Assembly (NCBI GenBank): GCA_046292385.1
Contig: JBKBRF010000021.1
Span: forward strand, 50,668-114,667
Reading direction: 5' to 3'
Source: Armatimonadota bacterium
GTDB taxonomy: Bacteria > Armatimonadota > SYMT01
DNA: 64,000 bases
In this document: positions 1 through 64,000 of the stretch, piece after piece
Numbering within the stretch: position 1 is the first letter of the stretch
Layout of the letters: each line of letters begins with the position of its first letter
The notes under the pieces: model-generated
Told to the model about the DNA's origin: nothing
The model's database searches: none
Seen by the model: only the letters and a program-made list of their open reading frames with translations
Made by a program: the position numbers and the translations under genes

Positions 1-162
1 CCGGCGGTCCGGACCGTTCGCCGGCGTGGGCGGCGGCGGAGCCGGGCGGGAGACTACCGCCACGATGCCGATCGTGAGCACGGCCAGGACTGCCGCGATC
101 AGGCCGGCCCGCGGCGGGCCGCCGGGGCGGACGGGAGAGGGTTCCGGCTTTTCCGTACTCAT
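1..162 (-). CDS. 5' part of a membrane-anchored/exported protein, truncated by the window edge (MSTEKPEPSPVRPGGPPRAGLIAAVLAVLTIGIVAVVSRPAPPPP...)
   Basis: ATG at 162 with AGGAG upstream; one hydrophobic segment then a Pro-rich linker; frame is open to base 1. Confidence 0.7.
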   Translation of the reverse strand, partial: MSTEKPEPSPVRPGGPPRAGLIAAVLAVLTIGIVAVVSRPAPPPPTPANGPDRR

Positions 163-495
163 AGCAGGCGTGCTCCTGGTGACGTGGCGCCACGGAGATT
201 CTACGATGAGCGCGGCGGGATGTCCCACTGGCTGGTGTGAGGTCCGAGAGAAGCGCGCTGCTGAAACTCCACGCCTCCGCGCCCTCGCATCTTCCGTCCC
301 GAAGTTCCCACCCCGTGCCCTCCCCGGACGGAGCGGCCCTCCCGCGTGAGTGGCCCTGCGCGGCCCTTTCACGCTCCGCCTCCGGCTTCGCTAGCGGGCG
401 CTACGGGCGTGCTACTCGCCGCGTTGCGCTCCGCGACCGATAGCGACGTCTTCGGCGAGACGGCGATTCACGGGCCGCTCCGTCCGGCTCAAGCA

Positions 496-597
496 GCCAC
501 CCCTCGCCAGGGGTGGCCACAAGGGGAACCCTTCGGACCTGCCTTCGGCACACCCTCCGGGCTCCGACGGCCGAACACGCTGGGACCGAAGGCAGGT
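496..597. repeat. Intergenic hairpins: GCCACCCCT-CGCC-AGGGGTGGC (496-517) and 12-bp inverted repeat ACCTGCCTTCGG / CCGAAGGCAGGT (537-548 / 586-597)
   Basis: Read directly from the sequence. Confidence 0.7.
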
Positions 598-651
598 TCG
601 TCGAGCGTCGGGCAGGTGCCGCCGCGCTGGCATGAGATACACTCCCCCGAG

Positions 652-1407
652 ATGAACACGTCCTTCTCCCGAATCGCTATTCAGGTCGCCGTCCCGCAGG
701 AGCTGGCGCCGCTGCGGCGGCTGCTCGGCGCCACCGCGGGGCCGGAGGGGCTGCGGAGGTGGTCGGCGGCGGCGGCGCAGGTGGGAGATCGGGAGGTGCT
801 GCTGCTCGCGAGCGGGATGGGCGCGCGGCGGGCGGCGGAGTGCGCGGCGGCGGTGCTGGACCACTGGCGGCCGGATCTGCTCCTGCCGGCCGGGGTCGCC
901 GGGGCGCTCTCCGCTACCCTGCGGATCGGCGATCTGGTCGTGGCGGACGCGGTGCTCTCGGGCGAGGAGTGGCTGCGCGCCTCGCTGGTGCCGAAGCTCA
1001 CCTCCAAGGGCGCCCACACTCGCAGCGGCGGCCTGCTCTCCCAGGACCAGGTGCTGATTGACGCGAGCGAGAAGAGAGCGGCCGCCGTGGAGCCGCTCCT
1101 CGCGGTGGAGATGGAAACCGCGGCCGCGGCGCGGCTCGCCATCGAGAAGGGCGTGGCGTGGGCGGCGGTGCGCGCCGTCTCCGATACGGCGGACGAGAGT
1201 CTCCCCCTGGACTTCAACCTCCTGCGGGACGAGAGCGGCGACCTCCCCACCGCGCGCGTGGCGCTCGCCGCGCTGCGGCGGCCGGGGTCTATTCCGGGAC
1301 TGGTCCGCCTGGGCGGAAACACCTCGCGGGCCGCCGCGGCGCTCGCTGCGGCACTGCAGGGCTGGCTGGATGCCGGCTGCCCCGCCCGGCTCGCCGCGCC
1401 GCGTTGA
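652..1407 (+). CDS. Nucleoside phosphorylase / MTA-SAH nucleosidase family protein (HpnG-like)
   Basis: SGMG, GVAGAL..L.IGDLVVAD, AVEMETAA and VRAVSD motifs; start placed at ATG 652 rather than at the ORF-track start 346. Confidence 0.8.
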   Translation: MNTSFSRIAIQVAVPQELAPLRRLLGATAGPEGLRRWSAAAAQVGDREVLLLASGMGARRAAECAAAVLDHWRPDLLLPAGVAGALSATLRIGDLVVADAVLSGEEWLRASLVPKLTSKGAHTRSGGLLSQDQVLIDASEKRAAAVEPLLAVEMETAAAARLAIEKGVAWAAVRAVSDTADESLPLDFNLLRDESGDLPTARVALAALRRPGSIPGLVRLGGNTSRAAAALAAALQGWLDAGCPARLAAPR

Positions 1408-1622
1408 CTCGCTCCCGGAATCCCGGCATACTCACGTGGAGCAGGCAAGCTTTCGGTTTCTGTGGCTGGCCTCGCCGTGATTCGAAAGTGAGTCCCTCTC
1501 ACGCCAGCTCGTATTGCGTAGTGCGTATTCCGTAGCGGGCGGCTTCGCGCTCGCAGCGAGGACAGCGTGCCGGGCGATACGCCGCGCCGGCCGCCGCGCA
1601 ATTCGCGATACGCACTACCCCC

Positions 1623-2951
1623 ATGCCCCGCCCTCTCCTCACCCCGCTCCTCGTCGCCGTCCTGCTCGCTCCGGCTGCGTCGGTGGCGCAGGACGCTGCT
1701 CCCGCGGTCCTGACCCCGGAGGAGGCGGTCCGGATCGCGATCCGGCAGAGCCCGACGCTCGAGGTGGCGCGGCGGGAGCGGAACGTCGACCTGTTGGAGG
1801 CGGACCGCAACCGTCCGGGGTTCCGGCCGGAGGTCTCCGCCACCGTCTCGCAGATCCTGCGCGCGCCGCAGGTCGATCTCCCCGGCCGCCGGGACGCGGT
1901 GGTGCTGCCGAACTCGATCTCCCGCTTCGAGGTGGGGCTGAAGACTCCGCTCTACCAGTTCGGCGCCGGCAGCGCTCCGGGCGCGCGGGCCGACGCAATG
2001 GCGGCGGCGGCGCGCAGCGAGTACGACCAGGCGGTGCTCGATCTCGCTCTCCAGGTACGGGAGAGCTATCTCGACCTGCTGCGCGCGCAGGCGTTCGCGG
2101 AGGTTGCGCGTCGCGGCCTGGCGCTGGCCCGAGAGCACGTGGAGCAGACGAAGCTGCTGGAGTCGCGGGGGCTCCAGGCGGCGGTCGACGTGCTCCAGGC
2201 GCAGCGCTCCGAAGCGGAGGCGGAGAGCAGCCTGCTGAAGGCGGAGCACGGCGTCGTCCTGGCGCGGGCGAACGTCAACCGGGTGCTCGGACGGGAGCTC
2301 GAGACCGCGTTCTCCCCCGCGGATCCGGAGGCGCTCCCGGGTGAGCCGGAGCCGGTCTCGGTGCTGGCGGCGCGGGCCATCGCCGAGCGGCCGGAGATCG
2401 CGCTGCTGCGGCACCAGATCGAGGCGGCGGAGGCGGGGATCAGGCTCGCCCGTGCCGCGCGGCAGCCGCGGGTCGATCTCGACGTCGCCTACGCGCTCCA
2501 GACCGAGACGGCGCTCGTCCCGCGCAGCGGCATCGCCGCCGGGGTGAGTCTGCGGGTGCCGATCTTCGACAGCGCCGTCCACCGGTATACCGTCCGCGAA
2601 GCGGAGGAGCGCCTCGCACAGCTCCGGAGCGCCCTTCGCGCCGCAGAGCAGGGCGTGGAGCTGGAGGTGACGCGGGAGCGCCTCGGCATGGAAGAAGCGC
2701 GCAGCCGCATCCGGACCACGGAGCGCGCCGTCACCGCCGCGGAAGAGGTCCTCTCCATCGCGCGGCTCCGCCTGGAGCGCGGGCATGCGGTGCAGCTGGA
2801 GGTGGAGAACGCCCGGCTGGCGCTCCAGCGGGCGCTGACAGACCGCGCCGCCGCGGAGCTCGACCTGCGCCTCGCCCGGGCCCGTCTCGACCGCGCGCTC
2901 GGCCTTGGCGTGCCGGCCGGAGCGGTGGAAGCGGAGTCCGCGCCGCGTTAG
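1623..2951 (+). CDS. TolC-family outer membrane efflux protein
   Basis: Signal peptide; two OEP repeats (LTPEEAVRIAI; RPEI...ARAARQPRVDL; GVSLRVPIFD); first gene of an RND operon. Confidence 0.9.
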   Translation: MPRPLLTPLLVAVLLAPAASVAQDAAPAVLTPEEAVRIAIRQSPTLEVARRERNVDLLEADRNRPGFRPEVSATVSQILRAPQVDLPGRRDAVVLPNSISRFEVGLKTPLYQFGAGSAPGARADAMAAAARSEYDQAVLDLALQVRESYLDLLRAQAFAEVARRGLALAREHVEQTKLLESRGLQAAVDVLQAQRSEAEAESSLLKAEHGVVLARANVNRVLGRELETAFSPADPEALPGEPEPVSVLAARAIAERPEIALLRHQIEAAEAGIRLARAARQPRVDLDVAYALQTETALVPRSGIAAGVSLRVPIFDSAVHRYTVREAEERLAQLRSALRAAEQGVELEVTRERLGMEEARSRIRTTERAVTAAEEVLSIARLRLERGHAVQLEVENARLALQRALTDRAAAELDLRLARARLDRALGLGVPAGAVEAESAPR

Positions 2952-3052
2952 GCACCGATCCGCGTTTCCGCTGAACGCGCGAGGGCTTCTCCACGTAATA
3001 TAATGGGCACGCTGCCGGAGGAGCCGCCGGCGCGCCACGCCCCGGTGCTTTC

Positions 3053-4705
3053 ATGAACGTCCGAACCATTCTCGTCCCCGTGCTCGGGGCTCTCCTGCTC
3101 GGCGCGGCGGTGTACCCCGTGCTCTCGCGCCGCGAAGACCCGGTGCGGCCGGTCGATGCCCAGTCGGCGGAGGCCCCGATCGTGCGCACGGCGCCGGTAA
3201 CTCGCCGCGCCATGTCGCGGGAGATCCTCCTCACCGGCCAGCTCAAGAGCGGCAGCGAGGCCTCGCTCTCGCCCAAGCTCGGCGGCCGGGTGCTGGCGGT
3301 GCTCGTAGCGGAGGGACAGGCGGTGCGCGCGGGCGACGTGCTGCTGCGGATCGATACCTCGGACGCGCAGGGACAGGTCGACCAGGCTGCGGCCGGTGTC
3401 GCGGCGGCACGCGCGGCGCTCCAGAAAGCGCGCGAGGGACTGCGGCTCAAAGAGATCGACGTCGAGCGCCGCGTGCGGGAGGCGGAGCGCGGCGTGGAGC
3501 AGGCGAAGCTGGCGCAGGAGCGGGCCGAGGCGGGGATGACGCTGCAGCGGAAGGCGCTGGGGGCCGACGTCCAGCGCGCCTCCGCGGGCGTGGATGCCGC
3601 GCGCAGCGCCCTGGCCCGCGCGAAGAAGGGTGCCACGCCGGAGCAGCGGCGCCAGGCAGAGATCCAGCTCCGCCAGGCGGAGCGCGGCCTGGAGCAGGCG
3701 AAGAAGAGCCTGGACGACGTCCAGTTCCTGGCGGACCGCGGCGGACTGCCGCGCATCCAGCTCGACCAGGCCCGCGAAGGCTATAAGAAGGCGGAAGACG
3801 GCGTGGAGCTCGCCCGCGCGCAGCTCCAGGCGCTGGAGCGGGGCGCCTCCGCGGAAGAGATCGCCGCGGCCGAAGCGCAGCTCCGCTCCGCGGAGTCGGG
3901 CCTCCAGGCGGCGCGGGCCGCGGCCGGACGCGGCGAGATCGATGACGCGGAGCTGGCGGTGGTCCGCAGCCAGGTCCGGCAGGCGGAGGACGGGCTGAAG
4001 ACCGCGATCGCAGCCCGCGCGGAGCTGCGCGTGGCCCGGGAAGATGTCCGCGCGGCCGAGGCGGCGCTCTTGCAGGCGCAGGCCGGGCACCGGCTGGCAC
4101 GGCAGCAGCTCGACAGCGGCGCGCTGCTGAGCCCGATCGACGGCACCGTGACCGCGGTGCGCGTGAACGCCGGGGAAATGGCCGGGCCCGGGATGCCGGC
4201 GGTGACCGTCGTCTCCCGCACCGGCGCCTATCTCGAAGCGGGCGCACCGGCCCGCCACCTCTCCGCGCTCCGGCCGGGGCTGCCGGTGCAGGTGTCGCTC
4301 GACGCCTCCCGTGACCGCACCTTCCCGGGCACGGTCCGCACCGTCGACACGGTCGCCGGACCGGACGGTCGCACCTTCCCGGTCAAGATCGACGTCACGG
4401 CGCCCGCCGCGGAGCTGAAGCCGGGAGCGCGCGCGCGGGCAACGGTCCGTGCCGCCGCAGACGCTCCGGGGCTCGCCGTCCCGCTCGACGCGCTGCGGTA
4501 CGAAGGGGAGCGCACCAGTGTCTGGACCGTTCGGGACGGCCACCTCGCGGAAGTGCCGGTTTCGGTCGCGATGCAGGAAGGCGGGTACGCGCTGGTCGAC
4601 CCCAGGGGAGCGGAGCTGGAGCCGGGCGTGCCGGTGGTGCTCTCCGGCGCCGTCGGAGTAGCACCCGGAGACCCGGTGCGGGTGCGCGGAGAGGCGGCTC
4701 GCTAA
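3053..4705 (+). CDS. RND efflux periplasmic adaptor (membrane fusion protein) with a long coiled coil
   Basis: N-terminal TM; lipoyl halves GGRVLAVLVAEGQAVRAGDVLL and SPIDGTV; LKPG...AVPLDAL C-terminus. Confidence 0.9.
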   Translation: MNVRTILVPVLGALLLGAAVYPVLSRREDPVRPVDAQSAEAPIVRTAPVTRRAMSREILLTGQLKSGSEASLSPKLGGRVLAVLVAEGQAVRAGDVLLRIDTSDAQGQVDQAAAGVAAARAALQKAREGLRLKEIDVERRVREAERGVEQAKLAQERAEAGMTLQRKALGADVQRASAGVDAARSALARAKKGATPEQRRQAEIQLRQAERGLEQAKKSLDDVQFLADRGGLPRIQLDQAREGYKKAEDGVELARAQLQALERGASAEEIAAAEAQLRSAESGLQAARAAAGRGEIDDAELAVVRSQVRQAEDGLKTAIAARAELRVAREDVRAAEAALLQAQAGHRLARQQLDSGALLSPIDGTVTAVRVNAGEMAGPGMPAVTVVSRTGAYLEAGAPARHLSALRPGLPVQVSLDASRDRTFPGTVRTVDTVAGPDGRTFPVKIDVTAPAAELKPGARARATVRAAADAPGLAVPLDALRYEGERTSVWTVRDGHLAEVPVSVAMQEGGYALVDPRGAELEPGVPVVLSGAVGVAPGDPVRVRGEAAR

Positions 4706-4709
4706 TCCG

Positions 4710-7700
4710 ATGAACCTGACTCGCTTCTGCATCCAGCGCCCGATCGCGCTGATGATGGTGATCGGCGCGATCCTGATCCTCGGCTGGCGGGCCCAGATGG
4801 GGATGCCGGCGGAGCTCGACCCCCGGGTCGATATTCCGGTGATCAACGTCGTCACCCTCTACCCCGGCGCCGGCCCGGAAGAGGTGGAGCAGCGGGTCAC
4901 CCGTCCAATTGAAGAAGCGGTCGGAGCGATCGGGAACATCGAAGAAGTCGATTCCCGCTCCCTGGAGAGCGTCTCGTTCGTCACCGTCCGGTTGAAGCTC
5001 GGCACGAACCTCGACTCGGCCGCGGCCGACATTCGCTCGAAGGTGGAGGCGGCCCGGCGGGAGCTGCCGGACGGCGCGGAAGCGCCGCTGATCGAGAAAT
5101 TCGACTACAACGCCCGCCCGGTGCTGGTGCTCGGCGTTACCGGCGCCCAGTCAGCGGAGCAGCTCCGGCGCCTGGTAGACGAGCAGATCCGCACCCGGAT
5201 CGGGCAGGTGGCCGGGGTCGGCAGCGTGCAGATCGTCGGAGGCCGCCGCCGTGAGGTGCGGGTGGAGGTCGACCCCCAGCGCCTGGAAGAGCACGGCCTC
5301 ACCCTGCTGGACCTCCTCCGTCCGCTGAAGACCGCGTCCCAGTCCGCTCCGGCGGGAAGCCTGTCGCAGGGAGATCGCGACGTCTCGGTCCGGCTCCTCG
5401 GCGAGTTCGAGTCGCTGGAGGAGATCCGCAGCATCCCGATTCCGCCGCCCGATCCGGGCATGCCGGCCGACCCCCGCATGCTGGCGCTCGCCGGCCCGCC
5501 GGCGCCTTCCGCTCCGCTCCGCCTGCGCGATGTCGCGACGGTGACGGAGGGGGCGGAAGAGCGGACGCAGATCACCCGCGTGGGCCGCCGGGAAAGCATC
5601 GGCATCATCGTCTCCCGGGTGCCGGACGCCAACTCCGTGGAAGTGGCAGACGGTGTGAAGGCGGCGCTGGAAGAGCTCCGCCCCACCCTGCCGGAGCGCG
5701 TGCGGATCGGCGTGCTGCAGGACCACTCGATCGCCGTGGGCGACGCGCTGGAAGATATCAACGTCGCGCTGATCCTCGGGGCGCTGCTGGCGGTGGTGGT
5801 GGTCTGGCTGTTCCTGCACAGCTTCAAAGACACGCTGATCATCGCGCTCTCGATCCCGACCTCCATCGTCGGGACGTTCCTGGTGATGTACTTCGCCGGG
5901 TTCAGCCTGAACCAGATGACGATGCTGGCGCTCTCCCTGTCGGTCGGCATCCTCATCGACGACAGCATCCTGATCCTGGAGTCGATCCACCGGCACCGGG
6001 AGATGGGGAAGTCGCCGGTCGACGCGGCGCTGGACGGCCGCGCGGAGATCGGGCTCGCGGACGCGGCGAATACGTTCGTCGACGTGATCGTCTTCCTCCC
6101 CATCGCGTTCATGGGCGGGATCGTGGGCCAGTTCTTCATGCAGTTCGGGCTCACGATCGTCACGGCGTCGCTCGCCTCGCTCTACATCTCCTTCACACTC
6201 ACGCCGATGCTGGCGGCGCGCTGGTTCCGGCGCGAAGAGATGCTCCAGGACCGCCGGGGCGCCTTCGCCCGGTGGTTCGACGCCCAGTACCAGAAGCTGG
6301 AGCAGCTCTACGGGCGCTCCCTCGGTTGGGCGCTGCGCCACCGGCTGGCGGTGGTGACCGGCGGCTTCGGCTCGCTGGCACTGGTCGGCTTCCTGGGGTG
6401 GCAGGTGATTGGCTTCGACTTCACCCCCTCCGTCGACCGTGGCCAGGTCACCGTGCTCGTAGAACTGCCCCCCGGCGCTTCTCTCGCCGCTACGGACCGG
6501 CTCGTTCAGCAGGTAGAGGCCGCTGCGGTGCGCATTCCGGAGGTCGATGCGGACCGGATGCTCACCAGCGTCGGCGAGATCATCGGCGGCTTCGGCTCGA
6601 TACCGGACCGGGGGTCGCAGTTCGCCCAGGTCACGCTGATGCTGCGAGACAAGGCCGGCCTGGCCGAGCGGCTCCTCGATCCGCTCGGCACCGGCGCTTA
6701 CCGTCATCGCAGCGACGAGGACGTGGCGCGGGAGCTGCGGCAGCGGCTGCACGAGGTGGTAGGAGCGGAGCGGATCCAGGTGGCGGCGGTCCGGGGGATG
6801 ACTTCCTCGCTCGCGCCGCTGCAGATCGGGATCTACGGCAACGACCTCCCGGCGCTGGAGCGCGTCTCCGAGGAGATCCGGCGGCGCCTGGCGACGGTGC
6901 CGACGCTGCAGAACGTCGATAGCTCCCTCCGCCGCGGAAAGCCGGAGCTGCAGGTGCGGATCGACCGGGAGCGCGCGGACGAGCTCTTCGTCTCTCCCGC
7001 CGAAGTGGCGGGCGTGGTGCGCACCGCGATCTCCGGCAATACCGACCTCCGCTTCCGCGAGGGCGACCAGAGCCACCCGGTCCGCCTGATGCTGGCGCGG
7101 AACGGATCCTCCGGGCTCACCGCCGATCCGGACGACCTGCGCGGCCTCTTGGTGGCGCAGCGGGGCCCCAGCCCCGTCTACCTGGACGACGTGGCGACCG
7201 TCGGCCGCGGTGAGGGGCCCACCAAGATCATGCGCTCGCAGCAGACGCGGCGCGTGGTGATCACCTCTCACGTGCTGGAGGGAGTTTCGCTCGGCGCCGC
7301 GCGCGCGCAGGCCGCGGAGGCGCTGGAGGGGCTGGACGCCGCCGGGGTGCGCTGGACGTGGGAGGGCGACGTGAACGAGATGGATGAGAGCTCCGCATTG
7401 ATGGCGGGGGCGATCATCCTCGCCATCGTGCTCTCCTACATGCTCATGGCGGCGCTGTTCAACAACATGCTCCACCCGTTCACCATCATCCTGAGCGTGC
7501 CGATGGCGCTGGTGGGAGCCCTGCTCGGCCTGATCTACACCGACACCACGATGAACCTGGTCTCGATGATCGGCATCGTGATGCTGGTCGGCCTGGTGGC
7601 AAAGAACGCGATCCTGCTGGTCGACTACACCAACACGCTCCGCGAGCGCGGCCTGAGCCGGGATGCCGCGGTACAGGCTGCCGGCCCCGTGCGCCTGCGG

Positions 7701-7979
7701 CCGATCCTGATGACCACCGTCTCCACCGTCATCGCCACGCTGCCGGTCGCGCTTCAGATCGGGCGCGGCAGCGAGATCCGCTCCCCGATGGCGATCGTGG
7801 TGATCGGCGGCCTGCTGCTCTCTACGCTCCTCACCCTGCTCGTCATTCCGGTGATGTACACCTACCTGGACGACTTCGCCAGCCGCTTCAGCAAGGGCGG
7901 CGGCGACGGATCGGATGCCTCACTCGGGATGTCGTCGAGCGAGCTGCCGGCGGATGACCGGCCGGTGAGCGTGGGGTAG
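4710..7979 (+). CDS. AcrB/AcrD/AcrF-family RND permease
   Basis: 1089 aa; YPGAGPEEVE, GILIDDSI, KNAILLVD and RLRPILMT motifs. Confidence 0.95.
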   Translation: MNLTRFCIQRPIALMMVIGAILILGWRAQMGMPAELDPRVDIPVINVVTLYPGAGPEEVEQRVTRPIEEAVGAIGNIEEVDSRSLESVSFVTVRLKLGTNLDSAAADIRSKVEAARRELPDGAEAPLIEKFDYNARPVLVLGVTGAQSAEQLRRLVDEQIRTRIGQVAGVGSVQIVGGRRREVRVEVDPQRLEEHGLTLLDLLRPLKTASQSAPAGSLSQGDRDVSVRLLGEFESLEEIRSIPIPPPDPGMPADPRMLALAGPPAPSAPLRLRDVATVTEGAEERTQITRVGRRESIGIIVSRVPDANSVEVADGVKAALEELRPTLPERVRIGVLQDHSIAVGDALEDINVALILGALLAVVVVWLFLHSFKDTLIIALSIPTSIVGTFLVMYFAGFSLNQMTMLALSLSVGILIDDSILILESIHRHREMGKSPVDAALDGRAEIGLADAANTFVDVIVFLPIAFMGGIVGQFFMQFGLTIVTASLASLYISFTLTPMLAARWFRREEMLQDRRGAFARWFDAQYQKLEQLYGRSLGWALRHRLAVVTGGFGSLALVGFLGWQVIGFDFTPSVDRGQVTVLVELPPGASLAATDRLVQQVEAAAVRIPEVDADRMLTSVGEIIGGFGSIPDRGSQFAQVTLMLRDKAGLAERLLDPLGTGAYRHRSDEDVARELRQRLHEVVGAERIQVAAVRGMTSSLAPLQIGIYGNDLPALERVSEEIRRRLATVPTLQNVDSSLRRGKPELQVRIDRERADELFVSPAEVAGVVRTAISGNTDLRFREGDQSHPVRLMLARNGSSGLTADPDDLRGLLVAQRGPSPVYLDDVATVGRGEGPTKIMRSQQTRRVVITSHVLEGVSLGAARAQAAEALEGLDAAGVRWTWEGDVNEMDESSALMAGAIILAIVLSYMLMAALFNNMLHPFTIILSVPMALVGALLGLIYTDTTMNLVSMIGIVMLVGLVAKNAILLVDYTNTLRERGLSRDAAVQAAGPVRLRPILMTTVSTVIATLPVALQIGRGSEIRSPMAIVVIGGLLLSTLLTLLVIPVMYTYLDDFASRFSKGGGDGSDASLGMSSSELPADDRPVSVG

Positions 7980-8157
7980 CACAGACCGGTATCCGCACTC
8001 CGGGACCGGCGGGGCGTCCGGCTCCGCACGCGCTCCGCTTACGAATCCCTGGCGCCGTTCAGGCGAGGACGGCAGGGTCGTTCCACGTCCGTCTGCGGCC
8101 ACCCTCACAGCCACCCGAAATCGTGTTGCCGTTCTACTGCGGATAGGATAGGCTCCC

Positions 8158-8180
8158 TAATAGGATAAAGATGTCCTATT
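8158..8180. promoter_or_regulatory. Operator palindrome TAATAGGA-N7-TCCTATTA upstream of the DoxX-like gene
   Basis: Perfect 8-7-8 AT-rich inverted repeat in GC-rich DNA; near-identical copy at 9167-9189. Confidence 0.75.
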
Positions 8181-8243
8181 AATCCTGTTCCGGGGCGTTG
8201 CCACGGAGCCCGGAGCAGAACCTCACAAGGGAGGACCACGCAG

Positions 8244-8678
8244 ATGGCACAGGTTTCACACGAAGCGGCCGGAGCCCCGGGGATCCAGGCTCAGGTACAC
8301 GACCCCGCGCACCAGGCTTACCAGATCCTGCGACTCGCCTTTACGGTCGCGCCAATCGTGGCGGGCGCAGACAAGTTCCTCGGCCTGCTCACCAATTGGG
8401 AGCGCTACCTCAGCCCGCCGGTAGCCAGCCTCGTGGGAGGAAACGGGCATACGCTGATGCTCGGAGTCGGGGTCGTCGAGATCGCCGCGGGGCTGCTAGT
8501 CGCGTTCAAGCCGCGTATCGGGGGCTATGTGGTCGCGGCCTGGCTCGCGGGCATCATCGTCAACCTGCTGCTCATCCCCGGCTTCTATGACGTTGCCTTC
8601 CGAGACTTCGGCCTCGCTCTGGCGGCGCTGGCACTCGCCCGGCTCAGCCTGGCGTACCCGGACCCGACGGGCCGGTGA
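8244..8678 (+). CDS. DoxX-like small membrane protein
   Basis: GGAGG RBS; 4 hydrophobic segments; GADKF, GVVEIAAG and RDFGL motifs. Confidence 0.75.
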   Translation: MAQVSHEAAGAPGIQAQVHDPAHQAYQILRLAFTVAPIVAGADKFLGLLTNWERYLSPPVASLVGGNGHTLMLGVGVVEIAAGLLVAFKPRIGGYVVAAWLAGIIVNLLLIPGFYDVAFRDFGLALAALALARLSLAYPDPTGR

Positions 8679-9078
8679 GCGCGCAGGAGTTGCTCAGGAG
8701 GTCGGAGATATGCACTTGCTCCAGCTCCGCGCCGAAGCGCGCCTCGATCCGGCTCCAGAGCCGGAAGACAGGGCAGTCCGGGTTCAGGGGACATCCCTTG
8801 CCGCGGCGCGGGCACCGCTGAAAGCGGAGCGGCCCCTGCATCGCTTCCACCACCTGGCGCAGGTGGATCTCGGTGGGATCCGGGAGCAAGCGGACCCCAC
8901 CCCGCCGCCCACGCGTGGTCTCAACCAGGCCCGCGCGGGCAAGGGCCTGGATCACTTTGGCCAGATGCGGCGCCGGGATGCCGGTGCGGCGGGCGATGTC
9001 TTCAACCCGACCGTCGGGGTGCTTAGCGAGATCGACCAGGGCACGCACTGCGTAGTCTTCGGTTTGTCCTAACTGCAT
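8644..9078 (-). CDS. Rrf2-family transcriptional regulator (NsrR/IscR-like, 3 Cys)
   Basis: DYAVRAL N-terminus; HTH and wing TRGRRGG; C-x6-C-x5-C (CPRRGKGCPLNPDC); GGAG RBS. Confidence 0.92.
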   Translation of the reverse strand: MQLGQTEDYAVRALVDLAKHPDGRVEDIARRTGIPAPHLAKVIQALARAGLVETTRGRRGGVRLLPDPTEIHLRQVVEAMQGPLRFQRCPRRGKGCPLNPDCPVFRLWSRIEARFGAELEQVHISDLLSNSCALTGPSGPGTPG

Positions 9079-9166
9079 CGTCTGCTCCCCGGCTCCTGAT
9101 CTCTAGCGACCGTCCATCTACTTCATTGTTACCGCAGGGGGCGTGGGAGAGCGGCGCTCAGGCGAA

Positions 9167-9189
9167 TAAAAGGAAACACTCTCCTTTAA
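9167..9189. promoter_or_regulatory. Operator palindrome TAAAAGGA-N7-TCCTTTAA in the divergent Rrf2 / cytochrome promoter region
   Basis: Same half-sites and spacing as 8158-8180. Confidence 0.7.
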
Positions 9190-9256
9190 TTCCATTAATC
9201 GCCGGCGGTACCCCGCAAGCTCCGTTCCCCGCCCCCGAACCCGAAAGGAAGAGGTT

Positions 9257-10651
9257 ATGTCACGTCTCAACAGCTCCCGATGGATCGTCGGCGGGTTGTG
9301 CGCTGCGCTCACCCTGCTCCTGATCCTCGGTCTGGCGGATCGCTCCGCCGATGCCCAGATCGGCTCGGAGGCGGAAGCCCTTCGGGCCGGATCGCGGTCC
9401 GGCCCGGCACAGCGCTATGAAGCGGCGGCGACAGAAAACGCAGCCAGTCTCTTGAAGGAGGGCCGCCGCGCGTTCCGATTCGACACCTTCGGCAGCGAAG
9501 CGTTCTGGGGAGACACCCTTCAGCTTCACCGGGCGATTGCGGGAGCGAAGCTCGGGGGAGTCGGTCCCGGTCTGAGTCCCGTCGCGGCGCTGGGAGCGGG
9601 CCTCAAGGTCGATGCCGACGCTCTTCCCCCGCGCCTGCTCCGAAAGCTGGGTGCGGGACGCCTCGATCTGAACGACCCGGCGGTCACCCTGGAGCTGCTC
9701 CGGCATGACGCCGTCGTCGGGGTGCGCGGTGTCTTCGACGGCCGCACCCGCGCGCTCAAGTCGGTCGGAATCAACTGCAGCATGTGCCACTCCACGGTGG
9801 ACGACAGCATCGCGCCGGGAATCGGCCGACGCCTGGACGGCTGGGCGAACCGGGACCTAAACGTCGGAGCGATCGCGGCCCTGTCTCCGGACCTTCAGGC
9901 GGTCGCCGGTCTGCTGGGGGTGGATGAGCCGACCGTTCGCACCGTCCTGAACAGCTGGGGCCCCGGCAAGTTCGATGCCGCGCTCTTCCTGGACGGGAAG
10001 GCGTTTCGACCCGATGGGAAGTCCGCCGCCACGCTGATCCCCCCGGCGTTCGGCCTGGCCGGCGTCAACCTCCACACCTGGACCGGATGGGGATCGGTCT
10101 CCCACTGGAACGCCTTCGTGGCTAACCTGGAGATGCACGGCGTGGGGAGCTTCTTCGATCCGAGACTGGATGACGCCGATCGCTTCCCCATCGCCGCCCG
10201 GAACCGCTTCGGGCACGTCACCATGCCGCCCGATCAGGACCGCATCACGGCGAAACTGCCCGCGCTTCAGCTCTATCAGCTCTCGCTCCCGGCGCCGAAA
10301 GCGCCGGCCGGAAGCTACGACCGGCAGGCCGCGGCGCGTGGGCAGCAGGTCTTCCTGGGGGCGGCGCGCTGCGGCAGCTGCCACGTGCCGCCAATCTACA
10401 CGGAGCCTGGCTGGAACATGCACACGCCCGAGGAGATCGGGATCGACTCCTTCCAGGCGGAGCGCGCTCCCGACCGCCGCTACCGCACCGCGCCTCTCAA
10501 GGGCCTGTGGTCGCACCAGAAGGGAGGCTTCTACCACGACGGCCGGTTCCCCACCCTCGGAGCGGTGGTGGATCATTACGACCGCACGTTCCGTCTGCAG
10601 CTTACCGGTCCGCAGAAGACGGACCTGGTCGAGTACCTGAAGTCGCTGTAG
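9257..10651 (+). CDS. Exported di-heme c-type cytochrome (cytochrome c peroxidase/MauG-like superfamily)
   Basis: Signal peptide; CSMCH and CGSCH; C-terminal YRTAPLKGLW...FYHDG...LVEYLKSL. Confidence 0.8.
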   Translation: MSRLNSSRWIVGGLCAALTLLLILGLADRSADAQIGSEAEALRAGSRSGPAQRYEAAATENAASLLKEGRRAFRFDTFGSEAFWGDTLQLHRAIAGAKLGGVGPGLSPVAALGAGLKVDADALPPRLLRKLGAGRLDLNDPAVTLELLRHDAVVGVRGVFDGRTRALKSVGINCSMCHSTVDDSIAPGIGRRLDGWANRDLNVGAIAALSPDLQAVAGLLGVDEPTVRTVLNSWGPGKFDAALFLDGKAFRPDGKSAATLIPPAFGLAGVNLHTWTGWGSVSHWNAFVANLEMHGVGSFFDPRLDDADRFPIAARNRFGHVTMPPDQDRITAKLPALQLYQLSLPAPKAPAGSYDRQAAARGQQVFLGAARCGSCHVPPIYTEPGWNMHTPEEIGIDSFQAERAPDRRYRTAPLKGLWSHQKGGFYHDGRFPTLGAVVDHYDRTFRLQLTGPQKTDLVEYLKSL

Positions 10652-10662
10652 CACGAGCTCGG

Positions 10663-10688
10663 GGCGGCGGGAAACGCTTTCCGCCGCC
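10663..10688. terminator. GC-rich hairpin between convergent genes
   Basis: GGCGGCGGGAAA-CGC-TTTCCGCCGCC. Confidence 0.55.
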
Positions 10689-10699
10689 TCGGCTTCAGG

Positions 10700-11464
10700 C
10701 TACAGCTTCCGCAGGGCGAGGCGGTACTTCCAGGCGTCCTGGGCGCGGTTGTCGCCGTCGGTAAGCTCCACCAGGTAGGGTCCGTCTTCCGGCAGCTTCA
10801 CCTCGATGAAGCAGTCGCCGTAGAAGCTGACGGCGGCGCGCAGCGGAGCCCGGCGCGGATCCCGCAGGCGGAGGACCGGCTCGAACTCGATCGCGGGGTT
10901 CAGCCGCTTAGAGAAGAGCTCGATCCGCCACGTCTCCCCCGCCTTGCCCTGGAACTGGAAGACGTCCGCGCCTTCCTGGTTAAGCGTGCCGAGCACGGTT
11001 ACGGAGCCCGCCGGCAGTTCCTGGGGCTTGCGGAGGTCGTGGTTCGGCTCCTGCTCCTGCGTCTCCGGGGCGGGGACGTCGACGGTTACCTCTCCGCGCG
11101 CCTCGATCTCCTTCTCGCCGGTCAGCAGGAACGGGTAGCGGCCCGGCTTGAGGTCGGCGGCCGGCTCGACCTCCACCTCGACCAGCGAGTTGCCGCGGCG
11201 CTTCTCGGCGTCGTCCTTCGGCATGAAGGTGCCGGCGCGGACCGACTTCACGAGGATCCGGGATTCGTCGAAGCGCAGCGCGGAGGCGGGCAGGTCCTGT
11301 CCGTAGATCTTCAGCGTGGCCGGCTGGCCGGCGGTGACGAACGCCGGCTCTACGAAGCGCACTTCCTTGCGCTCCGGCTTCTGCTGCGCTCCCACCGCCG
11401 CGGCGAGCAGCAGGGCGCCGGAGAGCGCGGTGCTGGCGAGGAAGGCTGTGTTCCACTGCTTCAC
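10700..11464 (-). CDS. Exported protein with Ig-like and PPC (pre-peptidase C-terminal)-like domains
   Basis: GTG start overlaps the upstream TGA (GTGA); signal peptide; EQEPN...ADVFQFQGKAGE...FEPVLRL...LPEDGPY pattern. Confidence 0.75.
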   Translation of the reverse strand: MKQWNTAFLASTALSGALLLAAAVGAQQKPERKEVRFVEPAFVTAGQPATLKIYGQDLPASALRFDESRILVKSVRAGTFMPKDDAEKRRGNSLVEVEVEPAADLKPGRYPFLLTGEKEIEARGEVTVDVPAPETQEQEPNHDLRKPQELPAGSVTVLGTLNQEGADVFQFQGKAGETWRIELFSKRLNPAIEFEPVLRLRDPRRAPLRAAVSFYGDCFIEVKLPEDGPYLVELTDGDNRAQDAWKYRLALRKL

Positions 11465-12915
11465 TTCGCCGCCTCCGAGGTCGCCGCTACCTGGCTGGCG
11501 GCCGGTCCGATCGCCAGCGAGCGCAGCAGCTTGCCGTCCTCCGCGTTCCAGAAGTAGACCTTGCCGTCCCCCGCGCCGGCCGCCGCGGTCTTGCCGTCCG
11601 GCGAGAGGGCGACGGAGTAGACCCAGTCCTGCGCGTCCTGCAGCTCCCGCTTGTGGTCGCTCACCTCCGCGTTCCAGAGGCGGACGCGCCGGTTGGTGGC
11701 TCCCCAGGCAAAGCGGGATCCGTCCGCGCTGAAGGTGATGGAGCAGACCGGCTCCCCCTCCCCGTGCTCCCGCAGCGGGTTGCGGTTCCCTTCGGACTTC
11801 ACGGGCCACACGCGGACCCGTTTCTCCGCGCAGGTGACCAGCACGTCTCCCCTGGGGCTGAACGCCACCCCGGATACCCCCTCGCCGTGTGTCAGGGTGG
11901 TCGGCAGCTTGGACGTGCCGGCTTCGTAGAGACGGGCGGTGCGGTCCAGGCTGCTGGTGGCGAGCCACTTGCCGTCGGCGCTGTAGGCGACCCCCGTCAC
12001 CGGGGCGACGTGGTCTTTCAGGATGCGCGTGACCTTGCCGGTGCCGAGGTCCCAGAGCCGCGCGGTGCGGTCCTGACCCGCGGTCGCCAGCTCTTCCGTG
12101 CCGGGCCGCCAGGCGACCGCGTTGATCGTATCGGTGTGGTCGCGCAGCACCCGGGGTTTGGCGGCGGGGGTCTTCACGCTCCAGACGCAGACCTCGCCAG
12201 AGGTTCCGGGGCTGCCGCCCGCGGCGGCCAGGCGGGCACTGTCCGAAGACCACGCCAGCGAGAGCACCTGGTCCGCCGCGCCGGTCAGCGTCTCCTTCAC
12301 CTCGCCGGTCGCCGGATCGAGCAGGCGCACCGCGCGGTAGCCGCCGACTGCCAGCCGCGTGCCGTCCGGAGAGTAGGCGAGCGCGGTGACGGGGGCCGAC
12401 TGGATCACCGCAGCGGGGAGAAAGCGCTGGTGACCGGTAGGAACGGCGGCGCCGCCGGGACGGCGCTGCATCGGCATCGCGCCGCGCATGATGCCGCCCT
12501 TCTCCACGGGGGCGACCATGCTGTCGACCTTCGCCCCCTCGTCGATCCAGCGGCGGACCAGGGCGATCGTCTCCAGGTCGAGCGGCTTGCCGGGAGGCAT
12601 CTGGGGCTTCAGCTCGCCGGTAAGGTACTTCACCAGCGTGCTCTCCTTGCTCTTGCCGGGGACCACGGCGCGGCCGTGGCGCCCGCCGGCGAAGAGCTTC
12701 TCCTGGCTCTCCAGGCTGTAACCGCCCGGCGCCGCGGAGCCTTTGTGGCAGGAGAGGCACTCCCGGTTGAGCATCGGGAGCACCTGCTTGCTGAAGACCA
12801 CGGGGGCCGGCGCCGCCGTCCCGGGCCTGGCCAGCGAGAGGAGAGCAGTCCCTCCGGCGAGTACGGCGGCGAGCGCCCCGGCGGCGCGGAGAGAGACCGA
12901 ACGATACTTCGTCAT
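11461..12915 (-). CDS. Planctomycete-type cytochrome c domain + WD40 repeat protein
   Basis: Signal peptide; CLSCH...VVPGKS...MPP...WIDEGA; about 7 WD40 repeats. Confidence 0.9.
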   Translation of the reverse strand: MTKYRSVSLRAAGALAAVLAGGTALLSLARPGTAAPAPVVFSKQVLPMLNRECLSCHKGSAAPGGYSLESQEKLFAGGRHGRAVVPGKSKESTLVKYLTGELKPQMPPGKPLDLETIALVRRWIDEGAKVDSMVAPVEKGGIMRGAMPMQRRPGGAAVPTGHQRFLPAAVIQSAPVTALAYSPDGTRLAVGGYRAVRLLDPATGEVKETLTGAADQVLSLAWSSDSARLAAAGGSPGTSGEVCVWSVKTPAAKPRVLRDHTDTINAVAWRPGTEELATAGQDRTARLWDLGTGKVTRILKDHVAPVTGVAYSADGKWLATSSLDRTARLYEAGTSKLPTTLTHGEGVSGVAFSPRGDVLVTCAEKRVRVWPVKSEGNRNPLREHGEGEPVCSITFSADGSRFAWGATNRRVRLWNAEVSDHKRELQDAQDWVYSVALSPDGKTAAAGAGDGKVYFWNAEDGKLLRSLAIGPAASQVAATSEAAK

Positions 12916-14249
12916 CCGTACAGCTCGTGGATCGGCTCGGCGTCGGTCAGGATCCGCACCGGCCGGCCGGACGGCGTCTGCAGCTCCTTGTGGTAGTCGA
13001 CTCCCAGGGCGTCGTAGATCGTGGCGGCCACCTCGTGCGGGCGGACCGGCCGGTCCAGCACGTACTCGCCGCGGTCATCCGTGGTGCCGATCACCTGGCC
13101 GCCGCGCACCCCCGCCCCCGCGAAGAGCATCGAGCCGGCGTGGGCCCAGTGGTCGCGGCCGGCGTCCTTGTTGATCGTGGCGGTGCGGCCGAAGTCGCCG
13201 AACATCGCGACCAGCGTCTCGTCCAGCAGGCCGCGGTCCTTCATGTCGCGGAGCAGCGCCGCCACCGCCTGGTCCCACGGCTTCAGCATCTTGTCGCAGT
13301 TCTCGAAGATCTGGGCGTGGTGGTCCCAGGCGCTGTACTGCAGGAAGACGAACCGCACGTTCGCCTCCACCATCCGCCGGGCCAGCAGCGCCTGCATGCC
13401 CCAGCGGTCGCTCTTGCCGTACGCTTCCTTCGTCTTGTCGCTCTCCTTTGAGAGATCGAACGCCTGGCGCGCCTCTTCGGAAAGGACCATCTGCGCGGCC
13501 CGCTGGTAGAACGAGTCCATCGAGCGCAGCCCGTCGTTCCCCTCCACCCGCTTCGCCAGCGTGTCGACCGCGGAGAGCAGCCCCTTCCGGCGCTGGAGCC
13601 GGTCTTCCTTCACGTCCGGCTGGAGCCCCAGGTTCGGCACCTTCCAGTTGCCCTGCGACGGATCGCCGGTCTTGAACGACTCGTAGCGCTCGCCGAGCCA
13701 GGCTGCCTTGCCGAGCTCCCAGGTGAAGGAGTGGTTGCGCGGGATGGCGACATACGGCGGGAGCGAGTTGACCGCCTTCGTCTCGTGCGCCACGATGGCG
13801 CCGATCGCCGGGTAGTCGCCGCCCTGGGCCGTGCCGTAGTTGCCGGTGAGCATCCACTGCGCCGCCGTCTCGTGATGGTCGCTGCCCGCCACCTGGGAGC
13901 GGACCAGCGTGTAGAGGTCGTTGCACTGGGCGAGCTGCGGCACCTGGTCGGTGTACTGGACGCCCGCCAGCTTCGTCGGAATCACGCCGTACTTGCCGCG
14001 GATCTCCGACGGCGCCTGCGGCTTGGGATCGAGCGTGTCGTGGTGCGTCAGCCCGCCGCCGAGGTAGATCACCAGCACGTTCTTCGCCCGCGGCTTCCGC
14101 ACGGAGCCGCTCGCGGCGGCGGCCGACTCAGCACGCAGCAGGTCCGCAAGCGACAGCCCCAGCACCGAGAGGCTTCCCGCGCGCAGCACGTCGCGCCGGC
14201 TCACCCCGTCGCACTGCCGGTCCCTCGCCTTGCCGTAGAACGAAAGCAT
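12912..14249 (-). CDS. DUF1501 family protein
   Basis: SRRDVL Tat-like start; GGLTHHDTLDPKP, WDHH and GDFGRT...GRDHW motifs. Confidence 0.92.
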   Translation of the reverse strand: MLSFYGKARDRQCDGVSRRDVLRAGSLSVLGLSLADLLRAESAAAASGSVRKPRAKNVLVIYLGGGLTHHDTLDPKPQAPSEIRGKYGVIPTKLAGVQYTDQVPQLAQCNDLYTLVRSQVAGSDHHETAAQWMLTGNYGTAQGGDYPAIGAIVAHETKAVNSLPPYVAIPRNHSFTWELGKAAWLGERYESFKTGDPSQGNWKVPNLGLQPDVKEDRLQRRKGLLSAVDTLAKRVEGNDGLRSMDSFYQRAAQMVLSEEARQAFDLSKESDKTKEAYGKSDRWGMQALLARRMVEANVRFVFLQYSAWDHHAQIFENCDKMLKPWDQAVAALLRDMKDRGLLDETLVAMFGDFGRTATINKDAGRDHWAHAGSMLFAGAGVRGGQVIGTTDDRGEYVLDRPVRPHEVAATIYDALGVDYHKELQTPSGRPVRILTDAEPIHELYG

Positions 14250-14393
14250 CTCGTATCCCCTCAACTGTTATTCGTTAGCTTCAGCCGCTTGTCGGCAGCG
14301 AATGGGGGCAATGGCGAGTCGAAGAGTGGGAGAACCCGCTCCCGGGTTTCGGCGCGCCCATTCCCCCACTCCCCCTTGCTCCCACTCAGCTCG

Positions 14394-16943
14394 TCAGTGA
14401 TTGAACATGAACTCTTTGCTGTTAAGGAGCGCCCACAGGACGTCCTGCATTCCTTCGTCGCGGTTCGGAGCCTGCGCGAGCGCCTGCTGCACCGCCGCCA
14501 GCTCGCGGGCGTCCGGGCGGCGCGCGAACGCAGTCAGGTAGAGCTCCTCGATGATCTCCGGGTCCTTCTTCCCGCTCTTCAGAAGCCGGGCGAGCTTCCC
14601 CTCTCCGTGCTTCAACTTGCCCTGCAGCGCCTCGCCGTTGTAGAGGTCGAGCGCGGCGGTCAGGCTCGGAGCGCTGCTGCGGTCGCATTCGCACGGCGTG
14701 GTGCGCACCGGGCGGCCGAACGTATCGAGCGCCAGCGACGGCAGCTCCGGATCGGAGAGCTCGATGGCCCGCGTGCCGATCGGGTAGGACGCATACCGGT
14801 CCGGGACCCCGGTTACCTGGGCAATGGCGTCGACCAGCTCCTCCGCGGGCAGCCGGCGGGCCGGGTAGTGGGAGAAGAACTGCGAGTCGACCCGGTTGGC
14901 GGGGGTGGCGGCGGCGCTCGACTGGTAGGTGCGCGACTTCATGATCGTCGCCATCAGGTACTTCAGGTCGTACTGGTGGGCTACCAGGTCCTTCGCCAGC
15001 GCCGCCAGCAGCGCTTCGTTCCGCGGCGGGTTGGCGCTGCTCATGTCGTCGACCGGATCGACGATCCCGATTCCGAACAGCCGCGCCCAGACGCGGTTGG
15101 CGATACTGCGGGAGAAGAGATCGCGACCGTCGCCGTGGAGCCACTTCAGGAACGCCTGGCGGCGGTCCTCGCCCTCTTTCAACAGGAGTGGCTTGCGATC
15201 GAGCGACATCGGCGTGACGATCTGCCCCGTGCGCAGGTGCCGCACGTCGCCTTTGTCGTTCGGGAGCAGCCGCTCCGGCACCGGGTCGCCGCGGCCGTCG
15301 CCGTTCACCTGCGCGAAGAGCGCGGCGAAGCGATAGTAGTCGTCCTGCGTGTACTTCTCGGTTGGGTGGTTGTGGCACTTGGCGCACTGCAGGCGCTGGC
15401 CCAGGAAGACCTGCGCCACCGTCTCCGCCGTCAGCTCGTAATGGCGCACCCAGCCGCGGCTGTTGGGGCGCGTCATCTGCCGGCTCACCCACCAGAGCGC
15501 CTGGGGCTGCTCTTCCACGCTGCCGGTGACGCCGATCAGGTCCGCCGCCAGCTCGTCCCACGGGCGGTTGGCGCGGAACTGCTCCGTGAGCCACTGGTTC
15601 AGCGCGACGGTGTACTTCCGACCCATGTGCTCCTTGCGGACCATGGAGACGTCGCACAGCTTGAGCGCCCAGACGGAGCCGTACTCCGGCCGCTGCAGCA
15701 CCGCCTCGATCAACCGGTCGCGCTTGTCCGGTCGGGGATCATCCAGGAACGCGCGCGCCTCTTCGGCGGTCGGGAGCGTGCCAAGCGCGTCGACATAGAC
15801 GCGCCGCACGAATTCCGCGTCGGTGCAGAGCGGGCTCACGTCCAGGTTCAGCTCGCGCAGGCGCCGGAAGACCGCCGAATCGACGTAGTTGACCGCTTTC
15901 GGGTAAGCGGCGGCGATCTTGTTCGGGAACGGCACGGTCACTTGCAGCACGCCGAGCAGGTCCATGTACTTCGCCTGGACTGCGGTCGCGCCCGGGTTGA
16001 GCGCCGTCACCTCTCCGCTCGCGGTGACGTCCGCCACGCCGACGTCGGTCGACTTGAAGACGGTCTGATCGGTCACGTCCCGCACGGTGCCGTCGGAGAA
16101 GGTCGCCTGCACGACGGCGCGCTGCGTCTCTTTCGGGCGGTACATCCGGTCGCCGGGGAAGACCTGCAGCGAGACGAGGCGGGGGTCGCTCTCATCCGGC
16201 CCGGCGGCGCCCTGCATGATCCAGCCGAGGAGCGTGTAGTACTCTGGGCTTCCCTTCTCCAGCGGCTTGCCGCCGCCGTGAGGCACCTCCATCAGCGCCT
16301 TGCGGAGCAGCAGGCTCTGCTCCGGCGCCTCGCGGGAGATGCGGCGCCCGGCCTGCTCCCGGGTGATGGAAAGGAAGTCGAGCTCCGGCGCGTAGCCGCG
16401 CAGGGAGAGCTTGAATCCGCCCTTGCCGGAATTGGCGCCGTGGCAGGTGCCCTGGCTGCAGCCGAGCCGCGCCAGCACGGGGACCACTTCGTTCCGAAAC
16501 GAGTAGGAGACGGGGCGATCCGCGCCACTGACGCTGACGTGGACCTTCGCCACCTTACCGCCGTAGCGCGCCGCCAGCACGCCCTTCCCGTTGCTGCGAG
16601 CGGAGACCTTGCCGCCGCCGACACCGATCACCTTCGGCGCGGAGGTGGTGAGCTTCGCCTGCGCCGTGAGGTCGACCTGGCGTCCGTCGGCGAGCGTGCC
16701 CATCACCAGCAGTCGCTGCGTGGCGATCGGGCCGTGGAGCGCCACGGCCGGCGGGAGGAGCGTGAGGCGGACCACCTTCGGCGCCGCGGGCTCCGCGGCT
16801 TTGGACCGGCTGCTCGCCGCCTTCGGCGCGGCCGGCGGCTTCGCGACCTCGCGCGGCGCTCCGGCGGCGGGCACGAGCGGAAGCAGGAGCGCGGTAGCGA
16901 CGAGCACGGCGCGGCGGAACCTGATGGAGCTCAAATCAATCAC
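14394..16943 (-). CDS. DUF1549/DUF1553 protein with Ig-like (Big_2) domains and CxxxxCH/CxxCH motifs
   Basis: GCSQGTCHG, LCTDAEFVRRVYVD, LQCAKCHNHP, ANRVWARLFG.G and NSKEFMFNH. Confidence 0.92.
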   Translation of the reverse strand: MIDLSSIRFRRAVLVATALLLPLVPAAGAPREVAKPPAAPKAASSRSKAAEPAAPKVVRLTLLPPAVALHGPIATQRLLVMGTLADGRQVDLTAQAKLTTSAPKVIGVGGGKVSARSNGKGVLAARYGGKVAKVHVSVSGADRPVSYSFRNEVVPVLARLGCSQGTCHGANSGKGGFKLSLRGYAPELDFLSITREQAGRRISREAPEQSLLLRKALMEVPHGGGKPLEKGSPEYYTLLGWIMQGAAGPDESDPRLVSLQVFPGDRMYRPKETQRAVVQATFSDGTVRDVTDQTVFKSTDVGVADVTASGEVTALNPGATAVQAKYMDLLGVLQVTVPFPNKIAAAYPKAVNYVDSAVFRRLRELNLDVSPLCTDAEFVRRVYVDALGTLPTAEEARAFLDDPRPDKRDRLIEAVLQRPEYGSVWALKLCDVSMVRKEHMGRKYTVALNQWLTEQFRANRPWDELAADLIGVTGSVEEQPQALWWVSRQMTRPNSRGWVRHYELTAETVAQVFLGQRLQCAKCHNHPTEKYTQDDYYRFAALFAQVNGDGRGDPVPERLLPNDKGDVRHLRTGQIVTPMSLDRKPLLLKEGEDRRQAFLKWLHGDGRDLFSRSIANRVWARLFGIGIVDPVDDMSSANPPRNEALLAALAKDLVAHQYDLKYLMATIMKSRTYQSSAAATPANRVDSQFFSHYPARRLPAEELVDAIAQVTGVPDRYASYPIGTRAIELSDPELPSLALDTFGRPVRTTPCECDRSSAPSLTAALDLYNGEALQGKLKHGEGKLARLLKSGKKDPEIIEELYLTAFARRPDARELAAVQQALAQAPNRDEGMQDVLWALLNSKEFMFNH

Positions 16944-17203
16944 CTACATTGAGAGCCGGAGCGACGGATACGGTTTCAGTTGGGATTGTATTGCCTGCCG
17001 GAGGATCGTCCCGCTGCTCCGCTAGAAATTGGCGCTCCCGGAGGAAACTTCCGCGGACACTGCGCACGCATTTATCGATACCAGGCGAGCTTTTCGGGAC
17101 GGGTTTGAGCCATCCGTCGGACGGCAAGAGCAGACCCGGAGGGCTTTCGGGTCCGAGACGGCGAGAGGCGGAGAGGTCCGGGCGAGCTCGGCTGGGCTGG
17201 AGT

Positions 17204-18268
17204 ATGGCGATGAGCGCGGACTTCAAGAAATGGCGAGGCATCCTCGCGGTGGCGGGGCTTGCCATCGGGGCGTTCTTCGGGGGCCGGGCGCTGCCCACGT
17301 TCAGCGACCCAGAGCCCCCGGCCGCCCCCGCCCCCACACCGCCGCGGCCGCCTGCCCCGTTCGGCGCAGCGGCCCCGGCGGCGCCCGCTCCGGCGACCCC
17401 GCGCACCCCCGCGCCGCCGCCGGTAGCGACGGTGCAGTCCTCGATCGATCCGTTCGCCTTCCTTCGCCGCCCGGAGCCGGCTCCGATAAACCCGGCCGCG
17501 GACCGCCTGGCGCGGCTCCAGGCGGTACTGGACGAGGAGGCGACTCGCGTGCCGGGGTTCTTCAGCGCTCACGTGCGGCTGGAGGACGGCGGTGAGGCGG
17601 GCGTGAACGCCTACCAGCCGATGGAGGGCGCCAGCCTGATCAAGGTGCCGGTGATGGCGGCGCTCTACGCCGCGTGGGACGCCGGGTTCACCAGGCGGAC
17701 CAATGAAGACGAGCAGAAGCTGCGGCAGATGGTCACCCGGAGCCGGAACATCCCGACCAACCACTTCATCGAGAAGCTGGGGATGCAGCGGATCAACGCG
17801 TGGCTGGCGGCGAACAGTTACGGCTCCACCGGAATCATCGACCGCGTCCTCTCCCCCTCCCCCATCGGCGCGAACCAGACGACCGCGGCCGACATGACCC
17901 GGATGCTGCAGCAGATCGTGCGCGGGGAGCTGGTCAGCCCGGAGGCGAGCCTGGAGATGCGTGAGCTGCTGCTGGACCAGCGGTGGCGCGACCGGATCCC
18001 GGCGGGAATTCCGGACGAGGCGGTAGTCGGCAACAAAACCGGCACGCTGAGCGTGGTGCTGCACGACGTCGCGTTCGTGGAGCCGCCGCGCGGGCCGCGC
18101 TACACCGTCGCCATCATGATCGCGCGGCCGTCCCGCGCCGAGGTCAAGGCGGAGACGATCGAACGGATCAGCCGGCGGATCTACACCGTCATCGCCGGCG
18201 TTCCTTCGCCCCAGCAGGGGAGTAACCAGTGGCCTCGCCCGAGTCGACTGCCGCACCGCTGGGGTTAA
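17204..18268 (+). CDS. Serine hydrolase, class A beta-lactamase-like (PBP-like), with TM anchor and Pro-rich linker
   Basis: SxxK (ASLIK), SxN (SRN) and KTG motifs. Confidence 0.88.
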   Translation: MAMSADFKKWRGILAVAGLAIGAFFGGRALPTFSDPEPPAAPAPTPPRPPAPFGAAAPAAPAPATPRTPAPPPVATVQSSIDPFAFLRRPEPAPINPAADRLARLQAVLDEEATRVPGFFSAHVRLEDGGEAGVNAYQPMEGASLIKVPVMAALYAAWDAGFTRRTNEDEQKLRQMVTRSRNIPTNHFIEKLGMQRINAWLAANSYGSTGIIDRVLSPSPIGANQTTAADMTRMLQQIVRGELVSPEASLEMRELLLDQRWRDRIPAGIPDEAVVGNKTGTLSVVLHDVAFVEPPRGPRYTVAIMIARPSRAEVKAETIERISRRIYTVIAGVPSPQQGSNQWPRPSRLPHRWG

Positions 18269-18309
18269 GTCGCACCGCTGCCTGGGGACAAGATGTTCGG
18301 GGTGCGGAC

Positions 18310-19287
18310 ATGGGACGGGGGGTCTTCCAGGCGCCGATCGGACGGTCCCTGCTGCGGGCACTCGCGCTGGGTGCCGTGCTGACCGCCGCCGGGTGCGCCG
18401 ATCCGCTGATGGTAGCCGGCAATCACCCTGCCGGCAACGCGCCAGCCTCGAAAGGCGAGGGTGCGCGGGCGCCGCGCCCTCCCTTGCTAATCGATGCCGA
18501 GTTCTTCGGCCAGCCGGTCAGTGGTCTCGACCCGGAGCTGGTACGTCGCCTGCAGCGGGCTGAGACGCGGCTTGCCGCTCAGACCGACCGTGCGGACGCG
18601 GACCGCCACTCGGCCTGGGTGAAGACGATCGCGGGTTATCGCGAAGGCAGCCGGGCCCACTCGGAGGGTCGCGCCGTCGATATCAACTCCTCGTCCAACC
18701 CGTACGTGATGCACGAGTACGGCGAGGAAGAGCTGGACCAGGTGCTCGGTCCCATCTACCACCGGATCGCTCGCCTGATGCTCGGCCGCGACTCGGTCAT
18801 TCCGGAGGAGATCACGCAGGGTACACCCTCTCCGGACCGCACGATGCGCCTGTACGAGAAGCTGCGCGAGGAGAGCGGCGCCATGGCCGCTTACTTCCGG
18901 CTCATGCCGGACCGCACGCGCCTCTCCGAGCAGCTCGCGAAGGTAAACAGTCGCGGACGCTCGGACACGCTCGACGACCTGGCCGGCGTCACTCCGGAGG
19001 CGCTGCAGGCGCAGATGATGACGGATTACGTCACTCTCGCCGGACGACCCGGCCCGCCGGTAGAGGGGTTGACTTATCCAGAGCCGGCTCCGGTCCCGGG
19101 CGACCGTCCTCTCGAAGGAGCTGCGGAGCATCGCGCTCCGGAGCAAGGTTTCCTCGACCTGGACCGGGACCTGGTGCGGGCGCTCACCGAAGCCGGAATC
19201 CGGTGGGGCGGCACCGACATGGCGAATGCCAGCGGCGATCTCATGCACTTCTTCTTGCCGGGCGAAGAGAGCTCGATCGGTGAGTGA
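18310..19287 (+). CDS. Putative lipoprotein, M15-family Zn peptidase with a large internal insertion
   Basis: Lipobox-like TAAGC; H-x6-D (HSEGRAVD); WGG...DLMHF near the C-terminus. Confidence 0.65.
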   Translation: MGRGVFQAPIGRSLLRALALGAVLTAAGCADPLMVAGNHPAGNAPASKGEGARAPRPPLLIDAEFFGQPVSGLDPELVRRLQRAETRLAAQTDRADADRHSAWVKTIAGYREGSRAHSEGRAVDINSSSNPYVMHEYGEEELDQVLGPIYHRIARLMLGRDSVIPEEITQGTPSPDRTMRLYEKLREESGAMAAYFRLMPDRTRLSEQLAKVNSRGRSDTLDDLAGVTPEALQAQMMTDYVTLAGRPGPPVEGLTYPEPAPVPGDRPLEGAAEHRAPEQGFLDLDRDLVRALTEAGIRWGGTDMANASGDLMHFFLPGEESSIGE

Positions 19288-19342
19288 TTTCGCTGCTTAG
19301 GCACTCCCGGCGCCGGGTACCTCCCCAGTGGGAGGAAGTGCG

Positions 19343-20347
19343 ATGCGAAGGTGGGCATGGCTCGCAGCGGCGGTGTTGGCCGTCGCCGGATCCGGAGCTT
19401 CTGCGGCAGCGCCTCAGCTCGCCGCGACAGCGCCTCAGCTCTCTGCGGCAGCGATCAACAATGCCGGCCCGGGCCAGCCCCTGCCGGGCGGCCGCGGGAT
19501 GAATCCCGCCATCGTCAAAGCGCAGGTGCTGCTCGACCGGTCGATCGTGTCGCCCGGCGTCATCGACGGCTTTCCCGGGGGCAATACGACCAAGGCGATC
19601 CGCGTCTTTCAGCAGCTCAACCGGTTGCAGCCGTCCGGCGCGCTGGATGAGCCGACCTGGACCCTGCTGACTCGGATCACCAGCGATCCGGCCGTCGCGA
19701 CCTACACGATCACGCAGGCCGACGTCACCGGTCCGTTCGTGCAGCGGATACCGACCAAGATGAAGGCGATGGCCGATTTGAAGTCGCTCGCCTACCGGTC
19801 TCCCCGCGAGCGGCTGGCGGAGAGGTTTCACATGGATGAGGACCTCTTGCGAGCACTCAACCCGGGTGTCGACTTCACGAGGCCGGGCACTCAGATCCTC
19901 GTGGCGAACGTGCGCCGTGCGCCTTCCGGTGTCAAGGCGGCACTCATCACCGTTAATAAGCGGGCGCAGTCAGTAAGCGCGTTCTCCCGGGACGGACGGC
20001 TGCTCGCCTTCTATCCAGCCACGGTGGGGAGCGGTGAGTTCCCCTCGCCGTCCGGCGAGCGCAAGGTCACCGCCATCGCGTGGAACCCCACCTTTACCTA
20101 CACGTCCAGACTCGAGTACTCGCAGGGACTGAAGCCCGGTGAGGGCGTTGTCATCCCCGCCGGTCCAAACAGCCCGGTCGGCCTCGTCTGGATCGACCTG
20201 AACAAGCGGGGCTACGGCATCCACGGCTCTCCGGATCCGGAGAAGATCGGCAAGCGTGCTTCGCACGGCTGCGTGCGCCTGACCAACTGGGACGCGCAGG
20301 AGCTGGCGCAGATGACCGAAAAGGGCACCACGGTCCGGTTCGAGTAA
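19343..20347 (+). CDS. L,D-transpeptidase (YkuD) with peptidoglycan-binding domain
   Basis: Signal peptide; PG-binding IDG..G.NT..AI..FQ; YGIHG...SHGCVRL. Confidence 0.93.
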   Translation: MRRWAWLAAAVLAVAGSGASAAAPQLAATAPQLSAAAINNAGPGQPLPGGRGMNPAIVKAQVLLDRSIVSPGVIDGFPGGNTTKAIRVFQQLNRLQPSGALDEPTWTLLTRITSDPAVATYTITQADVTGPFVQRIPTKMKAMADLKSLAYRSPRERLAERFHMDEDLLRALNPGVDFTRPGTQILVANVRRAPSGVKAALITVNKRAQSVSAFSRDGRLLAFYPATVGSGEFPSPSGERKVTAIAWNPTFTYTSRLEYSQGLKPGEGVVIPAGPNSPVGLVWIDLNKRGYGIHGSPDPEKIGKRASHGCVRLTNWDAQELAQMTEKGTTVRFE

Positions 20348-20522
20348 GGCGCTTCTCCCCAGGAGAGACTCTGCGGGGCGCCCATCCACGTCCCCGGTTG
20401 GTTGCGAGTCGATCCATCGCATCTCTGGTCAGTGATTTCCAGTGTGTGCCATACTGGGATCTGTGCGGCGAGGCCGATGCTGACTCGAGCCGTCCCCACG
20501 CTGCCACCGGAGGGATCATCGA

Positions 20523-22295
20523 ATGCGATGCCGCGTCGGTCTGCTGCTGCCGCTCTGCCTTGCCGGAGCCCTGTTGGGGTTAGCTGCGGACCGGGGGAAT
20601 GCCGGCGCCGGGCTCTCCGGACAGTCTGTCTTGCTCTCTGCTGCTTCAGAGCCGGGACTGCGCAAGCGCGTCTCGCTGAACGCGGAAGGGGCTCACGTCG
20701 AACAGGTGCTGACACAGCTCCAGGCGGTCTCGGGCGTGCGCCTGGAGGCGCAGGGTCGGGTCAAGGACGAACGCGTCGTAGCACTCGTCGCGGACGAAAC
20801 GGTTGGGGAAGTACTCGACTCGATCGCGTCCCTGTATCGAGCGGGGTGGGTCCGGCAGCAGTCCGGATCGCGGGTGGTCTATCGCCTGGAGGAGCGGCCC
20901 AACCTGGAGCGGGACGAGGACCGGCTCCGGCGGCAGTGCCTGGAGCGCGCCATGGCGCGGCTGAGGGCGGGACTGTCGAACGGCCCCGCCCGCCCGGTCG
21001 ATCCGCGGCGCGATTGGAGCAAGTGTTATGAGCTCGTGCTGCCCGCGATCAGCTCCCGCGCCGGGGAGCTGCTGCAAAGCGGCTATCTCGAGCTCGCGCC
21101 GGGTGAGCTCCCCGAACCGGCGCGGAGCGGTCTCCTCGCCGCACTGCAGCCGCGCCTGGACTACGAGCATGCCGCGTTCGTGGGGATTCAGGAGACGTTC
21201 GATGCGGACAGGCAGCCCGGGGCAGCCGGACTGGTTGTCCCAGAAGCGAAAGCTCCGCCGGCGGCGGCTGTGGATTGCCGGATCGCCGTCCGGTTCGTTC
21301 TCGCGGATGATCCGGGGATCCAGGTCGGGCTGCTGACGCCGAGCGGCGGGTACTTCCCCTGGCTCACCACCTCCGAGGCCGGCTCCGGCACCGTCGGGGT
21401 ACGGCTCTATGAGACCGACGCTGCCTCCAAAGCCGCCGGGGAGCAGCCGGACGCGCAGAACGAGGAGAAAGACGGATCTCTCGACCGGGTGATCGCGCTG
21501 CGGCCGCCGCGCAGCAAGCGGGAACGGGACGCGAAGTACTGGATCGGACAGCTGCGTCGTCTCGCCGACTCCGCCCGGATCAGCATCTACGCGGACTGCT
21601 ACGCGGACTATCGCTACGGGGACGACGGTCATCCTCGCGGAGGCGTTCGCTGGGCGGAACAGGGCACTCTGCGGGAGCTGTTAACGACCTTCTGTCGAGC
21701 TGAAAGCACTGCCGCGGGAGCCCTGCCACCGCCGCACAGCTTCTGGTGGCGCCGGAGCCAGTCGATCTTCGTCCGCAGCACGCGCTGGATCTGGCAGGAG
21801 CAGACCATCATCCCGGCCGCGATTTCGGAACAGATCGGCCGGAGCCTGGAACGGAACGGGCGCCTCTCGCCGGATGACCTCTCCGCGCTAGCGGCTCTCA
21901 ACCGGATCCAGCTGGCGGGCGCCGGGCCGGCACGCGGCACGACGATCGGGTGGACCCTCGGCATCGAGGCGGCATCGCAGTTCAGCGTACCGGGCCGCGA
22001 TCTGCTGCTCCGCTCCTTCCTCGTGTGGGAGCGCCTGCTCCCAGCAGACCAGGCGGTACTGCTGCGCCTGTTTCCAGGGAATGGGTCCGCGGTACCCGCG
22101 TATCAAGCTTCCGTCGAAACCCGACTCCGGAAACTTGCCTCTCAGGGCGGCCTGGCTGCCACGCTGATCGTCGAAGGCCGCTGGAACGGAAACCGGGGTC
22201 TCACCGTTGCGCACCTCCCCCTGCCGGGGAAAGGTGAGAACGGGAAGACCGATCCCTCGCTGCTCGAGTGTAAACTCGTTCCCAATGCGTCGTGA
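20523..22295 (+). CDS. Exported hypothetical protein with two STN/secretin-N-like modules
   Basis: Signal peptide; LRKRVSL...VLTQLQAVSGVRL...VLDSIASLY.W and a second diverged copy LDRVIAL...LRRLADSARISIYAD...LRELL...WW. Confidence 0.55.
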   Translation: MRCRVGLLLPLCLAGALLGLAADRGNAGAGLSGQSVLLSAASEPGLRKRVSLNAEGAHVEQVLTQLQAVSGVRLEAQGRVKDERVVALVADETVGEVLDSIASLYRAGWVRQQSGSRVVYRLEERPNLERDEDRLRRQCLERAMARLRAGLSNGPARPVDPRRDWSKCYELVLPAISSRAGELLQSGYLELAPGELPEPARSGLLAALQPRLDYEHAAFVGIQETFDADRQPGAAGLVVPEAKAPPAAAVDCRIAVRFVLADDPGIQVGLLTPSGGYFPWLTTSEAGSGTVGVRLYETDAASKAAGEQPDAQNEEKDGSLDRVIALRPPRSKRERDAKYWIGQLRRLADSARISIYADCYADYRYGDDGHPRGGVRWAEQGTLRELLTTFCRAESTAAGALPPPHSFWWRRSQSIFVRSTRWIWQEQTIIPAAISEQIGRSLERNGRLSPDDLSALAALNRIQLAGAGPARGTTIGWTLGIEAASQFSVPGRDLLLRSFLVWERLLPADQAVLLRLFPGNGSAVPAYQASVETRLRKLASQGGLAATLIVEGRWNGNRGLTVAHLPLPGKGENGKTDPSLLECKLVPNAS

Positions 22296-22314
22296 GCGCG
22301 TGCCGGGCCGCCGC

Positions 22315-23328
22315 TCAGCGCTGCCAGTAGCGGCGCTGGGCGGCGTCCAGGGCGGCGCCGAGGAAGATCACCGCTCCCTGCACCAGCTTCTTCCAGCTCG
22401 TGTCGCCGAACTGGCCGCCGAGCATCGGGAGGCCGTTGAAGAGCAGCGCGAGGAGCAGGAAGCCGAGGAACGTGCCGCCTACCCCGCCGCGGCCGCCGGT
22501 GAGGCTGGTGCCGCCGATCACCACCATCGCGATCGCGTTGAGCTCGAAGGCGTCGCTGAGGGCCACCTTCGGGTCGGCCGTGTGGTTGACGCCCATCTGC
22601 ATCACGGCGGCGAGCCAGGCGCAGACAGCGGAGATGACGTATGCGGAGAGCTCCACCCACCGCACCGGCACGCCGTTCAGCCGCGCCGCCTCCCGGTTGG
22701 AGCCGACCGCGTAGACGTACCGCCCGTAAGAAGTGCGCGCGAGCACCAGCGCGGCCAGCGCGTAGAGCGCCAGCACCGCCGGGAGCATCACCGGGAAACG
22801 AGTGCCCAGGAGCGGGAAGTCGGTCCCGCCGAGCCACTCCAGCTCCGGCGGGAGCGGGGAGATCGACTGGTTGTTGGAGATCAGGAGCGCACCGCCGTAC
22901 GCCGCCACCATCACCGCCAGCGTGACGATGAACGACGGGATCCGGAAGACCGCCACGCAGGCACCGACCGCTCCCCCGATCGCCAGCGCCGCCCCGAAGC
23001 CTCCCGCCAGCGCCGCCGCGGGCGGAGCGCCGGAGCCTTTCCAGAGCCCGGCCATGACGAACATCAGGAGCATCATCAGGAAGCCGACCGAGAGGTCGAT
23101 CCCCCCAGTGAGGATGACGAACGTCATCCCGAGGGCGAGCACCGCCACCGGGCTGTAGTACTTGAAAATCAGCGCGACGGTGTTCCAGCTCAGGAACGTC
23201 GGCTGCGCCCGCGCGAAGATCACCGCCAGCACGACGATTACCGCCAGGACGCCAAGCTGCGTCGCAAACTTCCCGATCCGGAGCGACGGCGCCCCGGCAG
23301 CGGTCTTCTCCAGCATTCCGCTCCGCAC
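22315..23328 (-). CDS. Sugar ABC transporter permease (RbsC family)
   Basis: GGIDLSVG, YAVGSNREAARLNG and ELNAIAMVVIGGTSLTGG motifs. Confidence 0.93.
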   Translation of the reverse strand: MRSGMLEKTAAGAPSLRIGKFATQLGVLAVIVVLAVIFARAQPTFLSWNTVALIFKYYSPVAVLALGMTFVILTGGIDLSVGFLMMLLMFVMAGLWKGSGAPPAAALAGGFGAALAIGGAVGACVAVFRIPSFIVTLAVMVAAYGGALLISNNQSISPLPPELEWLGGTDFPLLGTRFPVMLPAVLALYALAALVLARTSYGRYVYAVGSNREAARLNGVPVRWVELSAYVISAVCAWLAAVMQMGVNHTADPKVALSDAFELNAIAMVVIGGTSLTGGRGGVGGTFLGFLLLALLFNGLPMLGGQFGDTSWKKLVQGAVIFLGAALDAAQRRYWQR

Positions 23329-23432
23329 TTCCTAATCCAAGCCGACGCCCGGACCCACCCGCCGTGGGGGGCGTCCTGACCGGCACTAACTGTGGCCCGC
23401 CCGTGGTCGGCAGTCCTCGTCTTCCTGCCCTA

Positions 23433-23590
23433 GTCATCCTGACAGGAGGGGAGGATCTACGTCACGCGGCTCTCCGCAAGTACGTCTGGCTGCCGTTCGG
23501 GAGCGCCCCGCCAGGCCGCATCATCGTCACTCCGATGCGTGCTCCGGACCAAGACGGCTGCCGAGATTCTTCACTCCGTTCAGAATGACA
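23433..23590. repeat. Palindromic intergenic element GTCATCCTGA...GAGGATCT / AGATTCTTC...TCAGAATGAC
   Basis: Imperfect terminal inverted repeats about 155 bp apart, between two genes of one ABC system. Confidence 0.65.
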
Positions 23591-23787
23591 AATCCGCGGA
23601 ACGGTGCCTCGATCGAAGCGCCGGACGGCTATCGATGGGGCGGTGATCCGCTTCTTCGGGTGTGGCCGACCCTCGGCCGTGCCTGCGGCTCACGATGACT
23701 GGAGTGTAAGACGGTTGCAGCCTCCCGCGCACGGCCTCTCCCCGTCCCTCTGTCTCTCCGTCCCTCTGTCCCTCTGTCCCGGGAAGG

Positions 23788-24900
23788 CTACACGCCGCCC
23801 TTCAGCTGGTCGGCCCAGAGTTTACCCTGCTGCTCCTGGGCTTCCTTCTGGGTGACCAGGTGGTGGCGGATGGCGATGTAGGTGCTGTCCGGCTGGCTGC
23901 CGTTCAGGACCTTGCGGAGCTGCTTCACCGTCTCGCGGCCCATCTCGATCGGCTCCTGGGAGACGGTCGCCTCGATCTCCCCGGCGCGCACCGCGTCGAT
24001 CACCGGCTTGTTGCCGTCCATCCCGACGATCAGCACCCGCTTCGGATCGTTCGGCTCGCCGCGGCCCTTCTTCACGTCTTTGACCGCGTTCAGGGCGCCG
24101 ATGGCGTTGTCATCGTTGTGGCAGAAGAGCAGCTCGATGTCCGGGTTCGAGGTGAGGATCGGAGCGATCTCCTGCTGGCTCTTCGCCGCGTTGAAGTTGC
24201 CGACCGCCTTGATGATCTTCACGCCGGGGGTCTTCGTGGAATTGAAGACCCGCTCGAACCCGGCGGCGCGGTCCTGGGCGGAGCTGGCCGCTTCCAGGCC
24301 CCAGAGATGGACCACCGTCGCGGAGAGCTTCTTCACCTCCTCCGCATTGGCGGGGTCGAGGCCTCGACGTTCGCAGAGCAGCTTCATCGCGTGCTCCGCC
24401 GCCATCTCCCCCATCGCCACGTTGTCGGTCTCCACGGTGCAGGCGACCTCGGCCCCGTCCGCCGTGACCCGGCGGTCGATGCAAAAGACCGGAATCCCCG
24501 CCGCGTTGGCCGCCTTCACCGGGTTCACCGCCTGGGTGGCGTCGACCGGCACCATGACGATCGCCTTGACCCCCTTCTGGATCAGCTGGTCGACCTGCTG
24601 CTGCTGCTGGGTCGCGCTGTCGTCCGCCACCACGAACTCGCCCCGCATGCCTTCTTCCGCGAGCTGCTCCTCCACGCCCTGGCGCATTCCGATGAAGAAG
24701 TTGTGGTTCATCGAGGAGAGCGCCACGCCGACTGTCTCGCCGGACACCTGCATGCCGCCGCCGCCGTTGCCGAGGGTAGCGCCGGAGTTGTCGCCGGCGG
24801 TGCCGCCGCTGCAGCCGGCGAGCGCGAAGGACAGGGCGGTCAGGCCGAGCAGCGCGGAGCGCCGCGAAAAGAGGGTTCTGGGGGAGAAGATGGAGTTCAT
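23788..24900 (-). CDS. Sugar ABC transporter substrate-binding lipoprotein (RbsB family)
   Basis: Lipobox LAGC; NFF, GIPVFCIDR, CHNDDNAIGA and GMDG motifs. Confidence 0.92.
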   Translation of the reverse strand: MNSIFSPRTLFSRRSALLGLTALSFALAGCSGGTAGDNSGATLGNGGGGMQVSGETVGVALSSMNHNFFIGMRQGVEEQLAEEGMRGEFVVADDSATQQQQQVDQLIQKGVKAIVMVPVDATQAVNPVKAANAAGIPVFCIDRRVTADGAEVACTVETDNVAMGEMAAEHAMKLLCERRGLDPANAEEVKKLSATVVHLWGLEAASSAQDRAAGFERVFNSTKTPGVKIIKAVGNFNAAKSQQEIAPILTSNPDIELLFCHNDDNAIGALNAVKDVKKGRGEPNDPKRVLIVGMDGNKPVIDAVRAGEIEATVSQEPIEMGRETVKQLRKVLNGSQPDSTYIAIRHHLVTQKEAQEQQGKLWADQLKGGV

Positions 24901-25102
24901 CGGCTTCGCAAGTGAGGCAGGTGGGGACGATCCGCACCGACAACTATCGCTCCGATACTGTTGGCCCTCGGCGGCCCGGGTTCCTTACTGCGAGGGTGTA
25001 GCGTTTCAGGTGCAGCGTGCAGCTCGAGAAGAGCTGCGGCGTTCCGTCCCTGGTCCGTTACCATCCCCCGTTCCGCCCTGGTGCCGGTCTGATGAAACGA
25101 TC

Positions 25103-25972
25103 ATGCCTGTCCCTACCAGCTTCCTTTCCGAGATCATCGCCCTGTTCGGCCAGCCGGTGGCCGAGAACCCGACCCAGTACATGCACGAGCGCGCGTTCGA
25201 GTCGCTGGGACTGAACTGGCGCTACGTCACGCTGGAAGTTCCCCCGCCGGCGCTGCCGGACGCGGTCCGCGGCATGCGGGCGATGAGCTTTGCCGGGGCC
25301 AACTGCACCATCCCGCATAAGGTAGCGGTGATGGAGCACCTGGACGAGATCACCCCGGCCGCGCGCAAGATTGGCGCGGTGAACACGATCGTCCGGCAGG
25401 CGGACGGCAGCCTGCTGGGTGAGAACACTGACGGCAAGGGCTTTATCCGCAGTGTGCGCGAGGCGGGCGGCGACCTCGCCGGCGCGCGGGCCGTGGTGCT
25501 GGGGGCGGGCGGCGCGGCCCGCGCCATCGCGGTGGAGCTGGCGGAGGCCGGCGCGCGCCACGTCACCATCGTGAACCGTACCCGGGAGAAGGGCGAGGCG
25601 CTGGCGGCGCAGGTGCGGGAGCGGACCTCCGCGGAGACCCGCTTCGAGCCGTGGGCCGGCGACTACGCCGTGCCGGCGGACACCCAGCTTCTGGTCAACG
25701 CGACCAGCATCGCGCTCTTCCCGGACGTGGACGACCGGGTGCCGGTCGATTACTCCACCCTCCGACCGGGAATGCTCGCCTGCGACGTGATCCCGAATCC
25801 GCCAAGCACCCCGTTCCTTCGCCTGGCGGCGGAGGCGGGGGCCACCCCGCTCGACGGGCTGGGGATGCTGGTCTACCAGGGCGCCATCGCGTTCAAGATG
25901 TGGACCGGCCACGACGCGCCGGTCGACGTGATGCGCGGCGCCCTGGAAGAGGTGTTCGCGGCCGGGTCGTAG
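25103..25972 (+). CDS. aroE: Shikimate dehydrogenase
   Basis: GANCTIPHK, GAVNT, GENTDG, LGAGGAARA and GLGMLVYQG motifs; start at ATG 25103. Confidence 0.92.
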   Translation: MPVPTSFLSEIIALFGQPVAENPTQYMHERAFESLGLNWRYVTLEVPPPALPDAVRGMRAMSFAGANCTIPHKVAVMEHLDEITPAARKIGAVNTIVRQADGSLLGENTDGKGFIRSVREAGGDLAGARAVVLGAGGAARAIAVELAEAGARHVTIVNRTREKGEALAAQVRERTSAETRFEPWAGDYAVPADTQLLVNATSIALFPDVDDRVPVDYSTLRPGMLACDVIPNPPSTPFLRLAAEAGATPLDGLGMLVYQGAIAFKMWTGHDAPVDVMRGALEEVFAAGS

Positions 25973-26077
25973 GACGTCGGCTCCGCCGCGAGCTGCTGCG
26001 CGGCCTGACCCGCACGTGCGGGTGCGCTGCAGAACGATCGACGCTCCAGGGCCCTCGTCCCCGCAGGCCGAAGGCCC

Positions 26078-26216
26078 TGGAGTGCGGGAGCTTGCTCCCG
26101 CGTTCGCTGCCGTATGCGATACCGAGCCGTCGAAACCGGAAGAACCCTGCGTCGGCCTGGGAGTATTCTGCGTGAGCGGCAGGCTCCCCAAAGCGGCAGC
26201 AAGCTGCCGCACTCCA
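26078..26216. repeat. Inverted pair of GGAG-type REP-like units (TGGAGTGCGGGAGCTTGCTCCCGC / AAAGCGGCAGCAAGCTGCCGCACTCCA)
   Basis: Each unit is a short hairpin preceded by GGAGT; related units at 63802-63825 and 63886-63902. Confidence 0.75.
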
Positions 26217-26315
26217 CATACCAGCCCGCGTGCTGATCCCGCTTCACCCACAGAGTGAACCGGGCAGGTAGCTCCGTGGGGAATGTGTCACACAGCGAGG
26301 GCTTGCCTCTCCGCG

Positions 26316-27818
26316 CTACTCGTCTTGCTCGAACTCCGCCAGGGCGCGCTCCAGGCGGAGCTGGACGGCGGCACGATCGGAGGCGGCGAGCGCCTGCTCC
26401 TGGGCGGGAGTCGGCTGCCAGCCGCGGCGGTCGAGGCCGCGAAACGGCTCCCGCAGCTTGCGGTAGGCGCCGTCGGTCCAGAGGCTCTCGCCCGGCAGGA
26501 ACGAGTACTCGAGGCTGTTTCGGGCGAGCTCCTTCAGGTCGGCGTAGGAGAGGTCCCAGCTTCGCGCGGCGCGGAGGTACTCCAGGGTGATGTTGCTGCG
26601 GGAGACCGCGTCGTCGTCGGTGTTGAGCGTGAGCGGGACGCCGGCCTTGCGGTAGAAGTGGAACGGGTAGTCGCTTCCGCTCTTCCCCAGGATCACGGCG
26701 GCGCTGGTGGGGCACACCTCCACCGCGATCCGCTCGTCGCGCATCTTCCGGAGGAGCTGTGCCGCGTTGTCTTCCCACGCCACCGCGGTCCCGTGGCCGA
26801 TCCGGCGGGCGTGCCCGATCTCGATCGACTTCCGGATGTGGCTGGTGAGGTCTTCCAGCGGCGCCAGGGTGACGTTCAGCTCTCCGGCGTGGAGCGTCAC
26901 GTTCGGGCGGTCGAACTGCTTCCAGAGGAAATCGAGGATCGCCATGTGGCGGTCGAACCGCTCCCGGGCGATCGGATGGTCTTCCGGCGCGGCGAAGTTG
27001 ACCCCCACCACGCGCCGGTCCTCCTGCATCAGCGCGAAGGCGGCCGCCCACGCGGCGAAGATCGTGGCATCCGGTCCGGTGCGGTAGGCGGTGATGAGGT
27101 AGCGCACCGTGACCGGCCCTCCTGGCCCGGACAGCGGCGCCGGCACCTCTGCTAGACGGGCGACCTCCCGGTCGAGACGGTCCAGCTCGGCGCGAGCTTC
27201 GCGCACGTAGTCCGGCAGCAGGGGCCGGATCCGCTGCAGCACCTGGGCGTCCGTCCCCGGCTCCGCCGCGGCGGCGCGGAGGCGCGGGATCACGGAGGTC
27301 TCCGGGGAATGCATCAGCTCCAGGTACTGCAGGTTCTGCATGCGGGCCCGCCGAACGATCTCCGCAAGCGCCACGGCGTCGTCGGTCTTCTGCCAGCCGC
27401 TTCCGAGGGGCCCGAAGGCGGAGAAGAAGTGGTCGTGCCCGCCCGCCGCTCCGCCGAACGGCCCGCGCATGGTCGCACGGTTGAAGTAGGCGTAGCGCAG
27501 CGGGTCATCGGTCAGCAGCCGCGAGGCCGGCACGTTCTCCGCGCTCTGCTCCGCCTCGAACCGGAAGAGCCGCGGGTTGTAGAAGAGCCCCTGCCGCACC
27601 GCCTCGCGCAGCCCGTGCTCCACAAAGACCGAGCCGCCGGCGTGGTTGTGGAGGTCGCCGCCCTTCGGCATCGCGCGCAGGAAGGCGATGAGGGATGGCT
27701 CATCGGCAAGCGCCTCCCGGAAGCGGCGCGCCGTCGAGCGCTGGTCGCCGGTAGCGGGCGCGAGAGGCAGGACGACCGCGAGCAGAAGTAGAGCGAGCAG
27801 GCGGGCGAGAGGTCTCAT
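26316..27818 (-). CDS. Adenosine deaminase family protein with signal peptide
   Basis: MPKGGDLHNH, LHAGE, RIGHG, EVCPTS and NTDD motifs; N-terminal hydrophobic signal. Confidence 0.9.
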   Translation of the reverse strand: MRPLARLLALLLLAVVLPLAPATGDQRSTARRFREALADEPSLIAFLRAMPKGGDLHNHAGGSVFVEHGLREAVRQGLFYNPRLFRFEAEQSAENVPASRLLTDDPLRYAYFNRATMRGPFGGAAGGHDHFFSAFGPLGSGWQKTDDAVALAEIVRRARMQNLQYLELMHSPETSVIPRLRAAAAEPGTDAQVLQRIRPLLPDYVREARAELDRLDREVARLAEVPAPLSGPGGPVTVRYLITAYRTGPDATIFAAWAAAFALMQEDRRVVGVNFAAPEDHPIARERFDRHMAILDFLWKQFDRPNVTLHAGELNVTLAPLEDLTSHIRKSIEIGHARRIGHGTAVAWEDNAAQLLRKMRDERIAVEVCPTSAAVILGKSGSDYPFHFYRKAGVPLTLNTDDDAVSRSNITLEYLRAARSWDLSYADLKELARNSLEYSFLPGESLWTDGAYRKLREPFRGLDRRGWQPTPAQEQALAASDRAAVQLRLERALAEFEQDE

Positions 27819-27900
27819 GCCAGATCGTTAAGGGATCGGCCCGCCGTTTCCTGTCGCGGAGCGCGCGCAGCCGAAGGACGAGTGAGAAGGAGAGATCCGG

Positions 27901-28782
27901 ATGTCGCAGTGGAACCGGAGAGAATTGCTGCTCGGAGCGGTGCCGGCGCTGGGCGCCGCCTCGCTGGGGCTGACGGCCCCGGCTGCCGCCCAGGCGCAGG
28001 GCGCCGACCCGCCGTTCAAGCTTGGCACGGTGACCTACAACGTGCCGAAGGACTGGGACTTCCCCACGCTGGTGAAGCTGCTTCCGCAGGCGGGAGTCTC
28101 CGCCGTGGAGCTGCGCACCACGCACGCGCACGGGGTGGAGCCCTCGCTCGGCGCGTCCCAGCGGGCGGAGGTAAAGCAGCGCGCGGCGGACGGCGGCCTG
28201 GTGCTCTGGGGCCTGGGCACCACGTGCGAGTTCCACAGCCCGGACCCGGCGGTGGTGCGGGAGAACATCCGGACCTGCGGCGAGTTCGTGAAGCTGGCGC
28301 GGGACATTGGCGCGCGGGGCGTCAAGGTGCGTCCGAACGGCTTCCCGAACGACGTGCCGCAGGAGAAGACACTGGAGCAGATCGGTCGCGCGCTGCGGGA
28401 GTGCGGCCAGGTCGCGGCGGACCACGGCGTGGAGATCTGGGTGGAGGTCCACGGCGCCGGGACCCAGGAGCCGCGCCACATGCGGACGATGCTCGACCAC
28501 TGCGGGCACCCGTCGGTCGGCGCCAACTGGAATAGCAACGGGACCGACGTGAAGAACGGCTCCGTCAAGGAGAGCTTCGAGCTGCTCCGCCCCTACCTGA
28601 AGAGCGTCCACATCAACACCCTGTGGGGCTCCTACCCCTACCGGGAGCTGTTCGGCCTGCTCCGCCAGGCAGGCTACGACCGCTACACCCTCTGCGAGGT
28701 AGCGAGCCCCGTGAGGCCGGAGGAAGGCGTGCTCTTCTTCCAGTGCTACCGCGGGCTGTGGAGAGAGCTGGCCCGGGGCTGA
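27901..28782 (+). CDS. Tat-exported sugar phosphate isomerase/epimerase (xylose isomerase-like TIM barrel)
   Basis: NRRELL twin-arginine signal; VEVHG and SVHIN motifs. Confidence 0.85.
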   Translation: MSQWNRRELLLGAVPALGAASLGLTAPAAAQAQGADPPFKLGTVTYNVPKDWDFPTLVKLLPQAGVSAVELRTTHAHGVEPSLGASQRAEVKQRAADGGLVLWGLGTTCEFHSPDPAVVRENIRTCGEFVKLARDIGARGVKVRPNGFPNDVPQEKTLEQIGRALRECGQVAADHGVEIWVEVHGAGTQEPRHMRTMLDHCGHPSVGANWNSNGTDVKNGSVKESFELLRPYLKSVHINTLWGSYPYRELFGLLRQAGYDRYTLCEVASPVRPEEGVLFFQCYRGLWRELARG

Positions 28783-28792
28783 TTCCGAACCG

Positions 28793-29160
28793 GTTTTTCA
28801 CCGCAGAGGACGCAGAGCTCGCAAAGGGGAGAACTCTGGATAGATCAAACCCGAGTGAGAGCTACTTCTCACGCGGCCTCACCCCCGGCCCCTCTCCTGC
28901 GAGGAGAGGGGAGCTATGGATGTCAGGCTAGCCTACTCCCCCTTCCCTCGCAGGGAAGGGGGTTTGGGGGGTTAGGCCGCGCCGGAGCGCCAACCGATCG
29001 TAATACGCCTTCGAGAGCTTTCAGAGCAGCAGGACGCAAAGAACGCCGAGGATGGATCAGAGGGACGAGCCTGCCCCACCGCACAAGCTTCGTGCGGTGT
29101 CCCCGGCTGGTTCCCTTTTGTTCCCTCTCCGCGTCCTTTGCGTTCTCTGCGGTAAAAAAC
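28793..29160. repeat. Outer inverted-repeat element (ACCGCAGAGGACGCAGAG type) enclosing a second repeat
   Basis: 28793-28817 and 29136-29160 are reverse complements at 22/25 positions. Confidence 0.75.
28868..29029. repeat. ~160-bp dispersed structured repeat, copy 1 (CCTCACCCC..CCCTCTCC..GGAGAGGG..CCCCCTTCCC..GGGAAGGGGG..TTAGG)
   Basis: Colinear with 56837-56997; both end in TTTCAGAGCAG. Confidence 0.85.
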
Positions 29161-29195
29161 TCGCTGCGGGCGGCACCGAGTTAAACGCTAGACGC

Positions 29196-29711
29196 TCACT
29201 CGTCCGGCGTCGGGATCGGCTTGATGACGACCGGCTTCTTCTTGGACTTCTTTTCCTTCTTCTCGTCCTTCTTCGCCTCGTCGGCCGATTTCTCGCCCTC
29301 AGGCTTCTTCTCGTCCGTCGCGGCCTCGCCGGCCTTCTCGGGCTTGGGGACGCGCAGCGTGTACTGCATCGTCTGGGAGCCGCGGCGCATCCAGAGCGTC
29401 ACTTCCTTGCCGGGGCGGATGTCGTTGATACGCTCGAAGACCGGGCGGAGCTGACGAACCTCGCGGTCGTCGAAGCGGATCAGCTCGTCGCCGACGCGGA
29501 CGCCCTTCAGCGCTGCCTCGCTCTTCTCCTCGATCTTCAGCACGAACGGATGCGGGTTGCTCCGCTCCTCGCCTACGTACATCCCGAGCAGCCAGCCGGC
29601 GCGCTCCGCCTTGTAGACGCCCTTCTGGCGCTTCTCGCCCTCGGCGTGCGCGGCGCCCACGCAGAACACCGCGGCGGCGGCCAGCAGTAGTGATCGGCTC
29701 CAGCGGTTCAT
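29196..29711 (-). CDS. Exported PDZ-domain protein with Lys/Glu-rich tail
   Basis: Signal peptide from MNRWSRS (GAGGA RBS); WLLGM...SEAALKGVRVGDELIRFD. Confidence 0.85.
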   Translation of the reverse strand: MNRWSRSLLLAAAAVFCVGAAHAEGEKRQKGVYKAERAGWLLGMYVGEERSNPHPFVLKIEEKSEAALKGVRVGDELIRFDDREVRQLRPVFERINDIRPGKEVTLWMRRGSQTMQYTLRVPKPEKAGEAATDEKKPEGEKSADEAKKDEKKEKKSKKKPVVIKPIPTPDE

Positions 29712-29972
29712 GGTCGATTCCTCCGTGGTCTCGGCGTCCCTGTTGGCTTCGCCAGGCGACGTCTCCTCCCCCACTCGGTTGTATCGGGAAGTCGGCCGCG
29801 TGTCCGACGAAGCAAGCGCCAGGGTATCAGCCGCCCTCCCGTCTATGAACAGGGCGTTTGGAGTCCGGGGGTGGGCGGTAAAGTGAGCCCAGTTACCCAA
29901 GCTGCTGTCTGGTCGTGGGGTGAATCACGACCACAACGACCCGGCCGGCCAGGGCTCGGGCGAGGAAACTGA

Positions 29973-31040
29973 ATGCTCACACTGGTCACGGGCGCGACCG
30001 GTTTTCTGGGGCGAGCGCTGGTCCGCGAGCTGGCGGACCGGGGGGCGGCGCTTCGAGTCCTGACGCGCGATCCGGAACGGGCGACGCGGGAATGCCCCGG
30101 GGCCGCGGAGTACGTCCCGGGCGACCTCGCCGACCCGGAGAGCCTGGGGCGAGCGGTGCAGGGAGCGCGACATGTCTTCCACCTCGCCACGAGCACCCAA
30201 GGGCCGTGGGAGCAGTACGAGCGAGAGACGGTCCACGGCTCCGCGCACCTGGCCAGGGCCGCCGCCGCGGCCGGAGTGGAGCGGTTCCTCTACGTCAGCT
30301 CGATCTGGGTGGTCGACCTGTTTGGCGGCCACGACGTGATCGACGAGCGCACCCCGTACCGCACCCAGCACCTGAACCGGTACATCCGCTCCAAGCTGCT
30401 GGCGGAGCAAGCGGTGCTGGCGGTCGCCAGGGAGACTTCCCTGCCGCTCGTCGTGGCGCGGCCGGGGCGCCTCTTCGGTCCGGGCAGCCCGGAGCTGCTC
30501 TCGCCCGGGTTCCGGCTGGGCTCCCGGGTGGTGCTGACCGGCTGGCGAGACACTCCGAGTCCCACGATCTTTCTCCAACACGCGGTCGAGGCGCTCTGTC
30601 TGCTGATGGAGCGGGGTGAGCCGGGCGGGATCTATCACCTGGTCGATGACCAGCCGGTGCGCCGGCACGCGTACCTCCGGCTGCTCCGCCGCCATTACAA
30701 CCCGCGGCTCCTCCCGGTGCGCGTGCCGGCCGTGTGCGTCGGCGCGGCGATCTCCGCACTCCGGCTCTGCGGGCGACTGCACCCCACGCTGGCGGAGCTG
30801 GCGCGCTACGCGGAGCGCAGCGCGGAGCGCGTTTCCGGCGGCCGGGAGATCCGCTTTTCCAACCAACGCCTGCGAGCCCTGGGCTGGCGGCAGTCGTCGC
30901 CCACGGAGCTCAACCTCCTCCGCACCATCCGCTCGTTTGACAATAATCGAGAGGGTGACACACCAAGCCCGGCCATTCCCGGTGCGGAGTCCCCGGCCGG
31001 GCCGGATAGCCCTCCAGAAGGAGTCACGAATGCGATCTAG
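29973..31040 (+). CDS. NAD-dependent epimerase/dehydratase (extended SDR)
   Basis: TGATGFLG, YVSS and YxxxK (YIRSK) motifs. Confidence 0.9.
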   Translation: MLTLVTGATGFLGRALVRELADRGAALRVLTRDPERATRECPGAAEYVPGDLADPESLGRAVQGARHVFHLATSTQGPWEQYERETVHGSAHLARAAAAAGVERFLYVSSIWVVDLFGGHDVIDERTPYRTQHLNRYIRSKLLAEQAVLAVARETSLPLVVARPGRLFGPGSPELLSPGFRLGSRVVLTGWRDTPSPTIFLQHAVEALCLLMERGEPGGIYHLVDDQPVRRHAYLRLLRRHYNPRLLPVRVPAVCVGAAISALRLCGRLHPTLAELARYAERSAERVSGGREIRFSNQRLRALGWRQSSPTELNLLRTIRSFDNNREGDTPSPAIPGAESPAGPDSPPEGVTNAI

Positions 31041-32481
31041 AGCTCGGGGCCACCGCTGGCCCCGCTTCGGCGTCGCGATCCTCGCCGCCGCGCTCGTAGC
31101 CATAGCCGCCGCGCGCCCTTCCACCAGCGGCGGGGCATCCCCGGAAACCCAGGGGGCCTGGTCTGCCGTGCAGGACTGGCCCGTCATCGCGATCCACAGC
31201 CACGTGCTGCCCACGGGGAACGTGCTGGCGTGGGGCGGGCTGGAAGAGAGTAACTACGCTCCGGAAGTCCGCCTCTGGAACCCCACCACGGGCCAGTTCG
31301 TGGGGAGCTTCCCGAACACCCGGACCAACGTCTTCTGCGCCGGCCACTCGTTCCTGCCGGACGGCCGCTTGCTGGTGACCGGCGGGCATATCACCCCGTT
31401 CCGGGGCGTTGCGGACATCAACATCTTCAATCCGTTCAGCAACACCTGGTCGGCGGGTCCGACCATGAACGCCCCGCGGTGGTATCCCACCAACGTGACG
31501 CTCCCCAACGGGGAGGTGCTGATCGTGGCGGGCACGATCACCAAAAAGAAGAACAACAAGATTCCGCAGGTGCTCACCACGTCCGGCAGCCTGCGGACCC
31601 TGAGCCGGGCGAAGCGCGGTCTCTACACCTATCCGTGGATGCACCTGGCGCCGAACGGCCGGGTCTTTATGGCGGGGCCGGACCGGTCGACCGCCTACCT
31701 GGATACCGCCGGCACGGGCCGCTGGAAGACGGTCGGAAACCGCAAGGTGAGCAACCGCCGCGAAGGGAGCATGGCGCCCTACGACGTCGACAGGATCCTG
31801 GTGGCGGGCGGCGGGAACAACCCGACCAACACCGCCGAGGTGATCGATCTGAGCGCGGCCCGGCCGAAGTGGCGGAAGGTCTCCCCCATGGCGAGCCGCC
31901 GGCGGCACCTGAACCTGACCACGCTGCCGGACGGCACGGTGCTGGCGAGCGGCGGCACTTCCGGCAAGGGCTTCAACAACGTACGCTTCCCGGTGCTCTC
32001 CGCGGAGCTGTGGAACCCTGCGACCGAGCGGTTCACCACGCTCGCCTCCATGCGGACGCCCCGGCTCTATCACTCGGTCGCGATGCTGCTCCCGGACGCC
32101 CGGGTGCTGATGGCGGGCGGCGAGGGCGAAGGCGGACCGGCGCAGCCGAACGCGGAGATCTTCTCGCCGCCGTACCTCTTCAAGGGCGCCCGGCCGACGA
32201 TCAGCTCCACGCCCTCCACGGTCACCTACGGCCAGACCTTCTTCGTCGGCACGCCGGACGCCGGCTCGATCCAGAAGGTGACCTGGATCCGGCTGCAGTC
32301 GGTCACGCACAGCTACAACCAGGACCAACGGATCAACCGCCTCACCTTTACGCCGTCCGGCGGAGGGCTGAACGTCGCCGCCCCGGCGGATCCGCGGCTG
32401 GCGCCCCCGGGCCACTACATGCTCTTCATCCTGAACGGCAGCGGGGTGCCGTCCGTCTCGCGAATCGTCCGCATCAGTTAG
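31030..32481 (+). CDS. Exported galactose oxidase/glyoxal oxidase-like copper radical oxidase (AA5, kelch + DUF1929)
   Basis: FCAG (Cys), RWYPT (Tyr), RLYHS (Tyr-His), VTHS (His) and APPGHYMLF motifs; start at ATG 31030. Confidence 0.9.
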   Translation: MRSRARGHRWPRFGVAILAAALVAIAAARPSTSGGASPETQGAWSAVQDWPVIAIHSHVLPTGNVLAWGGLEESNYAPEVRLWNPTTGQFVGSFPNTRTNVFCAGHSFLPDGRLLVTGGHITPFRGVADINIFNPFSNTWSAGPTMNAPRWYPTNVTLPNGEVLIVAGTITKKKNNKIPQVLTTSGSLRTLSRAKRGLYTYPWMHLAPNGRVFMAGPDRSTAYLDTAGTGRWKTVGNRKVSNRREGSMAPYDVDRILVAGGGNNPTNTAEVIDLSAARPKWRKVSPMASRRRHLNLTTLPDGTVLASGGTSGKGFNNVRFPVLSAELWNPATERFTTLASMRTPRLYHSVAMLLPDARVLMAGGEGEGGPAQPNAEIFSPPYLFKGARPTISSTPSTVTYGQTFFVGTPDAGSIQKVTWIRLQSVTHSYNQDQRINRLTFTPSGGGLNVAAPADPRLAPPGHYMLFILNGSGVPSVSRIVRIS

Positions 32482-32548
32482 CGGACGTTAGCAGGTTGCG
32501 GGTTTGCAGGTTAGAACCCGGTTTCCGGGAGCGCAGACCTGCAGCCTG

Positions 32549-33391
32549 CTACCTGGCCTGACGCCGTGTCCCCGCACTCGAAACCGCCGCGATCTCGGCC
32601 CGGAGCGCGGCGATCTCCTGCTGAAGCGCCTGGAGCTGCTCCGCACCGGCGACCCCGCCCTGCGCCTCCTGGGCGTCCCGCCCGATGAAATAGGAAGCGA
32701 GCGTGGCGGTGACGTACCCGAAGATCGCGGTGGCGAAGAGCGAGAGGATGAAGCTCAGGAGACGACCCTCGGCCGTCCGGGGCCAGTACTCGGAGCCGAG
32801 GGTGGTCATCAGCATGCCGGTCCACCAGAGCGCGTCCGGGTAGCCCCGGAAGCCGCCGCCGGGCGCCGACTTCTCGAACTCGAGCATCCCCGCGGCGCCC
32901 GCAAAGGTGACGAGCACCGCGGTCACCAGGACGTAGCCGAAGCCCCGGCGACCGAAGGCGCTGCGGACCGCCCGGATGCCGCGGTTGAGCGAGGTGATGA
33001 GCCGGAAGAACCGGACGCCCCGGGCGGCGCGGGTGGCCCGGAGCAGCCGCAGCACCCGCACGATGCGGAACACCCGCAGCGCGGGAAGCGCCAGCGCCAG
33101 CACGGTGAGCCATTGGCTCCGCAGGAACGGCAGCTTCTCCGGCGCGAGAGCAAACTTCACGAGGAAGTCGACCACGAAGATGCCCCAGATGACGGTGCCG
33201 ATCTGCTCCAGCAGCGGCATGGGGCCCCAGAGGATCTCCGCCACGAACAGGCCGAGCCAGACGAATCCGAGGATCACCATCGGCGTCTCGAGCCAGTCGA
33301 CGAGCTGGTCCAGCAGCTCCCACCGCTCGCGCCGCAGCGTCTCCTCCACCTGCCGCTCGTCGCCCCTCAACTCCCGATCCAGCTCCGCCAT
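32549..33391 (-). CDS. 6-TM voltage-gated K+-channel-like ion transporter
   Basis: S4 Arg repeat LRVFRIVRVLRLLR; pore DALWW...TTLGSEYWPRT..GR; C-terminal coiled coil. Confidence 0.88.
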   Translation of the reverse strand: MAELDRELRGDERQVEETLRRERWELLDQLVDWLETPMVILGFVWLGLFVAEILWGPMPLLEQIGTVIWGIFVVDFLVKFALAPEKLPFLRSQWLTVLALALPALRVFRIVRVLRLLRATRAARGVRFFRLITSLNRGIRAVRSAFGRRGFGYVLVTAVLVTFAGAAGMLEFEKSAPGGGFRGYPDALWWTGMLMTTLGSEYWPRTAEGRLLSFILSLFATAIFGYVTATLASYFIGRDAQEAQGGVAGAEQLQALQQEIAALRAEIAAVSSAGTRRQAR

Positions 33392-33536
33392 TTGCCGTCC
33401 CTCCCGGAGCCCACCCGCTCCTGATGGGGTCTACCGGCCCCGGAAGGCGCGCGAAACCCCGCCGGGCGGGCGTAAAGCAGGCAGGCAGATCGTCGCTCCA
33501 CCCCGAATGAGGCGATAGACCACCGGAGCCATCGCC

Positions 33537-35006
33537 ATGCCGCGTCTCGCCGTTCCCCTCTCCGCTCTGCTCCTCGCTTCGGCCGGGGCCGGGCTGGTGC
33601 CGCGTGCTGCCACCTCCGCGGGCGGGCGCGCGGACCGGTCCGCGATCTACGGCCACTCCGCGCCGGAGCGGCCGTCCGGCCCGGTGGATCTTGGGGCCGG
33701 CCCGCACCTCTTTCTGGACGACTACCTGATCGAGTCGAGCGAGGGGCTCACCCGGAGCGCGAACCGCCCACCGCGCGATCCGGCGCTCCCGAACCCGATC
33801 GTCACCGGCAAGGAAGACGGGTGCTTCCAACCCTACCTCTCCGTCGTCCGCGATCCGGAGCGCGGGGTCTTCCGCCTCTGGTACGGCGCTCGGACCGAGG
33901 ACCGCCGCGGCGACGCCTCTCGCCTCGCCTACCTGGAATCGCCGGACGGCATCCGCTGGCAACGTCCGCACCGCCTGCTGCCCGACCCGGGGCCGATCCA
34001 GTTCGGCGTGAGCGTGCTGGACGAGGGCCCCGGCTACCCCGACCGGGCGAAGCGCTACAAGTACGCCTGGTGGCACGGCGGCGGCCTGCGCGTGGCCGGC
34101 TCCCCGGACGGCTTCCGCTTTACCCCGCTTGCCGGCGACCGGGTGCTGCTGCCGCACAATCACGACATCAACGGCATCTTCTGGGACCCGATCCGCAAGC
34201 GGTACGGCGCGATCGCCTCCACCTACGAGCCGGGGCCGAAGTGGAAGGGACAGCGGCGGGTGACGATGCAGAGCGTGAGCCCCGACCTGCGCCAGTGGCA
34301 GGAGCCGTGGCTCGTCCTGACGCCGGAGGACGGCGTCGACCCAGGCGAGACGCAGTTCTACGCGATGGACGGCATTCTGGCGCGCGGCGACCTGCTGATC
34401 GGCATGGTGAAGGTGCTGCGCGACGACCTGGTGGCGGACACCCCGCCCGATCCGCCGGAGCAGTACGGCATCGGCTACACGACGCTCGCCTGGAGCCGGG
34501 ACGGCGAACGCTGGGTGCGGGACCGGGAGCACTTCTTCGATCCCGACCCGAAGCGAGGCGCCTGGGACCACGCCCACGCGTGGATTGATGAACAGGTGCC
34601 GGTCGGCGACCAGGTCTACCTCTACTACGGCGGCTACGCGCGCGGGCACAAGGTGAACCGCTTCGAGGAGCGGCAGCTCGGCCTGGTGCGGATGCGGCGG
34701 GACCGGTACGTCGCCCGCGCAGCCGGAGAGACGCCGGGCACCCTGCGGACCGTGGTGGTCGTCCCCCGCGGCGACCGCCTGACGCTGAACGTCGACGCCG
34801 CCGGAGGAGAGGTCCGCGCCCGCCTGCTGAAGCCGGACGGCACCCCGCTCCGCGGCTTCACCTACGCTGACTGCCGCCCCATTGCGAGCGACTCCCTCGA
34901 CGCGCCGGTGCGGTGGAAGCGCCCCCTCGCGGAGCTAAAGGGCAAGCCGGTGCGCCTGGAGCTTCAGATGCGCAGCGCTAAGCTCTATGCACTCTCGGTG
35001 AAGTGA
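33537..35006 (+). CDS. Exported five-bladed beta-propeller glycoside hydrolase-like protein
   Basis: Signal peptide; HLFLDDYLIE; Asp-box-like ESPDGIRW, SPDGFRF, SPDLRQW and SRDGERW repeats. Confidence 0.7.
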   Translation: MPRLAVPLSALLLASAGAGLVPRAATSAGGRADRSAIYGHSAPERPSGPVDLGAGPHLFLDDYLIESSEGLTRSANRPPRDPALPNPIVTGKEDGCFQPYLSVVRDPERGVFRLWYGARTEDRRGDASRLAYLESPDGIRWQRPHRLLPDPGPIQFGVSVLDEGPGYPDRAKRYKYAWWHGGGLRVAGSPDGFRFTPLAGDRVLLPHNHDINGIFWDPIRKRYGAIASTYEPGPKWKGQRRVTMQSVSPDLRQWQEPWLVLTPEDGVDPGETQFYAMDGILARGDLLIGMVKVLRDDLVADTPPDPPEQYGIGYTTLAWSRDGERWVRDREHFFDPDPKRGAWDHAHAWIDEQVPVGDQVYLYYGGYARGHKVNRFEERQLGLVRMRRDRYVARAAGETPGTLRTVVVVPRGDRLTLNVDAAGGEVRARLLKPDGTPLRGFTYADCRPIASDSLDAPVRWKRPLAELKGKPVRLELQMRSAKLYALSVK

Positions 35007-35036
35007 CGCGTTGCGTCGGGTGCGAGCGCGGCGGGC

Positions 35037-35984
35037 TCACGGCACCCGCGAACGAGAAGGGAGTCGGGTTCCGAGAACACCCTTCACCTGGTTCCCGTCG
35101 AACGTGATTGCCAGCAGCGCGTCCTCTTCGAAGTACCGGGCGTAGGCCAGGATCTCCAGGCGTCCGTCGCCGTTTACGTCGAGTGGCGCGAAAACCCGAT
35201 ATGCTGCTACCTGCGTGTTCGCCGACTCGAACGCGAGCGCGACCTCACGAACCCGGCCGCGGCTGAGGAAGCGCAGCCCCAGGAGCGCGAAGTCTCCCTC
35301 GACGGCGCGCCCGGGTCCCTCGCGATACGGCGACTTCCACGCCTCGCGGGAGCGGGCGGTCCAGAGGACCTCCTCCGTCCCGTCTCCGTTCAGGTCGATC
35401 CGCCACGAGTCCAGGACGCGCCAACGGGACGGCTCACGAGCCCCCATACGTGCCAGCAGCTTACGAGTGCTCGGTCGGAGCTCGGCACGGTCAGGCCCCT
35501 GACGCCGCGCGATGCGAGGTCGAGCATTGCTGGCGCCGGAGAGGTATACGCCCGGCGGTGCAGGGCGAATGGGCCGGTACCCAATCGGCTCCATCCCCTC
35601 CGCTTGATGCGGCACAGGCTTGGTACGGACCGCACGAGGGGCGGCAGCAGGTGATGAGAAGGCGAGCCATTCGGATGCGGTCCACGCTCCCAGCGCACCC
35701 ACCTCCGGAAGCCCGATCCATCCACGAGAGGGACTCCAGCCACCGGAGAGCGAGAGGCGCTCGACAGGACTCCGCGGCGCGGCATACGCCACGAGCGTAA
35801 GCGGTTCACGCTCGGCCGAACTCGATGCCACCTCCGCCTGGCAGCACAGCCCCAGCGCGGCAGTGAGGCCTGCCAGGCGAGCCAGATGGATCGGCAGCGG
35901 CAACGCATCCCTCGCTTTCGAGCGCCATCGGTGGAGTGCTACCCCTATGGTGACCCGGGACGGGAGCTGGATTCGAACGGCCAA
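35037..35984 (-). CDS. Hypothetical protein with DxNGDG (FG-GAP-like) loops; start uncertain
   Basis: DLNGDGTEE and DVNGDGRLE; follows the ADP-ribosylglycohydrolase on the same strand. Confidence 0.55.
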   Translation of the reverse strand: MAVRIQLPSRVTIGVALHRWRSKARDALPLPIHLARLAGLTAALGLCCQAEVASSSAEREPLTLVAYAAPRSPVERLSLSGGWSPSRGWIGLPEVGALGAWTASEWLAFSSPAAAPRAVRTKPVPHQAEGMEPIGYRPIRPAPPGVYLSGASNARPRIARRQGPDRAELRPSTRKLLARMGAREPSRWRVLDSWRIDLNGDGTEEVLWTARSREAWKSPYREGPGRAVEGDFALLGLRFLSRGRVREVALAFESANTQVAAYRVFAPLDVNGDGRLEILAYARYFEEDALLAITFDGNQVKGVLGTRLPSRSRVP

Positions 35985-36898
35985 TCCGGCAGCGGCTCCC
36001 GCTTCCGGAGCCAGCGCTCCGGGATCGCCTCAGCTCCCGTGTAGGCGGCGACGATCCCGCCGACGATGGCGCAGGTGGTGTCCCGGTCTCCCAGGGCGCT
36101 AACGGTCAGCCAGAGCGCCTCTTCGTAGTGGTCCAGGCGCTCGCCGGCGGACCAGAGGCAGAACGGCACCGTATCCTGCGCGGAGATCCGGGAGCCGTTC
36201 CCCAGCGCCATCGCCGCCAGCTCCACGGAACAGCCGGGCTCCAGGCTCCAGGCGTGGCGGAGCTTCTCCCGGACCTCGCTGTCGGGCGTCCGCTCCCGCA
36301 CCCGCTCCAGCAGCTCACGGCGGCTCGGGCGCTCTCCCGCCTCCCGGGAGCGCGCGGCCCAGGCGGCGGCGAGCGCCACCGCGACGGCGCCTGCGATCCC
36401 CTCCGGATGTGAGTGGGTCACCGCAGCCGACCGGGCCGCGTGCTCGACCACGGCGTCCAGGTCGTCCGCGAAGTAGGCGCCGAGCGGCGCGACCCGCATC
36501 GCGGCGCCGTTGCCGTAGGAGCCCTGCCCACCGAAGAGCGCGGAAGCCGCCCCCTGCCACGGCTGCCCCTGGCGGATATCCGCCAGGAGCCCGTGCATGG
36601 CGGCGCCGTACCCGCGGCCGGGGTCGTACCGCTCCGCGAAGCTCCACGCGAGGCGGTCCGGGTCGATCCCGCCGCACTCGGCCAGGACCGCGTAGACGGA
36701 GAGCGCCATCTCGGTGTCGTCGGTGTACCACCAGGGCGCCGCCAGCTCCGCGCGCCGGGCGATCAGGCTGCGGAGTGGACCGGCGCTGGTGTCCGAGAGG
36801 GTGAAATAGCGGTCGCCGAACGCGTCACCGACGGAGAGCCCTTCCAGCGATTGGCGAGCGCGCTGGAGGCGCTGGTCGGTGGAGGCGAAATCTGGCAT
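35945..36898 (-). CDS. ADP-ribosylglycohydrolase family protein
   Basis: GDAFG, YTDDTEM, GNGAAMR, THSHP and GDRDTT motifs. Confidence 0.93.
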   Translation of the reverse strand: MPDFASTDQRLQRARQSLEGLSVGDAFGDRYFTLSDTSAGPLRSLIARRAELAAPWWYTDDTEMALSVYAVLAECGGIDPDRLAWSFAERYDPGRGYGAAMHGLLADIRQGQPWQGAASALFGGQGSYGNGAAMRVAPLGAYFADDLDAVVEHAARSAAVTHSHPEGIAGAVAVALAAAWAARSREAGERPSRRELLERVRERTPDSEVREKLRHAWSLEPGCSVELAAMALGNGSRISAQDTVPFCLWSAGERLDHYEEALWLTVSALGDRDTTCAIVGGIVAAYTGAEAIPERWLRKREPLPDWPFESSSRPGSP

Positions 36899-37090
36899 CA
36901 CCTGAGCTCCTGGCTTTCACAATGCTCGGACTGGTAAACGGTGCCCGGTCCACCGAGTCCGTAATGGTTCTTCGCATGAAAGAGGTGATACGGGGGGCCG
37001 CCTGCAACGTGAGGGAAATCACCGGTTCATGCGGATTGTATCCTCCGCCACCTCGCGGGGCATGCTCCGCGAGGTGGCACGGCATCCCGG

Positions 37091-38761
37091 ATGGAAGCGA
37101 AGGCTACTCGAAAAGCAGCCAGGTTATGCCTGGCCGGCAGGATCCCGGCGGCTCTGGCGGACACGGCTTCCGCCGACCTGATCCGGATCATGGCCCGAAG
37201 GGAGCTGACTCGCGCCGTCAGCTTCACGCGCCTCCGGGTTGATCTCGCCTTCGCGCTCGCCGGCGCCGCTGCCCTTACGCTAGCGATTCCGCTCCACCGG
37301 TCGGTCGAAGCCGCAGACGCGCCGCGTGGGACTACCTATCTGGCGGTCCTCGCGGTCGTCATTCAGCTCGGCATCATCGGGCAGAGTGCGATCGCCACCC
37401 GCTCCCGCTGGCATCGGGACATGAGCAGCGGCTCCGCGGAAGAGCTGGCCATGACCGGGGCGGCGCCCTCGCAGCTTCTGCTGGGGATCTGGCTTGGAGC
37501 GTGCGGGGCTGCAGCCGCCTCGATTCTCACACTGCTGCCGGTTCTGGTCCTGACGCTCGCCGTCACCGGGGCATCGGCCTCCGTAATGGCGCCGGTGCTC
37601 CTCTCCTGGTGGCTCTCCGCCGCCGCGGGCAGCGTGCTGGGTCTCATCCTGGCCTCCACCGAGCGCCAGGGCCTGAACGGGTCGCCCGTAGCTTGGCGCT
37701 TCTGGATCCTTCTGATTCTGGCCTGGGGATCCTACCGGAGCCTGTTTTCGACGTTCGGCGGCAGTGGATGGGCGCTCGAGCTACTGCGCATCTTCCGCAG
37801 CGCCGATCCCTTGCTCCTGGTGCCGGCCGCGGCCGGAGCGGTCGGCGAGCCGTGGGTGCCGAAGGCAGCGGCGGCCCTCCTGGCAATCGCCGGAACGGTA
37901 GCGTGGATCGGCAGCTCGCCCCGGCGGTTCGACTGGGGCGAGCCGCCAAAGGCGAGCGCGAGCTTCGACGGACTGATGCTGCTGCGGCCGGTGCGGCGAT
38001 GGGTCGCCGCGCACCGCCAGGCGCAGCCTCCCTGCTACGACCGGGACCTGGCCTATCGCTTTGAGCGGGCGCATGGTTGGCGTTTGCGAATTAGCACGGC
38101 GGGCTGGCTAATGCTGCTGGCGATCCTGCTGATCCCGGCGCTGCCGGTCGCGCTGTTGGGACCGGGCGCGCGGTCCGGCGCCTGGCTGCTGCTGATGCTC
38201 CCGCCGGTCGGCTCCGCGTTGATCGCCGGAATCGGAACAGCCGCCGCCCTCGCGGCGGAGCGGGAGCTGTCGCGTTGGCCGGGCCTGCTGTCCACGCCGC
38301 TGAGGACACGTGACTGGCTGCTGGCGAAGTGCCGCGCCGCCTGCACGGAGAGTGCTCCGCTCTGGGCGGCGGCGGCTTTCCAGGCCGCGCTTTTCGCGGT
38401 GGCGGGTGTCCTCGACTGGTCGGCGGTGGCGGTGGCGGGGCTGAGCGCGCCGCTCGCCGCCGGCGTCACCGCCGCCTGGACTGCGGCGTTCTGCGTCTCA
38501 GCGCGCTCCCTCGCCACTGCCACCCAGCGCGCCGTGATCCTGCTGCTCGTGCCGCCGGTGGTGGTGGAGCTGGCTCGCTGGCTGCTGCCGGGCGGGGAGG
38601 CACTGGAGAGCCTGAGTCTCTTCCATCTCCTCGCAGAGGCGCACCGCCACGGGCTTCACTCCGGCGGCCTCCCTCTCGTGGTCTCCACGGCACATGCCGC
38701 GAGTGCCTCGCTCTGCCTGGCGGCGGCCGTGTGGCAGCTCGAGCGCGATTCGCTCGAATGA
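37091..38761 (+). CDS. Multi-pass membrane protein resembling a duplicated ABC-2 type permease
   Basis: More than 10 hydrophobic segments; AAERELSRWPGLLSTPL...LLAK motif. Confidence 0.55.
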   Translation: MEAKATRKAARLCLAGRIPAALADTASADLIRIMARRELTRAVSFTRLRVDLAFALAGAAALTLAIPLHRSVEAADAPRGTTYLAVLAVVIQLGIIGQSAIATRSRWHRDMSSGSAEELAMTGAAPSQLLLGIWLGACGAAAASILTLLPVLVLTLAVTGASASVMAPVLLSWWLSAAAGSVLGLILASTERQGLNGSPVAWRFWILLILAWGSYRSLFSTFGGSGWALELLRIFRSADPLLLVPAAAGAVGEPWVPKAAAALLAIAGTVAWIGSSPRRFDWGEPPKASASFDGLMLLRPVRRWVAAHRQAQPPCYDRDLAYRFERAHGWRLRISTAGWLMLLAILLIPALPVALLGPGARSGAWLLLMLPPVGSALIAGIGTAAALAAERELSRWPGLLSTPLRTRDWLLAKCRAACTESAPLWAAAAFQAALFAVAGVLDWSAVAVAGLSAPLAAGVTAAWTAAFCVSARSLATATQRAVILLLVPPVVVELARWLLPGGEALESLSLFHLLAEAHRHGLHSGGLPLVVSTAHAASASLCLAAAVWQLERDSLE

Positions 38762-38772
38762 TCCTGTGAGGA

Positions 38773-40548
38773 ATGATGATGATCCGGTGGGTGCTCTGGC
38801 TACTCCTATCTGCCCTCGTGATTGCCGCGCCGGCTACCGCAGCTCCCGAGGTGAGACGCCGATCCACTCCCCCCGACTACAGCGCGTACCGGGCGGCGGC
38901 AGGCGCGGCGGGCGTGGTGTGGAGCGAAGAGGCCCGCAGTTCCTCACCCTGCCGGGTGTTTGTTCGGCTGGACACCCACACGCAGCGGCTTTCGGTGGAC
39001 CTGCCCCCACAGGTTTCTCTCGCCACCGCGGAACCCTGGCTGCAGGAAACGTCCGAGGCGCTGGGTGGGTCCGCCGTCCGCCTCTACTCGTATCAGGATG
39101 CGCAGCGAACGGTGGTAACGCTCGTCTCACCCGTGCACTCCGTGCATCCGTTCAGCCGTCGCGCCACGGTGGACACGAGACTGCTGGAAGCGCGGCTCCG
39201 GAAGCTGACCCCCAACCCTGTACTCCTGTATGTCCGTAGCAGCAACGCCGGCATCACCTCGGTCGCACCGGCGCCTTCCGCCCGCGCGACCTACGGAGGG
39301 GATACGTTCCTCTTCTACGCGGCGCTGCCGTCCGGTTCGGGAGCCCTCTCCGTCATCTACGGATACTCCGCGCGCGAGACGGCGGCGGTGCTGCTGGCTC
39401 TCGGGCTGTGGCTCCTTTTCCCCGTGGTGGTGCTGCTGGCCTTGCGGGCACATCTACGGCGCCAGGAGGATCTCACGCCGGAGGCGCGAGCGGCCGCCTT
39501 CAAGCGCTGGGGCTGGGGGATCCGCATCGCCGCAGTCGTAGGCACCTTCTTCACCTTTGCCGTCCTGGGAACGGCGAGAGCCGGAGGGCTTCCGCTGGGG
39601 GGTACCTCCGGCCTCCCGCCAGCGGTTCCCCTCTGGTTCTGGTGCAGTGCCGTCGCCAAGCTAATCACCCTCCCCGAACCGTCGGATCGCCCCAGACTGG
39701 CGGCGTGGTCGCGCTGGTGCTCGGCATTATGGGATCTCGCGCTGATGGGGTTGTTAGTCGCGGTCTGGCTGGCCCCCATTCGGAGCTGGGTCGCTCCCCT
39801 GGTGCTCCGCAGCGGGCTACAGGCGATACCGCTCCTGGTCGCGACGGCCGTCGCGGCGCTGGGCGCCGGGCTGGCATTCTTCGGGCTCTACCTGCTCCGC
39901 AGAGCGCCAGCCGCGTGGGCCGCTTCCCGAGCTCCCTCTCCGATTCCCAGTGATCCGGAGGGGCTGCGCGAGGCGTTTCGCGAGCTAACAGCACAAGCGG
40001 CGAGCGAAGAGATCCCGGCCACTCCAGAGATCCCATCCACCATCCCCCGGGGGGCTGCCGACTTCATCAACGCCCTGGAAGAGACGGTGAGGACGCTGGA
40101 GCCGGACCAGCGCGCCGCCCTGACGGCCAGCAGTCGCCTCCTGCTGGAAGGCCGGCCGCCTCGGATCCACGGCCCGCTCCTCTCCATCTTCGTGACGGGC
40201 GCCGCGCTGGCAGGAACCGGAGTCGCGGTCTGGCTGGTGCCTGTTCCGCTGCAGTGGGTGGTCCTGGCCGGCGGAGTGGGACTGAGTTTCGCCGGTTCGA
40301 TCTTCGGGAGCTGGATTGCCAACAAGTCGGACGGCTCGCTCCGCCAGCGCCAGGAAGAAGCCGACTTCAAGGTGGCGCAGGTGATGGATGATCCGCACCG
40401 CCTGGTCGACGCCCTCCGCCGGCTGGAAGAGTGCGAGCGGGTCCTCGGTTTCAGGACAGCATCCGGAGCGGCGGTGACGTCGATCCACCAGGACCGCAGA
40501 GAGCGCCTGGAGCGGCGCCTGGGAGACGGCTGCTGTCCGACAGCGTGA
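38773..40548 (+). CDS. Hypothetical membrane protein with a degenerate peptidase M48-like C-terminus
   Basis: Signal peptide, soluble domain and several TMs; QEEADFKVAQVMDDPHRLVDALRRL...RERL but no HExxH. Confidence 0.55.
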   Translation: MMMIRWVLWLLLSALVIAAPATAAPEVRRRSTPPDYSAYRAAAGAAGVVWSEEARSSSPCRVFVRLDTHTQRLSVDLPPQVSLATAEPWLQETSEALGGSAVRLYSYQDAQRTVVTLVSPVHSVHPFSRRATVDTRLLEARLRKLTPNPVLLYVRSSNAGITSVAPAPSARATYGGDTFLFYAALPSGSGALSVIYGYSARETAAVLLALGLWLLFPVVVLLALRAHLRRQEDLTPEARAAAFKRWGWGIRIAAVVGTFFTFAVLGTARAGGLPLGGTSGLPPAVPLWFWCSAVAKLITLPEPSDRPRLAAWSRWCSALWDLALMGLLVAVWLAPIRSWVAPLVLRSGLQAIPLLVATAVAALGAGLAFFGLYLLRRAPAAWAASRAPSPIPSDPEGLREAFRELTAQAASEEIPATPEIPSTIPRGAADFINALEETVRTLEPDQRAALTASSRLLLEGRPPRIHGPLLSIFVTGAALAGTGVAVWLVPVPLQWVVLAGGVGLSFAGSIFGSWIANKSDGSLRQRQEEADFKVAQVMDDPHRLVDALRRLEECERVLGFRTASGAAVTSIHQDRRERLERRLGDGCCPTA

Positions 40549-40677
40549 TCCGACGGCCTCGCCGACGGAGAACCCTTCCAGCGCGTGGCGAGCCCGCTGG
40601 GGGCGCTCGGGTTGGGAGGCTGGGTGAGCCCACTGAAACGTCTCCGCACCCGCTCCGCTGGTGGGGACGCTTTCCGG

Positions 40678-41037
40678 CTAGGAGAGGACCTCGATCCGGA
40701 AGCCGCCCGGCGCGATGAAGTAGAACGTCCAGGAGCCGTGCTGCCGTTCCGGCATCGGAACGTCGTAGCCGTCGTCCTTCAGCCGCCGATAGAGTTCGTT
40801 CACCGCCTCCTGGCTTGGCTGCGTGAACCCGATGTGGAAGAACCCGGGGTATTCCACGGGGACGTCCCGCTTACCTCGAAACAGGCTGAGGATGAACCCG
40901 CGATCGTCGCGTAGGAACGCCATCGTAGCGCTGTGCGGCGGGGCTCCGTCGAACGGCCGCAGCCCGAAGTACTTCTCCAGGAAGCTCGCCGCCTCGGCGG
41001 CATCGGTCACGGTTAGGTTCAAGTGGTTGAGGGTCAT
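40678..41037 (-). CDS. VOC / glyoxalase family protein
   Basis: LNHLNLTV, FHIGF and FYFIAPGGFRIEV motifs. Confidence 0.9.
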   Translation of the reverse strand: MTLNHLNLTVTDAAEAASFLEKYFGLRPFDGAPPHSATMAFLRDDRGFILSLFRGKRDVPVEYPGFFHIGFTQPSQEAVNELYRRLKDDGYDVPMPERQHGSWTFYFIAPGGFRIEVLS

Positions 41038-41417
41038 TCGGCATCCCTCCGCTGCCAGGGGGTTGTTACCCCGGCAGACAGGCGAGGGGGCGACTGTGTT
41101 GTCCCCAATCTGTGAGATGAATCATCTGGCCGGAAAGCTCCGCCGCCGGCAGTGTGCAGTCTCCTGACCGCCTGGCCGGCACCCCGATCCGGGTAACTCG
41201 TGCTATCCGACGCAAACCTGCTCTGTCGCTCGCCGGGTCGCCCCCGTGTTGCCGGTTTCGGGGGCGCCTGCGGTCAATCACCTCTGGCAGGACTTATCGG
41301 GCAAAGGCCCTGGGGCCGTGGCCAGTGGCCCCAGGGCCTTTGCGGAGGCTGCGGTTGCGCCCCGTTGACTGCGCGTTCCAGTCGAGGTGAAGCCTGGTTG
41401 AGCTAGCCGAGGCCAGG

Positions 41418-42233
41418 CTATGCTGCCCGACGTCGGACGTCGGCCGGGCCAGTCCTGGTGGGTGCTTCTGCTGCAGTCTCCGCCGGATACGGTGGCGTCG
41501 GCACCGAACCGCGCACCGTGTGGATGTGCTGGCGCACGTGCGGGGCCGCCTGCTGCGCTGTGTCGACCCATCTGCGGGTCAACTCCGCCGCCACTTCGCG
41601 CCCGCCCAGGCCAAAGCTCAACGCCAAGGCTAGGCCGATTGTCGCGACTAGCCCGATGAAGAGGGTGTTTACCACCACCGGCGCGATGTTCAACTGATTC
41701 ATGGCCGCGACTATCCCAAACGCCATCACCGCCCAATACGCCAGGTCGTCAAGGAGACTAGCCCCCACCGCCCCGGCGCTCGACATGGCCCCTCGCACTA
41801 CCCCCTGGAGAAGCCGCCCGAGGAAGCCCGCGACCATCAGTATCAGCACGGCCACGAAGATGTTCGGAATAAACGCGATCATCTGGTTCAGCAACACGGT
41901 GACCTGCCGGAGACCGAGCACGTCTGCCGCCATCTGTATCACGACGAGCCGCAGGGTCCAAGCCACGGCCTGTCCGAGCACGGAACTGGAGTCCATCCGT
42001 TCAACGCCGGCTTTCTCCAGGAACGTCTTAAAGCCCACGCGCCCAGCGAACGGCTCGAAGCCGACGCGACGCAGGATCCCTGCCGTAAGCTTCCCGAGGA
42101 CACCACTGATCACCCAGCCCACGATCAGGATGAGAATGGCTCCCAGCAACGCCGGGATCACCCCCAGAAGCTGATTCAGAGCGCCAGTAAGGGCGATGAG
42201 CATCGCCTCGCCCCAGTTCTGTATGCGTTGCAT
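41418..42233 (-). CDS. TM-helix repeat membrane protein (CmpX / MscS-associated)
   Basis: Repeated IPALLGAILILIVG / IPNIFVAVLILMVA; ALSFGLGGRE. Confidence 0.85.
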   Translation of the reverse strand: MQRIQNWGEAMLIALTGALNQLLGVIPALLGAILILIVGWVISGVLGKLTAGILRRVGFEPFAGRVGFKTFLEKAGVERMDSSSVLGQAVAWTLRLVVIQMAADVLGLRQVTVLLNQMIAFIPNIFVAVLILMVAGFLGRLLQGVVRGAMSSAGAVGASLLDDLAYWAVMAFGIVAAMNQLNIAPVVVNTLFIGLVATIGLALALSFGLGGREVAAELTRRWVDTAQQAAPHVRQHIHTVRGSVPTPPYPAETAAEAPTRTGPADVRRRAA

Positions 42234-42607
42234 GACTAGCTACCATCCTCTATGGACACTTCAAAGCGTCATCCCTTCGGTCTGCTGGTGGTACAACACA
42301 GACGTACCCTGGGCTTAGAGTAGCGAAACTGTAAGCAGCCTTTGGATGCAGTTGCCGCTGGCGGTCGGAAGGCACAGGAGCGGCCGGAGGAACTTCCCGG
42401 AACCCGCCGCTCGGCGTCCTGAAGCGTCGGGTCGAGCGGCCGATCTGGCGCGACGACGCTTACGGCACGCCTTAAGCACCCTGAGCTCCACACCGGGTGG
42501 GGCGACACCGCGACTCCCCGAAGGAGACGGGCACTCAGCCGTGGAGCTTCTTGGAGAGAGCCGTCCCGAGAGCCGTAGAGTGGCTGATGAGGGGGCTGAA
42601 CTAAGCA

Positions 42608-42632
42608 CAAAAGGCCCCCTCTCGGGGACCTT
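42608..42632 (-). terminator. Intrinsic terminator after tRNA-Val
   Basis: Minus strand AAGGTCCCC-GAGA-GGGGGCCTTTT. Confidence 0.7.
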
Positions 42633-42636
42633 GGAG

Positions 42637-42708
42637 TGGGCACGACAGGATTCGAACCTGTGACCCCTTCGGTGTGAACGAAGTGCTCTACCACTGAGCC
42701 ACGCGCCC
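42637..42708 (-). tRNA. tRNA-Val (anticodon CAC); CCA not encoded
   Basis: GGGCGCG/CGTGCCC acceptor stem; D-arm GCTCAGTGGTAGAGC; anticodon loop TTCACAC; T-arm GGTTCGAATCC. Confidence 0.96.
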
Positions 42709-42795
42709 GTATGCGGTTGGGGGTGCCGCGCCGTCCGGCCTCGGCTCGGCTAGTATAGCAAGGACCCTCCGGCGGGTCAACGGCCGGGAGCATTT

Positions 42796-43179
42796 TTACT
42801 CCTGGTTGACCAGGAAGTGAGCGACCTGGTCGAAGTAGGTCAGCAGAATGCCGCGGGCCGGCTCCTCGATCCCGACCTCCTCCACGGCCGCCCGCATGTG
42901 GGCCAGCCAGGCGTCCCGCTCGGCGGGGCCGATGCGGAAGGGGAAGTGACGCATCCGCAGGCGGGGGTGGCCGCGCATCGCCTCGTAGCGCGGCGGGCCG
43001 CCGAAGAACTGCGTCAGGAACAGGAAGAGGCGCTCCCGGGCGCCGTCCATGTCGTCCGCCGGGTACATCGGCCGCAGCAGCGGGTCCCCCTCCACGCCGC
43101 GGTAGAAGGCGTCGACCAGCAGCGCGAACGTCGGGTCGCCGCCGGCCTGCTCGTAAACGGTCTGCTCGGTCTGGTGCAT
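42796..43179 (-). CDS. Group II truncated hemoglobin (GlbO-like)
   Basis: YEQAGG...FY...LRPMYP...QFFGGP..Y...GHPRLRMRH...W. Confidence 0.93.
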   Translation of the reverse strand: MHQTEQTVYEQAGGDPTFALLVDAFYRGVEGDPLLRPMYPADDMDGARERLFLFLTQFFGGPPRYEAMRGHPRLRMRHFPFRIGPAERDAWLAHMRAAVEEVGIEEPARGILLTYFDQVAHFLVNQE

Positions 43180-43436
43180 CGGTGCCTCTCGTCTCGGGGC
43201 TCATCTTAGCGGGAGGTCTCGCGAGGGGCAAGGGCGATCGGGTTCCGCCGCGGGTCTCCCGGCAGCGCGAACCCGCGCGGGGCGGCGGCTCGCGCTCCAG
43301 GGTGATACTTCTTTCGCGGGACGGAGTAACGCTCCGCGCGACGCAGGGTGAGACGGCGTCCTTGCCGAACCGCAAGCTGGACTCTCATCCGCGGGCGTGT
43401 TCGCCCGCCGTCCCGGCCGGCTGGACAAACCTGGAT

Positions 43437-46139
43437 ATGCGCAGCTCTACTTCTTCCTCCCCGATCCGCTTCTGCTGGATCTTCTACGCCCTGCTCGCCG
43501 CGTGCTTGCTCCTGCCGCGGCTCGACGCCCTGGCGCAGCCGGTGGGACGGCTCGACGTCGGCGAGCCGCAGCTCTCCACGCCCCTGCTGGTCACCGGGAC
43601 GGAAGGGGTGCTGGCCGTCGAGTTGATCAACTCCGGGACCCGGGAGCTCCGGGGGTTCACGGTCGAGGCGGTGCCGCCGTTCGGACTCCGCCTGGAGCCG
43701 CTTCAGCCGGCGCCCGCGGTGCTGCCGGTCGGGGAGCGCGCGGAGGTATCGTGGCGGGTCTCCGCGGAGCAGCCAGACCTCTTCCCGGTGCTGGTCCGCG
43801 TCCAGGCGGAAGGCGTGGAGCCGGTCGAGCGGGAGGTGCAGGTGGCGGCGGTGCCGCCCGGGCCGGCGCCGGACCTGCGCACGGTGGAGCATCCGGTGGT
43901 GGCGCCGGACGCGGCCGGTAACTTCATCTTCCGCAACCGGCACCTGGTGGCGCTGCTGGTCAAGACCGGGAACCGCTTCGGGCCCATGATCCTCTGGCCG
44001 ACGCGCCGACCCACCGATCCGGAGGCGCTGCCGCTCGCGGTCGCCCCCGCGCTCGCGCGCCTCGCGTGGAAGGAGGGCGACCAGCTCCACAGCGCCTCGT
44101 TCCTGCCGTCCGACGTCAAGCGCCTGGGCGACGACCGCCTGCGCCTCCGCGGCACGGCTGCGCAGGGTAACGTCACGTGGGACCTGGAGATGGAGCTGGA
44201 AATCGGGGAGGAGCCCTGGCTCAAGTGGAGCGCCAGCACGCGGCCCAGCGCTTCCGCCTCGCTCGTCCGCTTCGCGCCGCTGTCGCTGAAGGTTGCCGCC
44301 GAGCCCAGGTCCGAGGTGCTCTTCCCGGGCGTGCTCTACGACGAGGTCGAGCGCATCGACGCCGAGGAGCTTCGGCCGCGCCTGCTGGCGCCGAACCCGC
44401 TGCAGGTAACGGTGCCGCTGATGGCGGTCACTTCCGGCCGGACTACCCTCTCGCTGATGTGGGACCAGGCGCAGAAGTGGGGCGGCACTGGCGCGCCGGC
44501 CGCGCTGCTCGGCACCGCCCCGGTGCGGGACGCGGGCGCCGAGTATCGGATGGAGCTGTTTCTCCCCTCCATTCCGGACTACGTCCGCGAAGACGAGACG
44601 ACCGCCACCCAGACCTACGAAGTGCCGGCCGGCGTGCCGGTCCGGCTCCAGGCGCGCATCGCGGTGCTGCGCGAAGAGGAAGACCCGACTGCCGCGGTAC
44701 GGACGTGGGCGGACGCCTACCTGCACATGGGAGTCCGGAAGTATCCGGTTCCGTTCGAGCGGGTGCGGGAGCTGGCCCGCGTAAGCTACCTGCGCACCCT
44801 GTGGGACCCGCAGGTGCCCGGCTGGCTTCCCGCCGTGGGACCAGAGCCGGTCCGCGCAGAGCCTTCCCCCTCTAACGTGCTGGCACTGCTCATCGACGCG
44901 GGCCTGACGGAGAAGGACGCCGTCTCCGCGGAGCTGCGTCAGCGGGCGGAGGTCGTCCTCGACGCGCTCCAGGCGCAGGGGCCGCTCGATCCGGTGCTGG
45001 CGTACCGGGTCGGCGGCGTCATTCCCACTCTCGACGCCGTTTACGAGGCGGTGCGCCCGCTGATCCGGGAGCAGCTCGCCAGCGGCGCCTGGCCGCTCGA
45101 CGTTCCGGTGGACGACGAGCCGGCCCGGAGTGAGGAGATCGGCCCCATTGCCCGGCGCGCGGTGACGGTCCTCCGTTCCGCGGTGCTGACCGGCGACAGC
45201 GACGCGGCCGGAGCGGGCCGGCGTGCCCTCGAGTACATGGCGGGGCGCTTCCGGGTCCCGCGCGGCGGCCTGCCGGGAGAGGTGCCGCTGCAGGCGGCCG
45301 ATCTCCTCGCCGCCGCCGATGCCGCGGAGGCGTTCCTCCTCGGCTACCAGGTGAGCGGCGAGCGGCGCTACGTGGACGAGGCCCGCTACTGGGCGGACAC
45401 CGGGCTGCCGTTCGTCTACCTCTGGGGCGATCCGGCGCGGCCGGCGCTCAAGCAGGCGGCCCTCCCCTACATGGGAAGCGACGAGGCGATGCAGTGGATC
45501 GGTCTCCGCTACGCGCTGGTGCTGCGCGCGCTGCACGACGTGCGGCCAGACGCCCTCCACGACTACGTCTCCGAAGGCATCCTCTCCAGCGCCATGCACC
45601 AGATGGAGAAGGCCGGCGCCAACGCCGGGCTCTACCCGGAGCGCTGGGACGTGCGCACCAGCGCTCCGGAAGGCGCCTGGCTCAACCCGGAGGGCGTCCT
45701 GGCGCTGATGTACCGCCTCCAGCGTTACAACCCGCAGGTCTCCCACCTGCGGCTGCGGACCGGGGCGGACCGGATGTTCGTCGCCAGCGGCGCCACCATC
45801 CTGGAAGGCATCACTACCGCCCAGCGCCTCCGCCTGAAGCTGCGCTGGATCCGCGGCGAGGACACCTTCACCACCATCACGGGGGTGCCGGAGCGCCCGA
45901 TCCGCATCGAGATCAACGAGTCCCCGCTGCGGCGCTTCGGCCTGCCGATCTCCCGGGAGTTCCTGCCGGAAGTGACGGAAGAGTCGCAGGTCGGCTGGTA
46001 CTACGACGAGCTGCGGCAGCTGCTGATCCTCCGCCTGCGGCACACCAGCCGGGAGGACAACATCGAGGTCCGCTGGCACGACCCGCGGGAGCGGACCGAG
46101 GTAGAACGGATCGACACCCGCGTCCGTCCCCGCCGATAA
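43437..46139 (+). CDS. Large exported hypothetical protein (N-terminal Ig-like domain, C-terminal alpha/alpha-toroid-like region)
   Basis: Signal-like N-terminus; GC3-biased ~900-codon frame; GYQVSGERRYVDEARYWA helix-hairpin pattern. Confidence 0.7.
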   Translation: MRSSTSSSPIRFCWIFYALLAACLLLPRLDALAQPVGRLDVGEPQLSTPLLVTGTEGVLAVELINSGTRELRGFTVEAVPPFGLRLEPLQPAPAVLPVGERAEVSWRVSAEQPDLFPVLVRVQAEGVEPVEREVQVAAVPPGPAPDLRTVEHPVVAPDAAGNFIFRNRHLVALLVKTGNRFGPMILWPTRRPTDPEALPLAVAPALARLAWKEGDQLHSASFLPSDVKRLGDDRLRLRGTAAQGNVTWDLEMELEIGEEPWLKWSASTRPSASASLVRFAPLSLKVAAEPRSEVLFPGVLYDEVERIDAEELRPRLLAPNPLQVTVPLMAVTSGRTTLSLMWDQAQKWGGTGAPAALLGTAPVRDAGAEYRMELFLPSIPDYVREDETTATQTYEVPAGVPVRLQARIAVLREEEDPTAAVRTWADAYLHMGVRKYPVPFERVRELARVSYLRTLWDPQVPGWLPAVGPEPVRAEPSPSNVLALLIDAGLTEKDAVSAELRQRAEVVLDALQAQGPLDPVLAYRVGGVIPTLDAVYEAVRPLIREQLASGAWPLDVPVDDEPARSEEIGPIARRAVTVLRSAVLTGDSDAAGAGRRALEYMAGRFRVPRGGLPGEVPLQAADLLAAADAAEAFLLGYQVSGERRYVDEARYWADTGLPFVYLWGDPARPALKQAALPYMGSDEAMQWIGLRYALVLRALHDVRPDALHDYVSEGILSSAMHQMEKAGANAGLYPERWDVRTSAPEGAWLNPEGVLALMYRLQRYNPQVSHLRLRTGADRMFVASGATILEGITTAQRLRLKLRWIRGEDTFTTITGVPERPIRIEINESPLRRFGLPISREFLPEVTEESQVGWYYDELRQLLILRLRHTSREDNIEVRWHDPRERTEVERIDTRVRPRR

Positions 46140-46379
46140 CCGCTCGGGGAGACAGTTAGCAGGCGGGAGAGGTCCCGGTCAGCTCGCGCGGCCGGGTCCT
46201 CTCCCGCCGCCGGCTGCATTGCGGCGCGAATCCGGCAGAACGTCTTGCCGACACCTCAGTACCCGGCAGAGCCACAACCAGCAGGGCTCAGCTTCGGCAG
46301 ATCGCCGCCTGCGCCGCCTCACCGATTCCCGCGCGCTTCGCGGGCGATTGCACTGGTAAGCGACGAACCACTCCAATCG

Positions 46380-49019
46380 TCAGAACCAGGTCCAGACTTC
46401 GGTGCGGATATAGCGGTAGACGCGCCGGAACGCCACCTCCCGCAGGGGACGCTCGCCGCAGATGATCTTGGCGTGGCCGGTAATGCCGGGACGGAGATCG
46501 CCCTCCGGGTTCTCCACCTGCAGCCGGATTTCGTAGGCGCCGCGGCCGTTCGACTTCACCGGGCGGGGGGAGACGTCGGTCACGTGTCCTTCGAAGAGAC
46601 GGTCCGGGTACGCGCCGACTCGGAGCTGCACCGGCAGGCCCCGCCGGATCTCCCCCATCTCCTTCTCGTCGACCAGTACTTTCGCGGTGAGCGTCTCCAC
46701 CCGGTCGATCCAGGCGAGGGTCTGGCCGCGGTTCAGCTTCAGGCCGCGCTTCTCGTGCAGGCGGGGCGAGCTGATGACGCCGGAGATCGGCGCGGTGACC
46801 TGGGTCTGCCGAATCTTGCGCTCCACTCGCTCGATCTCCGTCACCAGCGGACGCGCCTCCAGCCGCTTCGCCGCCGCTTCCGCCCGCTTCACGTCCGCCG
46901 CCTGCCGCAGCACCCGGCGCGCCTCCAGCATCGCGGAACGGGTGTCGAGCTCGTCCCGGATCGCGTCCAGCCGCTCCGGGCGGGTCTCCTGCGCCACCAC
47001 CCGCTGGCTCTCCAGCGCCGCCTCGTACCCCGCGCGGAGGCGCCGGACCTCCGATTCGGCGTCCTCCCGATCTTCGTGCAGCGTCTTCAGCTTGGCGCGG
47101 AGCTCGCTCTGCAGCGCCGCCTCTTCCCGCTCCAGCGCCTTCAGGTCGGCCGCCAGGGTGTCGAGCCGCTGGCTCTGGAGCGCCCCTTCCCGCACCAGGA
47201 ACGCCGCCCGGCGCACTTCTTTCTGGGCCAGGTCCCGCTGCGCTCGGAGGCGGTCGATCCGCTCCACCACTGCCTGGGCGTCCGGCGGCAGGCGGCCTTC
47301 CGCCGCCGCGCGCTCGTCCCCCCGCAGCCGTTCCGCCACCCGCTCCGCGGAATCGAGAGCGGCCCGCGCCTCCTGCACCTTCCGCTCCGCCTCGGACTGG
47401 CGCGCGGGGAACAGCTCCTGGCGGTCCGACAGCTCCGCCTGCGCGCTGCGGATGTCCCGGAGGTCTTCCAGCACGTCCCGCTCCTTCTCCGCGGCGACCA
47501 GCGGAGCCTCCTGCTCCACCACCCGGCTGGCGGCCTCCACGCTGTCGACCTTCTGCCGGAGCTGCTCCGTCACTTTCTCCAGGTCGTAGCTCTCCAGCAC
47601 CGCCACCACCTCGCCCGCCCGCACCCGGTCGCCCTCCCGCAGGCGGATCTCCTGGACCACGCCTTCTACCGCGCCGCGGATCGGAATCCGCGCCTCCGCC
47701 TCCAGCGTGCAGGGGCTGGCCACCGCGAGGGTCCAGCGCGCGTTCCAGAACCAGATGCCGCCGCCCGCCAGCAGCGCCAGCAGCAGCACCGGCCGCAGGC
47801 GCGGACGCAGCGGCTTCTCCTTCCGCTCCGCCAGCCGGGCGCGCACGCGGCCCGCCATCGTCTTGAGCCAGGAGGAAAGGATCGCCATGGTCAGGATTCC
47901 TAGGACGAAAGCACCCTCGCGGCCGTAGCTGCCGACCAGCCACCGGCCGAGGGAGTAGTAGAGGAAGGTGAGCAGCACGGCCGAGTAGAGCCAGGAGCCG
48001 AAGCCGAACCAGAAGAAGATACGGCGCTCTCGCGCGTCATTGCTCCGCGGGGGCTCCGTGCCGACGAGAATCGAGCCGACCCGTCCCTGAAAGTAGCGGA
48101 TCGCCTTGTCTCGCAGGTTCGGGATGCGGAGCCAGTCGCTCAGCAGATAGTAGCCGTCCAGCTTGATGAACGGATTCAGGTTCATCAGCGCCATGAAGCC
48201 GCAAGTGCCCACCATCACGTGGCAGATCCGCGCCGGCACCGTCTCCGGCTCCAGCAGCTTCCACAGCACGAACGCCAGGGCGCCGAAGACCAGCTGCCAC
48301 GCCAGGCCGGCGCTGCCGATGAGCAGCCGCTCCTTACGGGACGAGAGGGTCCAGGCGCCGCTCACGTCGCAGTAGAAGCACGGAATCCCATACATCACGA
48401 AGAAGCCGACCCCGTGGCTGCGCGCGCCGAAGTAGCGGCACGTGACCCCGTGTCCCAGTTCGTGGAAGATCGAGATCACCGTGAATCCGGTCCAGAGCAG
48501 CACCATCCCTCCGGGCGTGAGCACGGGCCGGGAATGCCGCGCCAGCTCCTCCACGCTAAAGAACGCCCAGTGCCCCACGTAGAGCAGGAAGAGGACGATC
48601 AGCGCGATTCCGGCCGGGTGGTAGGCGGCGCGGGCGAGCGGCTGCAGCGCCTGGAAGAGGCCGTCCGCCGGCACCGGGGGGAGCTGGATGCGGAGCAGGC
48701 GCCGGTAGAACGGTACCGCTACGCGGCGCAGCCCAGGGACGGAGCCTTCGAGCCAGCCGAGCCCGTGGAGGCGCTGCGCGAAGGCGATGACGGTAGCCTG
48801 CGAGAGGCGGACGCCGGGGAACTCCCGCAGCACCGCCCCGTGCACCTCCGCGAGCGGCGTGACGCCGTCCAGCAGAGAGAGGATGAAGCCTTCGACTTCC
48901 CGGATGCGGAAGTACTTGCCAGTGCGGGGATCATGGACGACGGTGAGGCTGCGCCCCTCTTCCGAGACAGGCGTCAGAACCAGATCGTGCCGCCTCTGCG
49001 GGGTGCTGGAAGCGTCCAT
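46380..49019 (-). CDS. PqqD/RRE-like + M50 (site-2) Zn metalloprotease + HlyD membrane-fusion protein
   Basis: N-terminal VVHDPRTGKYFRI...LLDG...L..LGWL; FHELGH; NLNPFIKLDGY; lipoyl halves, long coiled coil and LRPGITGHAKI beta-barrel. Confidence 0.9.
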   Translation of the reverse strand: MDASSTPQRRHDLVLTPVSEEGRSLTVVHDPRTGKYFRIREVEGFILSLLDGVTPLAEVHGAVLREFPGVRLSQATVIAFAQRLHGLGWLEGSVPGLRRVAVPFYRRLLRIQLPPVPADGLFQALQPLARAAYHPAGIALIVLFLLYVGHWAFFSVEELARHSRPVLTPGGMVLLWTGFTVISIFHELGHGVTCRYFGARSHGVGFFVMYGIPCFYCDVSGAWTLSSRKERLLIGSAGLAWQLVFGALAFVLWKLLEPETVPARICHVMVGTCGFMALMNLNPFIKLDGYYLLSDWLRIPNLRDKAIRYFQGRVGSILVGTEPPRSNDARERRIFFWFGFGSWLYSAVLLTFLYYSLGRWLVGSYGREGAFVLGILTMAILSSWLKTMAGRVRARLAERKEKPLRPRLRPVLLLALLAGGGIWFWNARWTLAVASPCTLEAEARIPIRGAVEGVVQEIRLREGDRVRAGEVVAVLESYDLEKVTEQLRQKVDSVEAASRVVEQEAPLVAAEKERDVLEDLRDIRSAQAELSDRQELFPARQSEAERKVQEARAALDSAERVAERLRGDERAAAEGRLPPDAQAVVERIDRLRAQRDLAQKEVRRAAFLVREGALQSQRLDTLAADLKALEREEAALQSELRAKLKTLHEDREDAESEVRRLRAGYEAALESQRVVAQETRPERLDAIRDELDTRSAMLEARRVLRQAADVKRAEAAAKRLEARPLVTEIERVERKIRQTQVTAPISGVISSPRLHEKRGLKLNRGQTLAWIDRVETLTAKVLVDEKEMGEIRRGLPVQLRVGAYPDRLFEGHVTDVSPRPVKSNGRGAYEIRLQVENPEGDLRPGITGHAKIICGERPLREVAFRRVYRYIRTEVWTWF

Positions 49020-49387
49020 GCGGTGCCGGAGCCGAAAAAATCGGCGCGGCGGGGGATTGCGCCCCGGTCAGGGCCGCGCTAAGAGGAATATTGGCTGGTG
49101 CCAATCCTCCGGCACAGCGCGCAGGGCGGTTAATTCGGCGCCCCGTGTGCCGGGCGCCTAATCTTTGGGCCGAACAGCTTCGAGAAAAAAACTTCGCTCG
49201 GAGCGAAAATAACCCTAAAGAGGCCTGGAAGCACCGCCAATACTGATTGCACAGGCAGAGATAACCCGGTGATTTGCCCAGGAAGGGCGGCAACCCTTCC
49301 CCGGCGACCAGTTCTTTCTCTACCGAAAACGACGTGGGTAGCTCGGTGCCCTGGAGCCTGCGACAACAGGCAAGAGGGCGTGGTTCG

Positions 49388-49411
49388 TCAGTCGTCCCAG
49401 ATTACGTGCAT
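49388..49411 (-). CDS. 7-aa micro-ORF MHVIWDD
   Basis: GAGGA-ACGAAA-ATG CAC GTA ATC TGG GAC GAC TGA; in-frame stop just upstream; shares IW[ED]D with the neighbouring peptide. Confidence 0.5.
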   Translation of the reverse strand: MHVIWDD

Positions 49412-49471
49412 TTTCGTTCCTCGAAATCAACCGAGTGGAAGGCTGAAGTAGATCCCTCTGGAGAGGGTCGA

Positions 49472-49588
49472 CTACGGCCCGGGAACCACGGTCGCCGGCG
49501 GGGCATCTTCCCAGATGGCGTTCGGGGCCGTGCGGTCCTCCAGCTCTTCGATCTCGAGGGTCAGTTCGTCAAGGTGCAGTTCTGCCAT
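49472..49588 (-). CDS. 38-aa precursor-like peptide MAELHLDELTLEIEELEDRTAPNAIWEDAPPATVVPGP
   Basis: GGAG RBS; host-like codons; acidic leader ending EELEDRTAP; hairpin CCCTC-TCCA-GAGGG just after the TAG; below the ORF-track size cutoff. Confidence 0.8.
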   Translation of the reverse strand: MAELHLDELTLEIEELEDRTAPNAIWEDAPPATVVPGP

Positions 49589-49857
49589 GGGGTAGCTCCA
49601 TTCTTCGGAAAAGTGGATGCTCCCAGGCCTCTAGTGGTTTTCCTCTTACACCAGCGATAGTCGGCAAACTAGCGCTCGCTCACTAAAGGATTTCGGCTTA
49701 TTTTTGCCGGAGTCCTTTTCGCGCGCCACTGTTTTTTGTTGCGAGTTTGCTGAGACGCAAAAAACCGGTTTGGCCGCCTGCCTGGATTCGACCGTTTTGC
49801 GCTCCGCTGCCGTGATTTCTCCCTCCGCCCCATGTTCGTCCGTTTGGTGTAGTGGTC

Positions 49858-49872
49858 TGGCACGGAACTTGC
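49858..49872 (+). promoter_or_regulatory. Sigma-54 (-24/-12) promoter TGGCACGGAACTTGC
   Basis: Exact TGGCACG-N4-TTGC consensus ~100 bp upstream of the ATG at 49970. Confidence 0.8.
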
Positions 49873-49969
49873 ATGTGTAGTAAGCGAGTATCCGGCGCAC
49901 GGACACTCCCATTGCAGTGAAGCTCTCCCACTCCCCACCCGGACGAGGTGGAATGACGAGCCGGGGTCT

Positions 49970-52351
49970 ATGCAATTCGAGCAACTCCCGCGGCGCCTGC
50001 AAGCGCTGATCCTGGTAAAGGCGGTGGCGGCGATTGGCGTCACCCACTGGCTCTGGAGCATCTCTAGCTTCGGGGAGTGGCGCCTGCTCGGGTTCCTGAC
50101 GCTGTGCGGGGCGATCGCCGGCGCATGTAAGGTCGATACGCAGGTCAAGGCGGGCCGGGGAAGCATCACCCTCGGCTTTATGGTGACCTATTTCACCTTT
50201 CTGCTGCTGGGGCCGGAGGCCACGATCCCGATCGGCCTCGCCACCGGAATCGCGGGGCGGGTGGTGCAGTACACCGACGGCCGTCCGCACGTGGTCTGGG
50301 CGCGCGCGGTCTCCTACCACATCCTCTACAACTGCTCCAACCTGGTGCTGGCGATCGCCGCCATGGGGCTGGTCTACCCGCTGCTGGGCGGCCGCTACGG
50401 GGAGGTGGAGCTGACGCAGGCGGCGGTTCCCTCTTTCGCCAGCGCGCTCACCTACTACGCGGTCAACATCGGTGGGGTGGCGCTGGCGATCGCGTGGAGC
50501 CAGAACCGATCGGCGGTAGAGGTCTTCCGCAAGAACTTCTCCTGGGCGCTCCCCGGATTCCTGGCTAGCGCCTCCCTCTCGGTCGCGGTGCTCTGGCTCT
50601 ACGGGCACATCCACAGCGCGCTCATCTGCACGCTCGTGGTGCCGATGGCCTACGTGGTGCACCGCAACTTCCGGATGAGCCGGGACCAGCTCCGGGCGGA
50701 GCGCGACCACATGGCCGAGGTGAACCGCCTCAACGAGGCGATCATCTCCAGCCTGGCGATGGCGGTCGACGCCAAAGACCGGCTCACGCGCGGGCACGTC
50801 GACCGCGTGCGCACCTACGCCACGCGCCTGGGCGAGGCGTTGGGAATCTCCGCGGACGAGCTGCAGGCGCTGCGCATCGCCGCGATCCTCCACGACATCG
50901 GCAAGATCGGGATTCCGGAGCGGATTCTCTGCAAAGAGGGCAAGCTCACCGGCGACGAGTTCGAGCTGATGAAGAAGCACGTGGAGATCGGCGCGAACAT
51001 TCTGGAGCAGGTGCAGTTCCCCTGGCCGGTGGTCCCGATCGTGCTGGGGCACCACGAGCGCTGGGACGGGCTGGGCTACCCTCACGGCTGGCGCGGCGAG
51101 GAGATCCCGATCGGCGCCCGCATCTTGATGGTGGTCGACGTCTTCGACGCCCTGACCTCGGAGCGGCCGTACCGGCGCGCCATGGAGCACGCAGAGGCGC
51201 TGGCGGTGCTGGTCTCCAACCGCGGCTCTCAATTCGATCCGGTCGTGGTGGACCGCTTCGTCGAGCTGCTCCCCAGCGTGGCCGAGGAGATCCAGGCCCT
51301 GCGCGAGGACCAGGCGGACGCGGTGCATCTGCTGGCGCCGCCGGTCCCGGCCGCGGTCGCCGCGAGCGCCGTCTTTACCGACCCGGAGGCGGAGCTGCTG
51401 GTGGAGCTCACGCGGCGCGCGCTCAGCGCGGACGGCCTTCCGGCAATCAGCTCTCTGCTGACGGAAACGGTAACCTGCCTGCTCCCCTTCTCCACCTTCG
51501 CGGTCTTCCTGCGCTCCCCGGACGGTCGCCACGTGAGGGCCGTCACGAGTGCCGGGCTGTGGAGCTCCCTGCTGGACGGTATCGAGATCCGGATGGGCGA
51601 AGGGGTGAGCGGCTACGTGACCCAGACCCGTCAGGCGGTGATGAATGGCTCCGCCAGTCTCGACCTCGCCCGCCGGGTGCGCCCCGGCGAAAACCTGGAG
51701 TTGAACTCCACCCTCTGCGTCCCGCTCATCGCGGAGGGCGAGGCGGTGGGCGCACTCACCGTCTACCACACCGGCTACAACTTCTACCAGGCGCAGCACC
51801 TGCAGCGCCTGGAGCGGATCGCCCGGTGCGCCGCCGGCGCGCTGGAGAAGAGTCCCCGCGCCTTGCTGGCGGAACGGGAGCTGGACCACTACACTGCCCC
51901 GCCGATGCTACGGGAAGCGGTGCTGCGCCACCTGGACGAGCGGCTCCACGCCGCCGCACCGAGCCAATCCGCGGTCACCCTGGCGCTGGTCCGCCTGGAG
52001 TGTACCGCCAACACCCCCGCCCTGGAGATGGCGCGCCACGCGCGGGAGCTGACGCGCCTGCTGCGGCTCACCGTGCGCGATGCCGACTTCCTGACCCGGT
52101 ACTCCAGCACCGAGTTCGCGCTGGTGCTTCCGGGCTGCGGCGAGCGGGAGAGCGCCCAGATCGAGGAGCGACTTCGCTCCCGTCTCTCTCGGCCGGACAC
52201 CGAATCGGAAGCGCTCCCGGTCCCGATCAGCTTCGGCTGGGCCCTTTTTCCGGAAGACGGTCCGGATGCCGCCGCCCTGCTCCACATCGCCCAATCCCGC
52301 CTGGAAGATCAGAGCCGCCAGCAGGAAGCGCTCCGCCGCCTGATCGGGTAA
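49970..52351 (+). CDS. Membrane sensor HD-GYP phosphodiesterase with GAF and degenerate GGDEF domains
   Basis: About 7 N-terminal TMs; LHDIGK, HHERWDGLGYP and RPYR; GAF (GEGVSGYV...LCVPL...GALTVY); RYSSTEF in place of RYGGDEF. Confidence 0.92.
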   Translation: MQFEQLPRRLQALILVKAVAAIGVTHWLWSISSFGEWRLLGFLTLCGAIAGACKVDTQVKAGRGSITLGFMVTYFTFLLLGPEATIPIGLATGIAGRVVQYTDGRPHVVWARAVSYHILYNCSNLVLAIAAMGLVYPLLGGRYGEVELTQAAVPSFASALTYYAVNIGGVALAIAWSQNRSAVEVFRKNFSWALPGFLASASLSVAVLWLYGHIHSALICTLVVPMAYVVHRNFRMSRDQLRAERDHMAEVNRLNEAIISSLAMAVDAKDRLTRGHVDRVRTYATRLGEALGISADELQALRIAAILHDIGKIGIPERILCKEGKLTGDEFELMKKHVEIGANILEQVQFPWPVVPIVLGHHERWDGLGYPHGWRGEEIPIGARILMVVDVFDALTSERPYRRAMEHAEALAVLVSNRGSQFDPVVVDRFVELLPSVAEEIQALREDQADAVHLLAPPVPAAVAASAVFTDPEAELLVELTRRALSADGLPAISSLLTETVTCLLPFSTFAVFLRSPDGRHVRAVTSAGLWSSLLDGIEIRMGEGVSGYVTQTRQAVMNGSASLDLARRVRPGENLELNSTLCVPLIAEGEAVGALTVYHTGYNFYQAQHLQRLERIARCAAGALEKSPRALLAERELDHYTAPPMLREAVLRHLDERLHAAAPSQSAVTLALVRLECTANTPALEMARHARELTRLLRLTVRDADFLTRYSSTEFALVLPGCGERESAQIEERLRSRLSRPDTESEALPVPISFGWALFPEDGPDAAALLHIAQSRLEDQSRQQEALRRLIG

Positions 52352-52505
52352 ACCGTTCCGGCCTTCCTACCGGCCCGCTTCACCGCCGGCGTGTAGTCCG
52401 GCGCGGCGCCGGGTACCACCGGCAAAGACGAGGCTCGGGCTCAGCCGCCGCGGCACCTCACGCGACTGCGTCACAGCTTCCCGGGTCAGAAGCGAGAGGC
52501 TCCGG

Positions 52506-52718
52506 ATGGCAGAACTGATCGGTGGAACCCTGCTGCTGATGGTGATCCTGGGGATCGCCACCCTGGCGCTGATCGTCTGGGCGCTGGTCGACCTCTTCAG
52601 CCGCCCCATGGATACCGGCTACCGGCTCCTGTGGGTCGCGGTGATCCTGCTGCTGCCGGTGGTCGGCTCCATCGCCTACCTGATCGTCGGCCGGACCACC
52701 CGCGGTACGGCGATCTAG
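52506..52718 (+). CDS. Small PLDc N-terminal-domain membrane protein
   Basis: WALVD...LLWVAVILLLPVVGSIAYLIVGR. Confidence 0.85.
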   Translation: MAELIGGTLLLMVILGIATLALIVWALVDLFSRPMDTGYRLLWVAVILLLPVVGSIAYLIVGRTTRGTAI

Positions 52719-52824
52719 CCACGGGACAACGGCGAGAGATTACCCGGTGTCTGACCAGGTTTCATTAAGACTGGCTGGCACCGGGGCGGCGTGGGAGAGT
52801 CGAGCCAGTCGGAAGCGGAACTGC

Positions 52825-53334
52825 CTACCTGGGACGCGAGCGAGTCAGTCCCAGCAGCGCGAACCAGTCATGGGACTGCTCCGGGATGGCGTCGTCGAAA
52901 TACGGGGTGAAGTCCCAGGCGTCCTGCTCTACGGGCGTGACTTCCCACGCTGCCAGGCCTACGTTGCTATAGATGTCGACCGCGATGATCAAGACCACCG
53001 GACCGGCACGCCGCCGGATCGATTGTAGCCGGTCGTAACCGGTACCGTCTTCGGGTTGCCGCGGCAGGGAAGCGGCGACTCGCAAGAACTCCTGGTAGTC
53101 TTCCTCAGCCAGCACGCGCAAGGCGTAGATCCGGGTACCGTGCCCGCCATTCCAGTCGAGCATGTCGAAGGAGAACGTTCCCTCGCACGGCTCCAACCGC
53201 GTGACACCGGAAACGGGACCATCGTAGTAGTCCGCCAGCCCCACGCCCTCCATCCACGGACGCCCGATCGCTTCCCGGAGCCTTTTCACCGCGTGCGTGA
53301 CCATCACTTCTGAATACCTGTCAACCCAGGCCAT
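52825..53334 (-). CDS. Hypothetical protein
   Basis: 169-aa ORF with normal composition (DYYDGPVSG, DWFALLGL). Confidence 0.6.
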   Translation of the reverse strand: MAWVDRYSEVMVTHAVKRLREAIGRPWMEGVGLADYYDGPVSGVTRLEPCEGTFSFDMLDWNGGHGTRIYALRVLAEEDYQEFLRVAASLPRQPEDGTGYDRLQSIRRRAGPVVLIIAVDIYSNVGLAAWEVTPVEQDAWDFTPYFDDAIPEQSHDWFALLGLTRSRPR

Positions 53335-53604
53335 TCACCGAGACCAGAGGACGCGCTCCGCGCCGGTTTCGGTATCCCAGGCCACGATCCGCCCGTTGCC
53401 GGGCAGCGCCACCCACTCTCCTCCCGGCGACCAGGCGAACGACGGCGTCTCATCCCGCGACAGCCCACTGAACCGGGCGCGGCTCAGCGGCACGCCCGAC
53501 TGTCGGCCGCTTCCGGCGCGACCGCCGAGAACCGTCGCCAGCGCATCTCCGCCCAGCAGTGCCAGCGCACGCCGCCGCCCCATCTGCCCCAGCCCAGACG
53601 CCAT
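53335..53604 (-). pseudogene. Short WD40/PD40-like fragment
   Basis: RRRALALL signal-like start, then a single blade FAWSPGGEWVAL...IVAWDTETG before the stop. Confidence 0.4.
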
Positions 53605-53946
53605 CTCGCCATCATCCGTAAGGAAGCCACGCCTCCTTAGTGCGGGAGTGGCGGACGGCGGTTCGGTCGGTCGCGCGCCGGGCACGCCGGGGTCGTGCTC
53701 CGCGCCGTTGGCGTGGGGTCGCGGGGTGCGATACAACACCGAGGCATATTTTGCCCCGATCTGCCGGCTTCTTCTACCGATTGCCCGGCGGCAGCTCGGG
53801 CTGACCGCCAAACGCGGGCAATCATCTTCAGCCACCGGATCCCGGCGCCGCGGCGCGGGCTCCACCGGCGGGTCCCGCGTCTCTCCCTCCCGAGCCCGGC
53901 TCGCGGAGCGCCGCGCGCACCCTACCTGTGCATGGAGTTCAACTAA

Positions 53947-56619
<2,673 letters not shown>

Positions 56620-56703
56620 GTTAGGGATCAGGGTCCAGGGGATAGGGTCCAGGGTAGCGGGGAGCTCATCCCCTACTCTGGATCCGCCCTCGGAAACTAA
56701 AAG

Positions 56704-56749
56704 GGGAGAGCCGACCTCGTTGCGACGGTCGGCTCTCCCTCTTCTTTTT
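56704..56749 (+). terminator. Intrinsic terminator (probably bidirectional) between ppdK and pcrA
   Basis: GGGAGAGCCGACC / GGTCGGCTCTCCC 13-bp stem with a T-rich tail and an A-run on the 5' side. Confidence 0.85.
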
Positions 56750-56836
56750 CGCGCTCTTCGGGGCGGGATAAGTAGCAGAGTTGTCGATTACCGTCCAGGT
56801 CACCCGCGGCCAGGAAAGGTGCGGCGGCGGCTCCTG

Positions 56837-56997
56837 CTCACGGGGCCTCACCCTCGATCCCTCTCCTGAGAGGAGAGGGAAGCTATCGGTGTGATGCCGC
56901 TACTCCCCCTTCCACTTCAGGGAAGGGGGCCGGGGGGTTAGGCCGCGCCGGAGTGCTCACCCGTCGTGCTCCCTCTCGGCGGCTGTTTTCAGAGCAG
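56837..56997. repeat. ~160-bp dispersed structured repeat, copy 2
   Basis: Colinear with 28868-29029. Confidence 0.85.
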
Positions 56998-57078
56998 TCA
57001 GGGTCCGGGTGGCTGCCCATCCCCACATCTCCGTTCCCACATCTCCTTATCCCCTGAGGAGTTCCCCTGGCGACCCGC

Positions 57079-59397
57079 TTACAGCTTCACCAGCTTGGCA
57101 TAGCCGGCGATCAGCTTCTTCTCGCCGTGCTTGGGGAAGACTACGGAGACCTGCTCGTCGTCGCCGCTGCCGACGCTCTTGGTGACGATCCCCTCACCGA
57201 AGACCTGGTGGCGGACACGGTCGCCCGGTTTGTAGGCCCCTGGCTTCTGGGAGCTGCGGTGCCGCTCCAGGAGGCGCTGCGCCTCTTCCCGGGCGCGGGG
57301 ATCGGGCGTGGGCGGCGCGGGGGATGCCGGTCGGGCGGGACGCGCGGGCGCACCCGGCCGCGGCGAGGGCCGTTCGCCCCAGCTCCGCCGGCCGAAGACG
57401 CTGCCGGAGGAGAAGTCGGTGCGGTCCACGTCCTCGTATCGGCCGCGCTCCTCCACCGGCTTGCACTCTTCGTGGTAGCACTCTTCCGGAATCTCGCGGA
57501 TGAACCGGCTGGGCCGCTGGTAGCGCGTCTGGCCGAAGACGGTGCGCCGCCGCGCGTGCGTGAGGTGGAGGCGGCGCTGGGCGCGGGTGATGCCGACGTA
57601 GCAGAGTCGCCGCTCCTCCTGCATCTCCTTCTCGCTCTCGCGGGCGCGGGCGTGCGGGAAGACGTCTTCCTCCATCCCGCACATGAAGACGTAGGGGAAC
57701 TCCAGCCCCTTGGCGGCGTGGAGCGTCATCAGCACCACGCTGTCGGCGCCTTCCTTCAGCGTGTCGACGTCGCTCATCAGCGCCATCTGCTCCAGGAACT
57801 GGACGATGCCGCCGCCGATCTGCTCGTCGAACTCCTTGGCGACGTTGACGAACTCTTCCACGTTCTCCGCGCGCGCCAGGCTCTCCAGCGACTTCTCTTC
57901 CCGCAGGATCCGAAGGTAGCCGGTCTGATTGATCAACTCGCTCAGGAGCGCGGTGACGCTCAGCTGCTCCTTGTAGCCGGCGAGCGTGCGCACCACGCGC
58001 GTGAACTCGCCCAGCGCGGCGCGGGCTCTCGGGGTGAGACCTTCCACCTCCCCGGCGCGGCCCATCGCCTCGAAGAGCGAGATCTCGTGCTGGTCCGCGA
58101 AGTTGGCGAGCCGCTCCATCGACTTCTCCCCGATGCTCCGCGGCGGCGAGTTGACCACGCGGCGCAGGGAGAGCGAGTCGGCGGGGTTCTGGATCAGGCG
58201 CAGGTAGGCGATCAGGTCTTTCACTTCTTTGCGGTCGTAGAACCGCACGGTGCCAACCAGCCGGTACGGGATCCGGCGCCGCTTGAAGACGTCTTCCAGC
58301 ACGCGGGACTGCGCGTTGGTGCGGTAGAGGCAGGCGAAGTCGCCGTAGCGCGCGTTCACGCCGTCGACCGCCTGCTCCACCGTCGAGGCGACGAACCGCG
58401 CCTCGTCCATCTCGTCGTCCGCCCCGAAGAGCACCAGCGGCTCGCCGGCGGGATTGGAGGTCCAGAGACGCTTCTCTCGCCGGCCGCGGTTCAGCTTCAC
58501 CACGTGGAAGGCGGCGTCCAGGATGAGCTGCGTGGAGCGATAGTTCTGCTCCAGCTTCAGCACCTTCGCCTCCGGGTAGTCCTGCTCGAACGCCAGGATG
58601 AAGCGCACATCGGCGCCGCGCCAGCCGTAGACCGACTGGTCGTCATCCCCCACCACGCAGAGATTCCGGTGGGCCGCGGCGAGCAGCTTCACCAGCTCGT
58701 ACTGGACGCGGTTGATGTCCTGGTACTCGTCGATCATCACGTGCTGGAACCGCTGCTGGTAGTACTCCCGTACTTCCGGGCGGCTCTGGAGCAGGCGGAC
58801 CGTCTCCAGGATCAGGTCGTCGAAGTCGACGCCGTGGTTCTGGTTCAGCTTTCTCTGGTAGCGCTCGTAGACGCGGGCGGCGGTCTTCTCCTCCGCGCCC
58901 TTGGCGAACCGGCCGAACTCCGCGGGACCCAGCAGCTCTTCCTTGGCGCGGGAGATCTGCGAGAGGAGCTGGCGCGGCTTGTAGGTCTCGGTGTCGATCG
59001 ACAGCTCGTCCATCACCTCTTTGATGAGGGCGAGCTGGTCGCCGTCGTCGAAGACGGTGAAGTCGCGCGGGAGCCCGATCGCCTCGCCGTCCTGCCGCAG
59101 GACGCGGGCGCAGATGGCGTGGAAGGTGCCGATCCAGCACGAGGCCGCGGCCGGACCGACCAGCCTGGAGATGCGCTCCTTCATCTCCGTGGCGGCCTTG
59201 TTGGTGAAGGTGACCGCCAGGATCTTGTGCGCCGGGACGCCGAGCTCCAGCAGGTGCGCCACCCGGTGGGTCAGCACGCGCGTCTTGCCGCTGCCCGCGC
59301 CCGCCAGGATCAGCAGCGGGCCGCTCTCGTGGCGGGCGGCCTCCTGCTGGACGGGATTGAGCGACTGGAGCAGCGGGGATACGGCGGATTCAGACAC
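57079..59397 (-). CDS. pcrA: ATP-dependent DNA helicase PcrA/UvrD
   Basis: AGAGSGKT, DEYQD, VGDDDQS.Y.WRG, NYRS, HAAKGLEF and EERRLCYV motifs; C-terminal Tudor-like domain; GTG start 59397. Confidence 0.96.
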   Translation of the reverse strand: MSESAVSPLLQSLNPVQQEAARHESGPLLILAGAGSGKTRVLTHRVAHLLELGVPAHKILAVTFTNKAATEMKERISRLVGPAAASCWIGTFHAICARVLRQDGEAIGLPRDFTVFDDGDQLALIKEVMDELSIDTETYKPRQLLSQISRAKEELLGPAEFGRFAKGAEEKTAARVYERYQRKLNQNHGVDFDDLILETVRLLQSRPEVREYYQQRFQHVMIDEYQDINRVQYELVKLLAAAHRNLCVVGDDDQSVYGWRGADVRFILAFEQDYPEAKVLKLEQNYRSTQLILDAAFHVVKLNRGRREKRLWTSNPAGEPLVLFGADDEMDEARFVASTVEQAVDGVNARYGDFACLYRTNAQSRVLEDVFKRRRIPYRLVGTVRFYDRKEVKDLIAYLRLIQNPADSLSLRRVVNSPPRSIGEKSMERLANFADQHEISLFEAMGRAGEVEGLTPRARAALGEFTRVVRTLAGYKEQLSVTALLSELINQTGYLRILREEKSLESLARAENVEEFVNVAKEFDEQIGGGIVQFLEQMALMSDVDTLKEGADSVVLMTLHAAKGLEFPYVFMCGMEEDVFPHARARESEKEMQEERRLCYVGITRAQRRLHLTHARRRTVFGQTRYQRPSRFIREIPEECYHEECKPVEERGRYEDVDRTDFSSGSVFGRRSWGERPSPRPGAPARPARPASPAPPTPDPRAREEAQRLLERHRSSQKPGAYKPGDRVRHQVFGEGIVTKSVGSGDDEQVSVVFPKHGEKKLIAGYAKLVKL

Positions 59398-59506
59398 GAC
59401 AAAGCCTCGGCGCCTGCACGCGGCGCGGGGAGCGCGGGGATACCGGCATGTTACCACCCGGCCCTGCCCCCGGCAAAGGCCTAACGGAGAGTCGCTGCGG
59501 AGGGGA

Positions 59507-60409
59507 TCAGGCGTCTCGGAGGTACGAGAGCCCCTCCTCTAGCGGACGGAAGCGGAACCCGAACGTCTCCTCCGCGGGGCGGGGATCGACTCGATTCTCC
59601 ATCCGGAGGAAATCGATCGCCGCGGGCGAGAGCGGCGGCTTCGGTAGAACCTGCAGGGCGGCGGCGGCGAGCTTCATCAGGCCCACCGGGTGGTGCACCA
59701 GCGGCTTGCGGACGCCGAGGACGCGCTGGATCGTCCGGAGGATCTCGTTCATCGAGAGGAATTCCGGCCCGCCCAGGTCGAAGATCCGGCCGGTCGCCTC
59801 GGGAGAGCTGACCGCAAGGGCGGCCACGCGCGCCACGTCGTCGACGTGGATCGGCTGCACGCGCTCCTCGCCGGGCCCGATGACCGGCACGACCGGCAGG
59901 TTCCGGGTGAAGGCGACCAGCTTGTTCATGCTCTGGTCGTCCGGCCCGTAGATCCAGGAGGGGCGCAGGATCACCCACTCCATCCCGCTCTCCCGCACCG
60001 CCTGCTCCGCCATCATCTTGGCGCGGAACCACGGCTCCGTCCGCCCCTCGCGCGTGCCGGCGCCGCTGAAGTAGAGGAAGCGGCGCACCCCCGCGCGGAC
60101 GCACGCCTGCACCATGTTCCGGGTGCCTTCGCCGTCGACTTTCAGGTAGGTCCACCCACGGCTCGGATTCTCTACCGGGTGGTTGGGAAATTGGACCGCG
60201 TGGACCACGCACTCCACGTCTCGCACCGCCGCCGGGAGAGTCTCCGGGTGGGTGACGTCCCCCACTCGCCACTCAATTCCGCCATCCTGCCGCGGCGAGC
60301 GGGAAAGCCCGGCGAGCTGATGCCCGCCCTGTGACTGCAGCTCGCGCGCCACGTGCCGCCCGATGAACCCGGCTGCCCCCGCGATGAGAACCCGCACTGG
60401 CGACTCCAT
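59507..60409 (-). CDS. NAD(P)H-binding SDR, NDUFA9-like
   Basis: GAAGFIG, LRPSWIYG and QPIHVDDVA motifs. Confidence 0.88.
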   Translation of the reverse strand: MESPVRVLIAGAAGFIGRHVARELQSQGGHQLAGLSRSPRQDGGIEWRVGDVTHPETLPAAVRDVECVVHAVQFPNHPVENPSRGWTYLKVDGEGTRNMVQACVRAGVRRFLYFSGAGTREGRTEPWFRAKMMAEQAVRESGMEWVILRPSWIYGPDDQSMNKLVAFTRNLPVVPVIGPGEERVQPIHVDDVARVAALAVSSPEATGRIFDLGGPEFLSMNEILRTIQRVLGVRKPLVHHPVGLMKLAAAALQVLPKPPLSPAAIDFLRMENRVDPRPAEETFGFRFRPLEEGLSYLRDA

Positions 60410-60447
60410 TCGATCTAGTAGCGTGGTTCGCTACTTCTGGCGATTTG

Positions 60448-60615
60448 GAGTGGGCGCAAGGGAGAGTGGGTGAGTGGGAGATCCGAACCTCCCGAGTACG
60501 AGCACTCCTACTCGTTCTCCTACTCTTACTCCAAGGTTCGCCGAGATGGGTGCCGCTTCCGCCAAGAGATCGCCACTCCCAGAACGGCTTCTCCCACTCT
60601 CCCTTGCGCCCACTC
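60448..60615. repeat. 23-bp perfect inverted repeat built from GAGTGGG-like octamers
   Basis: GAGTGGGCGCAAGGGAGAGTGGG (60448-60470) / CCCACTCTCCCTTGCGCCCACTC (60593-60615). Confidence 0.85.
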
Positions 60616-60702
60616 GCCCACTCCAACCCCGCCAGCCAGTCCCGACCCAGTGAAATGTTGCAGACCACTTCGGTAGCAGAGAGGTGGGGTTCCTGCCCCG
60701 GA

Positions 60703-61545
60703 TTACGCGGCGAGGGCCGCCGTCCCTTCCCACTTGCGCCGCAGCTTCAGCAAAGCCCGGCGCTGCACCTGCCGTACGCCTTCGGTCGTCATCCGCAGGC
60801 GCTGGGCCAGGTCCGCCAGGGAGAGCGAGGCGCCGTTCAGGCCGAAGCGGTTCTCCAACACCAGGCGGTCCCGCGCGGGCAGCGTCTCCAGGAGCTCCTC
60901 CAGCACCTCGACCTCTTCCTGACGCAGAACCTCGTCCTCCGGGTCGGCCGCGTCAGCGTCCGCCACTTCCAGGGAAAGCGGATGCGGGTCTCCGGTGAGC
61001 GCGGCTTCGAACGAGAGCGGCTCCTCCATACAGGCGAGCACCGCTTCCAACCGCTTCGCGGAGATGCCGGAGACCTCCGCCAGCTCGTCCAGCGTCGGCT
61101 CGCGGCCCAGGCGCTCGGTCAGCTCCTCCCGCGCCTGCACCGCCTTCCGCGCCGCGTAGCCGACGTCGACCGGCAGCCGGATGAGCCGTCCCTGCCGGTC
61201 CAGCGAGCGGAGGATCCGCTGCCGGATCCAGTAAGTCGCATAGGTGCTGAACCGGAATCCGCGGGCGCCGTCGAACCGCTCGATTGCCGTGCAGAGGCCG
61301 ATCATCCCCTCCTGCACCAGGTCTTCCAGGTCGAGATGCGGGTTCCTGTACGGCCGGGCCAGGGAAACCACCAGTGGCACGTTCGCGTTCAGGATCCGCT
61401 CCCAGGCCGCGCGGTCCCCGTGCTGGGCCCGCGCCGTCAGCTCCCGCTCCAGGCGCGCAGAGAGCCGCTCCCCGGTCCCCTGGTAGTCCCACTTCGGCAC
61501 TGCCGCGCCGCCGTCACGTTCGGTCGAACCGTATGCCACCGCCAT
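60703..61545 (-). CDS. Alternative sigma-70 factor (RpoD/RpoS-like, no region 1.1)
   Basis: DLVQEGMIGL...ERFD..RGFRFSTYATYWIRQ; region 3 LGREPT; region 4 VRQVQRRALLKLR. Confidence 0.93.
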   Translation of the reverse strand: MAVAYGSTERDGGAAVPKWDYQGTGERLSARLERELTARAQHGDRAAWERILNANVPLVVSLARPYRNPHLDLEDLVQEGMIGLCTAIERFDGARGFRFSTYATYWIRQRILRSLDRQGRLIRLPVDVGYAARKAVQAREELTERLGREPTLDELAEVSGISAKRLEAVLACMEEPLSFEAALTGDPHPLSLEVADADAADPEDEVLRQEEVEVLEELLETLPARDRLVLENRFGLNGASLSLADLAQRLRMTTEGVRQVQRRALLKLRRKWEGTAALAA

Positions 61546-61577
61546 GTCGATGCTCCTCTCCGACTCTCGTGTGCTCT

Positions 61578-61621
61578 AATATATCACTTATCACGTCATA
61601 TATAACCGAAGTCGTGATATT
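61578..61621. promoter_or_regulatory. AT-rich candidate operator with TATCAC/GTGATA repeats between the sigma factor and the B12 regulator
   Basis: ATATCAC (61581-87), TATCACG (61589-95), ATATATAAC (61598-606) and inverted CGTGATAT (61613-20). Confidence 0.55.
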
Positions 61622-61764
61622 TACTTCCGGAGGTGGATCGGAGGAGCGCAGCGGCAAGCGAGCGAACGGCGCACCGTGCCGGCTGTGTCACGGACGGAGG
61701 CACGGTCGCATAGAACGGGGGTAGCCGTGGGCGGCAGCGGCGCGAGTCCGGGAAAGGGCGGCGG

Positions 61765-62706
61765 GTGACGAGAGACGTGCTGGAGAACGAGACGGGGCCG
61801 CGCGCGGCGCTGCCCGGCGGCACGGCGGGCACGATCCTGCGCGAGTTGGCGAGCGGCGAGCGGACCGTCTCGCAGCTCGTCCAGGCGACCGGCCTCTCGC
61901 AGCCGAACGTCTCCAACCACCTGGCGCGAATGCGGGAGCGCGGCCACGTGCTGGCGCGGCGCGAGGGGCGGCAGGTGATCTACGCGATCGCCAGTGCCGG
62001 GCTGGCGCACTTCATCGCCTCGCAGGCCGGCACCGGCTCGGTAGATGCGCCGGAGGTGGAGCAGGTCGCTGCCGAGCTCCTTCAGGCGGTGCTCACCCTG
62101 CGAGAGGAAGAGGCGATCCGGGTTGCCGAATCCGCCCTGGCGCGGGGGCTCGACTGGAAGACGCTCTACCTTCAGGTGCTGCGGCCGGCGCTAGTGGAAG
62201 TCGGCGACCGCTGGGAGCGCGGGGAGCTCACCGTCGCGGCGGAGCACCTGATTACCGGGATGGTGCTGCGCCTGATCCACCGGCTCTCGCTGACGCTCCC
62301 GTTCGCCCCCGGTCCGGATGCGCCGAGCGCGCTGGTTGCCTGTGTGGAGGGCGAGCTGCACACGGTCGGCGGGCGGATGGTCGCCGATTTTCTGCAGGCA
62401 GAGGGCTGGCGGGTCTGGTATCTGAACGGGTATTTGCCGCTGGAGCACCTGATGGAAGCGGTCCACCGGCACCTGCCCGACGTGGTGGTGCTGAGCGTCT
62501 CCAACTCGGAGTGCGCCGGCAGCGTGGAGCAAACCTTACAGCGTCTCACCCGCTGGCGCGGCGAGCAGCCGCTGCCGCTCCTCGTGGCGGGAGGCCGCTA
62601 CTTCGAAGGACATCCCCAGCCGGAGGGGCTCGACCTCTGCGGCAGCGACATCGACGCAATCACCACGGAAGCCCGCCGCCGGGTGGATGAGCTCCGGGGG
62701 CGGTAA
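61765..62706 (+). CDS. ArsR-type HTH + cobalamin-binding (CarH/LitR-type) regulator
   Basis: TVSQL..ATGLSQPNVSNHL...REGRQVIY; W-x9-EH (WERGELTVAAEH); GELHTVG; VVVLSVS; VAGG. Confidence 0.88.
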   Translation: MTRDVLENETGPRAALPGGTAGTILRELASGERTVSQLVQATGLSQPNVSNHLARMRERGHVLARREGRQVIYAIASAGLAHFIASQAGTGSVDAPEVEQVAAELLQAVLTLREEEAIRVAESALARGLDWKTLYLQVLRPALVEVGDRWERGELTVAAEHLITGMVLRLIHRLSLTLPFAPGPDAPSALVACVEGELHTVGGRMVADFLQAEGWRVWYLNGYLPLEHLMEAVHRHLPDVVVLSVSNSECAGSVEQTLQRLTRWRGEQPLPLLVAGGRYFEGHPQPEGLDLCGSDIDAITTEARRRVDELRGR

Positions 62707-62726
62707 ACGCTGCGGAGTGAAGGCGA

Positions 62727-63734
62727 ATGGGTACCCTGATCTCGACCTCGGTCTGGACCACGGAAGAAGACAGTCCCGCCGTCTTTAGGGCGCTGTGTTT
62801 GGGCCTTCATGGCCCATACGAGCCGAGTCTGGAGATCGATGACGACCGGATTGGCTTCAGTCCGTCCCGCCCCAAAGGACCTGGACGGCACGGCCCACTC
62901 CCGTCTCGCTACACTCCGCTCGAGCTGGCGGACTGCGCTGATCCCGACCGCTGGCGGCGGCTACTCGCACAGTTGACGAGAGATCAGATCGTCCGAGCGC
63001 GCGGCGCGATCGTGCTGCAGTCCGGCCTCGAGATTACCTGCGACCTGGCGCTGTCTAGGTGGGACTTCGGGATGGGTTATCGCGTCCGAGATGGTGCCTT
63101 CGTCCAGGGCGGAGTGATGTACAAGGATCTCGCCCGCGAGCTGATCGACGCTGGCGTCTACCAGGGAAGAAGCGGGCCCAAGATCGTGCGGCTCCGCCGA
63201 GAGTTGCTCGAGAACAGTCGCGAGGTCTTCCAAAGGCTCGCCGTCGTGCCGGAAGCCTCCGGCCTGGGACACCTCGCACCACATGCAGGGATGTATCTGG
63301 AGTACGGCTGCCCGTCCGGCCCCTTTTGCTCGCAGGTCTTCCACCGCGACTATCGGGAGATAGTGCGAGACCTGCTGCGCGCCTACGAAGAGTACCACCG
63401 GGGCATCTTTGCGTACGACGCCTACACCCCCGGGGCTGATCTCGCCTCGCTTCCGAACAGCGACAATCCAGTCCGGGAACACAACTACTTCATCAGCCAA
63501 TTCGGCGCTCCAGACGCGCGCAACATCCGAGAGTTCATGGATTCAATCCAGCCGGAGCGGCTGGCGCGGTTGGCAGAGCTTCCTCCAGAGCGGATCGAGG
63601 AGTGGCTGATCCTGGCGGATCACGCCGAGTATGGTGCCGCGTTCGAGCTGGTCGAGGGCGGCTTCATTCTGAGCACCGACCCGATGGAGAGCCTTTGGCG
63701 CCTCTACCAGGCGTTCTACCAGGCGCACACGTAA
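62727..63734 (+). CDS. Hypothetical protein
   Basis: 335-aa ORF with normal composition, 20 bp downstream of the regulator; no motif recognised. Confidence 0.65.
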   Translation: MGTLISTSVWTTEEDSPAVFRALCLGLHGPYEPSLEIDDDRIGFSPSRPKGPGRHGPLPSRYTPLELADCADPDRWRRLLAQLTRDQIVRARGAIVLQSGLEITCDLALSRWDFGMGYRVRDGAFVQGGVMYKDLARELIDAGVYQGRSGPKIVRLRRELLENSREVFQRLAVVPEASGLGHLAPHAGMYLEYGCPSGPFCSQVFHRDYREIVRDLLRAYEEYHRGIFAYDAYTPGADLASLPNSDNPVREHNYFISQFGAPDARNIREFMDSIQPERLARLAELPPERIEEWLILADHAEYGAAFELVEGGFILSTDPMESLWRLYQAFYQAHT

Positions 63735-63801
63735 CAAGGCCAGTTGCTAATTGCCCGTGGCGACATCGTCGACCGGGATCAAGATCCCCGCTGTCGCGGG
63801 G

Positions 63802-63902
63802 GCGAGAGCAAGCACTCGCACTCCAGAAGCCGGGCCAGCGGGGTGGTCCCACCCGCCGGAAGGGATGCTTCCTCGGTGAAGTCTGTGGAGTGCGGTGGCT
63901 TG
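63802..63902. repeat. GGAG-type REP-like units (GCGAGAGCAAGCACTCGCACTCCA; TGGAGTGCGGTGGCTTG)
   Basis: Similar to the units at 26078-26216. Confidence 0.6.
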
Positions 63903-64000
63903 TGTCACACGCTGTAAAGTTGGTGCGCCCCGGGGCGCAGAGTATGTTTTGCCGGCTGCAGGGCGGGTACTCGCTTTACAGCCGGAATCAGGGCCGGAGG

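Follow-up and report, generated by a model that had tools for sequence, protein, structure and literature searches.

A Gene Set Kept Together in Two Phyla of Soil Bacteria That Looks Like an Undescribed Peptide Signalling Circuit

Described relatives of the cassette

Peptide cell-to-cell signals are known mainly from Gram-positive bacteria, in which M50-protease pheromone circuits include Eep with cCF10/iCF10 and with SHP/Rgg, and in which agr and the Trp-modified ComX are further examples. The cassette described here, found in a 64-kb stretch of Armatimonadota DNA (64,000 nt; hereafter the window), resembles these circuits in logic only. In common with them, its peptides are very short and hydrophobic, a membrane protease would mature them, the candidate signal is hypervariable while the processing part is constant, and the signal genes adjoin the proposed receptor gene; two similar peptides may also share a single receptor. 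Unlike them, it has no AgrC/ComD-type histidine kinase or RRNPP protein, and neither AgrB/AgrC domains nor a TPR-type RRNPP receptor with Opp import were found in the two large proteins or their flanks. A prenyltransferase or cyclase gene is likewise absent near the cassette. The output here would be c-di-GMP hydrolysis instead of phosphorylation or DNA binding, and export would cross two membranes by way of a fused adaptor.

The processing half can be compared with that of the daptides, whose precursor MpaA carries a leader, ELExMEAP, that is cut after its final Pro, and whose protease MpaP is an RRE-fused intramembrane site-2 protease (10.1101/2023.03.08.531785). Both systems have a short precursor with an acidic leader ending in Ala-Pro, with several precursor copies per locus in the window’s relatives, and a protease whose M50 membrane core is preceded by an RRE, to which the NCBIfam model NF041824 aligns over its full length. 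The window’s leader, E-L-E-D-R-T-A-P, has five of eight positions in common with that of the daptides, the final Ala-Pro included; at the daptide Met position, leaders of this kind carry Arg or Lys. The initial annotation of this DNA had envisaged an agr-like cassette made of entirely different parts, and for the leader and RRE-protease half this description has to be given up, as that half is homologous in form to the MpaA/MpaP pair. There are also differences: the window precursor lacks the invariant C-terminal Thr, no MpaB, MpaC, MpaD or MpaM modification gene or ABC transporter gene occurs among 16 flanking ORFs, the protease continues into a HlyD adaptor, and a c-di-GMP sensor is attached. 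The hosts here also carry outer-membrane-channel (OEP) genes, while the accessible part of the daptide report places nearly all clusters in Actinomycetota and Bacillota (10.1101/2023.03.08.531785).

Two further comparisons are relevant. In the epipeptide system EpeX/EpeP (YydF/YydH) of Bacillus subtilis, an M50 membrane protease is thought to cut and export a small peptide, and the source, in its accessible part, describes a required radical-SAM epimerase and an ABC transporter (PMC10885120). The window’s protein shares the M50 membrane protease and a weak NCBIfam YydH/LiaK match (39.6 bits), whereas EpeX/EpeP has no RRE-HlyD fusion or c-di-GMP sensor. The MASE9 domain, of about eight helices, has been suggested by its authors to bind a ligand within the membrane, and they list the architecture MASE9-HD-GYP-GAF-GGDEF; in the accessible text a single MASE9 protein had been studied, and no ligand is given for the domain (10.1101/2021.11.05.467447). 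The window’s sensor has the same domain order behind a membrane domain that is at most MASE9-like, with intact HD-GYP motifs, and differs in having a conserved peptide-encoding neighbour, no ligand or partner gene being given in the accessible text of Galperin and Chou. Our literature search found no description of this cassette, of any peptide signal for Acidobacteriota or similar soil phyla, or of quorum sensing by peptides that feeds into c-di-GMP.

These genes stay together in two phyla of soil bacteria and have the look of a peptide signalling circuit, so far undescribed, of double-membrane bacteria. Our preferred reading, to which we assign a probability of roughly 55%, is that the locus produces, cleaves and exports Trp-containing peptides, which a MASE9 domain senses within the membrane and thereby sets c-di-GMP.

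Precursor peptide and RRE-protease-adaptor fusion

The peptide gene (T1) and the large protein encoded downstream of it comprise the following features.

49475–49588, minus strand: coding part of a 38-codon precursor peptide gene, T1 (stop codon at 49472–49474)
49523–49588, minus strand: T1 leader, residues 1–22, C-terminal end LEIEELEDRTAP
49475–49522, minus strand: predicted released core of T1, residues 23–38, NAIWEDAPPATVVPGP
49192–49208, minus strand: hairpin resembling a terminator, with a T run after it, in the gap that separates T1 and T2 from the fusion gene (consensus scan)
46380–49019, minus strand: fusion gene, 879 aa (Pfam and NCBIfam matches)
48750–48980, minus strand: RRE/PqqD-like domain of the fusion, about residues 14–90 (PqqD PF05402)
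47826–48665, minus strand: M50 site-2-type intramembrane metalloprotease, about residues 119–398 (motifs and Pfam)
48450–48464, minus strand: HExxH of the M50 metal site, residues 186–190
Residues 409–426 of the fusion, minus strand: further transmembrane helix
46446–47738, minus strand: HlyD-type periplasmic adaptor, about residues 428–858 (HlyD_D23)

All of the features in the initial annotation, namely T1, a second tiny ORF (T2), the fusion, the sensor and a sigma-54 site, were recovered where it had placed them. The T1 ORF (49472–49588, minus) encodes 38 aa, MAELHLDELTLEIEELEDRTAPNAIWEDAPPATVVPGP, behind a Shine-Dalgarno sequence, GGAG, 7 nt 5′ of the ATG. T1 is a real precursor. Its leader end LEIEELEDRTAP is kept in three kin genomes, and in related strains the gene shows two synonymous changes in the leader and one amino-acid change in the tail. 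The leader motif is found in small same-strand ORFs beside fusion genes of many phyla, in up to four copies per locus, with E14, L16, E17 and P22 invariant in an alignment. As the initial annotation had anticipated, homologous loci carry small ORFs that pair an E-L-E-x-[RK]-x-[AT]-P leader with [IV]-W-type cores, and because leader and Trp motif recur in this way the pattern is more than chance. The C-terminal residue is Pro in the window precursor and Gly, Pro, Asp, Met or others in its relatives, with Thr in some only; the NCBIfam precursor models gave no match to the window precursor. By analogy with the daptide leader, which has Pro at position −1, T1 would be cut after Ala-Pro.

The fusion scores 24.5 bits against PqqD PF05402 (cut-off 23.4), and its N-terminal domain in the AlphaFold2 model forms three strands followed by three helices (residues 14–87, pLDDT 82–93). 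As modelled, this is a PqqD/RRE fold, and leader binding is predicted for it. The match to Peptidase_M50 reaches 23.9 bits, under the cut-off of 27.2; 35 homologues nevertheless all share H186, E187, H190, N280, P283, D288 and G289 of the motifs HExxH and NxxPxxxLDG, and with both motifs lying in the membrane core the protein classifies by sequence as an M50 protease. Matches to HlyD_D23 PF16576 (71.3 bits) and PF13437 (53.4 bits) likewise assign its C-terminal part to the HlyD-type membrane fusion proteins. Residues 23–390 align with positions 15–374 of the 379 in the daptide_HExxH model NF041824 at 197.8 bits, under the cut-off of 300, a further point of difference from the daptides; judged by this profile, the fusion is homologous to the daptide RRE-protease but no equivalog of it. 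Overall, the model (pLDDT 84.3) shows a membrane core built of helices, and residues 478–719 form helical hairpins of great length. The presence of an RRE together with a conserved leader points to small peptides as the probable substrates of the protease. The hairpin upstream of the fusion gene is a putative terminator; the consensus scan returned four such sites against 1.4 expected.

We scanned 16 flanking ORFs with Pfam (23.9–62.7 kb; a subset of the window’s 46 ORFs of at least 100 aa). Genes for tailoring enzymes, an ABC ATPase or TolC are absent from them, in agreement with the initial annotation on the first two, as is any ATPase or pump partner for the HlyD adaptor. An oxidative decarboxylase pair, an aminotransferase and a methyltransferase are missing both from these ORFs and from the recurrent neighbour clusters of 82 fusion loci. 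At least seven OEP genes occur elsewhere in the genome, from which we infer that the hosts have two membranes.

The fusion belongs to a very large RRE-M50-HlyD family, mostly without such a sensor. Most of this family is accompanied by long Gly/Asn/Pro/Ser-rich cores, or even by cargo of 235–245 aa.

The membrane sensor and its linkage to the fusion

On the opposite strand, the window contains a sensor gene and a promoter before it.

49858–49873, plus strand: sigma-54 −24/−12 promoter TGGCAC-N5-TTGCA (TGGCACGGAACTTGCA), 97 nt before the sensor start
49970–52351, plus strand: sensor gene, 793 aa (Pfam)
49970–50719, plus strand: multi-helix membrane domain, about residues 1–250, with weak MASE9 likeness scored in homologues
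50756–51247, plus strand: HD_5/HD-GYP domain, residues 263–426 (HD_5, 145 bits)
51446–51847, plus strand: GAF domain, residues 493–626 (Pfam)
52046–52321, plus strand: C-terminal part of a degenerate GGDEF domain, residues 693–784, in which SSTEF replaces GGDEF

The HD and HHExxDGxGYP residues (H308, D309, H361, H362, E363, D366, G367, G369, Y370 and P371) do not vary among 33 sequences. By these motifs the sensor is an HD-GYP c-di-GMP phosphodiesterase, with the activity predicted. The GGDEF active-site motif is absent from the window sensor and degenerate in six of the seven linked sensors aligned, being intact only in L078, while the consensus of fusion-less sensors has GGDEF. The degenerate domain retains an RxxD site, of which R703 and D706 are invariant in 33 homologues. 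For the membrane domain, MASE9 PF20972 gave no match to the window sensor at E 0.01; two homologues (L069 and L078) scored 23.9 and 21.7 bits, just under the cut-off of 24.3. The AlphaFold2 model of the sensor has a pLDDT of 85.6. Two more paralogues are encoded in the window’s own genome, without such neighbours.

The sigma-54 promoter noted in the initial annotation is indeed perfect. Besides TGGCACGGAACTTGCA, whose GG and GC dinucleotides are 10 bp apart, the 64 kb hold no further perfect match to the sigma-54 consensus; 0.01 would be expected from shuffled sequence. The genome encodes rpoN, as a functional sigma-54 promoter calls for. The promoter is not conserved in related loci.

Of 82 distinct loci with a fusion gene, 10 have a full-length sensor homologue adjoining it (kin are not independent, and the linked loci reduce to about four clades). 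These loci fall in two phyla, Acidobacteriota and Armatimonadota, and in at least three to four places on the fusion tree, with three sensor lineages. Three arrangements were seen: divergent, in the window’s family; co-directional, with the sensor downstream and peptide genes between; and downstream behind an S8 protease. The pairing proposed for the two large genes thus holds as synteny in two genomes of the same family (G021 and G005) and in three acidobacterial clades, but in the sampled loci the commoner partner of the sensor is an S8 protease with a Trp-motif tail. One acidobacterial class has a fusion orthologue in 52 of 137 genomes, and there the sensor gene start is visible in 17 of the 19 loci with 1500 nt of downstream sequence. 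In a second class, T1 is present in all 10 loci with a sensor start, and six peptide-less loci are also without the sensor. The linked sensor is the only full-length homologue in four of five acidobacterial genomes checked, the fifth (G404) having a second. The sensor family is far larger than its fusion-linked subset, and no fusion or leader ORF occurred among the best 80 metagenomic sensor loci.

Tryptophan-motif peptides and their possible role

In sensor-linked loci the peptide that follows the leader is short, hypervariable and nearly always of a hydrophobic-hydrophobic-Trp type. Such a peptide, as T1 core or as T2, is present in 10 of 10 sensor-linked loci and in none of 68 other fusion loci. 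In the first acidobacterial class, 20 of 21 T1 genes have x-hydrophobic-hydrophobic-W-x(0-5) cores, almost all of which differ between genomes, and copies within a genome are identical in six of seven multi-copy loci. In one clade the T1 cores are mostly without Trp. The motif also appears in another protein: an S8 protease with a tandem Trp-motif tail adjoins the sensor in 30 of 80 fusion-less sensor loci, and the same tail has one clear case among 80 fusion loci, itself sensor-linked. T1 cores of the L078 clade (NVIWAN, NVIWVS and NALWGG) match its S8 tail unit, GNVIWNS. The leader-protease-adaptor module would replace the S8 tail as the source of Trp peptides in the window and its acidobacterial counterparts, and stands beside it in L078. 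The S8 tails weakly match hexapeptide-repeat acyltransferases (E 7e-6), so that the Trp motif, instead of being released as a peptide, may form a rung of a beta-helix and have a structural role.

Hypervariable cores behind a constant leader are typical of bacteriocin-like RiPPs. It is accordingly conceivable, if quite improbable, that T1 is exported for a purpose other than signalling, for instance as an antimicrobial, a surfactant or a factor in competition, with its cores diversified in an arms race and the sensor only regulating or responding. The sensor-less majority of the RRE-M50-HlyD family, with its long cores and large cargo, fits such a role, as does the membrane-active, hemolytic nature of the related daptides, as given in the accessible text (10.1101/2023.03.08.531785). 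Cores of five or six residues (AIIWT, SVLWM, MIIWVG) would nevertheless make unusually small toxins, genes for immunity or modification are missing from the surroundings, and copies within a genome are identical instead of diversified. The motif, moreover, tracks the sensor rather than the fusion.

The second tiny ORF lies downstream of T1.

49388–49411, minus strand: T2, a leaderless 7-codon mini-ORF, MHVIWDD plus stop

T2 has a Shine-Dalgarno sequence, GAGGAA, 5 nt 5′ of its ATG. The initial annotation had grouped both micro-peptides with the IW[ED]D motif with the fusion as maturase and exporter; T1, with its conserved leader, fits as a substrate, but T2 cannot be an RRE-recognised substrate because it is leaderless. 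Seemingly the weakest item of that annotation, T2 nevertheless has conserved counterparts: leaderless genes of 7–13 codons with the same Trp-motif ending lie beside the cassette in two acidobacterial clades. Under a pattern defined after examples had been seen, mini-ORFs ending in hydrophobic-hydrophobic-Trp accompany 8 of 11 sensor-linked or sister loci, on the fusion strand and never on the other, and are absent from 68 other fusion loci. In 29 acidobacterial T2 copies the changes fall at third codon positions and are synonymous, so that the last five residues stay the same. Each of the three stop codons occurs among them, a Shine-Dalgarno sequence similar to AAGGAGG precedes the gene, and the flanks are not conserved. 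To judge by this codon pattern, the acidobacterial T2 is a translated gene under clear purifying selection. Genes of 7–10 codons escape ORF listings with 60- and 20-aa limits.

Very short arrest peptides exist, and T2-type mini-ORFs might be no peptide products at all, acting as regulatory uORFs (ribosome arrest or attenuation) or persisting as duplication remnants, so that only T1 matters. The window’s own copy could be a dead duplicate of the T1 core: a 16-nt direct repeat spans the IW-coding stretches of T2 (49392–49407) and T1 (49506–49521), with 13 of 16 bases matching. This copy has no counterpart in the two closest genomes, G021 and G005, the latter having only a start-less ‘HGIWE-stop’, and it lies outside the contig coverage of the related strains. 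We hold this account to be highly improbable, given that the 29 acidobacterial copies preserve their ending through synonymous changes behind a strong Shine-Dalgarno sequence. It also sits poorly with the variable place of T2 relative to T1 (before, after or flanking) and with in-frame fusions, both T2-T1 and T1-T2, in two loci (L207 and L212). Three sensor loci without T1 or fusion, in addition, have leaderless mini-ORFs ahead of the sensor gene whose endings match the local S8 tail unit (IIW/IIW and MVW/MVW).

Under our preferred reading, the circuit would begin with the 38-aa product of T1, whose leader LEIEELEDRTAP would be bound by the RRE domain at the N-terminus of the fusion. Cleavage after Ala-Pro by the M50 zinc protease, within the membrane, would then free the unmodified 16-mer NAIWEDAPPATVVPGP, and the fused HlyD-type adaptor would hand it on towards an outer-membrane channel whose gene lies elsewhere. 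With its hydrophobic-hydrophobic-Trp part, the peptide would enter the inner membrane and bind the MASE9-like domain of the sensor, and binding would alter the HD-GYP c-di-GMP phosphodiesterase activity, with the GAF and degenerate GGDEF domains (RxxD kept) serving as allosteric modules. In the least certain step, T2 (MHVIWDD) might act at the same site as a second, leaderless, cytoplasm-made, ligand-like peptide that activates or blocks the sensor or serves as the cell’s private copy of the signal.

Linkage alone cannot separate a receptor from a regulator, and the sensor could belong to the cassette without reading the peptide. It might report on the membrane or envelope, with c-di-GMP acting on sigma-54-activator control of the peptide and export genes; it might gate the fusion by membrane contact; or it might itself be a protease substrate, site-2 proteases classically cleaving membrane proteins. 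Sigma-54 elements recur around the sensor family, beyond the perfect promoter here; L069, L065 and L032 encode TPR-GAF sigma-54 activators downstream of the sensor, and the tails of NtrC-type activators lie directly upstream of it in eight fusion-less loci. We still consider a non-receptor role unlikely. It would leave unexplained why the Trp motif tracks the sensor in three unrelated forms (T1 core, T2 and S8 tail) and co-varies within loci, and the RRE and the conserved leader favour the small peptides as what the protease cuts.

Returning to peptide sensing, a broader form is possible, though we advance it tentatively and at somewhat less than even odds: a peptide ‘pherotype’ system spanning two phyla, in which unmodified Trp peptides of 5–16 residues, released from the fusion or from the tail of a secreted subtilase, are read by MASE9 to set c-di-GMP, with the 7–10-codon genes supplying a second, leaderless ligand for the same receptor. 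The cassette names a concrete, synthesisable candidate ligand for MASE9 together with its source genes, and gives the widespread, uncharacterised RRE-M50-HlyD module a candidate role in signalling. It also shows that genes of 7–10 codons can be under clear purifying selection. If the proposed circuit is correct, these would be very small functional genes, MASE9 domains would have their first ligand in the peptides, and peptide quorum sensing would have a route into c-di-GMP.

Gene content and promoters of the locus

The initial annotation had described two same-strand micro-ORFs sharing IW[ED]D upstream of a PqqD/RRE-M50-HlyD fusion gene and, divergently, a membrane HD-GYP/GAF protein with a degenerate GGDEF domain behind a perfect sigma-54 promoter. 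All of these elements were present: the two micro-ORFs (T1 and T2) as stated, each with a Shine-Dalgarno sequence, the fusion with matches to all three of its parts, and the divergent sensor behind its promoter.

Features of the locus
46380-49019, minus strand: fusion gene, 879 codons; PqqD/RRE, M50 membrane protease core and HlyD-type adaptor
49192-49208, minus strand: terminator-like hairpin between T2 and the fusion gene
49388-49411, minus strand: T2, 7-codon leaderless ORF (MHVIWDD); GAGGAA 5 nt 5' of the ATG
49475-49588, minus strand: T1, 38-codon ORF MAELHLDELTLEIEELEDRTAPNAIWEDAPPATVVPGP; GGAG 7 nt 5' of the ATG
49858-49873, divergent from the fusion gene: perfect sigma-54 consensus, 5' of the sensor gene
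49970-52351, plus strand, 3' of the sigma-54 site and divergent: sensor protein, 793 aa; multi-helix membrane domain, HD-GYP, GAF and GGDEF

A 16-nt direct repeat, identical at 13 of 16 bases, covers the IW-coding stretches of the two micro-ORFs. The NCBIfam model for the RRE-fused intramembrane protease of daptide clusters is covered in full by residues 23-390 of the fusion, at 197.8 bits against a cut-off of 300, and the fusion's HExxH and NxxPxxxLDG motifs are invariant across 35 homologues. The AlphaFold2 model (pLDDT 84.3) has an N-domain of three strands and three helices, a helical membrane core followed by one extra transmembrane helix, and very long helical hairpins in the adaptor. 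In the sensor, HD-GYP is intact and the GGDEF active site reads SSTEF, with the RxxD site kept. Across a 33-sensor alignment (A3), the GGDEF motif is intact in most sensors without a fusion and lost in six of seven fusion-linked ones, while RxxD is invariant in all.

As also claimed initially, no tailoring enzyme or ABC ATPase adjoins the locus; neither these nor an outer-membrane channel occurred among 16 flanking ORFs, and at least seven OEP channel genes lie elsewhere in the genome. An Rfam search of 48900-50100 returned no match at E up to 1. An 898-aa ORF without Pfam match (43443-46136, plus strand) converges on the fusion gene; in the kin genomes G021 and G005 it is absent from beside the fusion, and a uridine-kinase-like gene stands there instead.

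The sigma-54 consensus is the single perfect site in the 64 kb, with 0.01 expected, and rpoN is present in the genome; a sigma-70 promoter scan of the intergenic region found none. Among related loci the site is perfect in the window only and is not conserved: G021 matches 9 of 11 positions, G005 has none, and the acidobacterial regions scanned held no perfect site and two 9/11 matches only (L065, L078). Sigma-54 control recurs around the sensor family, as a promoter in the window and as activator genes beside the sensor in many loci. At the sensor-less kin locus L017, a perfect consensus (TGGCACGCTTCTTGCA, about 5761-5776, minus strand) runs antisense through the precursor gene; it is either left over from a sensor gene since lost or an antisense promoter. 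Downstream of linked sensors lie TPR-GAF sigma-54 activators or Ser/Thr-kinase-AAA_16 (STAND-like) proteins, which may belong to the circuit.

Genes downstream of linked sensors
L069:11556-14372, L065:11745-14372, L032:11771-14344: minus strand
L079:11718-14330, L061:11756-13249: plus strand

A leader-protease pair shared among phyla

A survey of one genome per species returned at least 583 fusion-encoding loci, of which 80 were kept. By record titles they span Acidobacteriota, Zixibacteria, Planctomycetota, Verrucomicrobiota, Gemmatimonadota, Ignavibacteria, Armatimonadetes and others, and many of the 80 carry one to four same-strand small ORFs with hydrophobic-x-hydrophobic-E-x-L-E-x-R-I-A-P. 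The window's own order comprises eight genomes, four of them with the fusion, and a small ORF with a T1-type leader lies upstream of it in all three fusion-bearing kin genomes: MYELILEVEELEERAVP-AFIWYDED... in G021, ...LVLEIEELEERTAP-AFIWLPPDEGVGP in G005 and ...LVLEIEELEDRTAP-NMFIGDD in G061. The leader-bearing small ORFs with [IV]-W type cores that the initial annotation had proposed seeking at homologous loci were found, both in kin and in acidobacterial loci. The G021 locus (L016) is recorded as 'Actinomycetes bacterium' and yet placed in the window genome's family; G061 (L017), of the same order, is titled Armatimonadetes. One of these labels is probably wrong.

NCBIfam models gave nothing significant on 11 leader peptides, the best being Amm_Lyn_leader (E 0.023) and LEPR-XLL (E 0.13). 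According to the available text of the daptide preprint (bioRxiv 10.1101/2023.03.08.531785), the daptide leader ELExMEAP, with Pro at -1, is removed by the RRE-dependent intramembrane peptidase MpaP. By analogy, we predict that T1 is cut after Ala21-Pro22, which would release the core NAIWEDAPPATVVPGP (residues 23-38). Judged from sequence, T1 is a real precursor whose leader and protease make up a pair of known type, and very probably a substrate of the fusion. A related-strain contig over 49496-49590 keeps the leader and NAIWEDAPP and then departs from the window in the tail, ahead of the stop codon, so that variation sits in the tail even between close strains. Contigs of related strains aligned to 48950-50050 as short fragments only, with the T2 region (49320-49460) outside their coverage.

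The T1-type leader also precedes long Gly/Asn/Pro/Ser-rich cores upstream of fusion genes in L028, L035, L046, L047, L082 and L088. These cores are near-identical across phyla (...GNPGNNNPPRNNTNNPGNEGTGGQVSTG in Gemmatimonadota, Acidobacteriota and Eisenbacteria), with two to four different precursors per locus, and are another product class of the same leader/fusion machinery. In Planctomycetota, 245- and 235-aa proteins beside the fusion (L057:4561-5295, L077:3658-4362) bear the N-terminal tag ..K/R-L-E-E/D-R-I-A-P-S. Zixibacteria loci (L092:8467-9600, also L074 and L087) hold up to four copies of a MYELKIEQLEQRISPSRWGTD-type precursor 3' of the fusion gene, adjoining two kinases (a GAF-PAS histidine kinase and a TPR-containing Ser/Thr kinase), and may be another signalling-linked branch. 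A weak N-terminal LEPR-XLL domain match (E 0.13) was obtained for a Zixibacteria peptide.

Sensor linkage and the tryptophan motif

Whether the two large genes are syntenic elsewhere had been posed as a check on the initial annotation. With the window sensor as tblastn query, full-length homologues (about 30% identity) adjoined the fusion in 8 of 80 loci, and in 10 of 82 distinct fusion loci once G005 and the window are included. The linkage spans several lineages and three arrangements: divergent in the window's family; in Acidobacteriota, with the sensor downstream on the same strand and peptide genes in the gap; and, at L078, with the sensor behind an S8 protease. On a FastTree phylogeny of 60 fusions the eight linked rows require at least four label changes. 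In the sensor tree, the linked members fall into two clades, with L078 on its own besides, all separate from the abundant unlinked clades, and the linked sensor is the sole full-length homologue in four of five acidobacterial genomes, the fifth having a second.

We then considered two acidobacterial classes, each named after a linked locus. In the L069 class, 52 of 137 genomes hold a fusion orthologue; among 30 loci examined, T1 was present in 21 and T2 in 26, and where downstream sequence reached 1500 nt (19 loci), a sensor gene start was found in 17. In the L079 class, with fusion orthologues in 30 of 401 sampled genomes, all ten loci with a sensor start also had T1, and six loci lacking T1 as well as T2 were without the sensor too. 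Viewed from the sensor, two results count against a tight bond. The 80 best metagenomic sensor loci, searched with the sensor alignment, had neither fusion nor leader ORF, a result explained in part by a Trp-tailed S8 protease as partner; and the window genome has two further sensor paralogues elsewhere, with no S8 tail or mini-ORF among their neighbours. Overall, we consider it likely that sensor and peptides are functionally linked. In a co-folding run without controls, pairing the precursor (alignment of 10 rows) with residues 1-250 of the sensor, its membrane domain (alignment of 33 rows), the score of 0.01 spoke neither for nor against an interaction.

T1 cores are short in sensor-linked loci, and in most of them hydrophobic-hydrophobic-Trp follows directly after the leader.

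T1 cores
Window: NAIWED...
G021: AFIWYD...
G005: AFIWLP...
L078 clade: NALWGG, NVIWAN, NVIWVS, NVIWTGN
L069 class: MIIWVG, SVLWM, AIIWT, others

The pattern x-hydrophobic-hydrophobic-W-x(0-5) describes 20 of 21 T1 genes of the L069 class. Their cores differ between nearly all genomes behind an almost invariant 14-residue leader, and copies within a genome share one core in six of seven multi-copy loci. One signal per genome and another per species is the look of pheromone specificity groups, unlike a diversified toxin arsenal, and by this analogy the L069-class pattern looks like the former.

The same motif ends the leaderless mini-ORFs of which T2 is the type. The search pattern, defined after examples had been seen, was an ATG-ORF of at most 13 codons with [IVL][IVL]W and a further 0-3 residues at its end. 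At linked or sister loci, which reduce to about three lineages, the fusion strand of the intergenic region carried such ORFs in 8 of 11 cases (ten leaderless ORFs and one nested in a T1). The opposite strand of these regions had none, nor had 68 other fusion loci (115 kb), and 500 dinucleotide shuffles gave a mean of 0.13 and a maximum of 2. The mini-ORFs of the L069 class read M..[AG]ILW[LF]; those of the L079 class, M..[YFC][GA]VIW[VI]. Among 29 copies, nearly all changes within the last five codons affect the third base of a codon, each of the three stop codons is used, an AAGGAGG-like Shine-Dalgarno sequence precedes most, and the flanks are unconserved; together these features form the signature of translated genes under purifying selection. 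In-frame fusions also occur: L207 joins T2 to a following T1, and L212 has a T1 that closes with the T2 motif. Neither G021 nor G005 has a counterpart of the window's MHVIWDD, and in G005 'LRGEERHGIWE-stop', without a usable start codon, lies upstream of T1 as a possible relic. We lean towards window T2 being functional, on account of analogy, its Shine-Dalgarno sequence and its likeness to the T1 core (IWDD vs IWED).

A third setting for the motif emerged at sensor loci without a fusion. In 30 of 80, an adjoining ORF carries at least four Trp-motif units in its last 220 residues, about 18 directly upstream on the same strand and about 7 divergent from the sensor; all eight tested proved to be S8 subtilases, with lengths of roughly 570-660 aa. 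Among the tail units are NAIIWS, TMVWGS, NTIIWT, DNIVWG[ST], SSVIWGG and QIIWG[ST]. Among the 80 fusion loci such a gene occurs at L078 only, besides one weak opposite-strand case, and at this sensor-linked locus the tail unit, GNVIWNS, agrees with the clade's T1 cores. At three of the sensor loci without a fusion, a leaderless mini-ORF directly precedes the sensor and ends like the local S8 tail (IIW/IIW in L152 and L172, MVW/MVW in L167). The tails also match hexapeptide-repeat acyltransferases weakly and therefore may fold as a beta-helix instead of being cleaved into peptides, a caveat for all readings.

A putative peptide-signalling circuit

The sensor's membrane domain may be of the MASE9 type: the window protein gives no MASE9 hit at E 0.01, and its homologues L069 and L078 score 23.9 and 21.7 bits against a cut-off of 24.3. 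For MASE9, a ligand was proposed to bind inside the membrane, with none known to the authors (bioRxiv 10.1101/2021.11.05.467447), and a small hydrophobic peptide would fit as ligand. That paper was the one MASE9 source found, and in its available text no ligand is given. Our literature search found no described peptide input to any HD-GYP protein and no description of the leader family, the fusion or the Trp tails, the daptide preprint's list of other RRE-peptidase families lying outside the search.

Under the model we propose, the T1 leader would dock on the RRE of the fusion, the M50 domain would cut after Ala-Pro, and the fused adaptor would convey the core outward to an OEP channel encoded elsewhere in the genome. 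The Trp-bearing peptide would then partition into the inner membrane and bind the sensor's membrane domain, changing HD-GYP activity and thereby c-di-GMP. We give this whole chain a probability of about 0.55. T2 would be a second ligand at the same sensor site, made without export, and could be activating, blocking or priming. The putative circuit as a whole appears to be without a described counterpart; its maturation half, the leader with RRE-M50, is related to a RiPP system already known.

Follow-up and report, generated by a model that had tools for sequence, protein, structure and literature searches.

We identified a seven-codon open reading frame (mini-ORF; ATG CAC GTA ATC TGG GAC GAC TGA) whose product, MHVIWDD, resembles the predicted core of the small leader-bearing precursor peptide encoded just upstream of it. 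The locus lies within a 64,000-nt stretch of the genome of an Armatimonadota bacterium (GCA_046292385.1, contig JBKBRF010000021.1, 50,668–114,667), which is referred to as the window in the following. Its conservation in the closest relative known makes a genuine, if exceptionally small, gene more probable than debris. Our favored reading, to which we assign a probability of roughly 0.45, is that it represents a leaderless paralogue of the precursor core that is kept by selection and whose product would mimic the mature peptide without depending on a leader. The features of the locus and of its relatives are listed in Table 1.

Table 1 Features of the precursor locus in the window and predicted cores and structures in related loci. 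Positions refer to the window unless another locus is named.
Feature	Position	Strand	Remarks
38-aa leader-bearing precursor MAELHLDELTLEIEELEDRTAPNAIWEDAPPATVVPGP	49472..49588	-	leader ...LEIEELEDRTAP, core NAIWEDAPPATVVPGP
7-codon mini-ORF (MHVIWDD, stop)	49388..49411	-	sequence reading; counterpart in L040
Shine-Dalgarno-like GAGGA	49418..49422	-	6-nt spacer acgaaa (49417-49412) to the mini-ORF ATG
879-aa PqqD + M50 + HlyD-type fusion	46380..49019	-	Pfam, NCBIfam
Divergent membrane HD-GYP/GAF/GGDEF protein	49970..52351	+	kept beside the precursor in G001 and G006
Upstream hairpin, loop TTGCCG	49653..49676	-	loop begins 79 nt before the precursor ATG
Hairpin H1, GCCTG-TTGTCG-CAGGC	49356..49371	-	stem begins 16 nt past the mini-ORF stop
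Hairpin H2, loop TTGCCG, 11-pair stem	49276..49305	-	
Terminator-like hairpin + seven T	49185..49208	-	consensus scan only
Spacer islands AGTAT.GG / (C)TCTTTAG	window ~49213-49247; L040 ~570-610; L030 ~2840-2870	- (window)	conserved
UUGCCG hairpins in L030	2372-2403, 2658-2683, 2790-2815		
UUGCCG hairpins in L040	~210-237, 440-455, 519-542		
G006 core after A-P/V-P			AFIWYDEDTENPVPPTPPTNGG
G001 core after A-P/V-P			AFIWLPPDEGVGP
G007 core after A-P/V-P			NMFIGDD (...TAP-NMFIGDD, stop)
L040 core after A-P/V-P			QIIIEPED (...IAP-QIIIEPED, stop)
L042 core after A-P/V-P			SLLVGED (...IAP-SLLVGED, stop)

The position of the mini-ORF, its GAGGA with the 6-nt spacing, the reading as MHVIWDD and the 60-nt gap after the 38-mer, all reported in an initial annotation of this DNA, were reproduced from the sequence. 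The 60 nt separate the precursor stop codon (TAG, 49474–49472) from the mini-ORF ATG, with all elements on the minus strand, and the gene for the large fusion protein starts 368 nt past the mini-ORF stop. Only 4.0% of the ATG triplets in the genome have a 5-mer Shine-Dalgarno motif in front of them, but the mini-ORFs of the window and of the closest relative both do. The coded motif is also more than a chance occurrence. In the six reading frames of the 7.04-Mb genome (14,085,906 codon positions), IW[ED]D is matched 12 times, and two of these 12 matches are found here, 114 nt apart. When IW[DE][DE] is required to be followed by a stop codon, the mini-ORF itself is the single match in 14.09 million codon positions of this genome, with a chance expectation of less than 3e-5 per 400-nt spacer. 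The pattern M..h.[DE][DE]-stop matches three times across the whole genome. A looser scan pattern, for which 0.2 matches were expected in about 7,500 positions, returned four: both mini-ORFs and, in addition, the ends of two genuine precursors.

The likeness between the mini-ORF and the precursor core resides at the peptide level only, because DNA similarity is just local and a DNA profile of the precursor genes is silent in this region. At a shift of 114 nt, identity between precursor and mini-ORF is local (15/24), and another shift gives 16/24. The initial annotation had described the two motifs as using different codons. This is the case for GAA/GAC, GAT/GAC, GCC/GTA and AAC/CAC, but ATC and TGG are identical, and 13 of 16 nucleotides agree. 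The nhmmer profiles, built from six precursor genes with and without the window's own and run against the whole genome, returned 489 and 494 matches at E<=100, none of them in the mini-ORF region. Only the precursor itself was significant; the best other match, on contig C34, was discarded because it falls within a longer ORF of no relation. A tandem DNA duplication was likewise rejected, the identity at the 114-nt shift being 29% overall, 15/24 at best and unexceptional. We also rejected stop read-through (the open frame past the stop extends over 86 codons in the window vs 23 in the relative, and the extensions are mutually dissimilar), recoding by selenocysteine or pyrrolysine (the window has TGA where the relative has TAG) and an antisense gene (an antisense ORF is not conserved, the frame ending right at the mini-ORF in the relative).

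The precursor belongs to a family of small leader-bearing peptides. A leader-type small ORF (...L-x-L-E-[IV]-E-E-L-[ED]-[ED]-R-[TIA]-[AV]-P) is located 330–460 nt upstream of the genes for the five closest fusion homologues, and the window's leader reads E-L-E-D-R-T-A-P at -8 to -1. Because E(-8), L(-7) and P(-1) match the leader of the daptide precursor MpaA, and because the best NCBIfam match of the fusion protein is a daptide protease family, we naturally infer that the leader would be cut after A-P. In the daptide system, the exchanges E(-8)A, L(-7)A and P(-1)A reduced or abolished MpaB/MpaC processing of MpaA (bioRxiv 10.1101/2023.03.08.531785). A cut after A-P would release shortest mature products of 6–8 residues, with a polar residue first, three or four hydrophobic residues next and acidic residues at the end. 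What the predicted cores have in common is a stretch of hydrophobic residues with acidic ones behind it. This arrangement of polar first residue, three to four hydrophobic residues, acidic end and stop is also found in MHVIWDD and in its counterpart MFLIWDE from the closest relative, which compare with the short cores NMFIGDD, SLLVGED, QIIIEPED and QLIWGD. Moreover, MHVIWDD aligns without gaps to the G007 core NMFIGDD, placing the initiator Met at core position 1. An in-frame leader ending in R-[TI/AV]-[AV]-P is absent upstream of the mini-ORF, which is preceded by a stop codon and FRGTK. As regards the proposal that IW[ED]D is the active motif, I-W is present in four of seven family precursors (window, G006, G001 and one soil RNA-library contig) and in both mini-ORFs, but three cores carry FIGDD, LVGED and IIEPED, so that the motif covers a part of the family.

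A protein search with the precursor, extended by four in-frame codons, matched the window's own 38-mer only, and small precursors of this kind are therefore mostly uncalled in public data. Among distant RRE-M50 loci (L044, L045, L047–L050 and L053), the leader L.LE.LE[EQ]RIAP is kept and the cores are long and unrelated, consisting of Gly/Ser/Lys-rich repeats, Gly-rich GYEGQPGNQG repeats or a Cys-rich CGCDCCGCG stretch. Judged by their motif, the leaders of these distant loci form a broad, unnamed leader family. Across the family and these distant loci, the leader is therefore conserved and the core hypervariable. In G001, a stretch reading ...GEERHGIWE before a stop (...GLRGEERHGIWE + stop; L031 ~2430–2465, ~110 nt upstream of the precursor) was considered and dismissed; it lacks an ATG and has no parallel elsewhere, and is probably due to chance although it echoes the pair of VDFEERK and IWDD in the window.

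The large protein encoded downstream combines a PqqD-type leader-binding domain (residues 27–90), an M50 metalloprotease with HELGH and a HlyD-type periplasmic adaptor (~440–860). Its best NCBIfam match, daptide_HExxH, scores 197.8 bits, which is under the cut-off of 300 bits. The full-length fusion is rare, being present in 3/40 relatives and in 4/401 genomes of the phylum that were searched, the window's own genome being counted, and fusion loci were obtained from the genome collection (10) and from the metagenome collection (22). The divergent HD-GYP/GAF/GGDEF neighbor is 41% identical in G001 (L031 3–2207, minus strand) and 44% in G006 (L030 260–2122, minus strand) and is a candidate c-di-GMP-linked sensor or effector. 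Near the locus, no tailoring enzyme, ABC exporter/transporter, importer or peptide receptor is encoded, and the other neighbors are unrelated housekeeping genes. A convergent ORF of 985 aa (43182–46139, plus strand) has a coding-type GC3 of 0.91 and an N-terminal hydrophobic stretch, a putative signal peptide; it has no match in Pfam or NCBIfam.

The daptide systems (precursor MpaA; MpaP, in which a leader-binding RRE domain is joined to an intramembrane site-2/M50 protease) and the locus described here both combine a PqqD/RRE domain at the N-terminus with an M50 HExxH protease in one protein, and the leaders share E(-8), L(-7) and P(-1) (bioRxiv 10.1101/2023.03.08.531785). However, the score of the fusion (197.8 vs 300 bits), the lack of DapB/C/D/M-type tailoring genes nearby and the cores, which end in P, D or G and not in Thr, place the locus outside the daptides; in addition, the HlyD-type adaptor is fused to the protease here, and a leaderless mini-ORF does not appear in the parts of that preprint considered (bioRxiv 10.1101/2023.03.08.531785).

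Next, the mini-ORF was compared across the related loci. The closest relative found, the metagenome contig L040, encodes a fusion protein 64% identical over residues 1–384 and carries a mini-ORF at 398–421 (ATG TTC CTC ATC TGG GAT GAG TAG, MFLIWDE), which begins 7 nt past the precursor TAG and has AGGAG 4 nt upstream of its ATG. The two mini-ORFs have the ATG, the length of seven codons, I-W-D, an acidic last residue and the immediate stop in common. Their differences (H/F, V/L, the synonymous GAC/GAT, D/E and TGA/TAG) are synonymous or conservative, and the longest identical run between them is the 8-mer ATCTGGGA. The spacers surrounding them are unalignable in their upstream part and alignable in islands only in their downstream part. 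Because the L040 core QIIIEPED lacks Trp, the L040 mini-ORF is no local echo of its own precursor. Start, stop and length are kept with conservative changes, as in a conserved small ORF, in this one relative. A comparison of the intergenic region in relatives had been proposed; it recovered the seven-codon ORF and AGGAG in L040 but no such ORF in the spacers of G006, G001, G007 and L042, whose fusion proteins are 45–58% identical. The mini-ORF is thus, as judged from two independent sequences, a trait of one sub-branch. Closer relatives were absent from the 401 phylum genomes and from the genome collection, and L040 is the sole usable metagenome locus; L041, with a 59% identical fusion, comes without upstream DNA and hence could not be used. 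Altogether, we conclude that the mini-ORF appears to be under selection, most simply as a coding sequence.

The mini-ORF and GAGGA are unchanged in all four strain-level contigs that cover them (four studies, 96–100% identity); with about 1.6 substitutions expected in the mini-ORF and its ribosome-binding site and 0 seen, this comparison has no power. The 38-mer differs at six positions among strains; five of these substitutions are silent and affect third codon positions, and the remaining one is A29G. This mostly synonymous pattern supports the coding status of the precursor. The run X4 carries a variant (49416 G>A, plus strand) that leaves the mini-ORF intact and yields an extra in-frame ATG two codons upstream of it. 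Contigs from RNA libraries span 49224–49410 and 49432–49637; they are unstranded, leave precursor and mini-ORF unbridged and may reflect DNA carry-over, and the X5 contig ends at 49410. Another contig of the soil RNA library X5, aligned on window 49523–49558, encodes a further family precursor, ...TAP-QLIWGD followed by a stop, which is read from a loose contig end; an ATG is found 6 nt past its stop.

In the favored reading, the PqqD-type domain of the 879-aa protein would bind the conserved leader (...E-L-E-D-R-T-A-P), the M50 protease would cleave the precursor past A-P and the HlyD-type domain would pass the short hydrophobic, acidic peptide on to an exporter. Translation of the mini-ORF from its own ribosome-binding site and ATG would start where the core does and stop right past the acidic pair, so that translation alone would yield a heptapeptide similar in size and shape to the shortest mature products. 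This heptapeptide (computed pI about 4.1–4.5, monoisotopic mass 914.3956 Da) would need neither leader binding nor M50 cleavage. It might leave the cell by direct export or act within the producer, feeding back on a receptor or on the protease/exporter. The initiator Met is generally kept when His or Phe comes next, and it should therefore be retained in both products, which have His or Phe at position 2. The suggestion of a leaderless ORF, already made in the initial annotation, is strengthened by MFLIWDE and its own AGGAG in L040. The mini-ORF may descend from a core by duplication, but it is probably not decaying.

The locus was also compared with other known peptide systems. In streptococcal SHP/XIP signaling, maturation by Eep (an M50 protease) and export by PptAB lead to products of ~6–8 residues that are hydrophobic with acidic residues. 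Leaderless bacteriocins, on the other hand, are peptides of ~30–50 residues that are cationic, active as translated, keep their Met and come with dedicated transporters and immunity genes. The mini-ORF product shares the lack of a leader with the latter but, having seven residues and an acidic pI, falls outside this class. The likeness to SHP/XIP lies in the small precursors, the maturation by an M50-family protease and the short hydrophobic products (PMC7564271, PMC5167397). In contrast to SHP/XIP, which occurs in Bacillota, the present genome is of Armatimonadota type, the leader would be recognized by an RRE and no Rgg/RRNPP receptor or oligopeptide permease adjoins the locus; moreover, the streptococcal signal is, as far as is known, always cut from a precursor and never encoded ready-made. 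By analogy, the locus would work like daptide leader removal and, in outline, like Eep/PptAB maturation, and it is a member of neither.

Neither the fusion nor a leader-dependent precursor accompanied by a leaderless copy is described in the literature searched, and to our knowledge this would be the only peptide system with a leader-dependent product that is also encoded without a leader. The precursor and the RRE-M50-HlyD fusion constitute an uncharacterised two-gene system, in which the conserved leader and hypervariable core suggest untailored peptides for signaling or competition. If the heptapeptide is made and active, few bacterial peptides that act in trans and have a gene of their own would be smaller. 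Some points speak against the favored reading. Heptapeptides have short lifetimes when free in the cell, and the bacterial ORFs of ten codons or fewer that are known to function do so almost exclusively in cis. In addition, no receptor, importer or ABC exporter is encoded nearby, and predicted folds pair the start region of the mini-ORF in both loci, though in different ways.

A cis-acting role is the first alternative to be weighed, and we regard it as somewhat unlikely. Ribosomes translating the mini-ORF, or pausing at its end, would abut hairpin H1 and alter folding, Rho access or stability, thereby setting the expression of the M50-HlyD gene; the peptide would matter inside the ribosome only, and its likeness to the core would be a trace of a duplication origin. 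The geometry of the locus fits such a role better than a trans-acting one, since the distance between mini-ORF stop and H1 is nearly constant (16 nt in the window vs 18 nt in L040, where H1 reads TCCCG-TTGCCG-CGGGA), whereas the distance to the precursor is not (60 vs 7 nt). Furthermore, extended lower stems begin 8–10 nt past the stop, both stops stand in a stop-C context following acidic residues, and the terminator-like hairpin with its seven T follows further on in the window. On the other side, G006 has H1 and H2 without any such ORF, and neither hairpin has a U tract. No alternative pairing common to both loci ties the ORF to a terminator or to the downstream ribosome-binding site. A joint fold of the mini-ORF with the downstream RNA was rejected, the predicted pairings differing between the loci with Z-scores of -0.96 to -3.47, of which the extended H1 of L040 gives the strongest. 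If the mini-ORF were a cis-acting leader, it would also be a coincidence that its product fits the family, has precisely the length of a core and ends in acidic residues.

Very short regulatory ORFs are nevertheless well established. E. coli toiL has 8 codons, and the cat and cmlA leader peptides are very short regulatory ORFs as well. The upstream ORF toiL controls topAI (PMC12121999). The mini-ORF resembles these elements in its length (seven codons vs ~5–9), its own ribosome-binding site and the hairpin just downstream of the stop in both loci. It departs from them in that the next gene lies 368 nt away, no alternative structure is shared and the peptide copies the product of its neighbor. 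The window (49020–49387) and L040 (422–789) both have 368 nt between the mini-ORF stop and the fusion gene, although aligning the two spacers takes several indels; this equality may be a coincidence.

The initial annotation had also considered a frameshifted second precursor copy, based on the reading VDFEERK in another frame, and this reading was reproduced (...HSVDFEERKCT followed by a stop). Accordingly, the mini-ORF might be a non-functional remnant of such a copy, either frameshifted or orphaned by a new leader-core cassette. Its product does resemble a family core, one added A in the A4 run at 49414–49411 would join ...VDFEERK to MHVIWDD, and the mini-ORF was not found in 4/6 loci. However, L040 keeps the start, the stop, the length and I-W-D-[DE] even though the spacer and the hairpin stems have diverged, and it has no space for a second leader because its mini-ORF begins 7 nt past the precursor stop. 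The X4 variant turns an Arg codon of the VDFEERK frame into TGA, the precursor DNA profile has no match here at E<=100, and the "EE" of VDFEERK is equally explained by GAGGA, which encodes EE and serves just as well as a ribosome-binding site. These observations speak against the frameshift, and we consider a remnant of either kind improbable.

That the nucleotides matter, with ATCTGGGA as a protein- or RNA-binding site, or that the resemblance is mere coincidence, is very improbable: this 8-mer is the longest identical run and just two independent sequences are at hand, but ATC and TGG are the preferred or sole codons for I and W, a binding site needs no ATG three codons before, no stop two codons after and no Shine-Dalgarno motif in both loci, and the chance expectation is below 1e-4.

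Besides the leaderless paralogue as such, a wider proposal concerns the whole unit. The same pharmacophore might be encoded twice, once in the leader-bearing precursor and once as a cytoplasmic heptapeptide that serves the producer as a private intracellular agonist or antagonist of its own signal, for self-priming, self-immunity or the control of cheaters, with the unit framed by three UUGCCG hairpins as sites for an RNA-binding regulator; taken together, this is unlikely. The hairpins themselves are a consistent feature of the locus. Every TTG[CT]CG in the region forms a hairpin loop (3/3 each in the window, G006 and L040), and each stem is unlike all others, with the stems being fully diverged between the window and L040. 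The upstream loop lies 79 nt before the precursor ATG in the window, 80 nt in G006 and in L040, and 81 nt in G001, where it reads TTGCAG; two further hairpins of the UUGCCG type are found 3' of the precursor and, where present, of the mini-ORF. All 30 of 30 cells of these stems are paired, which is circular because stem pairing was the criterion for picking the hairpins; this circularity does not affect the clustering statistics. Genome-wide, 69/8,562 UUGYCG occurrences carry a stem of at least 5 pairs, which equals the rate of control loops, and the only cluster of such hairpins in the 7-Mb genome is this locus (two neighbor pairs vs 0.65 expected). We therefore rejected a genome-wide repeat. 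In related loci, six UUGYCG hairpins were counted vs 1.2 expected, and five of the six precede the fusion gene of L030 or L040. Rfam gave no family match for the locus, the sole row having an E value of 0.81. The constant, oriented UUGCCG loop with free stems points to a putative RNA-level site for a protein or another RNA, and the hairpins are a candidate new RNA motif.

Finally, the spacer downstream of the mini-ORF contains further elements. The terminator-like hairpin is positioned between the precursor unit and the M50-HlyD gene, and RNA-library contigs from X5 end at ~49224; L040 has no counterpart to the T run of the window. When the spacers of six loci were compared by blastn and MAFFT, no general alignment was obtained, and islands were restricted to the window vs L040 or G006. 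Two of these conserved islands follow hairpin H2, namely AGTAT.GG and, ~16–20 nt on, (C)TCTTTAG, which is CTCCTTA in G006. The second resembles the core of the boxA antitermination element, and the pair could constitute an internal promoter for the M50-HlyD gene.

Follow-up and report, generated by a model that had tools for sequence, protein, structure and literature searches.

A short acidic-leader peptide gene beside an RRE-M50-HlyD membrane protease gene in an Armatimonadota bacterium: a member of a large, apparently undescribed precursor family with a possible link to c-di-GMP enzymes

Results

Within the 64,000-nt stretch of Armatimonadota DNA analysed here (the window), a very short gene, P0001, lies on the minus strand at 49472..49588, between the gene of a predicted membrane protease, P0002 (46380..49019, minus strand), and that of a predicted c-di-GMP enzyme, P0125 (49970..52351, plus strand). 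P0001 is a frame of 38 codons running from ATG to TAG (coordinates including the stop), as a preliminary description of this DNA had claimed, and its translation is MAELHLDELTLEIEELEDRTAPNAIWEDAPPATVVPGP. A genome search found one copy in the 7.04-Mb genome. The leader, residues 1-22 (49523..49588, minus strand), ends in ...LEIEELEDRTAP and is acidic, with a net charge of -7. The core, residues 23-38 (49475..49522, minus strand), is NAIWEDAPPATVVPGP; its first four residues match the pattern x-hydrophobic-hydrophobic-Trp, and its 16 residues include five Pro, one of them the C-terminal residue, and one Trp, with a net charge of -2. The acidic leader and the Trp- and Pro-rich C-terminal part of the preliminary description were thus borne out, and no membrane segment is predicted in the peptide.

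A GGAG ribosome-binding site, also recognised before, lies 7 nt 5' of the ATG (49596..49599, minus strand), and a purine-rich, GGAG-like stretch occupies the equivalent position in all four relatives. GC contents at codon positions 1/2/3 are 0.77/0.41/0.79 in P0001 and 0.74/0.46/0.91 and 0.70/0.46/0.91 in the flanking genes; the earlier impression of host-like codons holds, the pattern being that of both neighbours with a less extreme third position. Conservation of the frame in relatives, which had been proposed as a test of the gene, was found: the frame is kept in four genomes, with leader differences over 14 codons numbering 10, 6 and 45 at codon positions 1, 2 and 3, and the DNA flanking P0001 is not conserved across these genomes. 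Among close relatives in other runs, changes (derived by hand) are confined to the core and comprise A29G, V34A and one synonymous change. The exact peptide is present, unnamed, in a protein collection, and the orthologues of two relatives occur in NCBI-derived records.

A stem-loop starting 3 nt past the stop of P0001 (49440..49480, minus strand; -23.4 kcal/mol) is present, as had been noted; however, it folds no better than shuffled sequence (z -0.98; 34 of 200 shuffles fold equally well) and has no U-tract. More terminator-like is a hairpin about 265 nt farther downstream, between P0001 and P0002 (49182..49208, minus strand), in which seven pairs (49208-49192) are followed by TTTTTTT; with four terminator-like sites in the region versus 1.4 +/- 1.1 in shuffles, it is to be taken as a consensus match only. 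An Rfam scan of 48900-50100 at E <= 1 gave no match, and P0001 is therefore not preceded by a riboswitch of any described family. Upstream of the gene no sigma-70-like promoter was found, nor, on inspection by eye, a sigma-54-type GG-N10-GC element. RNA-library contigs from two studies (X7, records 9-11; X18, record 1) cover 49224..49637 and span the entire open reading frame together with 49 nt on its 5' side and about 250 nt on its 3' side; they come from close relatives 95-100% identical, carry no strand information, and belong to a kind of library that can contain DNA. They give no cover at 48900-49195 and 49640-50000, although gaps between contigs do not amount to silence. Each of the two RNA libraries has a contig ending at 49224, while a DNA contig (X3, 49101-49355) crosses this position, a weak hint of an RNA end there.

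P0002 encodes an 879-residue protein in which Pfam and NCBIfam matches point to a fusion of a PqqD-like RRE, an M50 intramembrane metalloprotease and an HlyD adaptor. The RRE occupies residues 27-90 (48750..48941, minus strand; PF05402, 24.5 bits against a cut-off of 23.4), hydrophobic segments lie at residues 128-251, the HExxH zinc site is found at residues 186-190 (48450..48464, minus strand), and the third-ligand motif NLNPFIKLDG, of the form NxxPxxxxDG, is found at residues 280-289 (48153-48182, minus strand). H186, E187, H190, N280, P283, D288 and G289 are invariant across 18 homologues, and by these residues the protease looks active. The HlyD, or membrane-fusion-protein, part covers residues 440-858 (46446..47702, minus strand), with matches to HlyD_D23 (9.2e-20) and HlyD_3 (4.9e-14) and one to RND_mfp (8.1e-26) that stays under the cut-off of that model. 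P0002 falls under the curated cut-offs of every specific protease model: Pfam Peptidase_M50 reaches 23.9 bits, just under its gathering cut-off of 27.2, the epipeptide-protease model NF058609 matches weakly (39.6 against 225 bits), and the best NCBIfam match, NF041824 (daptide_HExxH) over residues 23-390, has an E value of 2.9e-58 and 197.8 bits against a required 300.

The N-terminal 420 residues of P0002 are unique in the genome and are found elsewhere only in genomes that also hold the peptide. Among 61 related genomes, which are not independent samples, peptide and RRE-M50 part are both present in four (G000, G001, G006 and G007) and both absent from the other 57. The pair is kept as neighbours, in agreement with the preliminary description of P0001 as a leader-plus-core precursor for P0002. 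Between 35.9 and 63.7 kb of the window (about 13 kb on each side) no tailoring gene was found, nor was there one at 12 further loci belonging to several phyla, where a single unrelated methyltransferase gene was seen at one locus (L063). Neither an inner-membrane pump nor an outer-membrane channel gene lies near P0001/P0002 or at those 12 loci, no ABC transporter gene adjoins the peptide-protease pair, and no immunity-like gene is conserved beside it at the 12 loci.

Members of the family share an acidic, amphipathic leader with the ending E-L-E-x-(R/K)-x-A-P, in front of a core that varies. Across the 33 rows of an alignment, conservation is complete at L16, E17 and P22 and reaches at least 90% of rows at L11, E14, E15 and A21. 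A 15-position leader profile drew on 43 peptides from loci L058-L133, in other phyla; the genome under study and the two close relatives L056 and L057 were left out. The genome-wide scan for further frames of this kind that had been suggested was made with this profile: against the 133,753 six-frame frames of the 7.04-Mb genome, P0001 alone was significant (E 1.1e-4), the next match having an E value of 6.6. Searching 1.84 billion proteins with a 33-member profile returned 427 cluster representatives at E <= 0.001; among the best 150 of them the motif is present in 142, of which 139 have the AP end. The phyla include Acidobacteriota, Planctomycetota, Gemmatimonadota, Zixibacteria, Verrucomicrobiota and others. 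Family peptides are 20-90 residues long, with cores as short as 5-7 residues in some, and many loci hold two to seven precursor copies that differ in their cores. The C-terminal residue varies (it is Thr in 2 of the 142 motif-bearing members), and the conserved part of the core is limited to its first four residues, x-hydrophobic-hydrophobic-Trp. A metagenome scan with a single-protein query yielded one locus (L134). Weak phylum-wide peptide matches in 24 genomes (E 6e-5 to 0.1) were rejected as family members; the top two fall inside a secreted protein of about 1100 residues.

The association of leader and protease is strand-specific. On the protease strand of 79 RRE-M50-HlyD loci, a strict pattern for the leader type ...EELE(E/Q/D)R(I/T)AP matched 59 times among 11,333 frames, at no fewer than 29 of the loci, compared with one match among 12,199 frames on the opposite strand; variant leaders occur at 12 further loci. 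These two-strand counts were used in place of the profile hits, all 50 of which lie on the protease strand, because the profile had been harvested from that strand and the count is therefore partly circular. P0001 is a real gene under selection, a member of the family and linked to the protease. That it might be a chance intergenic frame giving no product could be argued from its shortness, the lack of a promoter-like site upstream and a third-position GC of 0.79 against 0.91 in its neighbours; set against the third-position substitution bias in four genomes, the sole significant match to an independent profile, the 59 strand-specific matches versus one and the strict co-occurrence with the protease, this reading is hardly credible.

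Co-folding of P0002 residues 1-420 with zinc and the peptide gave ipSAE values of 0.70, 0.70 and 0.69, the best control reaching 0.01. In calibration, 58 of 80 solved complexes and 2 of 110 mismatched pairs attained the mark used; the present runs depart from that calibration in their custom alignments and riding zinc, and a pass may reflect likeness to solved structures, since RRE-leader complexes have already been solved. The runs share at least 55% of contacts, with a partner pLDDT of 50-53. In the model, leader residues 6-21 contact the RRE between residues 27 and 87 (27, 35-40, 42-43, 46 and 70-87) and the M50 domain at 115, 216-223, 286, 291 and 300-304, and leader residues 13-16 run antiparallel to RRE residues 36-39 with an expected error of 1.1-1.4 A; the P22-N23 bond is placed without confidence. 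This pairing fits the RRE type, a winged-helix domain in which the leader aligns with strand beta-3. The model suggests that the leader docks on the RRE strand and the M50 domain of P0002, and so lends support to the beta-strand pairing between leader and the RRE of this protein that had been envisaged before.

The protein encoded by P0125 combines a MASE9-like polytopic membrane domain with HD-GYP, GAF and GGDEF domains (HD_5, GAF and GGDEF matches), and its gene is divergent from P0001. By sequence the MASE9 match (PF20972) is below the cut-off (E 0.048; 14 bits against 24.3); the predicted structure has a TM score of 0.90 to clusters in which MASE9 is the aligned part, with a feature score of 0.94. 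Homologues occur at 13 of the 79 loci, and G001 and G006 have them in divergent orientation to the peptide gene. A Trp motif directly after the leader Pro was found at nine loci, plus G001 and G006. An HD-GYP neighbour accompanies eight of the nine x-hydrophobic-hydrophobic-Trp loci, the ninth lying at a contig end, versus 3 of 27 loci with other cores; the corresponding Fisher value of 4e-5 overstates the link, as the loci are largely related Acidobacteriota loci. In G007, peptide and protease are present, the HD-GYP gene is absent from the locus and the core has no Trp. MASE9-type domains have a far wider distribution than the peptide, occurring in 19 of the 61 genomes and in five copies in this one. 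Taken together, P0125 is a candidate third partner of the peptide-protease pair.

Units similar to the start of the core were also seen in S8 proteases. At one locus (L086), an S8 protease with a tail of motif repeats sits between the RRE-M50-HlyD protease and HD-GYP genes; elsewhere in the genome under study, an S8 protease gene that encodes about ten repeats of a six-residue unit closely resembling the core start adjoins a gene for a TPR histidine kinase.

Discussion

P0001 is best explained as a translated precursor of a large and apparently undescribed family, and it is most likely that its peptide is docked and cut by the adjacent membrane protease P0002. The family comprises hundreds of distinct precursors, for which public records give generic names only. 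A literature search found no publication on the PqqD, M50 and HlyD fusion; a search combining RiPP, site-2 protease, RRE and HlyD returned a daptide paper as the only relevant work, and the leader letters LEERIAP gave irrelevant occurrences only. A daptide preprint describes RRE families binned according to the short ORFs found with them, among which the present RRE-M50 family may already be listed. Beyond the preliminary description, the analysis indicates that the family spans many phyla, that only the first four residues of the core are conserved and that the divergent HD-GYP gene is a conserved candidate for a third partner.

The closest kin of P0001 and P0002 is the daptide leader/MpaP pair. 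Like MpaA/DapA, P0001 is a short precursor with an acidic leader holding E-L-E-x-x-x-A-P (E15-L16-E17-x-x-x-A21-P22), and like MpaP/DapP, P0002 has an N-terminal RRE fused to an M50 protease, with a cut five residues past E-L-E being predicted here. According to the accessible portions of two reports, daptide leaders have the form ELExMEAP with Pro at -1, and cleavage takes place after ELExxxxx irrespective of the P1 and P1' residues (bioRxiv 10.1101/2023.03.08.531785, 10.1101/2025.07.11.664356). The likeness of the P0001 leader to the ...E-x-x-x-A-P end of daptide leaders, which had been pointed out before, therefore has a counterpart in print, and the daptide rule, carried over by analogy, would place the cut at P22-N23, consistent with the cleavage after AP proposed earlier. 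Nevertheless, P0001 is not a daptide, since the invariant C-terminal Thr is missing and there are no tailoring genes: DapB (DUF-RRE), the DapC oxidoreductase, the DapD aminotransferase and the DapM methyltransferase, as well as the DapT transporter, have no gene here. Moreover, P0002 stays under the NF041824 equivalog cut-off and has some 440 residues of HlyD adaptor at its C-terminus, the hosts belong to diderm phyla whereas those of daptides are Actinomycetota or Bacillota, and the link to an HD-GYP protein was found for loci of the P0001 type.

Other small-peptide systems with M50 proteases resemble this pair less closely. In the available text of PMC10885120, EpeP (YydH/LiaK) is an M50 membrane protease thought to cut and export an antimicrobial epipeptide (YydF/EpeX), and the pearlin proteases TglG and TmoG are M50 membrane enzymes acting on a small scaffold peptide. 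Unlike the epipeptide genes, P0001 and P0002 have no radical-SAM epimerase gene beside them, no radical-SAM gene having been found in the window neighbourhood of P0001; the leader is of another type, and NF058609 matches P0002 far below its cut-off. The pearlin enzymes differ in that, as far as that text goes, they remove a C-terminal modified amino acid rather than a leader, and no gene for a PEARL/LanB-like, tRNA-dependent enzyme lies near P0001. A likeness to the EVESKIAP stretch of pearlin scaffold peptides had been suggested; its sole trace among six family peptides compared is a match of one relative to Amm_Lyn_leader, the ammosamide/lymphostin leader model (E 0.083; 13 bits against 30), and P0001 itself gave no match.

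These precedents bear on whether the product is a true RiPP, with the core modified by daptide-, pearlin- or epipeptide-like enzymes encoded elsewhere before the M50 protease removes the leader. Where M50 proteases have been characterised as acting on small peptides, all three cases, epipeptides and pearlins (PMC10885120) and daptides, belong to RiPP pathways, the best match of P0002 is a daptide enzyme, and one family member has the weak ammosamide/lymphostin match. Nonetheless, tailoring genes are absent for about 13 kb on each side and around 12 other loci, the C-termini are diverse, with Thr in only 2 of 142 members and Pro in P0001, and cores of 5-7 residues leave little room for modification. 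The LanB-like N-terminal domain PF04738 gave no match in the 98%-complete genome either, a negative that carries little weight because the control genomes were silent too. We consider a modified product unlikely. As no tailoring enzyme travels with the peptide-protease pair, the product is probably an unmodified linear peptide.

The preliminary description had also compared the leader with LEPRxLL. LEPR-XLL is presumably a planctomycete N-terminal signal on large secreted proteins; no such model was matched when the six family peptides were compared through an NCBIfam scan at E <= 10, matches of an LExRxLL-type regular expression in the genome have no link to the P0001 locus, and the family consists of peptides of 20-90 residues, not of the heads of giant proteins. 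This comparison was not borne out.

C39 peptidase-containing ABC transporters, together with HlyD adaptors, process double-glycine leader peptides. Coupling of leader removal to export and the use of an HlyD-type adaptor in diderms would be shared with the present system; the differences are that an M50 metalloprotease stands in place of the C39 cysteine protease, that ABC domains are lacking, that the adaptor is fused to the protease and that the leader ends in AP (139 of 142) and not in GG, GA or GS at -2/-1. In the route that we propose, the leader would bind in beta-strand form to the PqqD-like RRE that P0002 carries at its N-terminal end, in the cytoplasm. The intramembrane M50 zinc protease of P0002 would cut five residues past E-L-E, between P22 and N23, and the core NAIWEDAPPATVVPGP would be freed at or across the inner membrane, where the fused HlyD-type periplasmic adaptor may aid its outward passage.

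Site-2 proteases classically act in regulated intramembrane proteolysis, and with no transporter gene at the locus, P0001 might instead stay inside the cell as a regulator or decoy of the M50 protease-adaptor or as a substrate of regulated proteolysis. We regard this as very unlikely: the peptide has no membrane segment, a conserved leader joined to a freely varying core is the pattern of a precursor, and a regulator would hardly be expected in several tandem copies at one locus.

The evidence for processing would apply equally to an unmodified bacteriocin-like or otherwise secreted effector, processed and exported by P0002, with the HD-GYP gene as a mere neighbour or a regulator of production. 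EpeP, in its partly available description, is thought to handle an antimicrobial peptide in this way (PMC10885120), and the two to seven precursor copies with diverse cores at many loci are reminiscent of bacteriocin loci. However, no immunity-like gene is conserved beside the pair, the P0001 core is acidic and Pro-rich (net charge -2) rather than cationic or amphipathic, conservation within the core extends over just four residues, and in different phyla the Trp motif goes together with an HD-GYP neighbour. An effector role is therefore, in our judgement, unlikely, somewhat more so than a modified product.

The function most likely for the x-hydrophobic-hydrophobic-Trp unit of the core is that of a signal tied to the MASE9-like HD-GYP-GAF-GGDEF c-di-GMP enzyme. 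[quoted passage not shown] A three-gene circuit of diderms leading from peptide to c-di-GMP may be envisaged, consisting of a leader-bearing precursor, an RRE-M50-HlyD enzyme that would cut within the membrane and release the peptide there or outward without an ABC pump, and a MASE9-HD-GYP-GAF-GGDEF receptor through which the amount of peptide would be converted into c-di-GMP turnover. A second route for producing the signal unit could run through secreted S8 proteases that end in C-terminal tandem repeats of the motif. We put the probability of the proposed explanation of P0001 at roughly 0.78; binding, cut site, export and signalling role are inferred, and the signalling role of the Trp core is the least certain part and, taken by itself, less likely than not. 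At least as doubtful is the narrower idea that peptides of the x-hydrophobic-hydrophobic-Trp type, in which Ser/Glu/Gly-Asp often follows, are the ligands of a branch of MASE9.

Pheromone circuits of Bacillota include AgrD/AgrB/AgrC and those of the RRNPP type with short hydrophobic peptides. The present arrangement may resemble them in its tiny precursor, membrane processing enzyme, polytopic sensor and short hydrophobic or aromatic unit; there is, however, no sequence relationship, the hosts are diderms, and the proposed output is c-di-GMP turnover rather than a kinase or transcription factor.

In summary, if the proposed reading is true, a pair made up of a leader peptide and an RRE-protease, needing neither a tailoring enzyme nor an ABC pump, is spread over many diderm phyla. 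The fixed ruler of "E-L-E plus five residues" would then hold beyond daptides, for a far larger family of proteases, and provide a predictable, portable tool for leader removal, and an intramembrane protease fused with a periplasmic adaptor would raise the mechanistic question of how a peptide is released without a pump. For MASE9, an orphan membrane sensor domain found in c-di-GMP enzymes, the Trp-core subfamily would supply a first ligand candidate open to testing. To our knowledge, few peptide-based cell-cell signalling systems are known in Gram-negative-type bacteria, and the system described here would be a candidate for such signalling.

A conserved 38-codon gene

The frame of 38 codons placed by the preliminary description at 49472-49588 (P0001) is present on the minus strand, runs from ATG to TAG and reads MAELHLDELTLEIEELEDRTAPNAIWEDAPPATVVPGP, with residues 1-22 as the leader and 23-38 as the core. 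The claimed GGAG ribosome-binding site was found 7 nt ahead of the ATG, and the codons are indeed host-like: GC by codon position is 0.77/0.41/0.79, a pattern as in the flanking genes (0.74/0.46/0.91 and 0.70/0.46/0.91). The stem-loop past the stop also exists, although it folds no better than shuffled sequences (z -0.98; 34/200 as good). A hairpin at 49208-49192, in the gap between P0001 and the next gene, resembles a terminator and has a T-run. No Rfam family matched 48900-50100 at E <= 1. P0001 is followed on its strand, after 452 nt, by the gene for the RRE-M50-HlyD fusion P0002; since the gene beyond it is on the opposite strand, the minus-strand unit consists of peptide and fusion only. 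Upstream and divergent lies P0125 (49970-52351, plus strand), whose product carries HD-GYP, GAF and GGDEF domains behind a polytopic membrane domain. From 35.9 to 63.7 kb of the window, no gene for a RiPP tailoring enzyme or transporter was found. Proteins with no Pfam or NCBIfam match are encoded on the plus strand at 43437-46139 (about 900 aa, with an N-terminal signal-like segment) and at 37091-38761 and 38773-40548 (each >550 aa).

P0001 is a real gene. It is single-copy in its genome, as is the RRE-M50 part of P0002, and homologous small ORFs occur in three (G001, G006 and G007) of 61 related genomes. A four-row profile run over 401 genomes of the phylum recovered only these and the window's own ORF (E <= 4.4e-14); 24 further matches were weak, the best two being internal parts of a large protein, and were rejected. 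In the DNA alignment of the relatives, conservation is confined to the leader codons, 14 of which differ 10/6/45 times at codon positions 1/2/3, with 33 synonymous versus 18 non-synonymous differing codon pairs. The reading frame, whose loss in relatives had been named as a possible refutation, is kept in all three. P0002 residues 1-420 were found at E <= 1e-10 in the same four genomes as the peptide and in 0 of the 57 others, a count over related genomes that are non-independent samples.

Other public runs contain close relatives of the P0001 stretch (95-100% identical). Two RNA libraries, from two studies, have contigs that span 49224-49637 and with it the entire ORF; such contigs reveal nothing about strand or level, and DNA may be present in an RNA library. 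In both libraries a contig ends at 49224, where no loose end is listed, and a DNA contig (49101-49355) bridges this position, which hints weakly at a short transcript. The same RNA-library contigs cover the roughly 250 nt from the P0001 stop to the terminator-like hairpin (49224-49471, minus strand), a region that lacks conservation in the three relatives and matches no Rfam family. Variants within the ORF in other runs, derived by hand, comprise one synonymous and two core changes (A29G, V34A). Pieces 95-100% identical to 48900-49730 lie in contigs of four runs labelled soil, root and rhizosphere, and the best holder of the stretch is labelled hot-spring metagenome.

A leader-peptide family beside RRE-M50-HlyD genes

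We searched 79 loci around RRE-M50-HlyD genes, 78 from species-representative genomes plus one other (L134). A strict leader pattern gave 59 matches in 29 loci on the protease strand (11,333 short frames) and a single match on the opposite strand (12,199 short frames), while a looser pattern gave 49 versus 1 in 24 loci. Variant leaders were seen in 12 loci beyond the 29 with the strict pattern, and therefore at least 41 of the 79 loci hold such a peptide. Loci with a peptide have 1-7 precursor copies, which usually lie 200-800 nt upstream of the protease, or at times just downstream of it. In a 33-row alignment the leader is conserved and the core varies freely, with L16, E17 and P22 invariant and L11, E14, E15 and A21 present in at least 90% of rows. 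With a profile whose 43 peptides all came from other phyla, P0001 was the sole significant frame among 133,753 in its genome (E 1.1e-4; next 6.6). The family profile matched 427 of 1.84 billion representatives at E <= 0.001; among the best 150 of these, 142 carry the motif, which ends in AP in 139 of the 142, and the C-termini of the 142 are diverse, with Thr in 2. The family is large and apparently undescribed, no description of the leader family or of the RRE-M50-HlyD fusions having been found in the literature searched, which covered few subscription journals.

Near-identical Gly/Asn/Pro-rich cores stand behind the leader upstream of the protease in L069, L078, L084, L106, L111, L119, L126 and L128, which are labelled Planctomycetota, Gemmatimonadota, Acidobacteriota and Burkholderiales and some of which have up to 7 precursor copies. 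The recurrence of similar cores across differently labelled loci suggests conserved function and horizontal spread. A different type of small ORF, 44-54 aa in length and 2.4-7.4 kb from the protease gene, was seen in L068 (13390), L094 (11327 and 11701) and L104 (3554), on the plus strand; its longer Lys/Glu-rich leader ends in EELEER(V/I)A(T/A) and its short core has Pro-Trp and Cys. It is possibly another peptide class using a related leader.

Probable docking and cleavage by the adjacent fusion

P0002 (46380-49019, minus strand; 879 aa) joins a PqqD-like RRE (residues 27-90) to an M50 metalloprotease, whose HExxH (186-190) and NLNPFIKLDG (280-289) are invariant in 18 homologues, and to a HlyD-type adaptor (440-858). 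Among specific models it best matches NF041824, for the daptide intramembrane metalloprotease (2.9e-58), with 197.8 bits, which falls short of the cut-off of 300. Fusions of this kind are widespread, with 448 matches among 8000 candidates scored in the protein collection, under generic names only, and at least 589 confirmed stretches in species-representative genomes.

Co-fold runs of the peptide with zinc and P0002 residues 1-420 gave scores of 0.70, 0.70 and 0.69 versus 0.01 for the best control. The mark thus reached is attained by 58/80 solved complexes and 2/110 mismatched pairs; our runs depart from its calibration in using their own alignments and a riding ligand. Contact agreement between runs was at least 55% and partner pLDDT 50-53; the model may benefit from RRE-leader complexes already solved. 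The beta-strand pairing of leader and RRE proposed earlier is reproduced in the prediction, which sets leader residues 13-16 antiparallel to RRE residues 36-39. Leader residues 16-21 are predicted to contact invariant M50 residues around 216-223 and 300-304, and the scissile bond itself is placed without confidence.

According to the daptide papers (bioRxiv 10.1101/2023.03.08.531785, 10.1101/2025.07.11.664356), the leaders carry the motif ELExMEAP with Pro in position -1, the site-2 protease bears a fused RRE, and the cut comes after ELExxxxx whatever the P1/P1' residues. By analogy, the cut in P0001 would fall between P22 and N23, the very bond that the preliminary description had chosen in cutting after AP. 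The P0001/P0002 system would operate in the manner of the daptide leader/MpaP pair, yet of four daptide membership features tested it lacks three, namely C-terminal Thr, tailoring genes and a score above the model cut-off. Nor is it an epipeptide or a double-glycine/PCAT system; it is probably not a pearlin either, and the LEPR-XLL analogy found no support. The review PMC10885120 places M50 proteases in the pathways of epipeptides and pearlins, and gives cutting plus export as the presumed double task of EpeP. Since no conserved tailoring gene or pump was seen at any of 12 other loci, the simplest reading would be that the fusion itself releases the peptide unmodified. We put the probability that P0001 is processed by P0002 at about 80%.

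A tryptophan core motif and the HD-GYP neighbour

Homologues of P0125 are present in 13 of the 79 loci. In G001 and in G006 one is divergently oriented relative to the peptide gene; the G007 locus lacks it, having no HD-GYP gene, and the G007 core is without Trp. Six Acidobacteriota loci hold tiny ORFs of 19-23 codons between the protease and HD-GYP genes, with a related leader and a core of just 5-7 residues that starts x-hydrophobic-hydrophobic-Trp. This motif also fits the cores of the window (N-A-I-W), G001, G006 and the Acidobacteriota locus L086. An HD-GYP neighbour accompanies such cores in 8 of 9 loci (the ninth stops at a contig end) versus 3 of 27 with other cores, an association whose Fisher value of 4e-5 is overstated because the loci are related.

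S8 proteases are a second source of the motif. In L086 an S8 protease gene (9035-10939, plus strand) lies between the RRE-M50-HlyD and MASE9-type HD-GYP-GAF-GGDEF genes, and the tail of the protein has 16 copies of the four-residue motif, 13 of them within a 120-residue stretch. The upstream gene there encodes a 1649-aa STAND/TPR/GAF sigma-54 activator, the companion genes being at 37-4986 and 11038-13521 (both plus strand). On another contig of the source genome (C17, outside the window; piece L149), an S8 subtilase gene (7516-9534, plus strand) directly downstream of a TPR-HisKA-HATPase histidine kinase gene (4937-7054, plus strand) encodes a C-terminal tail with about ten repeats of the unit Q-A-L-W-S-D, close to N-A-I-W-E-D, the start of the window's core. 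Tails that repeat the Trp motif favour the view that function resides in the short Trp unit and not in the 16-mer per se.

The predicted structure of the P0125 membrane domain resembles MASE9 (TM 0.90), with a weak sequence match (E 0.048). The MASE9 paper (bioRxiv 10.1101/2021.11.05.467447) gives the ligand of MASE9 as unknown and probably bound within the membrane. MASE9-type domains are much commoner than the peptide (19 of 61 genomes, with 5 copies in the source genome), and only the closest orthologues (37-42% identity) adjoin it. The four further MASE9-like paralogues of the source genome (contigs C27, C30, C38 and C44; 25-29% identity to P0125 residues 1-260) do not stand beside any leader peptide found here. 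A signalling role for the peptide is plausible as a tentative proposal.
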